Part shown: one piece after another, positions 1 through 64,000 of the stretch
How the letters are laid out: every line of letters starts with the position of its first letter
How positions within the stretch are numbered: the first letter of the stretch is position 1
DNA from: Candidatus Magasanikiibacteriota bacterium
GTDB taxonomy: Bacteria > Patescibacteriota > Patescibacteriia > Magasanikbacterales > UBA922
Reading direction: 5' to 3'
DNA: 64,000 nt
Assembly (NCBI GenBank): GCA_016207245.1
Contig: JACQQA010000005.1
Coordinates: 68-64,067, forward strand
The notes under the pieces: model-generated
The model's input: the letters and a program-made list of their open reading frames with translations, nothing else
The model's database searches: none
Told to the model about the DNA's origin: nothing
Translations under genes and position numbers: made by a program

Positions 1-7945: not shown

Positions 7946-9055
7946 ATGCGTCTAACTTCTCGTCAACTTTTTCTCTGGCGCAGTTTTGACTGGGTGATTT
8001 TGGCATTGGTTTTGGTTTTGACGGCCATCAGTTTGGCGGCGATTTACAGCATTGATTTATCCCGCGGCGATGTTTTGAATTTTTTTCCCACGCAGGCGCT
8101 GGCAGTAGCGGTTGGGTTGGTTTTATTTTTTACGGCGGGTTTTTTCCACATTTCATTCTATCGCGCCTCAGCTAAATTAGTTTATCTTTTTTCATTATTG
8201 TTATTAATTGCGGTTTTATTTTTCGGACAATCTTTGCGCGGAACCACCGGCTGGTTTCGGTTGGGCAGTTTTTCTTTTCAGCCCGCGGAATTCGCCAAAG
8301 TCGGGTTGGCGATTTTTTTAGCCTGGTGGATCAGCATTCAGGCGCGGCGGTTTGACCGCTGGCAGTTTTTGCTGACTAGCGGGTTTTTCACGCTTTTGCC
8401 GATTGGTCTGATTATGTTTCAGCCGGATTTGGGTTCGGCGATGGTTTTGTTCAGCGTTTGGTTCGGTTTGTTATTTTTAGTCGGGGTAAAAAAAAGATAT
8501 ATCGCGTTATTAGTGGCGCTATCCAGCATCACCGCCGTGGCATCATGGTTTTTTTTGTTTCAAGATTATCAAAAAGATCGTTTGCTGACGTTTCTGGATC
8601 CGTCGCGCGAACCGCTCAAAGCCGGTTATAACGTGAATCAGTCGGTAATCGCAATCGGCGCCGGACAAATATTCGGCCGCGGGCTGGGTTTTGGCTCGCA
8701 GAGCCAATTGCATTTCTTGCCGGAAGCCCAGACCGACTTTATTTTTTCCGTGATCGCCGAAGAACTTGGCTTTTTAGGCGTGTCAGTGGTTTTGGTGATT
8801 TATTTTTTATTGCTTTGGCGGCTTTTGTATATCGCCAAAACCAGCCGAGACGATTTTTTATCTTATTTGGTTTTGGGGATATTATTGGTGTTTTTTGTTC
8901 AGATTTTGGTTAATATCGGCGGCGCGGTCGGGCTCTTGCCGGTTACCGGCGTTACTTTGCCGTTTTTGAGCTATGGCGGCTCATCATTGGTGATGAATTT
9001 TTTGTTGTTGGGGGTGGTGGAGAGCGTCTATCGGTGTAGAGTAGCCAACTCTTGA
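7946..9055 (+). CDS. FtsW/RodA/SpoVE (SEDS) family peptidoglycan glycosyltransferase
   Basis: Polytopic membrane protein with SEDS blocks GWFRLGSFSFQPAEFAK, FQPDLGSA, LPEAQTDFIFSVIAEELG and LPFLSYGGSS. ATG at 7946 is preferred over the TTG at 7892, which lies inside a repeat. Confidence 0.85.
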   Translation: MRLTSRQLFLWRSFDWVILALVLVLTAISLAAIYSIDLSRGDVLNFFPTQALAVAVGLVLFFTAGFFHISFYRASAKLVYLFSLLLLIAVLFFGQSLRGTTGWFRLGSFSFQPAEFAKVGLAIFLAWWISIQARRFDRWQFLLTSGFFTLLPIGLIMFQPDLGSAMVLFSVWFGLLFLVGVKKRYIALLVALSSITAVASWFFLFQDYQKDRLLTFLDPSREPLKAGYNVNQSVIAIGAGQIFGRGLGFGSQSQLHFLPEAQTDFIFSVIAEELGFLGVSVVLVIYFLLLWRLLYIAKTSRDDFLSYLVLGILLVFFVQILVNIGGAVGLLPVTGVTLPFLSYGGSSLVMNFLLLGVVESVYRCRVANS

Positions 9056-9096
9056 CATTTATAGTATAATAATGATAAAGTATTGAACACTTAAAT

Positions 9097-9444
9097 ATGC
9101 ATAAAGATTCTAAACAACCCAAGCCGATTCAAGAAGGTTTGCGGCTGATGAATCAGTGTCCGGTTTGCAAGGGCGATTATCGGGCGGATCAGAAGAATAT
9201 ATTGGAAGAGAAAAACGAAGCGCATTTGGTTCACATCACCTGTCCGCATTGTTCCAATTCAATCGTGGCGGTAATTGTGACCACGCCGGTGGGTTTGAGT
9301 TCGGTCGGGATGCTTACGGATTTAGCGGCGGGAGATGTTTCCAGACTGTCTCATTGCGGTTCAATCAGCGAGGATGAATTATTTGCTTGTCATTTATTAT
9401 TAAAGGAGCGGAATCTATCAGAGATTTTTAGTGAAATAAAATAA
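9097..9444 (+). CDS. hypothetical zinc-ribbon protein
   Basis: 115 aa with CPVC...CPHC cysteine pairs. Confidence 0.45.
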   Translation: MHKDSKQPKPIQEGLRLMNQCPVCKGDYRADQKNILEEKNEAHLVHITCPHCSNSIVAVIVTTPVGLSSVGMLTDLAAGDVSRLSHCGSISEDELFACHLLLKERNLSEIFSEIK

Positions 9445-9445
9445 T

Positions 9446-10153
9446 ATGGTGTTTACGTTTACTGCGCAGAAAAGGACGGAGAAAAACGCGGACGTTGTGC
9501 GCGCCGCCGGCCAATTGCCAGGTATTTTATACGGCCAAGGCATTGAGCCGGTTTCGCTCGCGGCCGATCGCGTCAAATTTCAAAAATTATATGATCAAGC
9601 CGGGGAATCCAGTTTGATTGATTTCACCGTGGAAGGCGGGAAAGAGCCGGTGAAAGTTTTGATTCAAGATATTCAATACGATCCGGTAAAACAAAAACCG
9701 ATTCATTTTGATTTACGCCAAATTAGAATGGACAAGGAAATGGACGTTACAATCCAGATTCATTTTATCAATGAACCGCCGGCAGTCAAAGGGTTGGGCG
9801 GAACCCTGAATAAATCAATTGAAGAAATTGATGTTCGCTGTTTGCCGAAGGATTTAATCGGTTCGGTAGAAGTTGATTTGGGAGTTTTGCAGACATTTGA
9901 TGACGCGATTCATATTAAAGACATTAAATTTCCGGATGGCATTAAAGTCATGAATAAACTGGATTTGGTGGTCGCGAAAGTTATGCCGCCTTTGACCGAG
10001 GAGCAGTTGAAAGCCATGGAAGAGTCCGGTCCGAAGAGCGTTGAGGAAGTGGAAGTGGAGAAGAAAGGCAAAGTGGAAGAGGAAGGCGAAGCCGCGGCCG
10101 GCGAAGCTGGAGAAAAGAAGGAAGAGAAGAAAGAGGAGAAGAAAAAAGAATAA
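9446..10153 (+). CDS. rplY: 50S ribosomal protein L25 / general stress protein Ctc
   Basis: 235 aa. The N-terminus (AQKRTEKNADVVRAAGQLPGILYGQG..) and two-domain Ctc layout match the family. It has a K/E-rich tail. Confidence 0.85.
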   Translation: MVFTFTAQKRTEKNADVVRAAGQLPGILYGQGIEPVSLAADRVKFQKLYDQAGESSLIDFTVEGGKEPVKVLIQDIQYDPVKQKPIHFDLRQIRMDKEMDVTIQIHFINEPPAVKGLGGTLNKSIEEIDVRCLPKDLIGSVEVDLGVLQTFDDAIHIKDIKFPDGIKVMNKLDLVVAKVMPPLTEEQLKAMEESGPKSVEEVEVEKKGKVEEEGEAAAGEAGEKKEEKKEEKKKE

Positions 10154-10154
10154 C

Positions 10155-10180
10155 AAAAAAGCCCCGCGAGGGGCTTTTTG
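10155..10180 (+). terminator. rho-independent terminator after rplY
   Basis: AGCCCC-GCGA-GGGGCU hairpin followed by UUUUU. Confidence 0.75.
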
Positions 10181-10261
10181 AAATGACAAATGTTAAATAC
10201 CAAATTTCAAATAAAATGTCCAAATGTAAAAATTTTTCATCTAGCATTCATCACAAATTTG

Positions 10262-10270
10262 TGCTACAAT
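10262..10270 (+). promoter_or_regulatory. extended -10 promoter (TGCTACAAT) for a leaderless mRNA
   Basis: TACAAT ends at 10270 and the ATG is at 10277, which puts the A of the ATG at the expected transcription start. Confidence 0.5.
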
Positions 10271-10276
10271 GTATTC

Positions 10277-11422
10277 ATGCTGAAAAAACTTCCGCGTAAA
10301 CAATCTAATGAAACAAGACTGCTGTACCTCCTCGCCTGGTTGGTTTTTTTGGTTGCGTTGGGTTTGCTTGGATGGTTTGGGTACGGTTATTTGTTGAATC
10401 GGAATCAAGCGGATTTTAACAACACGGTAGAAGGCGATGATTTTGCGCAATCCGGAACTGACTGCCAATATCGCCGTGTGTTAGATGGCATTTGTGTCGC
10501 CAGCGAAGAAGAAATTAATCCAAAATTAGTCGCGGTGATGGTTGAAAATCACGTTGACGCGCGGCCGCTATCCGGTTTAGCCGAGGCGAGTGTGGTTTAC
10601 GAAGCGCCGGTGGAAGCGAATTACACCCGCTTTCTTGCAATTTATCCGGCGAATGTTAAAGTGGATAAAATCGGGCCGGTCAGAAGCGCGCGACCCTACT
10701 ATTTAGACTGGCTGTCCGAATACGGCGACGCGATGTATATGCATGTCGGCGGTTCTCCGGAAGCGATTGTTTTAATAAAAGAATACAAATTATTTGATCT
10801 GAATGAATTTTATTTCGGCCGATATTATTGGCGCGCGCCAGATCGTTCGGCTCCGCATTATATTTATACTTCATCGGAATTGTGGAGCCGGGCGTTGGAT
10901 GATTATTCAGATGAGGATTTAGTGGCGAATTATGAGGGATGGGCGTTTTCCACTTCATCACCCTTCGGCTCTGCTCAGGGCAGGCCTGATCACACCATCA
11001 CAACATCACTTGGCGAGAGTGAGTTGGCGGCGAGTTTAAAAATAACATTTTTATCGCCGAATTATATTGTTGATTGGAAGTTTAACAGTTCAACAAAGAA
11101 ATACGACCGGTATCAGGGGGATGAATTGCAGAGAGATACGAGCGGTAAAAAAATTAAAGCGGATACATTGATAATTCAGCGCGTTAAAAGTTTGGTGATT
11201 GATGAAATCGGCCGGAAGAAAATCAATACTGTCGGCAGCGGCGAAGCGATGGTTTTTTATGACGGTCAAAAAATTGACGGAATTTGGAAAAAAGAAAATA
11301 GAAATGACAGGACGAGGTTTTATGACGCTATTGGCGAGGAAATAAAATTAAAACCGGGGAAGATTTGGGTGGAGGTGGTGGGGGGAGATAGCGTGGTGCT
11401 GAACAATCCTTCCCCCTCGTAG
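10277..11422 (+). CDS. DUF3048 domain-containing (YerB-like) protein
   Basis: VAVMVENHVDARPLSGLAEASVVYEAPVEANYTRFLAIY is the DUF3048 core, preceded by an N-terminal TM helix. Start set at 10277, just downstream of the -10 element at 10262-10270. The ORF carries in-frame repeat words at 10962-11010. Confidence 0.75.
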   Translation: MLKKLPRKQSNETRLLYLLAWLVFLVALGLLGWFGYGYLLNRNQADFNNTVEGDDFAQSGTDCQYRRVLDGICVASEEEINPKLVAVMVENHVDARPLSGLAEASVVYEAPVEANYTRFLAIYPANVKVDKIGPVRSARPYYLDWLSEYGDAMYMHVGGSPEAIVLIKEYKLFDLNEFYFGRYYWRAPDRSAPHYIYTSSELWSRALDDYSDEDLVANYEGWAFSTSSPFGSAQGRPDHTITTSLGESELAASLKITFLSPNYIVDWKFNSSTKKYDRYQGDELQRDTSGKKIKADTLIIQRVKSLVIDEIGRKKINTVGSGEAMVFYDGQKIDGIWKKENRNDRTRFYDAIGEEIKLKPGKIWVEVVGGDSVVLNNPSPS

Positions 11423-11473
11423 GCTTCGGCCATGAGCTCAGCCGAACGGGGGGAGGCGGGGAGGGGGTCTCAG
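11405..11473. repeat. G/C-run palindromic element; left inverted repeat of the DUF559 cassette
   Basis: ccttccccctcgtaggcttcggccatgagctcagccgaacggggggaggcggggagggggtctcag. The last ~24 nt are a near-exact inverted copy of 11898-11920. Confidence 0.7.
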
Positions 11474-11519
11474 CGAGTGAAAAAGCAATCAATCCGCATA
11501 AATAGACATCAGCTTTTTT

Positions 11520-11900
11520 ATGTTAGCAAAAACAGAACCAAAACTCCGCGATCGTTATCCAGAAAATGAACATCTAAAATATCGCCGTCGTTCTCTCCGC
11601 CACTCGTTAACAAAAGCAGAGACTACTCTGTGGCAATGGTTAAGAAAAAATAAAACCGGTTTTAGATTTCGCCGTCAAACAAGCATCGGTAAATATATTG
11701 TTGATTTTTATTGCCATCAATTAAAACTTATCATAGAAGTTGACGGCGGAATACACGAGGAACAAGTTGGATATGATAATAAAAGGGAAACGTGGCTGAA
11801 AGAACAAGGTTATAAGATTTTAAGATTTAAGAACGAGGATGTTATTTATAATCTACCTTTGGTGTTGAGTCAGATAAATAATTTTGTTAACAAAGGTTGA
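11520..11900 (+). CDS. DUF559 endonuclease-domain protein (Vsr-like fold)
   Basis: 126 aa. LTKAETTLWQWLRKNKTGFRFRRQTSIGKYIVDFYCHQLKLIIEVDGGIH...ILRFKNEDV. Confidence 0.8.
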   Translation: MLAKTEPKLRDRYPENEHLKYRRRSLRHSLTKAETTLWQWLRKNKTGFRFRRQTSIGKYIVDFYCHQLKLIIEVDGGIHEEQVGYDNKRETWLKEQGYKILRFKNEDVIYNLPLVLSQINNFVNKG

Positions 11901-11940
11901 GACCCCCTCCTACCTCCCCCTACGAGGGGGAGGGATTTGA
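11898..11940. repeat. G/C-run palindromic element; right inverted repeat of the DUF559 cassette
   Basis: tgagaccccctcctacctccccctacgagggggaggga. Its reverse complement matches 11448-11473. Confidence 0.7.
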
Positions 11941-12137
11941 AACACTCCCTCCCACTAATATAATTGATGAACCCGCGGACCAGAATTGGCCGCTTCAAGC
12001 AACACACACCGAAGGATATTAATGCGGAAGTATACTGCATTTTTATTGATTTGTCAAGGGGTATTGGTGTATAATAAGCACATATCACACATCATCCAAT
12101 CAGTCTAAATCAATTTGGCTCTGTCTAAATCAATGCT

Positions 12138-12383
12138 ATGAAATACTTCTTCGGCATCGGGGCGATTATCGTTGGTATTTTTTTAGTAATTAAAACCGAA
12201 TGGTTTGTGCAGAATTTCGGCACCAGCAATTGGGCGGAAGAGCATCTCGGTTCCAGCGGCGGCACGCGGCTGATGTATAAATTCATCGGCGTCGCTTTTA
12301 TTATTCTCGCTATGATGGGGATGACCGGAATGTTGGGAGAAGTAATTATTAGTGTATTTGGTAGATTATTCGGATTAAAATGA
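12138..12383 (+). CDS. hypothetical small membrane protein
   Basis: 81 aa with two hydrophobic helices. Ends in TGA 1 nt before the next start. Confidence 0.5.
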   Translation: MKYFFGIGAIIVGIFLVIKTEWFVQNFGTSNWAEEHLGSSGGTRLMYKFIGVAFIILAMMGMTGMLGEVIISVFGRLFGLK

Positions 12384-12384
12384 T

Positions 12385-12936
12385 ATGTATCACAGTGGCA
12401 ACCAAATGATAGACCCCGCGGTCTTGTTTGAAAAAGTCCAATTGCGTCCCGGCATGCACGCGGCGGATTTGGGTTGCGGCAAGACCGGCCACGTGGTTTT
12501 TCCCGGCGCGGCGATTTTGGGCGAGCTGGGCGTGATGTACGCGGTGGATATTTTGAAAGAAGTTTTAGTTGAAATAAAAAAGCGCGCGGCAATAGAAAGT
12601 TTAATCAATATTCAGCCGGTCTGGTCGGATCTGGAGCGCATTGACGGCACAAAAATTCCGGCGCGCAGTCTGGATGTCGCCTTTATTATCAATATGTTGT
12701 TTCAAGCTAAAAATCGTCCGGCAGTTTTGGATGGCGCGCTGAAGTTATTAAAGAATAAAGCGCGGCTAATAGTGGTTGATTGGAGGAAAAACAGTCTGCC
12801 GTTCGCTCCGCCGGCGGATAAGTTGGTTGATTTTGGTGAAATTAAAAAATGGGCGAGAAACAAGGGGTTGGCGGTACAGGAAGAGTTTGACATGGGAGGA
12901 TACCATCATGGGGTGGTGTTGTATAAGCAAGACTAA
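12385..12936 (+). CDS. class I SAM-dependent methyltransferase
   Basis: 183 aa. Motif I ADLGCGKTG, followed by the usual acidic and post-I blocks. Confidence 0.65.
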   Translation: MYHSGNQMIDPAVLFEKVQLRPGMHAADLGCGKTGHVVFPGAAILGELGVMYAVDILKEVLVEIKKRAAIESLINIQPVWSDLERIDGTKIPARSLDVAFIINMLFQAKNRPAVLDGALKLLKNKARLIVVDWRKNSLPFAPPADKLVDFGEIKKWARNKGLAVQEEFDMGGYHHGVVLYKQD

Positions 12937-12965
12937 GTTAACTAAGTAGCTAAGTTTACTAAGTT

Positions 12966-13382
12966 GTGTCAAGAACGGAACTTCAAGAGATAGGCCGCTG
13001 GGGCGAAGAACAGGCTTCGCTTTTTTTAGTTAGGAACAAATATGAAGTCGCGACGCGAAATTATTTGGCGCGGGGCGGAGAGATTGATATCGTGGCGTGG
13101 GACCGAAGCGACAAAGACGAACCGGCGCTGTGTTTTGTGGAAGTAAAAACCAGAAGCGAAGGCGAAGACAGCGCGGAGTTGGCGGTGAATAAGGAGAAAG
13201 CGCAGAAAATAAAATCCACGGCGGAGAATTATTGCTACTTCAACCGGATTGATGTTGATAATACCCGCATCCGGTTTGAACACGTGAGCGTGTATGTGGA
13301 TAAAGAGAATAAGAAAATTAGTTTTAAAAAGTATATTTTGCCGAGCTTTCTTTTTGACAGAAGGCCGAAGTTTCGCAGATGA
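12966..13382 (+). CDS. yraN: YraN family (UPF0102) endonuclease
   Basis: GRWGEEQASLFLVRNKYEVATRNYLARGGEIDIVAWD....CFVEVKTRS. GTG start. Confidence 0.8.
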   Translation: MSRTELQEIGRWGEEQASLFLVRNKYEVATRNYLARGGEIDIVAWDRSDKDEPALCFVEVKTRSEGEDSAELAVNKEKAQKIKSTAENYCYFNRIDVDNTRIRFEHVSVYVDKENKKISFKKYILPSFLFDRRPKFRR

Positions 13383-13453
13383 TTAAAGCGATGATGTGAT
13401 GATGTGATGTGGTGAAAAGTGTGGTATAATTAAACCATCTTAAAAAATAAACT

Positions 13454-14647
13454 ATGGACACTTCTTCTCTTCCCGAAATCTTGCGTTATGGCGGTTCGGT
13501 TTTGTTAATGGTCGGCGTGACAATGTATTTTTTTTATAAACGTCGTGGCGGTGAGACAACATCTTTCACTACCAAAAATGTTGGCGGCGGGGTTGGTTGT
13601 CTGGGCGGTTTCGCGGTTGACTTGACAGTATTGGCGAGAGAAGGAAAAATCGATCCGGTGGTCGGGCGGGCGGAAGAAATTATGCGCGTCACCCAGGTTT
13701 TAACGCGCCGGACTAAAAATAACGTGATTTTAGCCGGTCCGCCGGGAGTTGGGAAAACCGCAATTGTTGAAGGTTTGGCAATGGGAATCGTCACCGGCGA
13801 TGTACCGCAGGTTTTGCGCAATAAGAGAATTTTATCTTTGCGCGTTTCAGAATTATTAGCCGGCACCAAGTACCGCGGAGAATTTGAACAGCGCGTGAAA
13901 AAAATAGTTGATGAAATCAGAATTTCAAACCGCACGATTATTTTATTTATTGACGAAATTCATACCGTGATGCAGACCAGAGGGGCGGAGGGGGCGGTGA
14001 ATTTTTCCGATATTTTAAAACCCGCTCTCGCCCGCGGAGATCTTCAACTCATCGGAGCAACGACAGAGAAAGAATACAACGAATTTATCGCGCCGGATGA
14101 AAGCGTTGCCCGCAGATTCCAGATGGTTTTGGTTGACGAGCCGACAGTCGCCGAGACGATTCAAATTCTGCACGGCATAAAAAAGAATTACGAAACTTTT
14201 CACCAGGTTAAATTTACCGACGAGGCGATTGAGGCCGCAGCGCGTTTGTCGCACGAATACATCAAAGGCCGGCGTTTGCCGGACAAGGCGATTGATGTGA
14301 TGGACGAAGCGGCGGCTATGGTTAATGTTAAAGAAGGCCTGCCGGTTGATCACGCTGTCGCCTTGCTTCACGGCGCAGCCGGGAAAGTTAGCGGAAACAA
14401 AAGCGACTTAAGCGAAGAGATGGCGCGTTTGCAAAAAGAACTGGTTTCTTTGCATTCGCAAGAAGAGAAGACACAAGATGAAAAAGCGCTGGTTTCAGTC
14501 AGAAAAAAAATTGTTGATAAAGTTAAAGAGATTGAAGAATATTCAGCGGCGCAGAAAGGCGATCAGGGGTGGATTGAGGTTGGTGTTGAGCATATCAAAG
14601 AAGTGGTGGCGGATTGGGTGGGGATGAAAAAAAACGAGATACATTGA
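13454..14647 (+). CDS. membrane-anchored Clp/Hsp100-type AAA+ ATPase consisting of NBD1 only
   Basis: N-terminal TM helix ([16 protein letters not shown]). ClpA/B/C NBD1 blocks: [12 protein letters not shown], Walker A GPPGVGKT, Walker [17 protein letters not shown] and VARRFQ. The protein ends in a coiled coil, and no NBD2 follows. Confidence 0.75.
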
Positions 14648-14752
14648 GATAGGTTGAGATATTAAAAAGTATTTTTTATTGCCGGCCTGGCTGTTGATAA
14701 GTTGGTTTATAATTTGAACAATGGTATTTTTTGTGCTATTATTGTACTAAAT

Positions 14753-15091
14753 ATGGCAAACATGGTTTATCCTGATCAAAATAAAAACAGAACTTTTCTT
14801 CTTACTTGGGAAGGAGGGAGCTTAAATAACAAGAAAATCAATTTAGCGGTGACGGATCGGATTGTTGCCACTGTGGAAGAAATAAGAGAGGAAGACAAAT
14901 GGCGGCTGATTGGTAGTATTTATTCGAAAGAGGAGCTAGCGGAAGGTAAAAAATTTAATTTTGGTGATTTAAATATAATGGTCCAGCAAAAAAAAGTATT
15001 TTGGTTTATTAAAGAATTGATTTTGTTCGTTGATGGTAAGAAAGTGAAAGGCAATTCTTGGAAAGATTTTGCCATTGGTTTTTCACAGTAG
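14753..15091 (+). CDS. hypothetical protein
   Basis: ORF with ATG at 14753, preceded by TGCTATTAT. No recognised domain. Confidence 0.4.
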   Translation: MANMVYPDQNKNRTFLLTWEGGSLNNKKINLAVTDRIVATVEEIREEDKWRLIGSIYSKEELAEGKKFNFGDLNIMVQQKKVFWFIKELILFVDGKKVKGNSWKDFAIGFSQ

Positions 15092-15108
15092 TATAATGAT
15101 TTAAAATT

Positions 15109-15984
15109 ATGAATTTCGCGGATTTTTACGCGTCAATGAGTTTTGGCGCGAAGATGGGTTTATTGGGCTTGTTAATCTTCGCGGCTTTATTCGCGCTGTG
15201 GGTAAGCGCGATAGTTTCTATTATCCGTAATAAACAAATAGCGGTGGTTTCGCAAAAAATCGGCTGGATTGTTTTGAATTTATTCACTTTATCTATCGGT
15301 TCCGTAATTTATTTTTTCAGATTTAAATTTTTAAAACGCGCGTGGGCGAGTTTACTGTTGGTTTTGGCTTTTGTGGTTTTGATTGTGGTTTACGGATTAG
15401 CGCAATCAGCATCGCTACTATCTTCCACAAATGAAGATCATTGGGCATCTTGTCCGGTCGGGCAAGAGTGCGGCGCGGTGGCCGCGGAAACCGCTGATAC
15501 CTCATCCGTGAATTACGTGAAATTTGCTAATCCAAAATATCATTTTCAACTTGATTATCCGGAGGGCACGGTCGTTAGTCTGTCGGAATATCCGGCCACA
15601 AGAGAAAGAGCGGCGAGGTTTCCTTTGGTTGTTGACGGCGTGGTTCTTGATCAGATTGGCGGAAGTCTTACTGTCGCTGAAAAGGATATTTCTGATTCAG
15701 GAGTCAGCCCGAGCCAATATATGAAAGAGGCGGAAGACAGCGCTACACAATATTTGTTGGCAGGGGAAAAAATATTGGAACTTAAAGATATTGAGATCAG
15801 CGGAGCGCCGGCGAAAATAATCGTTAAAAGATTGAACATGCCGACACGGTTTGTTAAAACTTACGAGATGTTTACTGTAAAAGATAAAATGTATTTTGGC
15901 TTCACGTTTTCTGCTGACGAATCCGATTACGATAGTTTTATCGGTGTTGTCAAGCACACGGCTGATTCCTTGCGTCTAGAATAA
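15109..15984 (+). CDS. hypothetical membrane protein with PLDc_N-like N-terminal helices
   Basis: 291 aa. Three N-terminal TM helices with a cardiolipin-synthase-N-like pattern (WIVLNLFTLSIGSVIYFF). The extracytoplasmic C-domain is of unknown type. Confidence 0.5.
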   Translation: MNFADFYASMSFGAKMGLLGLLIFAALFALWVSAIVSIIRNKQIAVVSQKIGWIVLNLFTLSIGSVIYFFRFKFLKRAWASLLLVLAFVVLIVVYGLAQSASLLSSTNEDHWASCPVGQECGAVAAETADTSSVNYVKFANPKYHFQLDYPEGTVVSLSEYPATRERAARFPLVVDGVVLDQIGGSLTVAEKDISDSGVSPSQYMKEAEDSATQYLLAGEKILELKDIEISGAPAKIIVKRLNMPTRFVKTYEMFTVKDKMYFGFTFSADESDYDSFIGVVKHTADSLRLE

Positions 15985-16017
15985 TATTTTTTTAATATTC
16001 ATTAATAATTAAAATCT

Positions 16018-17586
16018 ATGCCCCCGAGAGCAAAAAAAATGGCAAAGTCCGCGGTTGCGCCGGACACGATACCGATCATACCACCAGCAGTTACTCCGAC
16101 TGTCGCAGCCACCGCGACAGAAGTGAAAACGAAAGTCGTCTCTAAAACCGCCATGGCGGTGGCAGTCGCCTTTTTAGGCTTTGCCGCGATCGCGGCCGGC
16201 ATGTTGACTTTGCCGCAAAGCGGTCCGAGCGGTAATAATTGTTTTGACAGTGATTATGCGACGAAGAATGACGGGGGGTCGTCAGTATTGAGGTATAGTT
16301 TTATCAACCAAGCAATCAAAGGCACAGCTTATGGCATACAAACAAATTCCACTCAATTTGTTTCCAGCACTGATAAGTGTTGGAATGATAAAAAATTGTT
16401 GGAATTTTTTTGCGATGTTAAAAATAACAAAGTAACTTGGAACAGTTTCGCTTGCGCAGCCGGAACAAGCTGTGTGGATGGAGCGTGTGTGAAGCCGGTG
16501 CCAGTGTATGATGAAACCACAGTACTGAAAGTGCAATTACCACCGCCACCGATATACTCTCAAATAATGACGACCGGTGTTGCCGGAGATGAATTATCAA
16601 AAGTGTATTTGAGTAGTTATCAGTTTTCAGCTACAGGGGGTGATGTGCTTGTTAAGAGTGTTAAGCTCGCTCCGGTAGTGGGTGATTCTAATTTAACCTC
16701 ATTAAATGATTACGATTCTATTTATTTGGCTTCTAATTCTGTGGATATACCTAATGCAGTTGGTATACCGACTGGCTCTGGTGAGATTGTACTGCAGACA
16801 ACAGATTTTGTCGTCAAGCCCGGTACGGCGTCGTCGTCTCCTTATTCCAGTCTTAATGTAAAAGCAGTTTTACAACCGCTTAAACCGTCAGGCGGGGCAA
16901 CATCAGGCCATGTGATTGGTTATAAAATTATAAATCCGATAGAGGCCGTGTCATTGACGACAGGCAAGGCGGTAAAGGTAAATTTTAATGATGGGGGCGG
17001 TGTTTATCATTTTCTACACAAGAGCCGGCCGGTCATCTCGAACAAACCTCTTGCAAGTAAAAAATTGACTAATGGTGTGAATGATTTATATAAATTTAGT
17101 ATTAAAGCTGAAAGCGGTGATGTTGGCTTATATAAGGTTTCTTTTAAGATGGTATATGCTAATGTCAACGTACAGTCCCTGCAGCTTTTTGATGTTACCG
17201 ATAGTAATGATGGGATACTAATCGGTGAGTTAAGCAAGTTGGGTAAATTGAATGATAATGGAGAATTGTGGGCCACCAGCGGAACCGAGTGGGCAACTAA
17301 TTATCCTATTAATGAAATTACTATTGCGAAGAATCAATCAAGGGTTTTTGTATTACGAGCCAATTTAACCAATGTGTTGAATTATTATACAACCATTGTT
17401 ACCTCTTTTATTTATCAGCCAGCCGATGTTGTTATGGATAAACCGTGGACCGCGGCTGCCGGAGTGAACGGATATTTTGTCTGGTCGGATAAGAGCAGCG
17501 CGGCGCACAGTGTAAATTCCAATGATTGGACAGATGGAACCGCAGTTCCTGGCCCAGTTTCCCTTACGACGACACTGTCATCTTGA
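16018..17586 (+). CDS. hypothetical secreted/surface protein
   Basis: 522 aa. N-terminal TM anchor (AVAVAFLGFAAIAAGML), a Cys-containing module, then a beta-rich region. No recognised catalytic motif. Confidence 0.5.
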   Translation: MPPRAKKMAKSAVAPDTIPIIPPAVTPTVAATATEVKTKVVSKTAMAVAVAFLGFAAIAAGMLTLPQSGPSGNNCFDSDYATKNDGGSSVLRYSFINQAIKGTAYGIQTNSTQFVSSTDKCWNDKKLLEFFCDVKNNKVTWNSFACAAGTSCVDGACVKPVPVYDETTVLKVQLPPPPIYSQIMTTGVAGDELSKVYLSSYQFSATGGDVLVKSVKLAPVVGDSNLTSLNDYDSIYLASNSVDIPNAVGIPTGSGEIVLQTTDFVVKPGTASSSPYSSLNVKAVLQPLKPSGGATSGHVIGYKIINPIEAVSLTTGKAVKVNFNDGGGVYHFLHKSRPVISNKPLASKKLTNGVNDLYKFSIKAESGDVGLYKVSFKMVYANVNVQSLQLFDVTDSNDGILIGELSKLGKLNDNGELWATSGTEWATNYPINEITIAKNQSRVFVLRANLTNVLNYYTTIVTSFIYQPADVVMDKPWTAAAGVNGYFVWSDKSSAAHSVNSNDWTDGTAVPGPVSLTTTLSS

Positions 17587-17591
17587 AACTG

Positions 17592-17620
17592 TTGACAAGT
17601 ATTTCACTCCGTGGTATAAT
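17592..17620 (+). promoter_or_regulatory. consensus sigma70 promoter (TTGACA-17-TATAAT) of nusA
   Basis: TTGACA at 17592-17597, a 17-nt spacer, TATAAT at 17615-17620. Confidence 0.75.
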
Positions 17621-17675
17621 ATATTTATTATAAAGCAACCTACAAAATAGGTTGCTTTAATCTTAAACTTTATTT

Positions 17676-18920
17676 ATGTCGGAAATCACCAAAGCGATTC
17701 AATTCATCTGCGACGAGAAGGGGCTAACCTTTGAGTCGGTAATGGAAGCGATTGAGGCCGCGATGTCCGCGGCTTATCGCAAGGACTTCGGCAATCGCCA
17801 GCAAAATGTCAAAGTAAAATTTGACCCGGAAACTATGGGCATGGAAGTTTGGGATGAAAAAGAAGTCGTGGAAGATATTGACGAAGAAATTTTGTTAAAA
17901 GCCCAAGAAGAATTAACTAAACGCCGCGAGGAAGCGCAGAAAGAAGGCCGCGAATTAACCGAAGAAGAGATGGCGGATTTGGCGCGCTTCAATCCAAAAA
18001 TGCAGATAATGATTACGCAAGCGAAAGAGCAGGTTAAGAAAGCCAAAGTCGGCGAGATTATAAAAATTAAGCTTGAAGTGCCGGGAGAGTTCGGCCGCAT
18101 GGCCGCGCAAACCGCCAAGCAGGTGGTCATCCAGCGTTTGCGCGAGGCGGAGAGAAATACCGTCTATGATGAACTTAAAGATCAGGTTGGAAATATTATC
18201 CATGGCATTGTCCAGCGCAGAGATCGCGCAGGCGCGATAATTATTGATTTGGGGAAAGCGACGGCAACACTGCCGGCAGAAGAACAGATTTACGGCGAAC
18301 AATATCGTCCGGGCGCGCGCATGCGGTTTTTAATTGAAAAAGTGGAAATGGGCCAGCGCGGTTTGGAAATTATTTTATCTCGCGCGGGCAAGAAAATGGT
18401 GGAAACGATTTTCGCCGAAGAAATTCCGGAGATTGGTTCCGGCGCGGTGGAAATCAAGGGTTTGGCGCGCGATGCCGGCCATCGTTCCAAAGTCGCGGTC
18501 TGGACAGGCGATGATTCCATCGACCCAATCGGCGCTTGTATTGGCCAGCGCGGTAGCCGCATTACCACGATTATTGAAGGATTGGGCGGAGAAAAAATTG
18601 ACGTGATTCAATTCAGCGATGACGCGGCTGAATATATTAAACACGCCTTATCTCCGGCCAAAGTTACCGCGGTGTCTTTAAATGAAGAGACGAAAGAGGC
18701 GGCGGTTTATGTCGCCGCGGATCAATTTTCTTTGGCTATCGGCCGCGGCGGGCAGAATGTTCGTTTGGCCGCGGAGCTGACCGGTTGGAAATTAAATGTA
18801 GTGCAGAATGAGGGGGAAGAAAAAATTGTGAGCAGCGATGATGTGGTTGAAACTCCGGAAGCAGTGGCAGGCGAGGAAGAAAAGGTGGTCGAGGAAGAAA
18901 AAAAGAGTGATGAATCATGA
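17676..18920 (+). CDS. nusA: transcription termination/antitermination factor NusA
   Basis: 414 aa. NusA N-domain, S1 domain and two KH domains (IGQRGSRI, IGRGGQNVRLA). Confidence 0.92.
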   Translation: MSEITKAIQFICDEKGLTFESVMEAIEAAMSAAYRKDFGNRQQNVKVKFDPETMGMEVWDEKEVVEDIDEEILLKAQEELTKRREEAQKEGRELTEEEMADLARFNPKMQIMITQAKEQVKKAKVGEIIKIKLEVPGEFGRMAAQTAKQVVIQRLREAERNTVYDELKDQVGNIIHGIVQRRDRAGAIIIDLGKATATLPAEEQIYGEQYRPGARMRFLIEKVEMGQRGLEIILSRAGKKMVETIFAEEIPEIGSGAVEIKGLARDAGHRSKVAVWTGDDSIDPIGACIGQRGSRITTIIEGLGGEKIDVIQFSDDAAEYIKHALSPAKVTAVSLNEETKEAAVYVAADQFSLAIGRGGQNVRLAAELTGWKLNVVQNEGEEKIVSSDDVVETPEAVAGEEEKVVEEEKKSDES

Positions 18921-18982
18921 ATTAAGAATAAGGGGCGATGACGACGGGCTGTTATCGAATGGAAAATTTTAGTGAGGCAATG

Positions 18983-19006
18983 ACCGTCCTGAGAGGGGCG
19001 GTTTTT
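18983..19006 (+). terminator. rho-independent terminator after nusA
   Basis: ACCGUCC-UGAGAG-GGGCGGU hairpin followed by UUUUU. Confidence 0.65.
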
Positions 19007-19105
19007 GTTGCGACTGGAATTATTTTGTGTTAGTATACTGTCAGGTTATTTAGGTCAGGAGTTTGGTTCGTTGTATCCTGCTATTTGTATTCTGAATTCT
19101 GAAGT

Positions 19106-19681
19106 ATGATTTCATATATTAAAGGCAAAATTCTAGAAAAAAGCGAGCGGTCGATTTTGGTATTGACTGAAGGTGGAGTTGGGTATGAAGTGTGTGCTCA
19201 AGTGTTAAAGTGCGCAAGTTTGCAAGTTGGCGAGAACGTGAACCTGTACACATATTTGCGTGTGGGAGAGAACGCGTTGGATTTGTTTGGGTTTGAAACC
19301 CTGGAAGAAAAAAGTTTTTTTGAGTTATTATTAACCGTCAGCGGGATCGGACCTAAGAGCGCCATGCATATTTTGGAATTAGGCAGTTTGGAAGAAATCA
19401 GCGCGGCGATCGGTCGGGGCGATGTTGATTATCTCACGAAAGTCAGCGGTATTGGCAAGAAGACGGCGGAGAGGGTGGTGGTTGAGTTGAAGTCCAAAGT
19501 CATAAAGTCCGTAAAGTCCACAAAGCTCGGTGATAGCGAAGTGTTGGGTGAAGCGATAGATGGACTGGTGTCTTTGGGTTACAGCCGTGAAGAAGCCCGC
19601 GAGGCAGTGAGGGATTTGCCGGTTGAGAGCAAAGACACTGGAAAATTAGTAAAAGAAGCGTTGAGAAAGTTGGGAAAGTGA
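19106..19681 (+). CDS. ruvA: Holliday junction DNA helicase subunit RuvA
   Basis: 191 aa. OB domain, then two HhH motifs (VSGIGPKSA, VSGIGKKTAERVV). The linker contains a word-repeat insert, KSKVIKSVKSTK. Confidence 0.9.
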   Translation: MISYIKGKILEKSERSILVLTEGGVGYEVCAQVLKCASLQVGENVNLYTYLRVGENALDLFGFETLEEKSFFELLLTVSGIGPKSAMHILELGSLEEISAAIGRGDVDYLTKVSGIGKKTAERVVVELKSKVIKSVKSTKLGDSEVLGEAIDGLVSLGYSREEAREAVRDLPVESKDTGKLVKEALRKLGK

Positions 19682-19682
19682 A

Positions 19683-22163
19683 TCACAGCAACGTCATGCT
19701 CGCCACTTTGTCGCCCTCTTCTTTAAATCTCATTACTCGCACGCCTTGAGTGGCGCGGCCGAGAGTGGAAATGGTATCAAGCGGGACGCGAATGACTTGG
19801 CCGTTTACCGAAATAGCCATTAAGTCGCGTTCTTCGGTGTTATTTATTATCGCCATGCTGATAATTTTTCCGGTTTTTGCCGTTACGGCCATAGTCTTGA
19901 TGCCGCTGCCGCCGCGGCCTTGCACTTTATATTCTGACAAAGCGGTGCGTTTTCCTAAACCGTTTTCTGAAATCACCAGCAATTCTAATACGGCTTTTTT
20001 CACCAATTCCGGCTGGACAATATCCATGCCCACGATATAATCTTTGCCTTTCAATCGCATACCGCGCACGCCGGAAGCGTTGCGGCCCATGGCGCGCACA
20101 TTGGCTTCTCTAAATCTAATCGCTTGTCCGCCGTCAGTGGCAATGACAATTTCGTCTTTGCCGGTTGACGGTTTGACCCACTCCAAATTATCATCAGGCT
20201 TCAATTTTAACGCGATCAAGCCGGAACGGCGTACATTGGAGAAATCAGATAGGGCGGTTTTTTTAATTGTGCCTTTGTTGGTCACCATTACCAAAAATTG
20301 GTGCTGATTCAAACTGCTCATTGACAGAATGGCGGAAAGTTTTTCATTCGGAGCGAGCTGGAGAAAATTTACCACTGCCTGTCCTTTGGAAGTGCGCGTG
20401 GCCGGAGGAATATCATAGGCCATCATTTGAAACACGCGGCCGCGAGTGGTGAAGAACAACAAATTATCATGAGTATTGGTGGTTAACAGTTGGTCAACGA
20501 CGTCTTCTTCTTTGGTCGTCAAACCAATCACGCCTTTGCCGCCGCGGCCTTGGGTTTTAAAAGTATCAGGCGCGACCCGTTTGATATAGCCGTCGCGAGT
20601 GGTCATGACCACGATTGATTCATTCGGGATCAAATCTTCAGTGGTAAATTCTTTTACGCCGTGGGCGACAATTTGGGTGCGGCGTTCGTCGCCGTATTTT
20701 TCTTTTATTTCTTTAATTTCGTTTGTTATTATATTTAAGATTTTTTTTGGGCTGTGCAAAATTGATTCCAATTCTTTTATCAGAGTGCGTTTCTCTTTTA
20801 ATTCATCCTCAATTTTTTGCCGCTCCAGATTCGCCAATTGTTGGAGTTTCATTTCCAAAATGGCGACTGCCTGCCGCTCGGTAAACTTGAATTTGCTCAT
20901 CAAGTTTATTTTGGCGTCGTCTTTATCTTTGGATTTGCGGATAGTGTTGATTACCAAATCAATTTTATCCAGCGCTTTGCTCAAACCCTCCAAAATGTGC
21001 GCGCGTTCTTGCGCTTTGTTTAAATCAAATTCAGCGCGGCGGCGAATGACTTCTTGACGGTGTTTCACGTATTCTTCCAATACCGATTTCAGATTAAGCA
21101 CGCGCGGCTGGATGCCGTCAACGAGCGCGAGCATGTTGATGTGAAAAGTCGTTTGTAATTCGGTCATGTTGAACAACTGGTTTAGCACTTTTTTCGGATA
21201 AGAATCTTTTTTCAGCTCAACCACGATGCGGACGCCGTCTTTGTTTGATTCATCGCGCAAGTCTTTGATGCCTTCAAGTTTTTTCTCCTGCACCAAGGTT
21301 GCGATTTTTTCAATCAGGGTTGATTTGTTAACTTGGTATGGGATTTCATTGACGACGATTTGGAACAAACCGGATTTATTTTCTTGAATATCAGTTTTAG
21401 CTCGAATGACGATTCCGCCTTTGCCGGTCGCGTAAGCCGCGGCAATGTCTTTGTTGTTGTAGATAATACCGCCGGTCGGGAAATCCGGGCCTTTGACCAG
21501 TTCCATCAATTCTTCAATCGTGATTTTCGGATCATTAATCAGCGCGGTAAGACCGTCGCAAAGTTCTGTTAAATTGTGCGGCGGGATATTTGTCGCCATG
21601 CCGACCGCGATGCCCATAGTGCCGTTTAACAACAGATTAGGGAGTTTGCTCGGCAAAACTATTGGTTCATTCGTTGAACCGTCATAGTTCGGCGCGAAGT
21701 TGACAGTGTTTCTTTCAATATCCAATAGCATTTCTTCCGCGATTGCTGACAACTTGGCTTCGGTGTAGCGCATGGCCGCGGCTGAATCTCCATCCATGGA
21801 ACCGAAGTTGCCTTGGCCATAAACCAAAGGGTTGCGCATGGCAAATTCTTGCGCCATTCTCACCATGGAATCATAAATCGCTGAGTCGCCGTGCGGATGG
21901 TATTTGGCCATCACTTCACCAACCACATGCGCGGATTTGCGAAATTTGGCATTGTGTTTCAAACCGATATTCCACATGGCGTAAAGAATGCGGCGATGCA
22001 CCGGCTTCAAACCATCTCGCACATCAGGCAAGGCGCGAGAAACAATCACGCTCATCGCGTAATCCATGTAGGATGTTTTCATTTCATCCACAAGAGCAAT
22101 CGGCTCCACTTTGCCGATAGGAGCCAGTATTAGTTTTTCTTGATTTGGTTTTGCGTCTTTCAT
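19683..22163 (-). CDS. gyrA: DNA gyrase subunit A
   Basis: 826 aa. [16 protein letters not shown], active-site [10 protein letters not shown], and C-terminal beta-pinwheel repeats. Confidence 0.95.
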
Positions 22164-22169
22164 ATTTTT

Positions 22170-22751
22170 TTACAATGATACTGCCGCGGGTTCTGTTGAC
22201 GACGCAGTTGTGCTGGTCGTTATGGCGTCTGGTAGATTTTTAACTTGTGTTATTAATAATTTAATATCGGTTTTGATTTTTTCTTTTATGGTTTCTTTTT
22301 TGTCAGTTGCGTCATCCGGCGCTCCCACCTCTTGCCACACCGTGCGCAGATCGTCTTTAACCGGGTCCGGTAGCCAGCCTTTGTCAGGCCCATTTCCTTG
22401 TGTGGCGTCGGTAATCAATACATACATATTCCAGCCCCACATACTGAAAATCACCAGACAGAATACTACCACTCCGGTCCACAACCAGCGCGTTTGACGC
22501 GGATCGTGGCGCATGCGCGCTTGGTTGTTAGAACGCGGCGCTTCCGGCTGGGTTTGGATTGGTTCCGGCGCTTGTTCAATCTCTGCGGCTCCTGTCTGCG
22601 GTTCAGGTTTTGATAAACGCACTCGCTCAACAATCAAGCCCGGCAGTTTTTCAACAGCTTTTCTAATATCTTGCCGCAAATTTTTTTTTGCTTTGCTCGC
22701 CTTACTTTTACCTCGCTTGACAGGCATACTATTGAAATTTTCAATTACCAA
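22170..22751 (-). CDS. hypothetical membrane protein
   Basis: 193 aa. Basic N-terminus, one TM helix (WLWTGVVVFCLVIFSMWGW). Directly downstream of gyrA on the same strand. Confidence 0.5.
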   Translation of the reverse strand: MVIENFNSMPVKRGKSKASKAKKNLRQDIRKAVEKLPGLIVERVRLSKPEPQTGAAEIEQAPEPIQTQPEAPRSNNQARMRHDPRQTRWLWTGVVVFCLVIFSMWGWNMYVLITDATQGNGPDKGWLPDPVKDDLRTVWQEVGAPDDATDKKETIKEKIKTDIKLLITQVKNLPDAITTSTTASSTEPAAVSL

Positions 22752-22771
22752 TTACCAATTTTCAAACTTCT

Positions 22772-23389
22772 TCACTCTTTAGAGAGTAAAATGACCTGTG
22801 TCTCTTCCTGTGGCAGGCTTTTGTTTTTAATGATAACTTTCTTTTCCGCTTGGACTTTGCCGGCGACGCCCATTTCTTTCAAAAATTTTTCTACCGGTTC
22901 AAAATCGGGATTATTGTCGGATTTATAGGCAATCGGAATGACAATTCGCGGTTCAATCGCGTTAACGGCTTTGGCCGCGGCCTCGGCGTCATAACAATTT
23001 CTTCCGCCGACCGGCACGAGCAGAATATCCACATCCGACAACGTTTCCAGCTGTTGGTCAGTCAGTGGCTGGTTAATTGAGCCCAAATGCGCGAGGCTTA
23101 AATGTTCGGCATCTAGACGAAACATAATTTGTCCATCTTCGTGGCCTTGGATTGCGGTTATCAGCACGCCTTTGGTTTCACATTCGCCGGGCGTGTCTAA
23201 AATAAACGGATTGCCGGAAAGGGTGATTGAGTCAGCCGCGCCATGGGTAAACAGGCCGATATCAGTGGATAAGTTGCGCGGAAATTCACCGGTTTTTGGC
23301 CGGTAAGCATCAATGACGACATCCACGTCTTTATCAAATGGTTTCACTTGAATGCGGACAGCGATATTGCCGAGCCATGAGATATGCAT
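22772..23389 (-). CDS. MBL-fold metallo-hydrolase (UPF0173-like)
   Basis: 205 aa. N-terminal HISWLGNIAVRI and the conserved-size beta-lactamase fold pattern. Motif-level call only. Confidence 0.6.
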   Translation of the reverse strand: MHISWLGNIAVRIQVKPFDKDVDVVIDAYRPKTGEFPRNLSTDIGLFTHGAADSITLSGNPFILDTPGECETKGVLITAIQGHEDGQIMFRLDAEHLSLAHLGSINQPLTDQQLETLSDVDILLVPVGGRNCYDAEAAAKAVNAIEPRIVIPIAYKSDNNPDFEPVEKFLKEMGVAGKVQAEKKVIIKNKSLPQEETQVILLSKE

Positions 23390-23494
23390 AATTGAATCTA
23401 AAATCCTAAATCTAAAATCCTAAATTGCGTTTAGAATTGATGATATTATACATTATGTTTACTTATTGTGCAAGGCCGGCACAAGGGCAGGGTG

Positions 23495-23523
23495 TTGACA
23501 TTTTGCAGCCCACATTATATAAT
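23495..23523 (+). promoter_or_regulatory. consensus sigma70 promoter (TTGACA-17-TATAAT) of rpsA
   Basis: TTGACA at 23495-23500, a 17-nt spacer, TATAAT at 23518-23523. Confidence 0.75.
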
Positions 23524-23597
23524 CCGGACACTTATTTATTCCGCCTTAGGGTGGTGCCCGACGGGTTCGTCGCCTGTTGGTTAAATTTAATTTTAAT

Positions 23598-24773
23598 ATG
23601 AAAGACGAAAAAGACAGCGCGGGCCAAAACAGCAATAGTTTCGCCGCTTTGTTTAAGAATTTTTTTACCAAAACTCCGCAAGTTGATGATTTGGTAAAAG
23701 GAAAAGTTATTTCCGTGGAAAGCGGCGCTGTCCGCATGGACATTGACGGAATGATAACCGGCGTGGTGCGCGGACCGGAACTATATGCCGAGTCGCGCGA
23801 GTTTTCCAACATCAAAGTCGGCGATGAGGTGGAAGCGACCGTATTGGAATTGGAAAATGAAAACGGCGAAATGGAACTTTCTTTCCGCGCCGCGGGACAT
23901 CGTTTAGTTTGGTCTCGCATGGAGAAGTATAAAGAAGACGGCCTGACGATTGGCGCTAAAGTGACTCAAGCAAACCGAGGCGGGCTGATGATGCAGGTGG
24001 ATTCTTTGTCCGGTTTTATGCCGGTGTCGCAATTAAGCCCGGATAATTATCCGCGCGTGCCGGGCGGGGACCGCAATCGTATTTTGGAACATTTGCAAAA
24101 ATTAATCGGCCGCGAACTGCAAGTGAAAGTGATTGACGTCAATGATAAAGAAGAAAAATTGATCGTGTCGGAAAAAGCGGTTTGGGAAGATGATCAGAAA
24201 GCGGTTTTAGATTCATACAAAGTCGGCGACACAGTTGAAGGCGAAGTAAGCGCCCTAACTTCTTTCGGCGCGTTTATCAAATTTGGCGAAGGGTTGGAAG
24301 GGCTCGTGCACATTTCGGAAATTGTTTGGCAGAGAATTGATCATCCCAAAGATGTGTTGAAAGTCGGCGACCGCGTGAAAGCGCAGGTGATTGACATCAA
24401 CAAATCAAAAATTTATTTATCCATCAAACGACTGGTGGACGATCCGTGGAAAACCGTTAAAGATAAATATAAAGTCGGCCAGGAAGTGGAAGGCGAGATA
24501 CACAAAATTGAAGCCTTTGGTTTGATGATCAAACTTGATAACGATATCCACGGTTTGGCGCACATTTCCGAACTCGGCGCTCGTGATCCGAAAGAATTGA
24601 GGGACAGATTCAAAATCGGCCAGAAAGAAAAGTTTGAAGTGATTTCGGTTGAGCCGTCGGAGCATAGATTGGGTTTGAAGCTGACTGGGACAGCGAAAGA
24701 AAAAAAGGCGGTCGTGGCGGAGAAAAAGGAGGAAAAAATAGAGGAAAAAGTTGAGGAGAAGAAAGAGGAATAA
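23598..24773 (+). CDS. rpsA: 30S ribosomal protein S1 (four S1 domains)
   Basis: Four tandem S1 OB-fold repeats (GKVISV.., GAKVTQ.., VEGEVSALTSFGAFIKF, VEGEIHKIEAFGLMIKL). ATG at 23598. K/E-rich tail. Confidence 0.85.
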   Translation: MKDEKDSAGQNSNSFAALFKNFFTKTPQVDDLVKGKVISVESGAVRMDIDGMITGVVRGPELYAESREFSNIKVGDEVEATVLELENENGEMELSFRAAGHRLVWSRMEKYKEDGLTIGAKVTQANRGGLMMQVDSLSGFMPVSQLSPDNYPRVPGGDRNRILEHLQKLIGRELQVKVIDVNDKEEKLIVSEKAVWEDDQKAVLDSYKVGDTVEGEVSALTSFGAFIKFGEGLEGLVHISEIVWQRIDHPKDVLKVGDRVKAQVIDINKSKIYLSIKRLVDDPWKTVKDKYKVGQEVEGEIHKIEAFGLMIKLDNDIHGLAHISELGARDPKELRDRFKIGQKEKFEVISVEPSEHRLGLKLTGTAKEKKAVVAEKKEEKIEEKVEEKKEE

Positions 24774-24796
24774 AAGACCAAAAGATTGTAAGATTG

Positions 24797-24826
24797 AAAA
24801 GACCACCCGAGAAGGTGGTCTTTTTT
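24797..24826. terminator. bidirectional rho-independent terminator
   Basis: AAAA-GACCACC-CGAGAA-GGUGGUC-UUUUUU, between the convergent rpsA and the 24833-25090 ORF. Confidence 0.8.
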
Positions 24827-24832
24827 GATGAG

Positions 24833-25090
24833 CTATTCTTTCACCGGACAAATTTTTGGTTCGTGACTCGTGTTGATGCCATTTATTTCTTGCACGCAAT
24901 CCTCCGCATCTTTTTTAGAGTCAAATGATTCCACCCACCCTCCGCCTTTTGGTTTGCCTTCCATGTCCAAGAAAGTTGCCATAACCATAAATTGACCTTT
25001 CTGCGGGCTTCCGAGCCCGCCTCGGTATTTCTTGCGAAGAATTATATTCTCTGTTGGATCGGAGAATTCTCCTCTATCGTATTGCGGCAT
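24833..25090 (-). CDS. hypothetical small protein
   Basis: 85-aa ORF directly downstream of the GNAT-fusion gene on the same strand. AT-rich. Confidence 0.45.
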   Translation of the reverse strand: MPQYDRGEFSDPTENIILRKKYRGGLGSPQKGQFMVMATFLDMEGKPKGGGWVESFDSKKDAEDCVQEINGINTSHEPKICPVKE

Positions 25091-25112
25091 ATTTTTTTAT
25101 TTAAATTTAATT

Positions 25113-26495
25113 TTATTCAACTATTATTTCATTGTAATCGCTAGTTTCTTCTTCAGCTATTGCTTCAGATGTACCCATCAAAATTGTTGTAAGTTTGTCA
25201 GTAAATAATTTAGTAAGTCTTTGGCCCATTGTATCATCCCCACTATCGTGATGTTTTTTTTGTTTCACATGTGTTGCACCCGCAACAACTAAATATTTTC
25301 CTGGATGTTTCTGATAATACGTACTGATGTTGTCAAACATGTCCTCATCTCTAGATTCACCTCGTAAAAAGTATACCCCATATCTTGATTTGTGTGGATA
25401 TTCTTCGGTCGGTAATTTTGATGAATCAACACAAACGGCTTGTTTACCAAATTGTTTAATTTTATCTAGTAACAAAAGTAAACCACCTCTTATGTTTTTA
25501 CCCTCTCTTTCAGCGTCTGCAAAAAATTTTTTTAGTTTTTCATCTGTTTCTCCGGTTTTCATGTATAAGTCAAAAGAAGATTGGTATGTCACTGGTATTT
25601 CAAAAAATATTCCATTAATTTGTGATAAGAATTGGTTAAGGAATTTCATTATTGTTTCGAGGTGAGCGCCATGATGTGTCTCGGCTAAGACCACAATTTC
25701 AGCTTTTTTAAAATAATCTTTTAATTCAGCAGGTTGTTCTTGTCGTGTTTCATTTTCTTTTGTAACATTTTCTGTCGTTTTTTCCATAATCAGCATCCAT
25801 TGTTCTGGATTTTTGTCTTTTGCATCACTAAGATTTTTTACGTCAATGCCGACCCATCCTTGGTCAAGCAAAATTTTAATGGCAGGTAAATTTGAAAGCT
25901 GTATTTCTCGCAGTTCTCCAAGCGGCTCTTTTTTCCTTTCATGTTTTGATTTGCCATTTATTTTTTTGGTTACAGTAAATTTACCCGCTTGTTTATCGTC
26001 GTCGTAGAACTCAAGACCAATTACGGTATAATCATCATTTAATTTAGTTACCAAAGCAATCGGGTTTTCAGTGAATACATCTCCGCTTACCGAAGAACAG
26101 CCGTTGCGTCTGGCGTATTCTACGCGGATGTTTTCTAATTGTTTGGATAAACCTTTGCCTCGCAAATTTTCATCAACACTTAGAAACGATAGGTAACCGT
26201 CTTTGTCTGTTTCGTCCTTGGTACGGATGTCTAATTTGCCTGTGGCAATTATGCGGTTGTCTTTTTTGATGCCGAAAAAATATACAGGGTGATCCGCTCG
26301 TCTTATTTCATAAAGTGTCAGTTTGGCTTCGCGAAGGGCTGCCTTTTTTTCCTTCTCGGGGTCAGAAAAAAGTGCCATGCCATTGTTTTGGTAGACGGCA
26401 AGCCAGAATTGAGCGAGCTCTTCTTCAGAAGTGAGTTCGGTCGGAATAAGTTGCTCTTTGTATATTTCTTGAGTGTGTGAGTCTTCCCTTTTCAT
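25113..26495 (-). CDS. GNAT acetyltransferase fused to a ChaN/Tiki/erythromycin-esterase-like domain
   Basis: 460 aa. GNAT acetyl-CoA loop LRGKGLSKQL in the N-terminal half. The C-terminal half has VVLAETHHGAH plus later acidic/His positions, resembling the GExH-type ChaN/TraB/Tiki superfamily. Strongly AT-rich compared with neighbouring genes. Confidence 0.55.
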   Translation of the reverse strand: MKREDSHTQEIYKEQLIPTELTSEEELAQFWLAVYQNNGMALFSDPEKEKKAALREAKLTLYEIRRADHPVYFFGIKKDNRIIATGKLDIRTKDETDKDGYLSFLSVDENLRGKGLSKQLENIRVEYARRNGCSSVSGDVFTENPIALVTKLNDDYTVIGLEFYDDDKQAGKFTVTKKINGKSKHERKKEPLGELREIQLSNLPAIKILLDQGWVGIDVKNLSDAKDKNPEQWMLIMEKTTENVTKENETRQEQPAELKDYFKKAEIVVLAETHHGAHLETIMKFLNQFLSQINGIFFEIPVTYQSSFDLYMKTGETDEKLKKFFADAEREGKNIRGGLLLLLDKIKQFGKQAVCVDSSKLPTEEYPHKSRYGVYFLRGESRDEDMFDNISTYYQKHPGKYLVVAGATHVKQKKHHDSGDDTMGQRLTKLFTDKLTTILMGTSEAIAEEETSDYNEIIVE

Positions 26496-26552
26496 AATAG
26501 ATTAATAATACTAACAAATATGGAAAAAGACAATACTTTCGTCGGTTTGTTC

Positions 26553-26580
26553 TTGACTTTTAATCTCTTTTTGCTATACT
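26553..26580 (+). promoter_or_regulatory. sigma70 promoter (TTGACT-16-TATACT) of ftsH
   Basis: TTGACT at 26553-26558 and TATACT at 26575-26580. Confidence 0.6.
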
Positions 26581-26649
26581 AAACTTCGTTGTTTTAACAG
26601 CATTGATTCAGACTGATTTAACATTGATTACACAGATTTTGGAACGAAT

Positions 26650-28479
26650 ATGAAAAATCTTTTGAAAAATTTTACTATCATTTTTTTTGTCCTGCTTTTG
26701 GTGGCCGGGTTGTTGAGTTTTTCCTCTTCGGCAAAGCCAAAGACCGAGCCGGCAGGGATCAGCCAACTGGTGCAAGAAATAAATGATGGCGCGGTTAAGG
26801 AAATTAAGGTGCGCGGGGACGATTTGGTCGTCGCGTTAAAGGATGAAACGGCCAAACAACAGATAGTAAAAAAAGAGTATGGGCAGTCGTTTTCCGAGCT
26901 GATGGACAATTACAAAGTTTCCGCGGAAAAATTACAGCAAGTTAAAGTGGAAGTAGTGGATGAATCCGGCGCGGCGTATTGGTTCAAATCGTTGTTGCCA
27001 TTTTTAGTGCCGGTCTTGCTGGTTTTGGTTATTATTTATTTCATGAGCCGGCAAGTGCAGGGCATGAATAATCGGGCGATGGGTTTTGGTCAGAGCGCGG
27101 CGCGGCAAACAAAGCCGGATGACAAAAATCAGAAAACTTTCAAAGATGTGGCGGGCGCGAAAGAAGCGAAAGAAGAATTGTTTGAAATTGTTGAGTTTTT
27201 GAAAGAGCCTAAACGTTTTACGGAAATGGGCGCGAAGATTCCTAAAGGCGTTTTGCTGATGGGCGCGCCGGGCACGGGAAAAACTTTGTTAGCCAAAGCA
27301 GTCGCGGGCGAAGCGGGCGTGCCGTTCTTTTCAATTTCCGGTTCGGAATTCGTGGAAATGTTTGTCGGCGTTGGCGCGTCGCGCGTTCGGGATTTATTTA
27401 CCCGCGCCAAAAAATCCGCGCCGGCGATCGTGTTTATTGATGAAATTGACGCCGTGGGACGCAAGCGCGGTTCCGGGTTGGGCGGATCGCATGATGAGCG
27501 CGAGCAAACTTTAAATCAGATTTTGGTGGAGATGGATGGCTTTGATCCGAATTTGGGCGTAATCGTCGTCGCCGCGACAAACCGGCCCGATGTGTTGGAC
27601 CCGGCTTTATTGCGGCCCGGCCGTTTTGATCGCCGCGTGGTGATTGATTTGCCGGACATCGCCGACCGCGAGGAAATTCTTAAAGTCCACGCCATTGGCA
27701 AGCCGATTTCCAAATCAGTATCTTTGCGCAATGTCGCTGAACGCACGCCCGGATTTTCCGGCGCGGATTTAGCCAATCTTTTGAACGAGGCCGCGATTTT
27801 AACCGTGCGGCGAAATAAAAAAGAAGTGACGGAAACCGAGGTTTGGGAAAGTATTGATAAAGTTTTGCTCGGACCGGAGAAAAAATCGCGCGTAATGTCT
27901 GACCAAGAACGGGAGATGACCGCTTATCACGAAGCCGGCCACGCCATTGTCGGACACTTTTTGCCGAATTGCGATCCAATACGCAAGGTTTCCATTATCG
28001 GCCGCGGCTTGGCCGGCGGCTACACTTTGAGCATGCCGGAAAAGGATGTCCGTTACCAGACATTGGCAAGATTCAAAGATGATTTGGCGATGATGCTCGG
28101 CGGCTATGTTACGGAAAAGTTAATTTACGGCGATGAGCAGATTTCCACCGGTCCGTCCAGCGATTTGAAAAAAGCCACGCAAACCGCGACCTCAATGGTG
28201 ATGCGCTATGGCATGAGCGATAAACTTGGCCCGCGACGGTATGGCGACAATGAGGAATTGATTTTTTTGGCGCAAGAAATTCATGAGAAAAAAAATTACA
28301 GCGAAAAAACCGCGGAAATGATTGATCACGAAATCAATCGTTTATTAGACGAAGCTCTCAAAACCTCGGGAAAAATCATCCAGGAAAATAAAAATAAGAT
28401 GGATAAATTAGTGAAAGTTTTGATGGAGAAAGAAATCGTGGAGCAAGAAGAGTTTAATACGATAATGTCAAATGTCTAA
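26650..28479 (+). CDS. ftsH: ATP-dependent zinc metalloprotease FtsH
   Basis: 609 aa. Two TM helices, Walker A GAPGTGKT, Walker [12 protein letters not shown], and zinc site HEAGHA. Confidence 0.95.
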
Positions 28480-28661
28480 CTACTAATGCCAAATGAAATG
28501 TCCAATTCAAAAAGAGTTGGGCTTTTTATTGATGATGTTTTAGGAGTGTCGTCATGAAATTATCGTGATTACCGAGGCGCTAAAAATTGGTGTTCGTATA
28601 CCGGCCGAGTTTACTCTCCATTCTCACCGTCGGCAAATATTATATCAAATTTTTTGAAATG

Positions 28662-28690
28662 AAAACAGCCCCTTTCGGGGTTGTTTTTTT
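28662..28690. terminator. bidirectional rho-independent terminator
   Basis: AAAACAGCCCC-UUUC-GGGGUUGUUUUUUU, between the convergent ftsH and clpP. Confidence 0.75.
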
Positions 28691-28785
28691 GGGTACGTTC
28701 CGCGTATGCGGTTTCACCAATTGATACCTAGATAGAGTATATCAAATGGAATCAAACTTGTCAAGCATAATTATCCACACGTTTT

Positions 28786-29388
28786 TTACTTTTGATTTAC
28801 CACCACTTTATCCACGATGCCGTATTTTACCGCTTCTTCGGCAGTGAGGAAGAAGTCGCGGTCAGCGTCTTTTTCCACGGTCGCCATATCTTTGCCGGTG
28901 TGGGTAACAATGATGTGATTAAGGCGGTCTTTTAGTTTTAAGATTCTTTCGGCGTGGATTTTTATGTCGCTGGCTTGTCCCTGCGTTCCGCCCATCACCT
29001 GGTGAATCATCACTTCGCTGTTTGGCAAACAGAATCGTTTGCCCTTTACGCCGGCAGTTAACAATACACAAGCCATGCTGGCGGCCATACCGATGCAAAT
29101 GGTGGAAACATCCGGTCTGATGTATTGCATCGTATCATAAATCGCCAATCCCGAGGTTACTGATCCGCCCGGAGAATTGATATACAATTTAATATCTTTG
29201 CTCGGGTCTTGATTTTCCAAGAAGAGCATCTGCGCAATCACAGTATTGGCAACGCCGTCATCAATTTCACTGCCAAGAAAAATTATCCTGTCTTTCAACA
29301 GGCGCGAATAAATATCATAAGCCCGTTCGCCGTAGGATGTCTTCTCAATTACTGTGGGGATTAAATGTTGGGATTTGACGTTAGACAT
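28786..29388 (-). CDS. clpP: ATP-dependent Clp protease proteolytic subunit
   Basis: 200 aa. [19 protein letters not shown], active-site GMAASMA, and MIHQ. Confidence 0.95.
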
Positions 29389-29415
29389 ATTTAATATTTA
29401 GTATCAAGTATTATT

Positions 29416-30402
29416 TTATACCGTTCCGTTGTTTTTTTCAATAGCCGCCCAAATTTTCTCCAACGCTTCGTTAATTTCACCAGCGATTAAAAACCCCGAT
29501 GCTTTTTTGTGCCCGCCTCCGCCGAGAGTTGAGGCGATTAAAGAAACATCAAAATCATCGCGCGTAGTGCGGAAACTGCCTTTGATTTTTCCATCCCAAG
29601 TTTCTTTTAAAACCAGAGACGCGCGGCCTTCGTTAATGTTATTCAAAAAATTGGCAATGCCTTCGCTCTCGGTTTCGCTGGCGTTGTGCGTTTTCAAATC
29701 TTCAAGCGTAATAAAAGTATAGACAATATCAAGTTTTTCGTTTTTTGCTAAACGCGACAGGGCCACACCCCAGAGTTTCAGCGCTTCCATCGGTTTGTCG
29801 CGCAAAAACCAATTTTTAATCAGATTAAAATTGGCGCCATGGCGGATGAGTTCGCTGGCGACTTTCAGCGAGTGTTCGGTGGTGCCGGGATTGGAAAAAT
29901 TTTCCGTGTCAGTAATCAGGCCGGTCAAAAGCGCGAGCGCCATATTTTTACTGATCCCAATATTATTCTGGCGGAAGAAAAAATGCAAAACCTCGGCGGT
30001 TGAAGAGGCGGTCGGAATAACCAAATTATGATGGCCGAATTTTTTGTTGCTGATGTGGTGGTCAATATTTATAATAATTGTTCGCGGCGGCAAGTTTTTC
30101 GCCAGCGCCTCAACTCCGGCGTAATTCAAATCTCCGGAATCTAACACAATCACTACGTCGTATTCAGCCGTGTTCCAGATGTTTGGATCGGTTGAGATTT
30201 TAATCAGGTGCGGAAGATTAGCGAGGCGAGAGGTAATTGGGGTTAAACAAAAAGCGTCGTGCGGCTTGCCGATATTCCGCAGAAAATGCGAAAATGCCGA
30301 AACCGAGCCCATGGCATCGCCATCCGGCTTTTGGTGCGGCACGAGAAGAATTTTCTTCGCGTTCAAGATTTCATTGTGGATTTGTTTGGCGATTCGGTGC
30401 AT
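29416..30402 (-). CDS. nrnA: DHH-family phosphoesterase (NrnA-type oligoribonuclease/pAp phosphatase)
   Basis: 328 aa. Motifs HQKPDGDAMGS, VLDSGD, NIDHHISN and the DHHA1 GGGGH. Confidence 0.85.
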   Translation of the reverse strand: MHRIAKQIHNEILNAKKILLVPHQKPDGDAMGSVSAFSHFLRNIGKPHDAFCLTPITSRLANLPHLIKISTDPNIWNTAEYDVVIVLDSGDLNYAGVEALAKNLPPRTIIINIDHHISNKKFGHHNLVIPTASSTAEVLHFFFRQNNIGISKNMALALLTGLITDTENFSNPGTTEHSLKVASELIRHGANFNLIKNWFLRDKPMEALKLWGVALSRLAKNEKLDIVYTFITLEDLKTHNASETESEGIANFLNNINEGRASLVLKETWDGKIKGSFRTTRDDFDVSLIASTLGGGGHKKASGFLIAGEINEALEKIWAAIEKNNGTV

Positions 30403-30537
30403 AAAGGCGTGGCGACGGCGTAGGGCGCAAGACTTAGGATGTGGAATTTTTATAAAACCGACGGTTGATTGTATTATATTTATAATAAAGTGTCAAGGCC
30501 CGCCTGCCATGCGTTGCCGCAGGCATTGCGGAAGGGC

Positions 30538-30566
30538 TTGACAAAACCGTTGAAAGGCGATATAAT
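30538..30566 (+). promoter_or_regulatory. perfect consensus sigma70 promoter (TTGACA-17-TATAAT)
   Basis: TTGACA at 30538-30543, a 17-nt spacer, TATAAT at 30561-30566. It drives an ORF-poor region. Confidence 0.75.
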
Positions 30567-30683
30567 TAATTGTTATTTATTGATATAATTTTAGCATAGT
30601 TTAGCTAAAACCACCCGATAGCAAGTTATTAAGATAATTTTTTGTCGGGCGGTTTGATGCATTTCGCATCTTTGGAGGTCGCC

Positions 30684-30764
30684 ATGATCACATTTTTGGG
30701 GTTCGTTCTTGCTGCTATTCTTATCTGTGTCTCTCTCGCGTTCCTCTACACTCTCGGCTTCTAA
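30684..30764 (+). CDS. candidate 26-aa hydrophobic peptide (MITFLGFVLAAILICVSLAFLYTLGF)
   Basis: ATG preceded by GGAGG at a 5-nt spacing, one of very few Shine-Dalgarno sites in the window. The peptide is a single TM-length hydrophobic stretch. Below the ORF-track size cutoff. Confidence 0.35.
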   Translation: MITFLGFVLAAILICVSLAFLYTLGF

Positions 30765-30885
30765 TCAGGCAGCACGCCACATCGTTCTTTCTTCTCGGGG
30801 ACAGCTGCCGTCCCCCCATCAATTATCTTTTTCATCATTATAATGGAGGCGATTGAGATGGGTAGCGGGGTTTTACTTCTATAAG

Positions 30886-30918
30886 AAAAGTTGTATAATG
30901 GATACAACTTTTTGTTTT
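30886..30918 (+). terminator. rho-independent terminator closing the small transcription unit
   Basis: AAAAGUUGUAU-AAUGG-AUACAACUUUU followed by UGUUUU. Confidence 0.65.
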
Positions 30919-31013
30919 ATATGTCCATTGAGTTTTCATGGTTCAAAATTATCAAGGCGTCTGATCGTTAGACAGGTATTTTAGTGCCCGCTAACTAATA
31001 TGGTCTCAAACCA

Positions 31014-31095
31014 GTCCCGTAGGGACGATAGATAGTAGCCAGGCCTTTTAAGGCCTGGGAACAGTTCATCACCAAAACAATAGCCCCGTAGGGGC
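31014..31095. repeat. cluster of REP-like GC hairpins
   Basis: gtcccgtagggac (31014-31026), ccaggccttttaaggcctgg (31039-31058) and gccccgtaggggc (31083-31095), immediately upstream of the transposase fragment. Confidence 0.65.
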
Positions 31096-31104
31096 GGCAC
31101 TGGT

Positions 31105-31308
31105 ATGTCTAACACCTGTTCCAACCTATTATTTCACGCAGTCTTCAGCACCAAAGAAAGAGTAAAATTATTATCCAAAGAATTAAGGAATCGGCTTTTC
31201 CCATATATATCAGGTATTGCCAATAAAAAAGTGCCTGGCTATTATCTGCCGCCCCCGTCGGGGCTCAAGAGTGTATTATTTAGATATTTTACTGGACACA
31301 AAAAGTGA
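31105..31308 (+). pseudogene. truncated IS200/RAYT-type (Y1) transposase fragment
   Basis: The first ~40 codons (LLFHAVFSTKERVKLLSKELRNRLFPYISGIANKK) match the N-terminus of REP-associated tyrosine transposases. The rest is replaced by another GC hairpin (gcccccgtcggggc), and the catalytic HUH/Tyr regions are missing. Confidence 0.6.
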
Positions 31309-31315
31309 TTAATCT

Positions 31316-34300
31316 ATGTTTCTAAAATCCATCGAACTTCATGGTTTCAAGTCCTTTGCCCAGAAGGCGATTTTGGATTTTGTGGCGCCTAAAGACGGGA
31401 AAAACAGTATTACCGGAATTGTTGGACCGAACGGGAGCGGGAAGAGCAATATCGCGGACGCGATCCGCTGGGTGATGGGAGAGCAGAGCATGAAAACTTT
31501 GCGCGGGAAAAAAGGCGAGGATATTATTTTTGGCGGTTCGGACGTCAAAGGCCAGATGGGCATGGCAAGCGTTACCATGATTTTGGACAACAGCGACCAC
31601 CGCGCGCCGATTGATTACGATGAATTGGCTGTAACCCGCCGTTATTATCGTTCCGGCGAGAGCGAATATTTAATCAATGGCAACGCGGTGCGGCTGTTGG
31701 ATTTACAAATTCTCTTGGCTCAAGCTCAATTCGGACAAGGCGCTTACAGCGTTATCGGGCAGGGAATGATTGACCACTTGCTTTTGCACACGCCGCCGGA
31801 ACGAAAAGCGTTTTTTGACGAGGCGGCTGGAATTAAAGAATTTCAGATCAAACGACATCAAGCAATTTTGAAATTATCGCGCACCAAAGAAAATATCACG
31901 CAGGCGGAAATGCTGTTAACAGAAGTTGAACCGCGATTGCGGACATTGTCGCGTCAAGTGAAAAGATTGGAACGGCGGCAGGAAGTGGAAGTGGAATTGC
32001 GCGAGACGCAGGAACAATATTTTTTTACTTTATTTTCGCACAACCATGAACAATTGTCAGTATTAAACGCCGAATTGATTAAAATTGAAGAGGAATATAA
32101 TATTGCGCGTGATCATCTGCAAACTTTACAAAATGAATTGGCGGCTTTAGCCAAAGAAGGTTCGCGGCAAGAACAATTTGTTGTCTTGCAAAATGAATAT
32201 CAAGATTTATCGCGGCAAAAAAATCAACTTGAACGGGAACGCGCGATATTGCAAGGAAAATTACAGACGGAATATTCTAAGGTCGGGAAACAAAATATCG
32301 GTTGGCTGGAAAATAAAATTGAAACATTAAAAACGGTGGTGGATAAAGCAACGCGCGAATTAAAAACAGCGGAATCGACGGTGGAGGAAACCAGCGCGGA
32401 AATTTTAGCCAAAAAACAACAGATGGATAAATTGTTGGTTGAAAAAACTGAGGCAAATGGCCAACTGGCAAATTATGAGCAAAGTTTAACGCAATTAAAA
32501 GGCGAACAATCATATTGGCAATACGCCGGATTAAAAGCCGTGCAAGCGGTGTTGGAAGAACGGCACCGATTGGGCGCGATTTACGGCACGGTGGCGCAAT
32601 TGGGCGAGGTGGATGAGAAATATCGTTTGGCTTTGGATGTGGCGGCGGCCTCGCATTTGTCATCGGTTGTCGTGGATAGCGATCGCACGGCGCAGGCTTG
32701 CATTGAATATCTGCGCCAGCACCAGTTGGGGGTGGCGACGTTTTTGCCATTGAACAAAATCAAATCGCGTTTAGTCGCGAATGATATTCAAGATTTAACC
32801 AACCACGACGGCGTGTTTGGTTTAGCATCCGAGCTCGTATCTTTTGACAGCCGGTTCGCGGATATTTTTTCTTACGCGTTAGGCAACACTCTTATTGTGC
32901 GCGATTTGGAAATCGCGCGAGAAATCGGTATCGGTCGGATTCGCATGGTAACTTTGGCCGGCGATATTTTGGAAACCAGCGGCAGTATGAAAGGCGGTTA
33001 CCGGCAGGCGGAAAAGCGCCGCGGGCTTGGTTTTTCACAGGGAAGCTCGCCATATCTTTTGCAAAATAATATTTTGGACAGCGAGGAAAAAATGACTGAA
33101 TTGCAAAATCGTTTAACGCAAATTGAAACTGATTTGGCGCAAGCGCAGGCCGAGCTCACCACTTGCCAATCCGGCGCGCAGGTTGCAACCAGCCGAGTGG
33201 ATATTTTAGGTACGGCTAAACAGGAAACCGATCGGGAGCTGGCCATGTTGGAACAAGAGCTGTCGCTTTGCGCCATGAGTCCGGAGGAATTCAACGCCAG
33301 TTTGAAGACAATCGCGAATCAAAAAGAAGAATCAGATCAATCAATTGTTGGTTTAGACAAAAAATTAGAGTTAATTCAAAAAAAGATTGCCGCGTTTAAT
33401 AATGAAGAAGAAAAAAAGAAACAACGGATTTTTTCTTTGCAAGACGCGATGCAGGGCAAACAAGAAAAAGTCAATAAGATTATTGAAGCTAAAAATTTGA
33501 AAAAAATAGAAGCCGCCAAATTAGACACCAAGTTGGAGGACTTGACCAATGAGATTTATCAAGAAATTCAAACTACGCCGGATTCTTTGCGCGAGCGCGG
33601 GATTCAAATTTTATTGCCGCGAGATTTGGAAGAGGCGCAGGTTAAGATTCAAAAATTAAAATACCAGCTGAGTTTAATCGGCGGCATTGACGAAGAAGTC
33701 GCGGGGGAGTATAAAGAAACAAAGGAAAAATACGAACACCTAACCGCGCAATTGGCTGATTTGAGTAAAGCTTTTGCGGATTTGGAGCAAATGGTTGTTG
33801 AGCTTGATGAGTTGATGAAAAAAAAGCGCGGGAAAGCGTTTAAAGAAATTCAGAAAGAATTCGCGCGCTATTTTGCCATGTTGTTTGAAGGCGGAAAAGC
33901 CGAATTGGTTGAGTTGTATGGGGAGGAAGCATCCGCGGATATTGCCGAGACGCAGATAGACGCGGAGCTGGTTAATCAGGTTAATGGTGAAAGCGCGGGC
34001 GAGGAATTGGTAAATAAAAAGAAGAAACAGATTTTATTAGGCATAGATATTGTTGCTTGTCCGCCCGGGAAAAAGATTAAAAATATCCACGCTTTATCCG
34101 GTGGGGAGCGCACCATGACATCAATCGCTTTGGTCTGCGCGATTTTGCACACCAATCCATCGCCGTTTGTCGTTTTAGATGAGGTGGAAGCGGCGTTGGA
34201 TGAAACCAATACCATGCGTCTAAACCGCATTTTGCATGAATTATCTTACAAATCACAATTTATTTTAATTACCCACAATCGCGCCACCATGCACGCGGCC

Positions 34301-34387
34301 GACGCTCTCTATGGCGTAACTATGGGCGAGAGCGGTGTCAGCCAGCTGGTGAGCGTTAAACTTAATGACGCGGTAAAAGCATTATGA
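31316..34387 (+). CDS. smc: chromosome segregation protein SMC
   Basis: 1023 aa. Walker A GPNGSGKSN, long coiled coils, a hinge, signature LSGGE, and Walker B VLDEVEAALD. Confidence 0.93.
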   Translation: MFLKSIELHGFKSFAQKAILDFVAPKDGKNSITGIVGPNGSGKSNIADAIRWVMGEQSMKTLRGKKGEDIIFGGSDVKGQMGMASVTMILDNSDHRAPIDYDELAVTRRYYRSGESEYLINGNAVRLLDLQILLAQAQFGQGAYSVIGQGMIDHLLLHTPPERKAFFDEAAGIKEFQIKRHQAILKLSRTKENITQAEMLLTEVEPRLRTLSRQVKRLERRQEVEVELRETQEQYFFTLFSHNHEQLSVLNAELIKIEEEYNIARDHLQTLQNELAALAKEGSRQEQFVVLQNEYQDLSRQKNQLERERAILQGKLQTEYSKVGKQNIGWLENKIETLKTVVDKATRELKTAESTVEETSAEILAKKQQMDKLLVEKTEANGQLANYEQSLTQLKGEQSYWQYAGLKAVQAVLEERHRLGAIYGTVAQLGEVDEKYRLALDVAAASHLSSVVVDSDRTAQACIEYLRQHQLGVATFLPLNKIKSRLVANDIQDLTNHDGVFGLASELVSFDSRFADIFSYALGNTLIVRDLEIAREIGIGRIRMVTLAGDILETSGSMKGGYRQAEKRRGLGFSQGSSPYLLQNNILDSEEKMTELQNRLTQIETDLAQAQAELTTCQSGAQVATSRVDILGTAKQETDRELAMLEQELSLCAMSPEEFNASLKTIANQKEESDQSIVGLDKKLELIQKKIAAFNNEEEKKKQRIFSLQDAMQGKQEKVNKIIEAKNLKKIEAAKLDTKLEDLTNEIYQEIQTTPDSLRERGIQILLPRDLEEAQVKIQKLKYQLSLIGGIDEEVAGEYKETKEKYEHLTAQLADLSKAFADLEQMVVELDELMKKKRGKAFKEIQKEFARYFAMLFEGGKAELVELYGEEASADIAETQIDAELVNQVNGESAGEELVNKKKKQILLGIDIVACPPGKKIKNIHALSGGERTMTSIALVCAILHTNPSPFVVLDEVEAALDETNTMRLNRILHELSYKSQFILITHNRATMHAADALYGVTMGESGVSQLVSVKLNDAVKAL

Positions 34388-35076
34388 ACGGGATAATTTT
34401 ATGCGGAGGGCTTTCTACTCGTTTGGGAGATATTACCAAAAACACGCCAAAAATTTTGCTGGAAATAGGCGGCAAGACGGTTTTGGATTGGCAATTGGAA
34501 AAACTAAAATCAATTGGCGTTAAAGAGGTTGTTTTAGCGGCCGGGCACTTGGCCGGAGTTTTAAAAGATACCGTTAGTTTTTTTCGCTTAGGTTTGGAAT
34601 TGATTTACGCGATTGAAGACAAACGATTAGGAACCGGCGGCGCGATTAAGCACGGGCTTGATTATGTAGAAAAGCCAAACGAGCCGACAATAATTTTGAA
34701 TGGCGATGTTTTGACCACGGTTGATTTGGCGGATATGGTGTCGCGTTTGCCGGAAAATGGCGAGGGAATAATTTTAGGCGCGTATGTTGATGATGTCGCG
34801 AGCTATGGCACTTTGGTTTACGATGAAAATTATCATTTGCGGGAATTTAAAGAAAAAGAAGGCATCCACCAGCCCGGCTATCAAAATGGCGGGGTTTATA
34901 TTTTTAATCCGCAAGTAAAAAAGTATTTTCCGAATCGCGAAGAATTTAGCGTTGAGTATGATGTGTTTCCCAATATGAAAAATTTGTATGTTTACAAATC
35001 CGATCGACCGTGGATTGATATCGGCGTGCCGGAGAGACTGGAGTGGGCGAGAGAGAATTGGCGAATATTTAAGTGA
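34384..35076 (+). CDS. sugar-1-phosphate nucleotidylyltransferase family protein
   Basis: 230 aa. N-terminal ILCGGLSTRLGDITKNTPKILLEIGGK motif. Overlaps the smc stop by 4 nt. Confidence 0.75.
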   Translation: MNGIILCGGLSTRLGDITKNTPKILLEIGGKTVLDWQLEKLKSIGVKEVVLAAGHLAGVLKDTVSFFRLGLELIYAIEDKRLGTGGAIKHGLDYVEKPNEPTIILNGDVLTTVDLADMVSRLPENGEGIILGAYVDDVASYGTLVYDENYHLREFKEKEGIHQPGYQNGGVYIFNPQVKKYFPNREEFSVEYDVFPNMKNLYVYKSDRPWIDIGVPERLEWARENWRIFK

Positions 35077-35124
35077 AAGATATTAACGAAATATTAAAAA
35101 GATATTAAAAAAATATTAACGATT

Positions 35125-35997
35125 ATGACAAAAACAGAAGGATCGCGCGGTCAAGATCCATCACGCGTTATTGCTCCGCCCGATGCCCAAAAAGAGGGGG
35201 AGATTTTTGATAGATTTGATTTCGGTTCGGCGCAGATTAAAGGGCCGAGCAAACATGAACAGCAAGATTACTGCACTGTAGCGTTTCCGATGGAAGGAGA
35301 CTGGTGGGCGGCGGTGGTGGCTGACGGGGCAAGTTGGGCGGAACACGCGGCAGAAGCGTCCAATCTTGCCGGCACGAGTTTTGTGGAGAAAGTGCGGCGA
35401 CGGGCGGAACGCGGCGAAGAAATAAACTCGGCCACGATAAAGATGTTTCTGCAGACGATTAATGTTGAACTATTGGCGAAATCACGCGCGAATGAAAGAG
35501 TGGCCATTGAGAGGGCGAATGCGAAAAAGTTGGTGGGTCAGGAAAGAGACAGAGAAATAGGCCGCGCTATTGATAGGCCAACCACTTTTGAAGGCATGGT
35601 ATTTAACGGCGATAAGATAATAACCGCGCATTTGGGAGACTCCAGGATTTATGTGTTGCGCGCCGGCGTTTTATCCCAGCTTACGCGCGATCAGACCAGA
35701 GCCGAGCAGTTGCGTTCTCGAGGTCAACCGGTGAAAAATGCGCGCGATGAAAGCGTCCTAATCAACTATCTTGGTTATGAAGAAGCGGATGTTTCCGTCC
35801 AGCAATATTCTGTTGAGAAAGGCGACGTGTGGCTCGCAGTGTCCGATGGCGTCTTTAAGGTACTTGATGACAAGGAGATCGAAGTAATTTTAAGCCAGCA
35901 AAAAGACGCTGTTTCGCTTGCCAACGAACTTATCGCGGCGGTTCAGGTAAAAGGCGCGTTTGACGACGCCAGCGCGGTGGTTGTGAAAATAAAGTAA
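35125..35997 (+). CDS. PP2C-family Ser/Thr protein phosphatase
   Basis: 290 aa. VVADGAS, AHLGDSRIYVLR, LTRDQT, VSDGVFKVL and DDASAVVVKI. Confidence 0.8.
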   Translation: MTKTEGSRGQDPSRVIAPPDAQKEGEIFDRFDFGSAQIKGPSKHEQQDYCTVAFPMEGDWWAAVVADGASWAEHAAEASNLAGTSFVEKVRRRAERGEEINSATIKMFLQTINVELLAKSRANERVAIERANAKKLVGQERDREIGRAIDRPTTFEGMVFNGDKIITAHLGDSRIYVLRAGVLSQLTRDQTRAEQLRSRGQPVKNARDESVLINYLGYEEADVSVQQYSVEKGDVWLAVSDGVFKVLDDKEIEVILSQQKDAVSLANELIAAVQVKGAFDDASAVVVKIK

Positions 35998-36052
35998 AAA
36001 ATTGATCATTTAGCAAGTAGTAAATAGTAATTAGTGGACGAAACGAGTTGTT

Positions 36053-37111
36053 ATGCGGAAATATTTTTTGCTGCTATCTGCATTCTGTATTCTGTCATTC
36101 GTCTGGTTTTTGTATTCCGAAATCTACACTGCCGAGGCGCAGAAGATTGATAGGTTGACATTTGAAGTTAAATCCGGCGAGAGCGTCGGGCAGTTAGCCG
36201 AGAGATTGGAAAGTGAGCGAGTAATCGGAAGCGCATGGCTGTTTAAAAAATATTTACGCTGGAAAAATTTGGATACGAAGATAAACATCGGCGAGTTTGA
36301 ATTAGTCGCGCCGATTACTCTGGCGCGAGTGGCCGATGTTTTGTCTCGGCCCGGGCTGAACGAGAGAGAGATTACAATTATTCCCGGCTGGACGATTCGC
36401 GACACCGCGCAATATTTTGAATCCAAAGGCATGTTTCAAGCCGAAGAGCTAACCGAATTAGTCGGCTTGCCGGCAGTGAGTTATAAAAATTGGAAAGAAG
36501 GCATACCCAAGTTAAATGTATATCCTTCGGCTTCGCTCAGGACAGGTCTGGAAATTTTGAAAGACAAACCGTGGTATGTCAGTTACGAAGGATATTTGGC
36601 GCCGGAAACTTACCGGATTTATAAAAACGCGAAACTGCAAGATATCGTTTTAAAATTAATCCAACAGCGCGAGTCGGAGATTACCGACGAGATGTGGCAG
36701 GAAATGGAAAAACAGCAGAAAAGTTTTTATGATATTTTAATCATGGCCAGCATTTTGGAACGCGAAGTAAAGTCAGAACAAGACAAACGTTTAGTCGCGG
36801 ATATTTTCTGGCGCCGGTATAAAAAAAACTGGGCTTTGCAGACGGATTCCACCGTACATTACGCGGTGAATAAAAGCGGGGAAATTTTTACCACTCCTGA
36901 AGACCGCGACAGTATTTCGCCGTGGAATACTTACAAATATCCCGGCTTGCCTCCCAGCCCGATTTCCAATCCGTCATTAGTGTCAATCAAGGCCGCGCTT
37001 TATCCGGAGAAAAATGATTATTGGTACTTTTTGACGACATCAGAGGGGGAAGTTAGATATGCGAGGACACTTGAAGAACACAACAAAAACAAAATTTATG
37101 TTAGCCAGTGA
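36053..37111 (+). CDS. mltG: endolytic murein transglycosylase MltG (YceG family)
   Basis: 352 aa. N-terminal TM helix, then YceG blocks ASILEREV, NTYKYPGLPPSPISNP and YFLT. Contains an in-frame ccttcggc..gctcaggacagg word at 36524-36548. Confidence 0.88.
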   Translation: MRKYFLLLSAFCILSFVWFLYSEIYTAEAQKIDRLTFEVKSGESVGQLAERLESERVIGSAWLFKKYLRWKNLDTKINIGEFELVAPITLARVADVLSRPGLNEREITIIPGWTIRDTAQYFESKGMFQAEELTELVGLPAVSYKNWKEGIPKLNVYPSASLRTGLEILKDKPWYVSYEGYLAPETYRIYKNAKLQDIVLKLIQQRESEITDEMWQEMEKQQKSFYDILIMASILEREVKSEQDKRLVADIFWRRYKKNWALQTDSTVHYAVNKSGEIFTTPEDRDSISPWNTYKYPGLPPSPISNPSLVSIKAALYPEKNDYWYFLTTSEGEVRYARTLEEHNKNKIYVSQ

Positions 37112-38348
37112 TTTTGATTACAATTTACCTTCCGAATTAATCGCGCAGACTCCGGCAAGTCCGCGCGATTCTTCGCGGTTGATGATTGTTGATAGAAAGA
37201 CCCTTCGGCAAGCTCAGGGTAAAGTAGAACACAAAATTTTTCATGACATTGCCGGTTATATTAAAAAGGGCGATTTGATTGTTTGGAACAATTCCAAAGT
37301 TTTTAAAGCCAGATTATTTGGCAAGCTAACTGACTTAAATAACAATGAATTGTTTGAACATAAAAAACCGATTGAAATATTTTTAATCAGACCAATGGAA
37401 AATGAAGGGGTGTGGAAAGTTTTGGCCAAGCCCGGCAAACATGTTAAGCCCGGCATGCGCGTGCGATTCGCGACGGATTTTTATTGTGACGTTGTTGTAA
37501 AAGAACCGAGCGGAGAGATTTTGGTTCAGTTTCCCCATTCGGCAAGCTCACTTCGTGGTGACTCAGTGGAACCAGGGCAAGCTACCAACGCGGAGACAGT
37601 GCGAGAAAAAGCGAATAAATACGGCCATATTCCGGTGCCGCCGTATATTAAAGACGAACCGCACGAATTAGAATCATATCAAACCGTTTACGCCAGACAC
37701 GAGGGCTCGGTCGCGGCGCCGACGGCCGGATTTCATTTTACGCCGGAGTTAATTCAGAAATTAAAAAACAAAGGCGTGGAGTTTGCCGAAATAACTTTGC
37801 ATGTCGGGCTTGGCACTTTTTTACCGGTCAAATCCGAACGGGTGGAAGATCACACTATGCATAGCGAGTGGGTGGAGTTGAGCGAGGGAAACGCGGAGAA
37901 GATTAATTTGGCGAAGAAAGAGGGGAGAAGAGTGGTGGCGGTGGGGACGACGACGGTGAGAACGTTGGAAGGCGTGGCCTTGTTTAAAGGGTTCTCCCCC
38001 TGCGAAGGGGGAGACAGAGGGGGTATTTTTCTCGCGCCTTGCGAACACCCCCCTTGTTCCCCCCTTCGTAGGGGGGAGACCCACGTATCACCATATAAAG
38101 GAGATATCAATCTCTTCATCACTCCCGGATTTGAATTTAAAATCGTTGACGCGATGATTACGAATTTTCATTTGCCGAAGTCAACCTTGCTGATGCTGGT
38201 TTCCGCCTTCGCCTCGTCGAAGCTCGGCTACGGCGTGACGCAGTCCGCGTTTGCGGGAGACAGGAAGTTTATGCTAGAATGTTATCAGAAAGCAGTGAAA
38301 GAAAAATATCGGTTTTATAGTTTTGGGGACGCGATGTTAATTAAGTAG
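37098..38348 (+). CDS. queA: S-adenosylmethionine:tRNA ribosyltransferase-isomerase QueA
   Basis: FDYNLPSELIAQTPASPRDSSRLM, AAPTAGFHFT, VGTTTVRTLE, ITNFHLPKSTLLMLVSAF and YRFYSFGDAMLI. ATG at 37098. Several in-frame repeat inserts. Confidence 0.92.
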   Translation: MLASDFDYNLPSELIAQTPASPRDSSRLMIVDRKTLRQAQGKVEHKIFHDIAGYIKKGDLIVWNNSKVFKARLFGKLTDLNNNELFEHKKPIEIFLIRPMENEGVWKVLAKPGKHVKPGMRVRFATDFYCDVVVKEPSGEILVQFPHSASSLRGDSVEPGQATNAETVREKANKYGHIPVPPYIKDEPHELESYQTVYARHEGSVAAPTAGFHFTPELIQKLKNKGVEFAEITLHVGLGTFLPVKSERVEDHTMHSEWVELSEGNAEKINLAKKEGRRVVAVGTTTVRTLEGVALFKGFSPCEGGDRGGIFLAPCEHPPCSPLRRGETHVSPYKGDINLFITPGFEFKIVDAMITNFHLPKSTLLMLVSAFASSKLGYGVTQSAFAGDRKFMLECYQKAVKEKYRFYSFGDAMLIK

Positions 38349-38355
38349 ATATTAT

Positions 38356-39156
38356 ATGCCCAGTAGAGAAGGCGGATTTTTTCACGATGCAGTGAATAAA
38401 CCAAATGGGATTGAGCAGCCAAAAGACAATTATCCGGATTTACACCCAAGACGCTCACCAGATGTGCTGGATGAAACGCTAAAATCAGAAAGCTTAGAAG
38501 TAAGACCGGTGAGTGAATATAAAGGCCGTGGCTTGTTTGCTCGCAAACCATTTAAAACCGGAGATTTGGTTTTTACTTTTGATGGTCGGAAAGAATTATT
38601 AGAAGGTGATCAAGATAATTTTTTTTCGATTTATGATGGCAGGTTTGTCGATGGAATCGTAGTTGGCGAAGAAAGTCAAAATTTTTTTGCGGCGGCGTTT
38701 AGTCATCCGGCAGCAGATAAATTTATTTGGGCCGTACCGGACGAAAACAGTCCGCTTCGTTGGGTTAATCATTCTTGCGAGCCAAATATCGCCAGGCACA
38801 TGAATGATGTTTTTACTTTTTTTGCCACTCGAAAAATTCCAAAAGGGAGTCAATTGACGGCTGATTATTCTTTGCTGGAATGCAACCCAAACTATGGGAT
38901 GAGGTGTTCGTGCGGTTCACAGAATTGCCGTCATAAAATTGAAGGCATTCCAGCTCTGCCGGCAGAATACATCGCCCGTCATTGGCAAAATCTTCCGCCG
39001 TTCATGCGGTGGCTGGTAGTTAACAAAGGTCAAGACGCTCGGATACGAAAGCTTTTTGACGAAAAGGGCGGGGACTATTTGTTTGATAATTTTTCCAGAT
39101 TGTTTTTGCCGAAAGGGACAGTGCCAAAAGGTCGCCAACTAAAAACTGAGGTTTAA
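38356..39156 (+). CDS. SET-domain protein (putative protein lysine methyltransferase)
   Basis: 266 aa. RGLFARKPFKTGDLV, NHSCEPN, QLTADY and a post-SET Cys cluster CSCGSQNCR. Starts 8 nt after the queA stop. Confidence 0.75.
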   Translation: MPSREGGFFHDAVNKPNGIEQPKDNYPDLHPRRSPDVLDETLKSESLEVRPVSEYKGRGLFARKPFKTGDLVFTFDGRKELLEGDQDNFFSIYDGRFVDGIVVGEESQNFFAAAFSHPAADKFIWAVPDENSPLRWVNHSCEPNIARHMNDVFTFFATRKIPKGSQLTADYSLLECNPNYGMRCSCGSQNCRHKIEGIPALPAEYIARHWQNLPPFMRWLVVNKGQDARIRKLFDEKGGDYLFDNFSRLFLPKGTVPKGRQLKTEV

Positions 39157-39830
39157 ACCCCAGTTTTTAGTTTTAAAGGGTTGAAGTCTGTATCTCTGTC
39201 ATAATAATCCACTTCTTCTTTCTTTTTCAACCAACCGACAACGCGATATGTGACTGGCAGGAGAATTATTTCCACCAGAATTTTGAAAATATAATTTGAT
39301 ACCCAGATAATCCAAATTAAATTCCACGGCAGGACGCCGGCGAAGGCGATGAGGAGAAAGACAGTGGTGTCAAAAAATTGGCCGACGACAGTTGAGCCAA
39401 TCGCTCGCAGCCAAAGAAATTTTCCCTGTGTTTTTATTTTTATCTTCGCCAACACATAACTGTTCAAAAATTCTCCGATTAAATACGCGCACAAACTTCC
39501 CAGCACGATTCTTGGCACCACGCCAAGGATTGATTCAAACGCGGCTTGATTACCCCAGTCCAGCGTCGGCGGGAGTTTTTGCACCACCCAGAAAGTAATC
39601 ACCATCAGCAAATTCATCGCGAAGCCGATCCAGATGACGCGCCGGGCGCGGGCGTAGCCATACACTTCGGTCAAGATATCGCCGAAGATGTAGGCGAGAG
39701 GAAATAAAATCGTCCCGCCGTCAAAACTGAACCAGCCGAGCGATAATATTTTTGTGCTGGCGATGTTTGATAAAATTAGCACAACAGCGAAAGCAGTGGT
39801 GATGAGATCGAGGTGTTTGTAGGGCTTCAT
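39153..39830 (-). CDS. yhhQ: queuosine precursor transporter (YhhQ/DUF165, VUT family)
   Basis: 225 aa, polytopic. FDGGTILFPLAYIFGDILTEVYGYARARRVIW. Confidence 0.85.
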   Translation of the reverse strand: MKPYKHLDLITTAFAVVLILSNIASTKILSLGWFSFDGGTILFPLAYIFGDILTEVYGYARARRVIWIGFAMNLLMVITFWVVQKLPPTLDWGNQAAFESILGVVPRIVLGSLCAYLIGEFLNSYVLAKIKIKTQGKFLWLRAIGSTVVGQFFDTTVFLLIAFAGVLPWNLIWIIWVSNYIFKILVEIILLPVTYRVVGWLKKKEEVDYYDRDTDFNPLKLKTGV

Positions 39831-39896
39831 ATTGCTAGATTGTTTAATTGTTATATTGCTAAATTGTTATGCGGATTATAGCATAATTTGTCCGGG

Positions 39897-39925
39897 TTGA
39901 CAAACAGGGTAAAATGTGGTATAAT
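39897..39925 (+). promoter_or_regulatory. perfect consensus sigma70 promoter (TTGACA-17-TATAAT)
   Basis: TTGACA at 39897-39902, a 17-nt spacer, TATAAT at 39920-39925. Confidence 0.75.
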
Positions 39926-39955
39926 ATATTCATTAATACAGCTAAAATCAAAAAT

Positions 39956-40378
39956 ATGGACAGATTTCATAATGAATGGGGGGAAGCAAAAAATTTTAGA
40001 AGCAGAAAACATGGGGAATCGGATTATGTGCCGGTGGAGGAGATACCGGACGAAGGTAATGACCCGGAAAGTTTGTTAATCGCGCGAGAAGAAAACACGG
40101 ATAAGTTGCTTGAAGAGAGCGGGGGATTAATTGGTAAAAAAGTTGCAGACATAGGAGATGAAAAGAGTGAGACGGAAGAAGGTGGGGGCGGGGGTTATGA
40201 TTTGGAGGAAACCGCCCAATCCAGCAAGCCAGGCGTTGGTTTGCGGAAAGCCGCGGCATTAGAGGGCTTGGAGGGCGGAGTTAAAAAACGCAGAAAAGCA
40301 GATTCAGAAAGAAGAGGTAAGGGCGCAAAATTGAATAAACCGGCGAGAGACAGGAGAGAACTTCAAAAAGCGGCTTAG
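39956..40378 (+). CDS. hypothetical, predicted-disordered acidic/basic protein
   Basis: The ORF listed from 39914 begins upstream of the predicted transcription start, so the ATG at 39956 is preferred. Low-complexity E/G/K-rich sequence. Confidence 0.4.
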   Translation: MDRFHNEWGEAKNFRSRKHGESDYVPVEEIPDEGNDPESLLIAREENTDKLLEESGGLIGKKVADIGDEKSETEEGGGGGYDLEETAQSSKPGVGLRKAAALEGLEGGVKKRRKADSERRGKGAKLNKPARDRRELQKAA

Positions 40379-40401
40379 TTTTATTTTTTAAAATTATTTA
40401 T

Positions 40402-40791
40402 ATGCCAGGAGATATTATTGAGGGTGGTGGAGGAGAAAAAATAAAAAAAGGAGAAGAAGCGAGGGAAGCTTATCTTGCCGCTATTAAAAAATATAATTGC
40501 CCCATTAGTAGCGAAAAGGATTATAAAGTAGAAAATGCTTTTGGGGAGCTCATGGCGCTGTTAGAAGGAAAGAACTCTTTGCTGTTGCAAGATTTATTTT
40601 ATAATAAGAATGACTTTTCAAGCGATAAAGATTGGGAGGTTGGGTTGCTGAAACAAGTAATTTATGATTTACAGCAAGCGTTGGGCAAAGTAGAGAAAAA
40701 AGTAGAAGATTCATCCGTTCGCTCTGTTTTTAGTGAGCGAGTAGAGGCAGTGAAGGATATTATTAAAGCGTTGGAAATGTTGTGTGAGTAA
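40402..40791 (+). CDS. hypothetical protein
   Basis: 129-aa ORF co-oriented with the previous ORF. No recognised domain. Confidence 0.4.
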   Translation: MPGDIIEGGGGEKIKKGEEAREAYLAAIKKYNCPISSEKDYKVENAFGELMALLEGKNSLLLQDLFYNKNDFSSDKDWEVGLLKQVIYDLQQALGKVEKKVEDSSVRSVFSERVEAVKDIIKALEMLCE

Positions 40792-40838
40792 TTGTTAAAA
40801 AATTAATCTCGGCTTAGGTCGGGATTTTTTGTCGTCAA

Positions 40839-42092
<1,254 letters not shown>

Positions 42093-42199
42093 TTACCAGA
42101 ATACAGATAACAGAATACATTTGTGGGTGTTTTTTAGTTGTCGTCAGCTCGTTGCATTTTGTTATCCGAATTCTATATTCGGTTGGAGTGTATCAGTCT

Positions 42200-42228
42200 T
42201 TGACTAAAAAATCAAGATGTCATAATAT
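42200..42228 (+). promoter_or_regulatory. sigma70 promoter (TTGACT-17-TAATAT), near-leaderless
   Basis: TTGACT at 42200-42205 and TAATAT at 42223-42228. The ATG at 42237 is 8 nt after the -10. Confidence 0.6.
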
Positions 42229-42236
42229 ATGTTTAT

Positions 42237-42998
42237 ATGAGAAGATATTGGCTGATAAATTTGACCTGTGTTATTTTGAGCGCGGGTTTTTTGTTTGGGA
42301 CGGCGCGGGTGTGGAGGGGGGAGAGCGAAGTAAATTATGAAGCGGAGTTGGGGGTGATGAAGAATGAAGTTGAAAATGTAAAAATCAAAATGGAAAATAA
42401 AGACGATGCCGTTTTACCATTGCAGTATCTTTTACCTGTCCCTTTCACTTCCCAAGCGCCGGAGAAAAATTGGGATCAGCCATGGCAAGACGCGTGCGAG
42501 GAAGCGGCGGTTCTAATGTTGGACGCGTACCATAAAGGATATGGCTTAAGTCCGTTGTTCGCGAAAGATGAAATTTTAAAGATGATTGACGCAGAAGAAA
42601 AGTTGGGATGGGGCACAAGTATTGAAATAGAAAAAGTGAAGGGGTTGGTTGAGCGGTTTGTTTCACTTGATCACTCCATCACACCATCACCACATCACGC
42701 GCGAATTGTTGAGAATCCGACGGTGGAAGATATTAAAAAATTTATTGCTAACGGACAACCGGTGCTGGTTGTGGCAGACGGAAAAGTCTTGCCGAATTCG
42801 CATTTTAGAAACGGCGGGCCGGTGTATCACGCGCTGATTATCCGCGGTTACACAGGAACCGAATTCATCACCAACGACCCCGGAACGCAGTTCGGCAGGG
42901 GATTTAAATATAAGTATGAAGATTTATTAAACGCCGTTCATGATTGGAACGGCGGGGATGTGAAAAACGGAAAGCGCGTGGTGCTAGTTGTTGAGTGA
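42237..42998 (+). CDS. peptidase C39-like domain protein (PF13529-like)
   Basis: 253 aa. N-terminal TM helix. VPFTSQAPEKNWDQPWQDACEEAAVLM with the candidate catalytic Cys, and a later His in YHALIIRGY. An atcac-word insert lies at 42669-42698. Confidence 0.65.
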   Translation: MRRYWLINLTCVILSAGFLFGTARVWRGESEVNYEAELGVMKNEVENVKIKMENKDDAVLPLQYLLPVPFTSQAPEKNWDQPWQDACEEAAVLMLDAYHKGYGLSPLFAKDEILKMIDAEEKLGWGTSIEIEKVKGLVERFVSLDHSITPSPHHARIVENPTVEDIKKFIANGQPVLVVADGKVLPNSHFRNGGPVYHALIIRGYTGTEFITNDPGTQFGRGFKYKYEDLLNAVHDWNGGDVKNGKRVVLVVE

Positions 42999-43616
42999 AT
43001 TTCGTTTGTGTCTGATATATTCTATTACGGCCGGAATGATTGAGATAAAAATTATTAGGAGAACTATCGCGGTTAGATTATCTTTTACAAATTGGATGTT
43101 GCCGAAATAATATCCGGAAAAAACAAAAATCGCAATCCAGGATATTCCGCCGATAACGTTGTAGCTTAAAAAAGTGAAGTAGTCCATTTTTCCGATGCCG
43201 GCAACGAACGGAGCAAAGGTTCTGACAATGGGAACAAACCGCGCCAGCACAATGGTTTTTTTGCCATAGCGGTTAAAAAATGATTTTGTTTTTTCTATAT
43301 GCGCCGGGTTGATAAATCTCGCGAATACTTTTTCGCCAAAATACCTTCCGAGCCAGTAGTTGACAGTATCGCCGATAATCGCCGCCGCGGAGAGAAGCAG
43401 AAAAAGAATAAAAGGATTAAGCGAGCCAGCGGCAGCGAGAGTTCCGGCGATAAAAATCAAAGAATCTCCGGGGAGAAATGGCATGACTACTAGTCCGGTT
43501 TCCACGAAAATAATTAAAAACAAAAATAGATAGACGAGATTGCCGTAGGTTGCGATGAGAGATGTTAGATAAACGTCGAAGTGAAGGATAAAGTCAAGAG
43601 TTGTCTTGAGAAGCAT
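42984..43616 (-). CDS. DedA family (VTT domain) membrane protein
   Basis: 210 aa. PFLPGDSLIF.., RFVPIVRTFAPFVAGI. Confidence 0.8.
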   Translation of the reverse strand: MLLKTTLDFILHFDVYLTSLIATYGNLVYLFLFLIIFVETGLVVMPFLPGDSLIFIAGTLAAAGSLNPFILFLLLSAAAIIGDTVNYWLGRYFGEKVFARFINPAHIEKTKSFFNRYGKKTIVLARFVPIVRTFAPFVAGIGKMDYFTFLSYNVIGGISWIAIFVFSGYYFGNIQFVKDNLTAIVLLIIFISIIPAVIEYIRHKRNSLNN

Positions 43617-43633
43617 AGTTTTGTTTGGTCAAA

Positions 43634-43682
43634 GGGATTCCTCGACTCCTCCGCCAGCGGGCGGACTCGCTCGGAATGACAA
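43634..43682. repeat. intergenic copy of the gggatYcctcg...gctcggRatgaca element
   Basis: gggattcctcgactcctccgccagcgggcggactcgctcggaatgacaa. Confidence 0.75.
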
Positions 43683-43726
43683 CGATGTCGAAAAATATGA
43701 TATAATCCTACCACAAAGAGTCAATT

Positions 43727-45793
43727 ATGCCAAATTACGAGGCGGAATTAAATCAAGAACAATTAAACGCGGTGCGGAACGCTGACGGGCCGTGTTTGGT
43801 TTTGGCCGGCGCCGGCAGCGGCAAGACGCGGACGATCACTTACCGCGCGGCATATTTGTTGGAGCGGGGTATTAGTCCTGAAAATATTTTGTTAGTTACT
43901 TTTACCAATAAAGCGGCGAGAGAGATGATTGAGAGGGTGCAGATAAAATTGCCATGGTCCGGGACGTTTCATCATATCGCCTACAGAGTATTAAAGAAAT
44001 ATTGTTCGTTCTTGGGATATAAAAGCAATTTTTCGGTTTTGGATAGTGATGACAGCGCAAATTTAATTAAGCAGTGTTTAAAAGACGAAGGTGTTGATCG
44101 GACACTGCGGCGTTTTCCGTCCCCCACGGTTTTGCAGTCAATCATCAGCTACGCGCGAAATTCGCAAACATCTATTGACGACGCGCTGGATCTAAAACAT
44201 CCGCATTTCGCGCCGCTCGCGGACACGATCAAAAGCATCGCGGGGAATTATGCCAAAAGAAAATTAGCCGCGAATGCGATGGATTTTGATGATTTGCTGG
44301 TTAATTGGCTGAAATTACTGGAACAATCAGAAAAGATTAGGCAAAAACACCAAGAACAATTCCAATATATTTTGGTTGATGAATATCAGGACACTAATAA
44401 AATTCAAGCGTCAATCATCCGTTTGATCGCCGCGAAGCACCACAACTTGTTTGTTGTCGGCGACGACGCGCAGAGCATCTACAGTTTTCGCGCGGCCGAG
44501 ATTAAAAATATTTTGGATTTTGAGAAAGAATATCCCCGCCTCTCCGGCGGGCAGGCCGGCGCGAAGATTTTTCGTTTGGAAACCAACTATCGTTCCACAC
44601 CGGAGATTTTGAGTTTGGCAAATGACATAATTTCCAATAACATTAATCAATATCAAAAAGAATTGAAGAGTGTGCAAGAAAAATTTGTTCGTCCGGAAGT
44701 CCATTCATTTGACACCAACGAAGAAGAAGCGGTTGCTATCGCCGTCCGAGTGGAAGAATTGTTGGGCGAGGGAGTGGAACCGAAAGACATCGCGGTTTTA
44801 TTCCGCGCCGCGCATCATTCGCAAGCGCTGGAAATGGAACTGATGAAGCGCGGCATCGCTTATGATTACCGCGGCGGCGCGCGGTTTTTTGAACGCGCGC
44901 ACGTCAAAGATGTTCTGGCCTATTTGCGGATATTGAATAATCAAACAGATGAGATCGCTTGGCGACGGGTTTTAAATATGCAAGTGGGGATTGGAGAGAT
45001 GGTGGCTGGACGGATTATTGCGGAGGTGGCAACTCACCCCCCAACCCCCTCTCTTGACAAGAGAGAGGGGGGCGATGGCGGGGGTGAGTTTGGCGTGGTT
45101 GGGTTGCCGGCGAAGGCGCAGGCGGGGTGGAATGATTTTTTGCAGATTTTTCGGCCTTTGCAAAACGCGGCCGGCGCGGAAATTGGGGATTTAATTAGGA
45201 TTATCATGGAAGGCAAGTATGCCGAATATTTGGAAAATGAATATCCGGATTATCGGGAGCGGTTGCAGGATCTGGAGCAGTTGGCGAAATTCGCGGACAA
45301 TGCCGAGGATTTGGATCAATTTTTGGCCGAATCCAGTTTGCAGGAGGGATTTCGGGGGATCGCCGCCGTAGAGACGCACAGCAGTGCGTCTCTACGGCGC
45401 GGCGAAAAAATTATTTTATCCACCATTCACCAAGCCAAAGGTTTAGAGTGGCAGGCGGTATTTATTATCAATGTTTCCGACGGGCAATTTCCCAATGACC
45501 GCGCGATGCGTGAGGATAATGGAATAGAAGAAGAGCGCCGGTTGTTTTATGTGGCGGTAACGCGCGCGAAAAAACATCTGCAAATCAGTTATTTATTATC
45601 AGGAAATTTCGGCGGTTCAATCGGCGGTCCGAGTTTGTTTGTCAATGAAATCAATAAAAATTTAGTTGACGCGGATTTGCGCGGAGCGGTGTTTAACAAT
45701 GATAAAACAGAAGAAATTATTTATATTGACGAAGAAAAACCAAAACGGCAGTTTCGTCCGGGGAGTTTTTTGCGGGGAGTTGATGAGTTGTAG
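43727..45793 (+). CDS. UvrD/PcrA/Rep family ATP-dependent DNA helicase
   Basis: 688 aa. Motif I AGAGSGKT, VDEYQDTN, VGDDAQSIYSFRAA, TNYRS, TIHQAKGLEW and YVAVTRAK. Contains a 60-nt palindromic in-frame insert. Confidence 0.9.
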   Translation: MPNYEAELNQEQLNAVRNADGPCLVLAGAGSGKTRTITYRAAYLLERGISPENILLVTFTNKAAREMIERVQIKLPWSGTFHHIAYRVLKKYCSFLGYKSNFSVLDSDDSANLIKQCLKDEGVDRTLRRFPSPTVLQSIISYARNSQTSIDDALDLKHPHFAPLADTIKSIAGNYAKRKLAANAMDFDDLLVNWLKLLEQSEKIRQKHQEQFQYILVDEYQDTNKIQASIIRLIAAKHHNLFVVGDDAQSIYSFRAAEIKNILDFEKEYPRLSGGQAGAKIFRLETNYRSTPEILSLANDIISNNINQYQKELKSVQEKFVRPEVHSFDTNEEEAVAIAVRVEELLGEGVEPKDIAVLFRAAHHSQALEMELMKRGIAYDYRGGARFFERAHVKDVLAYLRILNNQTDEIAWRRVLNMQVGIGEMVAGRIIAEVATHPPTPSLDKREGGDGGGEFGVVGLPAKAQAGWNDFLQIFRPLQNAAGAEIGDLIRIIMEGKYAEYLENEYPDYRERLQDLEQLAKFADNAEDLDQFLAESSLQEGFRGIAAVETHSSASLRRGEKIILSTIHQAKGLEWQAVFIINVSDGQFPNDRAMREDNGIEEERRLFYVAVTRAKKHLQISYLLSGNFGGSIGGPSLFVNEINKNLVDADLRGAVFNNDKTEEIIYIDEEKPKRQFRPGSFLRGVDEL

Positions 45794-45872
45794 GATACAC
45801 AACTTTGACTTTATTTTGCAGATAGGATAAACTCTCAGTAGAGTAGACTTTATTCAAAATTTTAAATAGACT

Positions 45873-46595
45873 ATGTTGGATAGTTTACTTTTAAATAAAA
45901 AATCCATAGAGAGTATCTATGAAAGCATTTGTGAGTACCACAAAAAATACCTGTCGCAATTTGGGGTAAAGCTGCCCAAACTGCACGCTTCAAAAAGAAA
46001 GTTTACAAAAGACGCATTAGTTCTGGTTTATTTAGCTTATGATTATCCTAAGACCAGGAAAGTAAGCAAGGAAGAGCTTACTAAATTTGTCAGAAGCTAT
46101 TACCCGAACACTAACGACGTACAACAAGCGCGACATTTGGGCGCGCAAGCCGGTTGGTGGATAGTCGCTGGCGGACGAGATAATATCGTTTTAAAAATTG
46201 AAAGAGGCTCATATCAACTTTACACCTTAGAACAACCATATCCTGGTTTCAAGCAAGGACACAGAATCTTCGAAACTGATGATTGGGGAAAAATTAAAGA
46301 AATATACAACTTTCGTTGCGCCACCTGCGGTTCGCAGGAAAATAAACCGCATTTTCACTGGCCTGCGACTAAAACTAAATTACAAAAAGCGCACATGGAC
46401 CCGAACAAACCATTAGTTGGGGGTAATATTATTCCTCAATGTCAAAAATGCAATAGAGCCGATAGAAATAGATGGGTTTATGACAAAAAAGGCAGAGTAA
46501 TAAAATTGGCTGACGCGAATTTTGTCAAAAATTTTGATAAAAATGTCAGAGAGAAAATGTATCGGATATTATATAGAGAATTTCATGAAAAATAA
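45873..46595 (+). CDS. putative type II restriction endonuclease (HNH/zinc-ribbon-like C-terminus)
   Basis: 240 aa, AT-rich. CATCGS...H...N...CQKCN pattern. Overlaps the start of the adjacent DNA methyltransferase by 11 nt. Confidence 0.5.
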   Translation: MLDSLLLNKKSIESIYESICEYHKKYLSQFGVKLPKLHASKRKFTKDALVLVYLAYDYPKTRKVSKEELTKFVRSYYPNTNDVQQARHLGAQAGWWIVAGGRDNIVLKIERGSYQLYTLEQPYPGFKQGHRIFETDDWGKIKEIYNFRCATCGSQENKPHFHWPATKTKLQKAHMDPNKPLVGGNIIPQCQKCNRADRNRWVYDKKGRVIKLADANFVKNFDKNVREKMYRILYREFHEK

Positions 46596-47592
46596 TAAAT
46601 TTATAAACAAAATAATCTGCTCCGACACTCTAGAATTACTTCCTAAAATTGAAAGCGGTTCAGTTGATGTCGTCTTGACTGACCCCCCATATTTTTTAGA
46701 TAAGCTGGATGATAACTGGGACCATGAGAAGGTATCAAACCGAAACAACCAGTACACAATTAAGTCTCTTCCCGCCGGAATGAAATTTGACAGAGCACAG
46801 GGTAAAAAATTTTATGCTTGGTATTTAAAAATTTCCGAAGAAATTTTTAGAATTTTAAAGCCCGGTGGTTTTTTCTTTTCGTTTTCCAGCCCCAGATTAT
46901 ATCACAGAATGGCTTCTGCGATAGATGATGCTGGTTTTGAAATTCGTGATGCTTTTATGTGGCTTTATACTCAAAATCAAGCTAAGGCAATGGGAGTCGA
47001 TCACTTTATTAAAAAAATGAAAATAGATGAAAAAGCTAAAGAAAAAATAAAAGAAAAACTGAATGGTTGGAAAACCCCACAAATTAAATCCTGCTTTGAA
47101 CCTATCGCTATGGCCCAGAAACCGACCGATCATACATATCTCAACAATGTGCTTGAGCACGAAGTCGGCTTGTTAAATACCCATGTTAGAATCGGTAATA
47201 ACATGTATCCAGCGAATGTATTTGCAGTGGATAGCATAAATGAGCTAATAGATAAAACTTTTCTTTTGCCAAAACCAACCAAAAGAGAAAAGGGTGAATA
47301 TAATGATCATAAAACCGTCAAACCCTTGGCAGTATGCGAATATCTAATTAGATTATCCGCTTTTGCTGAAAATGCGGTGGTGTTGGATCCTTTTGTTGGC
47401 AGTGGAACAACGGCGGTGGCGGCTAAGAAATTGGGAAAGAACTATATCGGCATTGACGCGAATGAAAAATACGTAAAAATTTCTGAACGAAGGTTAAAGG
47501 AGCTTGATGAGAAACCAGATTTATTCGTAGATATTGTTGGCTCGCAAAAGTATGCACAGAGGAATTTACAAGTACAATTACAAATTGCTTAA
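46585..47592 (+). CDS. DNA methyltransferase, beta-class N4-cytosine/N6-adenine type
   Basis: DPPY catalytic motif (VVLTDPPYFL) precedes the AdoMet motif FVGSGTTAVAAKKLGKNYIGID. ATG at 46585. Confidence 0.85.
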   Translation: MKNNKFINKIICSDTLELLPKIESGSVDVVLTDPPYFLDKLDDNWDHEKVSNRNNQYTIKSLPAGMKFDRAQGKKFYAWYLKISEEIFRILKPGGFFFSFSSPRLYHRMASAIDDAGFEIRDAFMWLYTQNQAKAMGVDHFIKKMKIDEKAKEKIKEKLNGWKTPQIKSCFEPIAMAQKPTDHTYLNNVLEHEVGLLNTHVRIGNNMYPANVFAVDSINELIDKTFLLPKPTKREKGEYNDHKTVKPLAVCEYLIRLSAFAENAVVLDPFVGSGTTAVAAKKLGKNYIGIDANEKYVKISERRLKELDEKPDLFVDIVGSQKYAQRNLQVQLQIA

Positions 47593-47675
47593 ATCAAGAA
47601 AATGATATTTTAATTTCCCGTTGACAATTTTTAACAGCCATTGACAACACCGAACCATTCTGGTACCATATATGC

Positions 47676-47749
47676 AGTGATGTATAGGGAAGGAAGTGTT
47701 CAAGACCTAAGGAAGACCTCAATCGCGAGATGGAGGTCTTTCTTTTTTT
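47676..47749 (+). ncRNA. candidate small RNA 1 (unknown class)
   Basis: TTGACA (47641-47646)-17-TACCAT upstream. The unit ends in an 8-bp hairpin AAGACCUC/GGAGGUCUU (47713-47740) plus a U-run. It could alternatively encode a 44-aa ORF. Confidence 0.3.
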
Positions 47750-47764
47750 GTCCGCATTTGCTAT

Positions 47765-47860
47765 ATTATCTCCGTAGCGGCAGAGGGCCTTTACATCACC
47801 AATGGTATTGAGGCTTCCTCCTCGCTGCTACATTAAGGAACCCAGAGATGGGTTTTTTTA
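47765..47860 (+). ncRNA. candidate small RNA 2 (unknown class)
   Basis: Long imperfect hairpin GUAGCGGCAGAGG.../...CCUCCUCGCUGCUAC (47774-47831), followed by the terminator AACCCA-GAGA-UGGGUU plus a U-run (47839-47860). Confidence 0.3.
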
Positions 47861-47871
47861 TTGCGATCATC

Positions 47872-47900
47872 TTGATAGTTTGGCGGATTGGTGTTATACT
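47872..47900 (+). promoter_or_regulatory. sigma70 promoter (TTGATA-17-TATACT) of yidC
   Basis: TTGATA at 47872-47877, a 17-nt spacer, TATACT at 47895-47900. Confidence 0.65.
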
Positions 47901-47923
47901 TCGGCTATTCTTATTTATTACTT

Positions 47924-48643
47924 ATGCGCGAGTTGTTTCAGACGGTCTTAACCCAGCCGATGTTTAACGCTTTTGTCGGGTTGTATAATTTGATTCCGGA
48001 CGTCGGCGTGGTGATTTTGATTATCACGGTTTTAATTAAAGTCGCCTTGTACCCGCTGACGGCGTCATCAATCAAATCGCAAAAAGCTTTGACGGATCTT
48101 CAGCCGAAATTGGACACGATTAAAAAAGAGCATAAAGGCGACCAGCAGAGATTGGCGCAAGAGACGATGAAGCTGTACAAAGAAAACAAAGTCAATCCGA
48201 TGGCGTCTTGTTTGCCGCTGTTGATTCAATTGCCGATTTTAATCGCGCTATACTATGTTTTGCGCTCCGGGTTAACCGGCAATAATTTTGACACGCTTTA
48301 TTCGTTCGTTAAAAATCCGGGTCAAATCAACACGGTTTCTTTGGGTCTGGTTGATTTAAAAAACGCGAATATTATCCTTGCGGTTTTGGCCGGCGCGTCG
48401 CAGTTTTGGCAGACTAAAATGATGATGCGCAAAAAAGCGCCGAAAGAAGCCGGCGAAGGCGCGAAGGACGAGAATATGATGAGCATGATGAACAAGCAGA
48501 TGCTGTATTTTATGCCGGTGATGACGGTGTTTATCGGTTTGAAACTGCCCGGCGGGCTGACGCTCTATTGGCTGTTGTCAACGGTGTTGACCGTGGCGCA
48601 GCAGGCGATTGTGTTTAAAAATAAATTAACAATTAACAATTAA
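47924..48643 (+). CDS. yidC: membrane protein insertase YidC (short, Oxa1-like form)
   Basis: ATG at 47924. LYPLTASSIKSQKAL..LQPK, MKLYKENKVNPMASCLPLLIQLPILIALY, and GGLTLYWLLS. Confidence 0.9.
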   Translation: MRELFQTVLTQPMFNAFVGLYNLIPDVGVVILIITVLIKVALYPLTASSIKSQKALTDLQPKLDTIKKEHKGDQQRLAQETMKLYKENKVNPMASCLPLLIQLPILIALYYVLRSGLTGNNFDTLYSFVKNPGQINTVSLGLVDLKNANIILAVLAGASQFWQTKMMMRKKAPKEAGEGAKDENMMSMMNKQMLYFMPVMTVFIGLKLPGGLTLYWLLSTVLTVAQQAIVFKNKLTINN

Positions 48644-48692
48644 CGGCGGATTCCACGAGTTGTTAGTTGTTCTTTGTTAATTGCTAATTTTT

Positions 48693-48992
48693 ATGCGAAT
48701 AACTTTGAAACAGCTCAAAAAACTTCCGGTTGTCACTAAAAGCGGCCAGCTGTTGGGTCGGGTTCGCGATGTAGTTTTTGATATTGACGGCCAGTTTGTC
48801 GCGCAGTATGAAGTTGCCGCGTCGCTGTTAAGCGGAAAAAAATATTTAATCAGTCGCGATCAGGTGTTGAGCGTCAGCGCGGAGAAAATAGTGGTGGATG
48901 ATGATGTAATGAGAGTCAGTAACAAAATAGACATTGGGAGTAAAATAAAAATTGGCAAGGTTGAAGCAGGGGGGGCGGTGATGAGAGAATAA
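48693..48992 (+). CDS. PRC-barrel domain protein
   Basis: LKKLPVVTKSGQLLGRVRDVVFDIDGQFVAQYEV. ATG at 48693. Confidence 0.6.
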   Translation: MRITLKQLKKLPVVTKSGQLLGRVRDVVFDIDGQFVAQYEVAASLLSGKKYLISRDQVLSVSAEKIVVDDDVMRVSNKIDIGSKIKIGKVEAGGAVMRE

Positions 48993-49051
48993 AATTTAAT
49001 AAATTTTAAAGGTCGAGATGTTCTTAATTAAATTTAATTTAAATAAAAAAT

Positions 49052-49381
49052 ATGCCGAATTTTTCATCTTTAGGTGACACATTATCATTTTTCACTGTAG
49101 TCGTAGCGTTGATAGGTTGTATCTTCTTTTTGAAGGAACAGAAATCAAAAGTGGCCGATGGCCAAACTTCTGTCGATCTATTTAAAGGAAAAGAATTATT
49201 ACTGGTTTGGATATTTTGTCTACTTTTTCCGATAATTAACGGCACAGTATTGTATTATGGTTTGAAGAAAAAGTTGCCGCAGAAAGCGAAACAGGCAAAT
49301 AAGATTAGTTGGTTGGCGCTGGTTGTGGTGTTGGTATTTAAATATTTTTTCGATATGTACGTATTGGGGGGTAATTATTAA
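49052..49381 (+). CDS. hypothetical small membrane protein
   Basis: 109 aa with three hydrophobic helices. Confidence 0.45.
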   Translation: MPNFSSLGDTLSFFTVVVALIGCIFFLKEQKSKVADGQTSVDLFKGKELLLVWIFCLLFPIINGTVLYYGLKKKLPQKAKQANKISWLALVVVLVFKYFFDMYVLGGNY

Positions 49382-49390
49382 TTTAGGCGT

Positions 49391-49735
49391 ATGAGATCAT
49401 TATATGCCTGGTTTGTGGGTCTGTTTGTCTTTTTGGCCAGTGCACAATCGGCATATGCCGCGCAGTGTACATTGAATGGCAAAGAAGTTCCCTGCGGTGA
49501 GATGCCGCCGTGGTTTTGGGGAGTGACGGTAATCTTATCCGTAATCGGGGTCGCAGGTTTCGTGTTTTGGTTGTGGATGCTGGTAGACGCTATAAAGCAC
49601 GAAAAAGAAAACAAAACTATGTGGGTAGTGTTGTTGATTTTTTTGAACCTGTTGGGCGCCATAATTTATTATGTTGTGGCAAAAAGGAAACGACCAAAAA
49701 TCTCAGATCAAGGGGAACAAAAGACCGGCACATAG
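49391..49735 (+). CDS. PLDc_N (PF13396-like) small membrane protein
   Basis: 114 aa. WLWMLVDAIKHEKENKTMWVVLLIFLNLLGAIIYYVV. Confidence 0.6.
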   Translation: MRSLYAWFVGLFVFLASAQSAYAAQCTLNGKEVPCGEMPPWFWGVTVILSVIGVAGFVFWLWMLVDAIKHEKENKTMWVVLLIFLNLLGAIIYYVVAKRKRPKISDQGEQKTGT

Positions 49736-49786
49736 CCGGCCTTTTTTATTTCTTTTTTTTTCGTTTTGGGGTAGACTATTGATAGT

Positions 49787-50737
49787 ATGCATGATGAAAT
49801 TCAGCAATCAACTTTACAGACGCTGGCCTATTTTGATATTTTTGATTATTCGTTGACGAAAGAAGAGACGCGCAGATACTTGTATCGCGTTGATAACGCA
49901 GATATTGATATCAGCTGTTTTGATTTAGTGAAGCATTTAAAACAACTTCAACAATTACAACATATTCAACATCGCCACGGTTTCTATTTTTTGCCAGGAC
50001 GGGAAGCGATTGTCGCGGCGAGGCAGGATAAAGTTAAAATCATTGAACAGAAAATGAAAATCGCCGTGAAGGGAATTAAGAAAATCCGTTGGGCGCCGTT
50101 TATTCGCGCGGTTTTTGTCTGCAACACGGTCGCCGGCGGCTTCGCTGACGAGAAAAGCGATATTGATGTTTTTGTGGTAGTCAGGGCGGGACGGATTTGG
50201 CTGGCGCGCGCGTTGGCCACGCTGATTTTGAGCGTGTTTAGAGTGCGGAGAACAAAAACAAAAATTAATAATCGGATTTGTTTGAGTTTTTATGTGACGG
50301 AGGATAATTTGAATTTGGAAAAAGTGGCGATTAAAGACGATGTTTATTTAAAATACTGGCTGGCGCAATTGATTCCGGTTTACGACCCGGACAATCTGTT
50401 GGCGGAAATTCAACGCGCGAATGTTTGGGCGAGCAAGTCGTTGCCCAACGCATTTACTCCGTTTCAGCCGGTTTCACGCTGGCAAGTTAAAGATGGCCGA
50501 CTGTCAATTGCCGTCAAGCGCGTTTTGGAAAAAATGTGGGGCGGCGGATACGGCGATCTGATGGAAGCGCAGGCGCGCGGGATGCAGAAAGCGCGGATGG
50601 CGCTGAATTTTATGAGCGCGCAAAACGAACCGGATACGCGGGTTGTGGTTAATGATAAAATGCTTAAATTTCATGAGGGAGATAGGAGGGAAGAATATAG
50701 AGAGGAGTGGCGAAGACGTATGGCGACGAGGGCGTAG
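49787..50737 (+). CDS. hypothetical protein with Pol-beta-type nucleotidyltransferase-like motif
   Basis: 316 aa. GGFADEKSDIDVFVV resembles the GS..D.D nucleotidyltransferase signature. This is a weak call. Confidence 0.4.
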   Translation: MHDEIQQSTLQTLAYFDIFDYSLTKEETRRYLYRVDNADIDISCFDLVKHLKQLQQLQHIQHRHGFYFLPGREAIVAARQDKVKIIEQKMKIAVKGIKKIRWAPFIRAVFVCNTVAGGFADEKSDIDVFVVVRAGRIWLARALATLILSVFRVRRTKTKINNRICLSFYVTEDNLNLEKVAIKDDVYLKYWLAQLIPVYDPDNLLAEIQRANVWASKSLPNAFTPFQPVSRWQVKDGRLSIAVKRVLEKMWGGGYGDLMEAQARGMQKARMALNFMSAQNEPDTRVVVNDKMLKFHEGDRREEYREEWRRRMATRA

Positions 50738-50804
50738 GACATAGGGCGTAAGACGTAGGCGAAGTTAAGTCCTACGTCCTACGGCGTATGTCATAAGTCT
50801 TACT

Positions 50805-52313
50805 ATGATATTTCAAACAAAGAGAATTGATTTAGAATCCACTCTCTGTTTTTTTCTAAAGAGCTTCTTATTCCTGTTTCCTTGGCAGACGATCTGGATT
50901 TATCGCGAGATTTTCGTTAACGGAGTGAAAATGGAATACGCGACACTGGGTTTTTATGCGACGGAGATTTTGTTGTGGGCGGCGGTTTTGTTGTTTATTG
51001 TTTGGTACTGGAAAAAATGGAAAAGGGAAAAATCAAAATGGAAAATACGATTTCGGTTGACCAAAGATAGGATTTTCATCACCGCGTGTTTATCTCTTAT
51101 CTCTTATCTTTTTATCTCCATTGTTTGGTCTCCGGATAAATCTTTGGCTTTACAGCAATCTTTGCGCGTCATGGAAGCGTTCCTGTTGTTTTTTATATTC
51201 ACTCTCGGCCCACTGAAGTTCAACGAGGCGGTGAAGTGGTTGGCTTTGGGCGCGGTTCTGCCGAGCATGTTGGGCATTTGGCAGTTTTTTTCTCAATCAA
51301 CTTTCGCTTTCAAGTGGTTGGGGTTGGCCGAGCATATTGTCTCAAACCCGGGCGCTTCGGTGATTGTCGGGGATGAAATCGGCCGTTGGCTAAGGTCGTA
51401 TGGGCCGTTCGCGCATCCGAATGTGTTGGGGGGATATGCGGCTATGGTAATTGTTTTGATGCTGCTAAAATTAAAAGACTGTAAGGCTTGTCCTGAGCAG
51501 AGCCGAAGGACTGAAAGATTACCATTTTATTTATTTATCTCTTATCTTTTATCTCTTATCTTTATTATTTCCGTTATTTTTTTCTCTTTCAGCCGGTCGG
51601 CGTTGTTGGCCTTGATAATTATTATATTGTTAAATTGTTATATTGTTTTTAAACAGAAAAAATTTTCTTATCTTCCTTCGGCTGCCCTCGATTCCCCTCG
51701 GGACGGGTCGCTCAGGACAAGCCTATCTCTTATCTCCTGCCTGATTTTACCAATTATTATTCTATCCGTTCTTTTATTCCCCGCGCTGAAGACTCGTGTC
51801 ACCGTGTCTTCCTCGTATGAAGTCGCTTCGGTTGTCGAACGCGCGCAAGGATTTAACGAGGGTTGGGAAATTTTTAAAGACAACAAATGGCTCGGAGTCG
51901 GCGCCGGGAATTATATCGCGTATTTGCAAAAAATTGACCCGGATCGCCAATCGTGGGAATACCAGCCGGTACATAACGCGGGTTTACTCTTACTTGCAGA
52001 AATGGGGCTATTTGGCGTGGCGTTATTGTTTTTTGTTTTGTTATCTCTTATCTCTTTTCTCTTTTCTCTTGTTACGAATCAGGAATCACAGGTTGACGCG
52101 TGTAAGCGTAGTAGGAAAATCACTGTGTTCTGTTATCTGCCTGCCCGCCATCGGCTGCGCCATCAGGTGCTGGCAGGCGGGTGTTCTGTATTCTGCTATT
52201 TCGTCCTCGCTTTCTTTGATCACTATTTAATTTCATCATACACCGGATTGATTCTAACCGGTATTTTCTTTGGTTTGGCATTAAAACACAGTCGGGAAGT
52301 TGTCCCCAGTTAA
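50805..52313 (+). CDS. O-antigen ligase / Wzy_C family membrane protein
   Basis: 502 aa, polytopic. FSRSALLAL and HNAGLLLLAEMGLFG blocks. Carries several in-frame repeat words. Confidence 0.75.
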   Translation: MIFQTKRIDLESTLCFFLKSFLFLFPWQTIWIYREIFVNGVKMEYATLGFYATEILLWAAVLLFIVWYWKKWKREKSKWKIRFRLTKDRIFITACLSLISYLFISIVWSPDKSLALQQSLRVMEAFLLFFIFTLGPLKFNEAVKWLALGAVLPSMLGIWQFFSQSTFAFKWLGLAEHIVSNPGASVIVGDEIGRWLRSYGPFAHPNVLGGYAAMVIVLMLLKLKDCKACPEQSRRTERLPFYLFISYLLSLIFIISVIFFSFSRSALLALIIIILLNCYIVFKQKKFSYLPSAALDSPRDGSLRTSLSLISCLILPIIILSVLLFPALKTRVTVSSSYEVASVVERAQGFNEGWEIFKDNKWLGVGAGNYIAYLQKIDPDRQSWEYQPVHNAGLLLLAEMGLFGVALLFFVLLSLISFLFSLVTNQESQVDACKRSRKITVFCYLPARHRLRHQVLAGGCSVFCYFVLAFFDHYLISSYTGLILTGIFFGLALKHSREVVPS

Positions 52314-52370
52314 TCCACCGCGCGTTGAAATTGGTTTGTTTTTAGCCAAGTTTTTTTGTTAATTTTTCTC

Positions 52371-52399
52371 TTGACACTGGTTATTTTATCAAGCATAAT
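52371..52399 (+). promoter_or_regulatory. sigma70 promoter (TTGACA-17-CATAAT) facing the structured RNA locus
   Basis: TTGACA at 52371-52376, a 17-nt spacer, CATAAT at 52394-52399. No protein ORF lies downstream on this strand for about 680 nt. Confidence 0.7.
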
Positions 52400-52405
52400 A
52401 GATGT

Positions 52406-52958
52406 GTAGAACGCAGGGAGCCAACTCGGGGTTGGTGGTCTGCGAATGATGGCGCACCGTTGGATACCAGATTCAAGTCGGGTGGCTTGCGGAAGAAACT
52501 GAATAAGCCCAGGGTTGGCGACAGGCGCGTTGTACGCGGCAGAGATTTCGTGTTACTGACAGGCATCATGAAATCATAACTGCACGGTACTTTGAGCTTG
52601 TCTCCTACTTTGGGCTTTTTTGAATAGTATAGATAAGTCCCGCCATGGCGGGATAAAGCCCGCCTTCGTCCCGCCGTGGCGGGACTACGGCGAGGCAAGG
52701 CCCGCGGGAGGAGAGAAGTTTTCCCCGTATTAGCGGGGAGCTACCCCCCAAACAAAAACCTATCTTATGGGTAGTTTGCACCTCCGGTGCCCCGTGGCAT
52801 AACTTGCTATGTTGGTGAGGCAGATGTTGGTTTCCCGGCCTGCGGCCTAAAAAGTCGTTTCGGCCACAAAAGCTGGACTTGTCGGAAAGACAAAATTCCG
52901 GCCCCATATCTGTTATCTAGAATATGGCAAGCCGCAAAGCCGCGGGGTTTTGTTTTTG
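52406..52958. ncRNA. large structured ncRNA, tentatively RNase P RNA; strand unresolved
   Basis: About 550 nt with no credible ORF, but dense with GC hairpins and a four-way junction (52775-78/52867-70, 52779-82/52814-17, 52820-43, 52844-65). Read on the minus strand, ACAAGUCCAGC, GGGAAACC, CAACAUAGCAAG, CACCGGAGGUGCAAAC..AUAGG and GACUUGAAUCUGGUAUCC resemble RNase P CR-I, L9, CR-II, CR-III and CR-V in the correct order. The promoter, the U-run terminator (52927-52958), a closing helix GGGGUUGG/CCGGCCCC and G-U pairs all favour the plus strand. Confidence 0.45.
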
Positions 52959-53027
52959 TGTAAAAATAGCAATTAACAATTAGCAATTAACAACGAATGC
53001 GGGTGTGGATATGTGGGGGCTTGACAT

Positions 53028-53054
53028 TTATCACTCAATAATATAGAGTGATAA
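53028..53054 (+). promoter_or_regulatory. CIRCE-like HrcA operator overlapping the groES promoter
   Basis: TTATCACTC-N9-GAGTGATAA versus the consensus TTAGCACTC-N9-GAGTGCTAA (one symmetric change). TTGACA at 53021-53026 lies immediately upstream. Confidence 0.8.
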
Positions 53055-53082
53055 AGGATTTACTAATTAATTATTGTGTTTT

Positions 53083-55132
<2,050 letters not shown>

Positions 55133-55180
55133 AATGGACTATGGACAATAGACTATAGACGATAGTTACACAATCCATAA

Positions 55181-55210
55181 AACCGTTTGGCGAGAGCCGG
55201 GCGGTTTTTT
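55181..55210 (+). terminator. rho-independent terminator after groEL
   Basis: AACCGUUUGG-CGAGAG-CCGGGCGGUU hairpin (with G-U pairs) followed by UUUUU. Confidence 0.7.
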
Positions 55211-55289
55211 GTTATCCACATGTATACTGGACAATAATTTTGATTTATATTAAACTATACTTATATATATTATTTTCAATCTTGTTGGT

Positions 55290-56558
55290 ATGAACAAAGA
55301 ACAATTGGTAAAGGTAATAGATTTTTGGCTAAAATCAGCCGAATCAGGTAAACTTTTTCCGCGTGTCCTAACAGAAAAAGTTGATATAAAAAACAAAGAG
55401 GTGGTTGATATAGTCGGACCTAGACGTAGTGGTAAATCATCAGTTTTGAAATTATTGGTACGAAAAGTAAAAGATAGCGGCAGGTGGTTGTATGTTAATT
55501 TTGAGGATCCGTTTTTCGTGGAAAGTAATTACCCGCAGGTGATTGAGGAAATAGTCGAAACATATACCGAGTATTTTGGCGGGGCGCCAAAGTTTTTGTT
55601 TTTTGATGAGATTCAAAGCATAAAAAATTGGGAGACGGCGGTGCGTAAATTACGCGACGACGAACGATTCAAAATTTTTATCACCGGCTCGTCTTCTAAA
55701 TTATTAAGTTCGGAGTTGTCCACGCTTTTATCAGGCAGGCACTTGTCTTATCAGCTTTTGCCGCTGTCTTTTTCCGAATATTTAAGTTTTCACAATGTGG
55801 AAGTTTCGGGCAAGAAAGACATGGTATTAAAGTCGGGTATTTTGTCAAAACATTTTCGTGAGTATCTAAAGCTGGGCGGATTTCCGGAGGCGGTTTTAAG
55901 CGGAAATTTAGAATTGTTGAAGCAGTATTATAATGATATCGTGCAGAAAGACATCGTGGCGCGGTATGATGTGCGCGACAAAGATGTGTTAGAAAAAATG
56001 GGCGTATTTTTATTCAGTAATTCCGCCAAGACACTATCGGTGTCAGCGTTAAGCCGGCTTTATGATCTGTCGCATCAGACCGCCGCGAACTATGGGGAAT
56101 ATTTTAAGGACGCGTTTTTGCTTTTTGATTTATCCCAATTTTCTTATTCTCTGAAAACCACACAAAAAGCGTTTAAGAAAATATATGCGGTTGATACCGG
56201 AATGGCAAACGCGGTATCAATGAGTTTTTCCGAAGATAGAGGCAGGATGCTGGAAAACGCGGTATTTTTGCACCTTAAACGCGTCGGCGGAGAATTATAT
56301 TATTACAAAGAAAAATCGGCGGAAGTTGATTTTGTCGTCAAACGCACGGATGGCAATTTTAATTTGATTCAGGTTTGTTGGGAGTTGGCTGACGCAAAAA
56401 CCAAAGAGCGGGAGGCGGCGTCTTTGGCCACGGCGATGAAAGAATTGCATGTTGCCGAGGCAATGATTTTGACTTTTGATGAAAGCGGCGAGTTGGAATT
56501 GCCAGAGGGCAAGATTCAAATATTACCGGCGTATGCGTTTATTCACTCCTTAATTTAA
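55290..56558 (+). CDS. AAA_14 ATPase with DUF4143 domain
   Basis: 422 aa. Walker A GPRRSGKS and Walker B FLFFDEIQ. The C-terminal restriction-endonuclease-like DUF4143 region is assigned by overall layout only. Confidence 0.7.
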   Translation: MNKEQLVKVIDFWLKSAESGKLFPRVLTEKVDIKNKEVVDIVGPRRSGKSSVLKLLVRKVKDSGRWLYVNFEDPFFVESNYPQVIEEIVETYTEYFGGAPKFLFFDEIQSIKNWETAVRKLRDDERFKIFITGSSSKLLSSELSTLLSGRHLSYQLLPLSFSEYLSFHNVEVSGKKDMVLKSGILSKHFREYLKLGGFPEAVLSGNLELLKQYYNDIVQKDIVARYDVRDKDVLEKMGVFLFSNSAKTLSVSALSRLYDLSHQTAANYGEYFKDAFLLFDLSQFSYSLKTTQKAFKKIYAVDTGMANAVSMSFSEDRGRMLENAVFLHLKRVGGELYYYKEKSAEVDFVVKRTDGNFNLIQVCWELADAKTKEREAASLATAMKELHVAEAMILTFDESGELELPEGKIQILPAYAFIHSLI

Positions 56559-56567
56559 TTAAGCGCT

Positions 56568-57698
56568 ATGGAAATGCACGAATTGGTAAAATCATTGGAA
56601 GCGCTGGATCAAAAGCTTGCTGAAATCAAACTGATGTTAAGGTTGCCGGAAAAAAAGAATGAGATTCAATTATTAGAAGCGGAAGTGAACGCGCCGGGTT
56701 TTTGGTCTGATCAAAAAAAAGCGGTGGAAAAAAGCCAGAAGCTGGGCTGGCTGAAAGAAGAAAAAGAACACTGGGGAAAGCTGTCAAAAGAAATAAAAGA
56801 TTTGTTGGAAATGGCGAAATTAGACGAAGCGGATAAAGAGGTGAATTTGCGGGAAGAAATTGAAAAACAATATCAATCATTAAATAAACAAGTTGGCGAA
56901 TTGGAATTTAATACTTTGATGTCAGAAAAATATGACAGTCAGAACGCTATCGTTGCCATTCACTCCGGCAGTGGAGGAACAGAAGCGCAGGATTGGGCGG
57001 AAATGCTTTTGCGGATGTATTTGAAATATTGCGAGAGCAAAAAATGGAAAACGCAAATGCTGGACGAAACCAGGGGACAGGAGGCAGGCATTAAGTCCGC
57101 GGTATTTAGAGTGGCTGGCGGCGCTCAGGGCGGGTTCGTTTACGGCCATTTGAAGTCAGAACACGGCACGCATCGGCTGGTGCGCGTCTCGCCGTTTGAC
57201 GCGGAAAAAATGCGCCACACTTCGTTCGCGCTGGTTGAGGTAATTCCGGAAATGGAGGAAACGCCGGATATTGATATTGACCCAAAAGATTTACGGATAG
57301 ACACTTTTATGTCCGGCGGAAAAGGCGGACAGAGCGTGAATACCACTTATTCCGCGGTTCGCGTTGTTCATATTCCAACCGGCATCACCGTGCAGTGCCA
57401 AAACGAACGTTCGCAATTGCAAAATAAAGAAACCGCGCTGAAAGTTTTGAAATCAAAATTGCAGAAATTAAAAGATGAAAAAGAGGATGAGGAAAAACAA
57501 AAACTCCGCGGGGAATACAAAAGCCCGGAATGGGGGAGCCAGATTCGTTCTTATGTTTTGCATCCGTATCATTTGGTCAAAGATTTGCGGACGGATTATG
57601 AGACAACGGATGATAAGAGTGTGTTGGAAGGGGAATTAGATAATTTTGTGGAGGCGTATTTGAGATGGCTTCGCACACATCATCACATCACCACTTAA
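56568..57698 (+). CDS. prfB: peptide chain release factor 2 (single uninterrupted ORF)
   Basis: 376 aa. SPF tripeptide (RVSPFDA) and GGQ (SGGKGGQSVNTT). No in-frame UGA frameshift site. Confidence 0.93.
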   Translation: MEMHELVKSLEALDQKLAEIKLMLRLPEKKNEIQLLEAEVNAPGFWSDQKKAVEKSQKLGWLKEEKEHWGKLSKEIKDLLEMAKLDEADKEVNLREEIEKQYQSLNKQVGELEFNTLMSEKYDSQNAIVAIHSGSGGTEAQDWAEMLLRMYLKYCESKKWKTQMLDETRGQEAGIKSAVFRVAGGAQGGFVYGHLKSEHGTHRLVRVSPFDAEKMRHTSFALVEVIPEMEETPDIDIDPKDLRIDTFMSGGKGGQSVNTTYSAVRVVHIPTGITVQCQNERSQLQNKETALKVLKSKLQKLKDEKEDEEKQKLRGEYKSPEWGSQIRSYVLHPYHLVKDLRTDYETTDDKSVLEGELDNFVEAYLRWLRTHHHITT

Positions 57699-57729
57699 TC
57701 ACATCATCACTTTTGCGATACTTACGACT

Positions 57730-58371
57730 ATGCAGATATTAAAATTAGATAGTTTGGATTTTTCTGATGTTGTTGAAAAATTAAGAAACGGTTTTACGAT
57801 TGTCTATCCAACGGAAACCTGCTATGGTTTGGGTTGCGACGCGAGGAATAACGAAGCGGTGGAGAAAGTGGCGAAAATAAAACAGCGCCCGCCTTCGTCC
57901 AGATTTGGTCAGGACTGCGGCGTGGCAAGCAAGCCGTTTTTGGTGGTGGTTCCTGACGCGGCGATGGCTTTGCGGTATTTAGAATGGAGTCCGAAACTGC
58001 AAGAGTTAGCGGATAAGTATTGGCCCGGAGCTCTTACGATTGTCGCGCTCGCCAAGGATAACTGCGGTTTAGCGTCCGGAGTGGTTGCGGCTGACGGCAC
58101 CGTCGCTTTCCGCGTTACCAGTCATCCGATTGCCGCGCGATTGAGCCGTGAATTAGACGCGCCGTTGGTATCCACTTCCGCCAACATTTCCGGACAAGAA
58201 CAGCCATACAGCGTTGAAGCGGTTCAGCGATATTTTGCCAGTCAGCCAAACCAGCCGGATATTATTATTGACGCCGGCGAATTGCCGCAACGCGCGCCGT
58301 CAACGATTGTGAGAGTGGTGGATGGGAAAGTGGAGGTGGTGAGAGAGGGAGAAGTCGTGGTTAATTTTTAA
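57730..58371 (+). CDS. tsaC: L-threonylcarbamoyladenylate synthase (TsaC/YrdC family)
   Basis: 213 aa. YPTETCYGLGCDA, KPFLVVV, LTIV, STSANISG. Probable repeat-derived insert RPPSSRFGQDCGVAS. Confidence 0.85.
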   Translation: MQILKLDSLDFSDVVEKLRNGFTIVYPTETCYGLGCDARNNEAVEKVAKIKQRPPSSRFGQDCGVASKPFLVVVPDAAMALRYLEWSPKLQELADKYWPGALTIVALAKDNCGLASGVVAADGTVAFRVTSHPIAARLSRELDAPLVSTSANISGQEQPYSVEAVQRYFASQPNQPDIIIDAGELPQRAPSTIVRVVDGKVEVVREGEVVVNF

Positions 58372-58386
58372 TTTGTAAATCAATTA

Positions 58387-58465
58387 TCTCCCCTCTCGGA
58401 GAGGGGCAGGGGGTGTGTTCACGTGATACGCCAGCACCTCCCTCGCCCTCCTCCGAGGAGGGAAT
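58387..58465. repeat. two G/C palindromic modules shared with 3989-4090
   Basis: tctcccctctcggagaggggcagggggtgtg and cacctccctcgccctcctccgaggagggaat are each the reverse complement of a module inside the 2571-6254 ORF. Confidence 0.8.
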
Positions 58466-58482
58466 TTGTGAACTCCAATTTC

Positions 58483-59391
58483 ATGTTAGATATAACCAAA
58501 CCTTCTGTTTTGCAAGAACTTTGTAAGCAATACAGGCTTACCCCATCCAAGGGCTATGGTCAGAATTTTTTGATTACCGACGCGCCGATTAAAAAGATGA
58601 TTGAAGCCGCGGAATTAAAAGCGAGCGACATCGTCGTTGAAATTGGGCCCGGGTTTGGCGTGTTGACGTTCGCGTTGGCGGAGAGAGTGAAGAAAGTGAT
58701 AGCGTTTGAGATAGAGAGGAAGTTGGCGGGATATTGGAGCGACTTGGAGATAAGAGGAGATAGGGAGATAAATAGAGATAAAATTGAGATAGTGTGGGGT
58801 AACGCGCTTAATAAGATACAAGATACAAGTAACAAGATACAAAAATACAAGGTGATTGCGAATTTGCCGTATCAGATCACTTCTGATGTATTGCGGACGT
58901 TGTTAGAGCTGGAAAACAAGCCGGAGCTAATCGTCATTATGGTTCAGAAAGAAGTGGCGGAGAGAATTTGCGCTCAGCCCCCTTCGGCTCGCCATACTCG
59001 CTCAGGGCAGGCAGGCAACATGAGTCTGTTGTCAGTCGCGGTGCAGTATTATGGGGAGCCAAAGATTATTGCCAAAGTACCGGCCGGGAGTTTTTGGCCG
59101 AGACCGAAAGTGGAGAGCGCGATTGTGCGAATCACTTTATCACGTGATCACTGCATCACCACATCACTACATCACGACGACGAGAGAGAAAGAGAATTTT
59201 TTAGAGTTGTTAGAGCTGGGTTCGCGCAAAAGAGGAAACAGTTGTGGAATAATTTGGCGAAGGGATTAAAATTGGACGGCGGCAAAGTTAAGGCGGTTTT
59301 GCGCGAGGTGGTGGGAAATGAGAAAGTGAGGGCGGAGGAGGTGAGTGTTGAGGAGTGGAGAGTGATAGTTGGAAAGTTAGAAAGTTTTTAA
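58483..59391 (+). CDS. rsmA: 16S rRNA (adenine1518/1519-N6)-dimethyltransferase RsmA/KsgA
   Basis: GQNFL, VVEIGPGFGVLT and NLPYQITS. ATG at 58483. Contains at least three repeat-word inserts. Confidence 0.9.
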   Translation: MLDITKPSVLQELCKQYRLTPSKGYGQNFLITDAPIKKMIEAAELKASDIVVEIGPGFGVLTFALAERVKKVIAFEIERKLAGYWSDLEIRGDREINRDKIEIVWGNALNKIQDTSNKIQKYKVIANLPYQITSDVLRTLLELENKPELIVIMVQKEVAERICAQPPSARHTRSGQAGNMSLLSVAVQYYGEPKIIAKVPAGSFWPRPKVESAIVRITLSRDHCITTSLHHDDEREREFFRVVRAGFAQKRKQLWNNLAKGLKLDGGKVKAVLREVVGNEKVRAEEVSVEEWRVIVGKLESF

Positions 59392-59416
59392 AGAGGCAGT
59401 TGATTGTGACGGGCTT

Positions 59417-59524
59417 CTGTCATTGCGAGGACCCCGCCATTGCGGGGGACGAAGCAATCCAGCAATCGCATGAGAGCGCAATAACGGTGTGGATTGCTTC
59501 GCCTGCGACGGCTCGCAATGACAG
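59417..59524. repeat. 108-nt nested palindromic (MITE-like) element
   Basis: ctgtcattgcgag...ctcgcaatgacag outer arms, gaagcaatcc...ggattgcttc inner arms, and a ccccgccattgcgggg hairpin. Confidence 0.8.
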
Positions 59525-59649
59525 TAGAATTCGTATGTATCTTGTTATCTGTATTTTGCATTCTGTCGCCGAAGTTATCCCCACGCAATCTTATTTTATT
59601 GCCTCCGCGGGCTTTTTTTGTTATAATAACCTCACAATTAAACAACCGC

Positions 59650-64000: not shown

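Follow-up and report, generated by a model that had tools for sequence, protein, structure and literature searches.

RPEs (Ogata et al. 2000), as outlined in PMC10969869, are about 100–150 bp long, are specific to Rickettsia and are described as coding for a conserved peptide in each family. REPINs consist of two inverted short palindromes around a less conserved spacer and form one long hairpin; their singlets are decayed remnants, and they are almost wholly extragenic, with 14 of 1,067 16-mers overlapping genes (PMC3116915, PMC3337134). We analyzed a 64,000-nt stretch of DNA from a Candidatus Magasanikiibacteriota bacterium (contig JACQQA010000005.1, positions 68 to 64,067; hereafter, the window), in which repeats resembling both systems in part were found inside protein-coding genes.

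Organellar GC clusters and double-hairpin elements are reportedly present in fungal mitochondria, as Paquin et al. in 2000 and the yeast GC-cluster work are said to have described. Free-standing homing endonuclease genes with a Vsr fold exist as the I-Bth0305I family. DUF559, to which one gene of the window belongs, is a family of very many members and no assigned function; to our knowledge, it is not known as a transposase. Literature searches on the Candidate Phyla Radiation (CPR) with MITE, REP or palindromic elements, and on DUF559, found no prior description. In the searchable literature, we found neither activity data for DUF559 nor a report of selfish DNA lodged within protein-coding genes for CPR.

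Four extra stretches in queA

The gene was assigned as queA with Pfam PF02547 (E = 4.3e-120), and the match spanned the full profile (2–322 of 322). The solved structure PDB 1vky matched the protein at E = 1.3e-87 in sequence comparison. An earlier AlphaFold run with 36 close orthologues gave a pLDDT of 56 and was unusable, so AlphaFold was rerun with 139 diverse sequences in the alignment. The resulting AlphaFold 2 model had a pLDDT of 89.2 and a pTM of 0.89, and it matched 1vky, 1yy3 and 1wdi with E values of 1e-27 to 1e-32. All 20 columns that were invariant across 139 sequences (query included) were kept, and the ORF had no internal stop codon. A protein identical to the query was present in an NCBI Candidatus Magasanikbacteria MAG, and tgt and a Vut_1/YhhQ-type transporter gene were located within 4 kb. 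We infer that the insert-bearing QueA is active. The gene is best read as a working housekeeping gene whose apparent colonization by small, GC-rich repeats took place at the level of DNA.

Compared with 125 diverse QueA proteins, the query had four GC-rich extra stretches of 5, 16, about 30 and 14 aa. The insert columns were filled in at most 3–24 of these 125 representatives, and QueA of T. maritima, B. subtilis and T. thermophilus lacked all four inserts. In the model, all inserts were located between secondary-structure elements, and low pLDDT was found at the inserts only. The queA features are as follows.

37098–38348, + strand: queA CDS, 416 aa plus stop; ORF intact and core fold kept
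37201–37223, + strand: site 1, family-C motif CCTTCGGCAAGCTCAGGGTAAA; net insert of 15 nt at 37203–37217 by codon alignment with orthologues
37539–37586, + strand: site 3, 48-nt composite insert SASSLRGDSVEPGQAT by codon alignment with orthologues
37989–38082, + strand: site 5, palindromic family-B element of 94 nt
37993–38014: H1 of the family-B element, TCTCCCCCTGCGAAGGGGGAGA
38019–38024 and 38047–38052: H2 arms of the family-B element
38058–38077/8: H3 of the family-B element
38202–38243, + strand: site 6, 42-nt orphan insert SAFASSKLGYGVTQ, between helices 363–373 and 382–401

A first-pass annotation had proposed that queA is interrupted in frame at four places by repeat modules, including a double hairpin. 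The ORF of 417 codons, the peptide and both hairpins were located as it had described, except that the first hairpin starts one base before the proposed 37994–38015. Orthologues and structures differed in length from the query at all four sites, the reverse of the equal lengths that would speak against insertion. Dispersed repeat families that have other copies within the window account for three of the four inserts; the SSKLGYGVTQSAFAG insert at site 6 is an orphan, for which no second copy was found. The queA inserts are DNA-level elements, not protein modules. Judging from the intact frames, they are presumably translated, and the predicted QueA peptides include GFSPCEGGDR and GGIFLAPCEHPPCSPLR.

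Site 1 was read as T-LRQAQ-GK and lies in a beta-hairpin turn between strands 27–31 and 43–47 of the model. Family C had already been recognized there, at 37202–37224. Among Magasanikbacteria queA genes, this insert was restricted to the window, L001, L087/P0010 and variants. Site 3 consists of the family-C unit TCGGCAAGCTCA..GGGCAAGCT, in a frame different from that of site 1, and a second family-C-like stretch of 24 nt, CTTCGTGGTGACTCAGTGGAACCA, is nested within it at 37551–37574. The family-C nature of site 3 was absent from the first-pass annotation. Only the 24-nt form (HSASSGQA) was present in L002/L082, and site 3 was absent from most orthologues. It lies in a coil between strand 141–144 and helix 165–175 of the model (pLDDT 58). 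The site-5 peptide, FSPCEGGDRGGIFLAPCEHPPCSPLRRGETH, sits between GTTTVRTLE and FITPGFEFK and forms a predicted disordered, Pro/Gly-rich loop (pLDDT 46–47) between helix 284–295 and strand 333–337.

The site-6 insert had a GC content of 0.69, compared with 0.44 in the rest of queA. An imperfect direct repeat of 12 nt, TCCGCCTTCGCC (38202–38213) and TCCGCGTTTGCG (38244–38255), brackets this insert, and among 94 Magasanikbacteria queA genes the insert was seen in the window only. Since the window and the 80 loci searched yielded no second copy, it was treated as an insert but not as a demonstrated repeat. An orphan insertion or duplication is its best explanation. It fits no repeat family, which counts against a single repeat account. 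A further extra stretch, aa 81–88 (NNNELFEH), is AT-rich and lineage-conserved and is not a repeat.

Repeat families and the DUF559 cassette

A GC-spike scan of the window gave 152 regions and was too unspecific, so hairpin and motif scans were adopted. C-run/G-run hairpins exceeded chance, numbering 7 in the window and 0.10 in composition-preserving shuffles. The 24-nt family-C motif occurred in three frames, both orientations and five genes, with the readings LRQAQG, SASS..GQA, PSAGSGQ, FGSAQGR and PSASLRTG. The pattern scan detected 8 copies in Magasanikbacteria DNA versus 0.1 in shuffles, and 0 copies in non-Magasanikbacteria loci. All 7 family-C copies of the window were inside ORFs. The pair at 10962–10987 and 51484–51509 (reverse complement) shared 92% identity. 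The copies of both families outside queA are as follows.

36526–36544, + strand: family-C copy in the neighboring mltG/yceG gene, read as PSASLRTG
3917–3934, 3941–3958, 10964–10982 and 51489–51507 (the last on the − strand): other family-C copies
3966–4098, − strand: second copy of family B, within LTD-domain ORF 2556–6254, in frame and in the orientation opposite to the queA copy
58388–58465, − strand: third family-B copy, intergenic between tsaC/sua5 (ends at 58371) and ksgA (probable ATG at 58483)

The four insertions, described earlier as remarkable for one gene, are present in queA, but such stretches were also found in mltG, tgt, uvrD/pcrA, a DUF3048 gene, a Wzy-like gene and the large LTD-domain ORF of the same window. 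Those of queA are thus the extreme case of a tendency across the genome and do not set this gene apart.

An exact and near-exact search with the queA hairpin matched only the hairpin itself, and family B was recognizable only by architecture and consensus. The Rfam search of the element matched no family and gave only sub-threshold, miRNA-like long-hairpin hits. The inverted arms of the queA element were 39 nt long and 77% complementary. At site 5, a 104-nt fold formed one long hairpin with an MFE of −67.4 kcal/mol and a z of −7.3. With a 91-nt trim of the element, the three-stem fold was 9.4 kcal/mol weaker (−50.7 vs −60.1). Compared with 58388–58465 in reverse complement, the copy at 3966–4098 showed identities of 89% and 95%, and the folds of these two copies had z values of −5.2 and −5.7, respectively. 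The LTD-domain ORF stays open across its copy. Family-B lengths ranged from 76 to 131 nt, and two of the three full copies of the window were in ORFs.

MAFFT alignment of the family-B copies showed register shifts, so the stems were tabulated sequence by sequence. The H1–H2–H3 plan was common to 13 full-length orthologous copies, of which 11 were tabulated. H1 and H3 stems were perfect over 5–9 bp (7–9 bp in 10 of the 11), and loop length varied from 4 to 38 nt. In the tabulated copies, the inner pairs of H2 covaried (TCT/AGA, TCCA/TGGA, TGTT/AACA, TTT/AAA and TC/GA).

A longer unit of the window carries a gene between similar hairpins.

11408–11933, + strand: full-length unit of 527 nt with a DUF559 gene in the central loop (ORF 11520–11900, 126 aa)
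11408–11456: cassette H1, with a nested family-C-like hairpin at 11420–11447
11460–11472: cassette H2 5' arm, GGAGGGGGTCTCA
11898–11910: cassette H2 3' arm, TGAGACCCCCTCC, containing the DUF559 stop codon
11913–11933: cassette H3

The ORF matched Pfam DUF559 (PF04480) at E = 1.9e-36, a Vsr-like PD-(D/E)XK nuclease, and its protein keeps the invariant residues D62, E73 and H79 and the near-invariant D75. The H2 stem that spans the ORF was perfect over 13 bp. The family-B element in queA has the same ends as this cassette, in the order H1, linker, G-run ... C-run, linker, H3. These shared ends of the double hairpin and the cassette were absent from the first-pass annotation. Identities between queA-element ends and cassette ends were 65–84% over 63–76 nt, values that are inflated by the low complexity of C/G-run sequences; the queA copy was closer to another cassette than to that of the window itself (68%).

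All 10 of the CPR DUF559 genes inspected, which came from Magasanikbacteria, a Logan contig, Portnoybacteria and Moranbacteria, had this layout, as did one gene of Anabaena. These 11 genes had a hairpin and G-run upstream (where DNA was available) and a C-run and hairpin directly after the stop codon, which lay inside the H2 3' arm in each of them. Partial fits were an Anaerolineae gene, with the upstream part only, and a variant in Mangrovimonas. The cassette arms varied between lineages, and their complementarity was kept. Hairpin density was 36 per 30 kb at DUF559 loci, 57 per 637 kb at Magasanikbacteria queA loci and 0 per 206 kb at non-Magasanikbacteria loci.

Turnover and origin of the inserts

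Insert presence was patchy among the 94 Magasanikbacteria queA genes. Relatives with 86–94% core-protein identity had unrelated inserts in the same QueA loop; the site-5 loop in close relatives was occupied by unrelated palindromes, and many site-5 inserts of relatives were palindromes of tandem heptamers. Turnover in this loop is fast. When the same element occupied the same queA site, its reading frame varied between orthologues. Solo-hairpin remnants were observed in L008 and L011/L086, with flanks resembling full copies in L004/L089 and L002/L082, and such solo hairpins represent decay forms. Four-fold sites of queA were near saturation (0.33–0.43 identity), while the element stems were kept. 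The queA frame was open and stop-free, with a net length that was a multiple of three, in 57 of 57 first-set genes and in 94 distinct proteins combined.

The nearest relative in the genome and metagenome scans had about 74–75% whole-protein identity and 86% over core columns. Because no relative exceeded about 74–75%, no recent empty-site/filled-site pair was obtained in these scans. No transposition event was seen, nor any pair of empty and filled sites from near-identical genomes. By eye, no target-site duplication was seen beside the family-B copies or DUF559 cassettes inspected, and their flanks tended to prolong the palindrome.

Probably, queA was colonized by repeats, the 94-nt element being a gene-less derivative of the DUF559 cassette and sites 1 and 3 being family C. 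The element would be a non-autonomous palindrome, in which two inverted C-run/G-run hairpin units of about 20 nt surround a central stem. Because its ends equal those of the DUF559 cassette, it was read as a MITE- or REPIN-like deletion derivative, which would have landed in a QueA surface loop. Sites 1 and 3 would be copies of the 24-nt family-C repeat. In-gene copies would survive only when they keep the frame, are free of stops and lie in a tolerant loop. The C-run/G-run design would favor survival: most of the six frames are open (3–5 in the inserts) and the runs encode Pro-/Gly-rich peptides, so that the inserts would be translated as disordered loops.

We infer that the elements are mobile, and the DUF559 nuclease may mobilize them by acting in trans on the hairpin ends. 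Full transposition by a lone 126-aa nuclease is unlikely. The association could also mean that the hairpin elements were there first and that DUF559 genes insert into them or become trapped by them. More tentatively, and with somewhat less than an even chance, DUF559 genes may be the core of widespread, undescribed selfish elements with C-run/G-run hairpin ends, which shed gene-less double-hairpin derivatives that spread through genomes and come to rest, in frame, in essential genes like queA. Their range would include CPR along with cyanobacteria; Chloroflexi may belong to it on partial evidence.

It is rather unlikely that these are REP/REPIN-type repeats moved by another enzyme, of the RAYT or IS200/IS605 type and encoded at another place in the genome, in which case DUF559 genes would just be common passengers or favored landing sites in the central loop. 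No RAYT was present among the window genes scanned (part of the window), the DUF559 ORF had a constant position with its stop in the H2 3' arm, and the arms were lineage-variable yet complementary, as expected of one co-evolving unit. For such an enzyme speak the doublet with a spacer, the compensatory spacer changes and the solo remnants, which are exactly REPIN features (PMC3116915), the poor candidacy of a 126-aa nuclease for a complete transposase, and nested insertion in hairpin loops (family C in H1 at 11420–11447; L123). The hairpins might instead be selected nucleic-acid signals and not selfish, serving for example in RNase III cleavage, pausing, supercoiling or recombination. Their stem conservation far exceeds the neutral divergence of the host gene queA, the predicted hairpin is very stable, and roles have been reported for REP elements of other bacteria (PMC3733652). 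However, the hairpins are patchy even in close relatives and replaced by unrelated palindromes, their copies lie in either orientation, both within and between genes and at no constant position relative to them, and decayed solo forms exist; we consider this explanation improbable. We give a similarly slim chance to a local origin without a mobile element, in which a fragile and permissive loop would have gained the inserts through slipped replication, template switching or short duplications. Site 6, unique and flanked by its imperfect repeat, the tandem-heptamer palindromes of relatives and an internal near-duplication within site 3 are consistent with it. Local mutation fails for families B and C because their copies are dispersed at unlinked loci with 89–95% identity and their consensus is kept across genomes with saturated synonymous sites.

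That the extra stretches are adaptive, lineage-specific loops serving QueA function in CPR is very improbable. They are in frame, surface-exposed and kept in an apparently functional gene, and the aa 81–88 stretch is conserved across the lineage; but most close orthologues lack the four GC-rich inserts, frames differ between lineages, the DNA is identical to intergenic copies and the peptides are predicted to be disordered. We find it hardly credible that the inserts are untranslated, being excised from transcripts or bypassed by ribosomes like intervening sequences or mitochondrial bypass elements, given the open, stop-free frames with lengths in multiples of three in the 57 first-set genes and 94 distinct proteins. 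A −67 kcal/mol hairpin would be a strong obstacle for translation, and Lang et al. in 2014 reportedly described GC-rich palindromic bypass elements in a yeast mitochondrion. Inteins, introns and bypass elements were rejected as candidates because no added Pfam domains and no Rfam intron hits were found and all queA copies were in frame and stop-free. An assembly artefact was also rejected because in-frame inserts recurred in independent assemblies.

Comparison with described elements

Colonization of queA by repeats would provide a DNA-level explanation for many short, odd, low-complexity insertions in CPR proteins. Such insertions inflate protein length, break profile alignments and mislead annotation; HMMER splits QueA and TGT at their inserts. 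Selfish DNA residing within protein-coding genes would be extended from Rickettsia to CPR, and DUF559 would gain a testable role as a nuclease tied to hairpin repeats, like RAYTs with REPINs. With its hypervariable loop, QueA offers a natural experiment in the insertion tolerance of a conserved enzyme. If DUF559 genes are indeed the core of such selfish elements, the pairing would be a counterpart of REPIN-RAYT systems with another enzyme fold, and it would supply CPR proteomes with Pro/Gly-rich loop insertions.

Homing genes, too, are selfish units that are patchily distributed and carry nothing but a small nuclease gene. Homing copies into one cognate site, whereas gene-less short derivatives are found here at many unrelated sites. 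The fungal GC clusters share with the present elements GC-rich hairpins or double hairpins in AT-rich genomes, spread through intergenic and coding DNA and in-frame residues; they differ in being organellar and unrelated in sequence, with no DUF559 gene reported. Like MITEs, the elements are small and non-coding, have inverted termini in common with a longer gene-bearing element and are occasionally fused in frame with host ORFs (PMC10969869). Unlike MITEs, they showed no target-site duplication, and their putative partner has no recognized transposase.

The likeness to RPEs, compared by description, lies in dispersed palindromes of an AT-leaning reduced genome, which occur in frame and at surface positions in unrelated housekeeping and other protein genes and add fold-compatible peptides without a transposase of their own. 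In contrast to RPEs, family B is 76–131 nt and family C about 24 nt long, several frames are used, the host belongs to CPR and the ends are those of a DUF559 cassette. The frame-dependent peptides argue against the conserved-peptide design of RPEs.

With REPINs, the elements share inverted units with a spacer, one long hairpin, compensatory changes in the spacer stem and singlet remnants. They differ from REPINs in that they are often located in ORFs (two of the three full family-B and all seven family-C copies in the window). As in REPIN-RAYT systems, a single small enzyme gene is flanked by the repeats, but this gene is DUF559, both here and in the 12 further cases inspected, and not a Y1/HUH tyrosine transposase. 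These results suggest a little-known kind of selfish DNA that may persist within protein-coding genes. By analogy, its behavior can be likened to that of RPEs and REPINs, with a different associated enzyme.

Inserts in the loops of an intact QueA

The product of the ORF 37098-38348 (+) is 416 aa long. The QueA profile PF02547 covered it end to end (E 4.3e-120), and it matched solved QueA structures (1vky, E 1.3e-87). An identical protein is recorded from a Candidatus Magasanikbacteria MAG (a CPR/Patescibacteria bacterium). The neighbours of queA are a SET-domain gene, a Vut_1/YhhQ-type transporter gene (39153-39830, -) and tgt, and the cluster spans 37098-42086. It looks like a predicted queuosine-salvage neighbourhood, consistent with a queuosine precursor being salvaged in a reduced genome, which argues that queA is in use. 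The gene was intact in all 94 distinct Magasanikbacteria queA genes sampled from GTDB genomes and JGI metagenomes.

The first-pass annotation had described four in-frame inserts in queA, including a double hairpin. HMMER alignments to three crystal-structure sequences opened gaps at exactly the places proposed, confirming the inserts. When 125 diverse QueA representatives were aligned with the query, five of its stretches fell in columns occupied by few of them.

Low-occupancy stretches of the query QueA, with highest column occupancy and, for the GC-rich inserts, position in the AlphaFold model
Residues 35-39 (site 1), TLRQA, 4/125; beta-turn between strands 27-31 and 43-47
Residues 81-88, NNNELFEH, 7/125
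Residues 148-163 (site 3), SASSLRGDSVEPGQAT, 6/125; coil from strand 141-144 to helix 165-175
Residues 303-322 (site 5; low-occupancy run about 296-324), EGGDRGGIFLAPCEHPPCSP, 24/125; coil from helix 284-295 to strand 333-337
Residues 372-385 (site 6), ASSKLGYGVTQSAF, 3/125; link of helices 363-373 and 382-401

The stretch at residues 81-88 was AT-rich and kept in most Magasanikbacteria orthologues, marking it as a normal trait of the lineage. G+C content was 58-69% in the remaining four, against 44% for the rest of queA and 44% for the window. The AlphaFold model (139 sequences; pLDDT 89.2, pTM 0.89) matched 1vky, 1yy3 and 1wdi. Its confidence fell at the inserts only, and all four GC-rich inserts were located between secondary-structure elements. 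These inserts are DNA elements rather than protein modules.

Sites 1 (ACC CTT CGG CAA GCT CAG GGT AAA) and 3 (CAT TCG GCA AGC TCA ... GGG CAA GCT) shared the motif TTCGGCAAGCTCAGGG, read in different frames. The 24-nt family C motif is CCTTCGGC-n3/4-GCTCAGGGCAGG. Site 5 holds family B, a palindromic double-hairpin element with parts H1, H2 (the central stem) and H3.

Family C and family B copies in the window
3917, 3941, 10964, 37204: family C
36526-36544: family C in mltG/yceG (36053-37111), directly upstream of queA; in-frame reading PSASLRTG
37539: family C, split copy
51489 (-): family C
37989-38082: family B in queA, 94 nt
3966-4098: family B, opposite orientation, in frame in a large LTD-domain ORF
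58388-58465: family B in the tsaC-ksgA spacer

All family C copies in the window lay within ORFs, together using three frames and both strands. Eight copies were found in Magasanikbacteria DNA versus 0.1 in shuffles, and none in queA loci of other bacteria. The 94-nt family B element folded as a single long hairpin (-67.4 kcal/mol, z -7.3). For a 91-nt trim, three adjacent stem-loops were weaker by 9.4 kcal/mol (-50.7 vs -60.1). The long fold can form because each outer hairpin is able to pair with the other one as well as with itself. No Rfam family matched the element. The 3966-4098 and 58388-58465 copies were 89-95% identical to each other. Compared with the latter, the ends of 3966-4098 are arranged outward, the right end coming first and the left end 45 nt later; this could represent a pair of solo ends or a junction that has been permuted. 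C-run/G-run hairpins numbered 7 in the window versus 0.10 in shuffles. Magasanikbacteria queA loci had 57 over 637 kb, and those of other bacteria none over 206 kb. At least two families of small GC-rich repeats are present, in coding as well as non-coding DNA.

The interpretation of the inserts as repeats was supported except at site 6. No further copy of that insert (38202-38243) turned up in the window or among the 80 loci compared. An imperfect direct repeat of 12 nt flanks it, and of the 94 genes the window's alone has the site filled. It was treated as an orphan insertion or duplication.

Turnover among Magasanikbacteria orthologues

The queA inserts were patchy among the 94 orthologues. 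Site 1 was filled only in the window, two relatives' loci (L001 and L087) and a few variants, and site 3 only in the window, L002/L082 (24-nt form) and L092. About ten other sequences carried another hairpin insert of 30 nt, a few codons downstream of site 6. This insert follows SAFxGD (RLAGRSPSEG and similar; AGACTTGCCGGCCGAAGCCCTAGCGAAGGACGG; loci L007, L009, L017, L019, L026, L032, L036, L057 and others) and was present or absent among close relatives.

The site-5 loop varied from 10 to 54 residues. It contained family B in 13 sequences, solo-hairpin remnants in L008, L011/L086, L005 and L093, and unrelated palindromes of tandem heptamers in others. Within one clade whose core proteins were 86-94% identical, its content was wholly different. 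In the family B copies the H1 and H3 stems paired without mismatch over 5-9 bp, reaching 7-9 bp in 10 of 11 tabulated copies. A central H2 stem was also kept, and loop length varied from 4 to 38 nt. Inner H2 pairs covaried (GGGGTCT/AGACCCC, GGGGTCCA/TGGACCCC, GGGGGTGTT/AACACCCCC and GGGGTTT/AAACCCC), and the frame through the element differed by lineage (LPLSGG, SPYQGE, SPCEGG). Host four-fold sites between these lineages were only 0.33-0.43 identical, indicating that the stems are preserved, or formed anew, at the level of nucleotide sequence. The repeats use any frame or orientation, turn over fast and decay to solo hairpins.

A DUF559 nuclease cassette with family B termini

The unit at 11408-11933 looks like the full-length form of family B.

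Parts of the DUF559 unit, 11408-11933
5' side: H1 with a nested family-C-like hairpin; G-run arm GGAGGGGGTCTCA; 47-nt leader; 126-aa ORF
3' side: arm TGAGACCCCCTCC, whose TGA is the ORF stop codon; H3 CCTCCCCCTacgAGGGGGAGG

Across 425 nt, its H2 arms can pair over 13 bp without a mismatch, placing the gene in the central loop of the palindrome. The ORF product belongs to DUF559 (PF04480, E 1.9e-36) and retains the invariant residues of this family of Vsr-like PD-(D/E)XK nucleases. The DUF3048-domain gene 10190-11422 has its last four codons (PSPS) and TAG stop, at 11408-11422, inside H1, so the element appears to have supplied its C-terminus.

The same hairpin layout surrounded 10 of 10 CPR DUF559 genes examined (among them four in queA loci, and genes from two other Magasanikbacteria genomes with different neighbourhoods, a Logan contig, Portnoybacteria and Moranbacteria). 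Outside CPR, the Anabaena azotica gene had the full arrangement, the Anaerolineae gene the upstream part only, and the Mangrovimonas gene a variant with direct, not inverted, flanking units. Arm sequences differed by lineage and complementarity was kept. Several database DUF559 proteins extend into PPLTPPLKGGE-like tails, which are translated hairpins, and hairpin density in DUF559 loci was 36 per 30 kb. The ends of the queA-site elements and the cassettes had the same order of parts and 65-84% identity over 63-76 nt, figures inflated by low complexity. Family B thus shares its termini with DUF559 cassettes, and MITEs are usually assigned to their parents on such shared ends.

We infer that family B may be a non-autonomous derivative of the cassette, on which the DUF559 nuclease may act in trans. 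Hairpin or cruciform ends would then serve as the recognition feature, much as proposed for REP hairpins and RAYTs (PMC3116915). Within genes, selection would purge copies that shift the frame, add a stop codon or disturb structured parts of the protein. With C-runs and G-runs, 3-5 of six frames stay open and the residues encoded are Pro, Gly, Ser and Arg, so in-frame loop copies would be nearly neutral and would build up in tolerant loops, site 5 being one. With the DUF559 connection, what was a curiosity becomes a hypothesis that can be tested, on a large family of unknown function.

Repeats elsewhere in the window and known systems

The insert phenomenon is genome-wide, not specific to queA. 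Compared with Z. mobilis TGT, tgt (40839-42086, -) has two extra stretches, one of 29 aa (about 41697-41783; AACAATT-type heptamer repeats and a family-C-like piece) and one of 13 aa (aa 322-334). One extra stretch was found in mltG and at least one in the uvrD/pcrA-like helicase gene (43727-45793), which has two strong hairpins (45045-45071 and 45364-45399). One, of the C/G-run type, coincides with a 7-aa stretch that is extra compared with PcrA; the second has a perfect 16-bp stem (z -7.1) and encodes AVETHSSASLRR.

Further repeats were observed. An intergenic 88-nt palindrome (6804-6890) has arms of tandem GCGAAAT-like heptamers, a design also seen in many site-5 inserts of relatives (L001, L053, L100, L118 and others). 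Perfect or near-perfect 24-29-nt matches in unrelated genes (3634-3657 with 36075-36098, reverse complement; 3731-3759 with 58815-58843) are built from heptamers of the CAGAATA and CAAGATA types and form another class of dispersed repeat. Two identical tandem 30-nt units (TCTGGGTTCCCGCTTTCGCGGGAATGACAA), each with a hairpin, lie at 60412-60478. The sole Rfam match above gathering score in the window was Acido-Lenti-1 RNA at 31013-31058 (-; 45.9 bits, E 3e-7).

GC clusters and double-hairpin elements of fungal mitochondria are analogues, as are the small dispersed repeats of cyanobacteria. Among open-access papers, none was found that dealt with such repeats in CPR bacteria or tied DUF559 to repeats or mobility. 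Family B differs from classical MITEs in that no target-site duplication was seen. Its architecture is similar to that of REPINs with their RAYT (PMC3116915, PMC3337134), but the gene between the repeats encodes no Y1 transposase, and extragenic copies do not predominate. Rickettsia palindromic elements also enter housekeeping genes in frame and are compatible with the fold (PMC10969869); the likeness is one of function.

Follow-up and report, generated by a model that had tools for sequence, protein, structure and literature searches.

Antisense RNAs that fold into stem-loops, and in which an apical loop recognises the 5' end or the start codon of the target, are known from IS10 (RNA-OUT/RNA-IN), plasmid R1 (CopA/CopT) and hok/Sok. 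As they are transcribed in cis from the strand opposite to their targets, these RNAs are fully complementary to them. RNAIII of Staphylococcus and the RsaE-type sRNAs are trans-encoded, carry loop-exposed seeds and do without Hfq. The bacteria of the candidate phyla radiation (CPR/Patescibacteria) are uncultivated and possess very small genomes, and to our knowledge, also considering the literature searched, no trans-acting sRNA-target pair has been described for them. The same literature holds neither a description of the RNA reported here nor one of large or trans-acting RNAs in CPR. Within the stretch of 64 kb analysed here (the window), the locus 52371-52958, located between a Wzy_C-like gene and groES, was identified as a plus-strand gene for a non-coding structured RNA which is not RNase P RNA. 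It belongs to a previously undescribed RNA family that is absent from Rfam 15 and was found here only in Magasanikbacteria-type CPR genomes. With the antisense stem-loops mentioned above it shares a long, mostly paired and bulged hairpin (the rod), a U-run at its end and a conserved loop complementary to a start-codon region, whereby the loop sequence CUGA fits the YUNR U-turn motif reported for antisense loops. Unlike those RNAs, it lies approximately 30 kb away from its candidate target, with which it has only 10 complementary bases in common, and it forms a chromosomal family conserved across a CPR lineage rather than a part of a mobile element. With RNAIII and the RsaE-type sRNAs it shares an independent promoter, an intrinsic terminator and a short single-stranded seed directed at a translation-initiation region (here predicted). 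However, there is no sequence or model similarity to them, the seed is placed over the AUG rather than over the Shine-Dalgarno sequence, and a single rod replaces the several hairpins, to which a long form adds about 335 nt of structured domains. As an explanation for the whole locus it is suggested, with a probability of roughly 0.6, that the rod serves as a trans-acting antisense sRNA which blocks the start of a gene for a 185-aa protein, and that the long form arises by leader-driven read-through. The rod and this gene start would thus be a candidate for the first riboregulator-target pair in Magasanikbacteria, the locus providing both a covariation-supported RNA family and a specific candidate target, i.e., a start codon near gyrA.

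The original prediction, derived from the sequence alone, had proposed a structured RNA of about 550 nt with RNase P-like motifs and contradictory strand signals. Its first part was borne out, as the locus folds with -243 kcal/mol on the plus strand (z = -7.6 versus shuffles; minus strand -199 kcal/mol, z = -4.4) and, as likewise proposed, contains no ORF that is credible: neither of the two minus-strand ORFs matches a Pfam family, and nine out of ten indels relative to the closest relative break their frame, on which grounds coding potential was rejected. An ORF following the SD-like GGAGGAGA was also rejected, as none is conserved and the apparent short ORFs found there read as covarying hairpins. 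The strand signals are not contradictory. The plus strand was fixed because G·U pairs exceed A·C mismatches 226 to 25 in the rod, and the counts for the 3' extension (41 versus 6) favour the same strand; the promoter, the U-run terminator and the G-U pairs listed earlier are hence the true signals.

For the assignment to RNase P, short strings resembling CR-I, CR-II, CR-III and CR-V had been named, which are indeed present as letters on the minus strand and follow one another as expected, as a divergent bacterial RNase P RNA encoded there would have them. They are, however, not conserved in relatives, and at the gathering threshold the Rfam covariance models revealed no RNase P match (RF00010/RF00011) in the 64-kb window. 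RNase P models applied to both strands of 52200-53100 returned nothing even at E<=10, and the Rfam models returned zero matches, RNase P included, at E<=5 for 11 homologous loci. The models for tmRNA, SRP and 6S RNA, suggested earlier as further candidates for a search of both strands, matched neither in the window nor in the 11 homologous loci, the same holds true for OLE, GOLLD, ROOL and HEARO as well as for all other Rfam 15 families on both strands, and ARAGORN identified no tRNA gene and no tmRNA gene in the window. Furthermore, the CR-V-like string (52463-52486) mostly falls into an insertion of the window:

52441 to 52478, plus strand: window-specific 38-nt leader insertion, which the aligned loci L001 and L114 lack

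In these two loci the CR-I-like string (plus-strand GCTGGACTTGT, 52872-52882) is different. A P4 helix of CR-I with CR-V which is kept across homologs was not borne out. An RNase P RNA is moreover expected to measure about 330-400 nt and to occur in every genome of the lineage; about 30 of the 50 loci carry only a rod of about 120 nt, which is far too small. As covariation and G·U counts also place the RNA on the plus strand, a divergent RNase P RNA on the minus strand was regarded as extremely improbable, and a false lead is thereby removed.

The elements of the core sRNA are the following:

52371 to 52399, plus strand: sigma-70-type promoter TTGACA-17-CATAAT, 11/12 in the consensus scan, predicted start near 52405
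52505 to 52617, plus strand: rod hairpin, core sRNA of about 113 nt, the whole gene in most genomes (covariance model R1)
52537 to 52541, plus strand: 5' half of an invariant internal motif: C-G, followed by two covarying pairs and an invariant A without partner
52582 to 52586, plus strand: partner of the internal motif, with a bulged A at 52584
52553 to 52566, plus strand: apical loop of 14 nt, UUACUGACAGGCAU, with the seed proposed at 52557-52566 (UGACAGGCAU)
52558 to 52566, plus strand: invariant 9-mer GACAGGCAU within the apical loop, 43/43 rods
52616 to 52621, plus strand: U-run directly 3' of the rod, present in all rods; terminator of the short form and internal terminator of the long form

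The promoter, already contained in the original prediction, proved to be real: 49 out of 50 homologous loci possess a counterpart (TTGACA-16/18-xAxxxT), located 5-130 nt upstream of the rod. Together with the U-run, the non-coding character and the conservation in homologs this predicts a transcription unit of its own. Using model R1 the rod was found in 50 Magasanikbacteria loci, yielding 43 distinct sequences. Covariation analysis in related genomes, which had been put forward as a check, supports the rod on the plus strand: 93% of the cells are paired, as compared to 34-45% for slid controls, and 34 out of 39 pairs are changed on both sides, a value equalled by none of 500 shuffles. The 9-bp helix 52544-52552/52567-52575, likewise foreseen, is the apical stem of this rod and shows changes on both sides in nine of nine pairs. 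On top of this covariation-supported stem the 14-nt loop is predicted to expose the seed GACAGGCAU, and GACAGGCAT within the loop is unchanged across all 43 distinct rods. A second invariant patch resides in the stem, where the alignment-column pairs 35-92 and 36-91 are invariant in 43/43 rods and the neighbouring pairs 37-89 and 38-88 covary. In about 30 of the 50 loci the short form, i.e., the sRNA of about 120 nt only, fills the space between its promoter and the groES promoter, the latter following about 45-230 nt after the U-run.

The proposed target is encoded by the following elements:

22170 to 22727, minus strand: candidate target gene, encoding a hypothetical single-pass membrane protein of 185 aa; stops 6 nt before gyrA
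19683 to 22163, minus strand: gyrA, directly downstream of the 185-aa gene
22718 to 22727, minus strand: candidate target site AUGCCUGUCA, start codon plus 7 nt, exact complement of the loop 52557-52566
ATGCCTGTC: start sequence which, in the proposed reading, would be expected in orthologs from genomes with the rod

The loop 9-mer GACAGGCAU is the exact complement of AUGCCUGUC, i.e., AUG plus CCUGUC at the start of the 185-aa gene. It is suggested that the rod is transcribed from its near-consensus promoter and ended by the U-run, and that its apical loop (U)GACAGGCAU would then pair in trans with AUGCCUGUC(A), comprising the start codon and the next 6-7 nt of the mRNA, whereby translation initiation of the 185-aa membrane protein would be blocked. 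The expression of the closely following gyrA may possibly be lowered as well, as the 185-aa gene appears to share an operon with gyrA. The protein belongs to no Pfam and no NCBIfam family. The gene order Lactamase_B_3, 185-aa gene, gyrA was also identified in L137 and L138, and it is this window only which documents rod and target within one genome.

Loop and complementary start region are co-conserved at the nucleotide level. The sequence ATGCCTGTCAA is present in 10 out of 13 distinct orthologs, five of which share only 27-35% protein identity, while the flanks have diverged. Samples of the Hainich and Rifle type are among those that yielded the orthologs. Two further orthologs carry a C-to-T change (CCT to CTT, CCT to TCT) which alters the amino acid and keeps G·U pairing, and the site is lost in one. 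In the start region proline is encoded by CCT in 10/10 and valine by GTC in 12/12 cases, whereas other invariant V/L/P/G residues of the same orthologs use 3-5 codons each, a single codon being found in only 3 out of 34 such columns. As is looked for in an sRNA target, the site is hence conserved beyond coding constraint (10/13 orthologs, two more preserving G·U). The 10-bp duplex of the loop with AUGCCUGUCA was predicted to possess -16.7 kcal/mol, whereas the G·U variants reach -14.0 and the lost site about 0. The pairing comprises only 10 bp, and by energy the site takes rank 8 among the 1,592 candidate starts of the window (z = -2.9); its weight stems from conservation rather than from energy. 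Conservation of the N-terminus MPVKK could in part be due to the protein level, and 5 out of 25 orthologs have another N-terminus (twice MKKK, once each MTLK, MKKS and MPEK), while for a sixth, P0005, a shorter start was called; P0008 is the one checked at the DNA level. A near-complementary site within groEL, at 53654, varies freely at synonymous positions across 31 loci; groEL was thus rejected as target and serves as negative control. Other complementary sites were rejected, too, as none recurs in about 430 kb of loci and in the window they are no more numerous than expected by chance. The repeat output had pointed to another groEL-like gene near 18.5 kb, which was dismissed, as the genes located there encode NusA and RuvA and the similarity is due to chance. 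A leaderless target mRNA was considered as well, but a promoter could not be placed owing to the variability of the upstream regions.

Several conserved features of the locus are not accounted for by antisense pairing, namely the invariant double-stranded motif (the CG pairs with the bulged A), the conserved 3' domains including GGAGGAGA/ACCUCC, and the close syntenic association with the Wzy_C-like gene and groES. It was considered whether the rod is a protein-binding RNA, i.e., the scaffold of a small RNP shaped like 4.5S/SRP RNA or Y RNA, for which the complementarity to a gene start would be coincidental or secondary. A protein would in this case recognise the invariant loop and the helix with the bulged A. 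Such a scaffold would account for two separate invariant patches on a rigid rod of about 50 bp, one of which, being double-stranded, cannot be a pairing seed, and the near-consensus promoter, suggestive of high expression, as well as the fixed, housekeeping-like genomic place would suit it. With 4.5S, 6S and RNase P RNAs the likeness is a general one only (small stable RNA, strong promoter), complemented in the case of 4.5S RNA by rod shape and similar length. However, the domain IV motifs of SRP RNA, the large central bubble typical of 6S RNA and the P4/CR elements known from RNase P RNA are absent or not conserved here, the SRP, 6S and other known models do not match and no candidate partner protein was identified. 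The start-codon complement of the loop 9-mer, which is kept at synonymous sites down to 27% identity, would be left unexplained, and the scaffold was accordingly judged rather unlikely.

The neighbourhood of the gene suggested a further role, as a cis-acting attenuator, e.g., a heat- or ligand-sensitive terminator, which controls read-through into groES-groEL. The downstream boundary of the RNA gene is defined by two elements:

53021 to 53054, plus strand: groES promoter TTGACA-17-TAGAGT, identified by promoter scan
53028 to 53054, plus strand: CIRCE-like inverted repeat TTATCACTC-N9-GAGTGATAA, overlapping the groES promoter

Synteny with the Wzy_C-like gene was found in 45/50 loci. In about 35 of the 50 loci groES follows immediately downstream on the same strand, the rod base doubles as terminator stem, and long forms possess a competing helix, all of which speaks for an attenuator. 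But between the U-run and its start groES possesses a separate promoter together with a CIRCE-like operator, an arrangement that recurs in the homologous loci, the long forms are ended by a second strong terminator, and in L082, L113, L119, L094, L087 and L120 groES is not located downstream. Moreover, a GC-rich stem base followed by six U resembles an efficient terminator, and the invariant loop sequence would be left without explanation. Attenuation of groES-groEL was hence seen as very unlikely.

Besides the short form, ten distinct sequences of a long form (456-771 nt) were identified, all of them with a terminal terminator and all but L102 with a recognisable promoter. In the window the long form is composed as follows:

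52405 to 52957, plus strand: predicted long-form transcript of about 553 nt, comprising leader, rod, 3' extension and terminator
52420 to 52433, plus strand: leader strand L5 (GCCAACUCGGGGUU), proposed antiterminator; pairs locally with 52431-52436 as a small hairpin or, alternatively, over 14 bp with the 5' basal strand of the rod
52623 to 52700, plus strand: GC-rich lineage-specific insertion, absent from L001 and with one unit only in L114
52704 to 52788, plus strand: 3' extension domain C, from the consensus fold of the window, L001 and L114
52789 to 52948, plus strand: 3' extension domain D, long and branched, closed by GCCCCGUGG (52789-52797) with CCGCGGGGU (52940-52948)
52948 to 52957, plus strand: terminal U-run UUUUGUUUUU of the long form; all ten end in GGGGUUUUUUG-type sequences

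In the long form two conserved helices exclude each other: one is the intrinsic terminator stem made up of the rod base and followed by the U-run, the other the alternative helix formed by leader and rod. Of the latter, 13-14 of the 14 bp are formed in 9 out of 10 long forms, with 98.4% of the cells paired as compared to 26-56% for slid controls, and at three pairs G-C is replaced by A-U in a compensatory manner, the 3' strand of the rod remaining invariant. The minimum-energy fold of the nascent transcript includes the leader-rod helix in 9/9 long forms tested; once the 3' strand of the rod exists, the fold moves to the rod with a gain of 0.8-15.5 kcal/mol in these nine. The leader-rod helix is therefore probably a kinetic antiterminator, a role which rests on thermodynamic prediction and nine sequences; the helix could instead belong to the final fold. 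In the lineage of the window the leader strand 52420-52433 would pair with the 5' base of the rod during synthesis, formation of the terminator stem would be delayed, and the polymerase would pass the internal U-run, so that read-through would add the extension of about 335 nt with its two structured domains up to the second terminator. Short and long forms represent a natural pair of architectures, in which the leader strand appears to disarm the internal terminator; both isoforms as well as the ends of the transcripts are predicted. Riboswitch and attenuator platforms have in common with this arrangement that exclusive helices compete, here for the 5' basal strand of the rod, and that one of them completes an intrinsic terminator. 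They differ in that the competing strand is here located upstream, in a leader whose part between the two strands is variable in length and sequence with no conserved pocket for a ligand seen among the long forms, and in that more non-coding RNA rather than a regulated gene follows downstream. The invariant motifs of the rod could conceivably act as a sensor, yet the switch of the long form may be purely kinetic and constitutive.

Within the extension, domain C is closed by GGAGG (52707-52711) pairing with CCUCC (52781-52785) and encloses the hairpins 52722-52739 and 52740-52775. GGAGGAGA is invariant in ten out of ten long forms, and most of their single-sequence folds contain GGAGG paired to a CCUCC-like strand. 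Domain D is closed by 52789-52797 with 52940-52948, and the 3' strand of the terminator therefore belongs to this closing helix. It covaries in all ten long forms with eight further pair types, forms 7-8 of 8 bp in nine of them (L090 is misaligned by one base), and for domain D four compensatory pairs were found within the clade of the window. As for the terminator seen earlier at 52927-52958, the U-run does end the locus, yet its stem is not the local hairpin that had been drawn. A closing helix of the entire RNA, proposed from 52428-35 and 52898-905, did not withstand comparison, being paired in 8/8 positions in the window alone, in 6/8 in the two closest relatives and in 2-5/8 in the other long forms. 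The extra hairpins cccgccatggcggg and cccgccgtggcggg are indeed an insertion, which is lineage-specific (absent from L001, one copy in L114); their CCCGCC..GGCGGG units (52638-52653, 52670-52685) fold jointly into one hairpin of about 19 bp. A dispersed repeat or MITE as their source was rejected, as the window contains the motif nowhere else and the locus itself is present in a single copy.

As a good intrinsic terminator closes the rod and the extension forms self-contained domains, the extension (52623-52957) might also be a separate RNA gene located downstream of the rod sRNA. Yet no promoter-like site was found between the two, the extension co-occurs with the leader and is present only where the leader is complementary to the rod, and this leader should, according to the predicted folds, forestall the terminator stem. 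An independent gene is consequently deemed unlikely.

By its unusual size the multi-domain, conserved and non-coding long form resembles OLE, GOLLD and ROOL; other than these, to whose models it does not match, it is built around a small sRNA core which stands alone in most genomes. According to a more far-reaching and clearly doubtful idea, the long form is a modular large RNA of 456-771 nt, where the leader antiterminator decides on the appending of two conserved domains to the antisense core and which would be part of a circuit leading, in an ultra-small CPR genome, from DnaA via the RNA to the gyrase operon. One of the extra domains would here be closed by the SD-like invariant GGAGGAGA with the anti-SD-like ACCUCC, and an array of DnaA-box-like sequences upstream of the promoter would tie transcription of the RNA to the replication initiator. 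In the window this array consists of:

52300 to 52318, plus strand: TTGTCCCCA and TTAATCCAC, a pair of DnaA-box-like direct repeats that precede the RNA promoter

A replication origin, which these repeats brought to mind, was rejected, as the GC skew is positive over the whole window and nearly all genes reside on one strand. The repeats are possible binding sites of a regulator. Across 40 loci, 2.1 DnaA-like boxes of the same orientation were found per 110 nt upstream of the -35 element, with a background of 0.17, and at least two such boxes are present in 77.5% of these loci as compared to 1.25% of the background windows.

The RNA locus resides in a genome of Candidatus Magasanikbacteria (CPR/Patescibacteria), and the GroES encoded in the window is 96% identical to that of the MAG contig MFQN01000032. 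It occupies a 770-nt gap, with a Wzy_C/O-antigen-ligase-like gene on its left and groES-groEL on its right:

50805-52313, plus: Wzy_C/O-antigen-ligase-like membrane-protein gene
53021-53049: groES own promoter (promoter scan and sequence), overlapping a CIRCE-like inverted repeat
53028-53054: CIRCE-like inverted repeat TTATCACTC-N9-GAGTGATAA over the groES promoter, found in homologous loci too
53083 onward, plus: groES-groEL

The HrcA operator consensus is TTAGCACTC-N9-GAGTGCTAA, and the repeat TTATCACTC-N9-GAGTGATAA at 53028-53054 is a variant of it. At 52331-52357, 3' of the Wzy_C-like gene and 5' of the RNA promoter, a small inverted repeat (TTGG..N..CCAA; TTGGCTAAAATTAGCCAA-like in relatives) precedes a T-run. 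This element is shared by the homologous loci in conserved form and probably serves as terminator of the Wzy_C-like gene.

Within the window the RNA locus is single-copy and is the sole place where CCCGCC..GGCGGG hairpins occur. Its predicted promoter (52371-52399) was borne out with a score of 11/12, and the plus strand folds to -243 kcal/mol (z = -7.6) as compared to -199 kcal/mol (z = -4.4) for the minus strand. The original prediction had pointed out a resemblance to RNase P RNA, however covariance models run on both strands at E<=10 gave no RNase P, tmRNA, SRP or 6S match, no Rfam 15 family exceeded its threshold at the locus, ARAGORN found no tRNA or tmRNA gene, and 11 homologous loci representing both architectures gave nothing beyond scattered noise when scanned permissively against Rfam. 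Membership of the RNA in the RNase P, SRP, 6S, tmRNA, OLE, GOLLD or ROOL families was ruled out by the absent covariance-model matches.

Homologous loci were gathered in two ways, from genomes via GroES and from metagenomes via the loop motif, and a covariance model derived from 15 sequences recovered the element from 50 loci (43 distinct). Common to them is a rod-like hairpin (window 52505-52617, hereafter the rod) followed by a U-run; its gene holds a fixed position between the Wzy_C-like gene, which precedes the element in the same orientation in 45 of the 50 loci, and groES. Several long forms have no groES after them. An independent MAFFT alignment of the rod revealed 93% of cells to be paired, with changes on both sides in 34 of 39 pairs, a level reached by 0 of 500 shuffles, while slid partners pair at 34-45%. 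The earlier reading had found the strand signals contradictory; the excess of G·U over A·C cells in the rod (226 vs 25), together with canonical pairing of 95.5% on the plus strand vs 83.4% when read as the minus strand, settles the question in favor of the plus strand. Two patches of the rod are invariant, namely the loop sequence GACAGGCAU (52558-52566) and a mid-stem element (52537-52541 with 52582-52586) in which two C-G/G-C pairs are accompanied by one bulged and one flanking A. Of the helices proposed originally, the 9-bp helix turned out to be the apical stem of the rod, whereas the closing helix 52428-35/52898-905 forms 8/8 pairs in the window only and 2-6/8 in other long forms, hence it is not conserved. 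The string likened to CR-V resides mostly inside 52441-52478, a 38-nt leader insertion private to the window. The locus is a real and interesting feature that was misread.

Two architectures were identified. In the short form (~30 loci) 10-50 nt separate the end of a TTGACA-17-xAxAAT promoter from the rod, and the groES promoter lies within ~45-230 nt after the U-run, the result being a compact ~120-nt sRNA gene. At one short-rod locus (L009) the spacer to groES measures 694 nt and holds a ~150-nt tandem duplication (3310-3560, GAGGCCAAAGGCCGATTGACAAATCCCGCATACCCC... twice), with a tRNA-like or tmRNA-like 3' segment GGTTCAACTCCCCCTCGCTCCACCA further downstream. The long forms, 10 distinct sequences including that of the window, total 456-771 nt and possess a 65-130-nt leader and a 270-520-nt 3' extension that ends in a terminator of the GGGGUUUUUUG type; leader and extension co-occur across loci.

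The structure of the long forms was derived from a helix scan of the alignment and from explicit pair counts. The 3' strand of the terminator (52940-52948) pairs with 52789-52797, showing strong covariation and closing a branched domain of ~160 nt, GGAGG (52707-52711) pairs with CCUCC (52781-52785), enclosing two hairpins, and GGAGGAGA is invariant in every long form. In the 3' extension G·U exceeds A·C (41 vs 6), and 9 of 10 indels relative to L001, one of the closest long forms, break the frame. As compared to its closest relatives, the window carries two private insertions, the 38 nt in the leader (52441-52478) and a GC-rich hairpin block (52623-52700). Complementarity exists between the leader strand 52420-52433 and the 5' basal strand of the rod (52506-52519), with 13-14 of 14 bp formed in 9 of the 10 long forms and three pairs showing G-C to A-U compensation, the same changes being taken as G·U by the invariant 3' strand of the rod. 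Folding of nascent transcripts placed the leader-rod helix in the minimum-energy structure before the rod 3' strand exists (9/9 long forms) and predicted a switch to the rod once this strand is made, by a margin of 0.8-15.5 kcal/mol. On the basis of this modelling we infer that the leader may act as a kinetic antiterminator, whose pairing would enable polymerase to read past the internal U-run (52616-52621), which would account for leader and extension always occurring together. The 3' basal strand of the rod, UGAGCUUGUCUCCUACUUUGGGCUUUUUUG (window 52592-52622), is almost invariant among long forms (single changes in only 2/10), whereas in short forms it varies freely, with compensation, which suggests an extra constraint in the former. 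A candidate for this constraint is a further alternative pairing, for which UUGUCUC with GAGGCAG (52817-52823) or UCUCC with GGAGA in GGAGGAGA are examples, each with one-sided support only.

In the window the complement of the loop has one other occurrence, AUGCCUGUCA at 22718-22727 (minus), which comprises the start codon and the next 7 nt of a gene for a 185-aa hypothetical single-pass membrane protein. This gene is located between a Lactamase_B_3 gene and gyrA, its 3' end being 6 nt from gyrA, and the same gene order recurs in two loci with orthologs (L137 and L138). As the raw count of loop-complement matches in the window is at chance level and in energy the site comes 8th among 1,592 candidate starts (z = -2.9), the case for this target rests on conservation. 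DNA was fetched for 13 distinct orthologs, ten of which contain the exact ATGCCTGTCAA, including five with unrelated flanks and only 27-35% protein identity to that of the window. Two others deviate by a single C-to-T change, which turns Pro (CCT) into Leu (CTT) in one and into Ser (TCT) in the other but keeps pairing with loop G residues as G·U, and one has lost the N-terminus; some orthologs of the protein begin differently. Predicted duplex energies with the loop are -16.7 kcal/mol for the perfect site, -14.0 and -14.0 for the G·U variants and ~0 for the lost site. At the ortholog starts Pro is encoded by CCT in 10/10 and Val by GTC in 12/12 cases, whereas among the 34 invariant residues of the same orthologs whose codons are at least fourfold degenerate, just 3 show no codon variation, Val3 (GTC) being one of them, and in the most conserved protein motif the codons in use number 4 for the invariant V, 5 for L, 3 for P and 4 for G. 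As a negative control, synonymous positions of a near-match located in groEL were found to vary freely across 31 loci. We estimate the chance of an ATG start with exactly CCTGTCA directly after it in a window of ~60 genes at roughly 0.4%.

AUG+CCUGUC is exactly complementary to what is invariant in the loop. YUNR is the U-turn motif of antisense recognition loops, and the loop contains CUGA, which we take to fit it. Based on site conservation, codon controls, duplex energies and the exact loop complement, the rod RNA is proposed, from sequence comparison, to be a trans-acting antisense sRNA occluding the start codon of the 185-aa gene. Occlusion would repress this gene and might also affect gyrA.

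In its mode of action the rod RNA would most resemble the loop-mediated antisense RNAs RNA-OUT, CopA and Sok, from which it differs in being trans-encoded, and it resembles Hfq-independent trans sRNAs bearing loop seeds. The long form adds a predicted terminator/antiterminator pair as in a riboswitch expression platform, however with no visible sensor. A description of the rod RNA was not found in the literature searched; we regard it as a new RNA family, mechanistically of a known kind, for which the target hypothesis is unusually specific and testable and the long-form architecture unusual.

Immediately 5' of the sRNA promoter, at 52300-52318 and equivalent sites in 40 loci, reside 2-4 same-orientation DnaA-box-like repeats (TTATCCACA-like), ~10-11 bp apart. 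Their density is 2.1 per 110 nt vs a background of 0.17 (40 loci), with at least two present in 77.5% of loci vs 1.25% of background windows. The whole window is enriched for this motif (34 vs 13.8 expected), often near -35 boxes, for example at 53004-53012 just 5' of the groES promoter; a replication origin at the array was excluded by GC skew.

Further features of the window are:

52968-52995, 48609-48651, 39830-39878, 41691-41739, 51617-51649 and 22741-22765 (minus): AT-rich repeats of 8-bp period (AATTGTTA / CAATTAAC / AATTGGTA)
42655-42706, 57675-57718 and 59124-59183: second 8-bp-period family, ATCAC-containing, e.g. TCACNNNATCAC
31013-31058, minus: Acido-Lenti-1 RNA (45.9 bits vs a gathering score of 37, E = 3.4e-07)
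60412-60441 and 60449-60478: perfect 30-nt direct duplication, starts 37 nt apart, with hairpin TTCCCGCTTTCGCGGGAA in each copy

The AT-rich repeats, found in many intergenic regions, could be promoter-associated elements; one set lies directly 5' of the proposed target gene, likewise in some orthologs (L131, L133). A groEL similarity of 17676-19681 in the repeat output was dismissed as chance, the genes there being NusA and RuvA. The Acido-Lenti-1 RNA, the sole Rfam match in the window, is flanked by a DHH/DHHA1 gene (29416-30402, minus) on one side and an SMC gene (31316-34387, plus) on the other, and its occurrence in a CPR genome may extend the known range of this motif.
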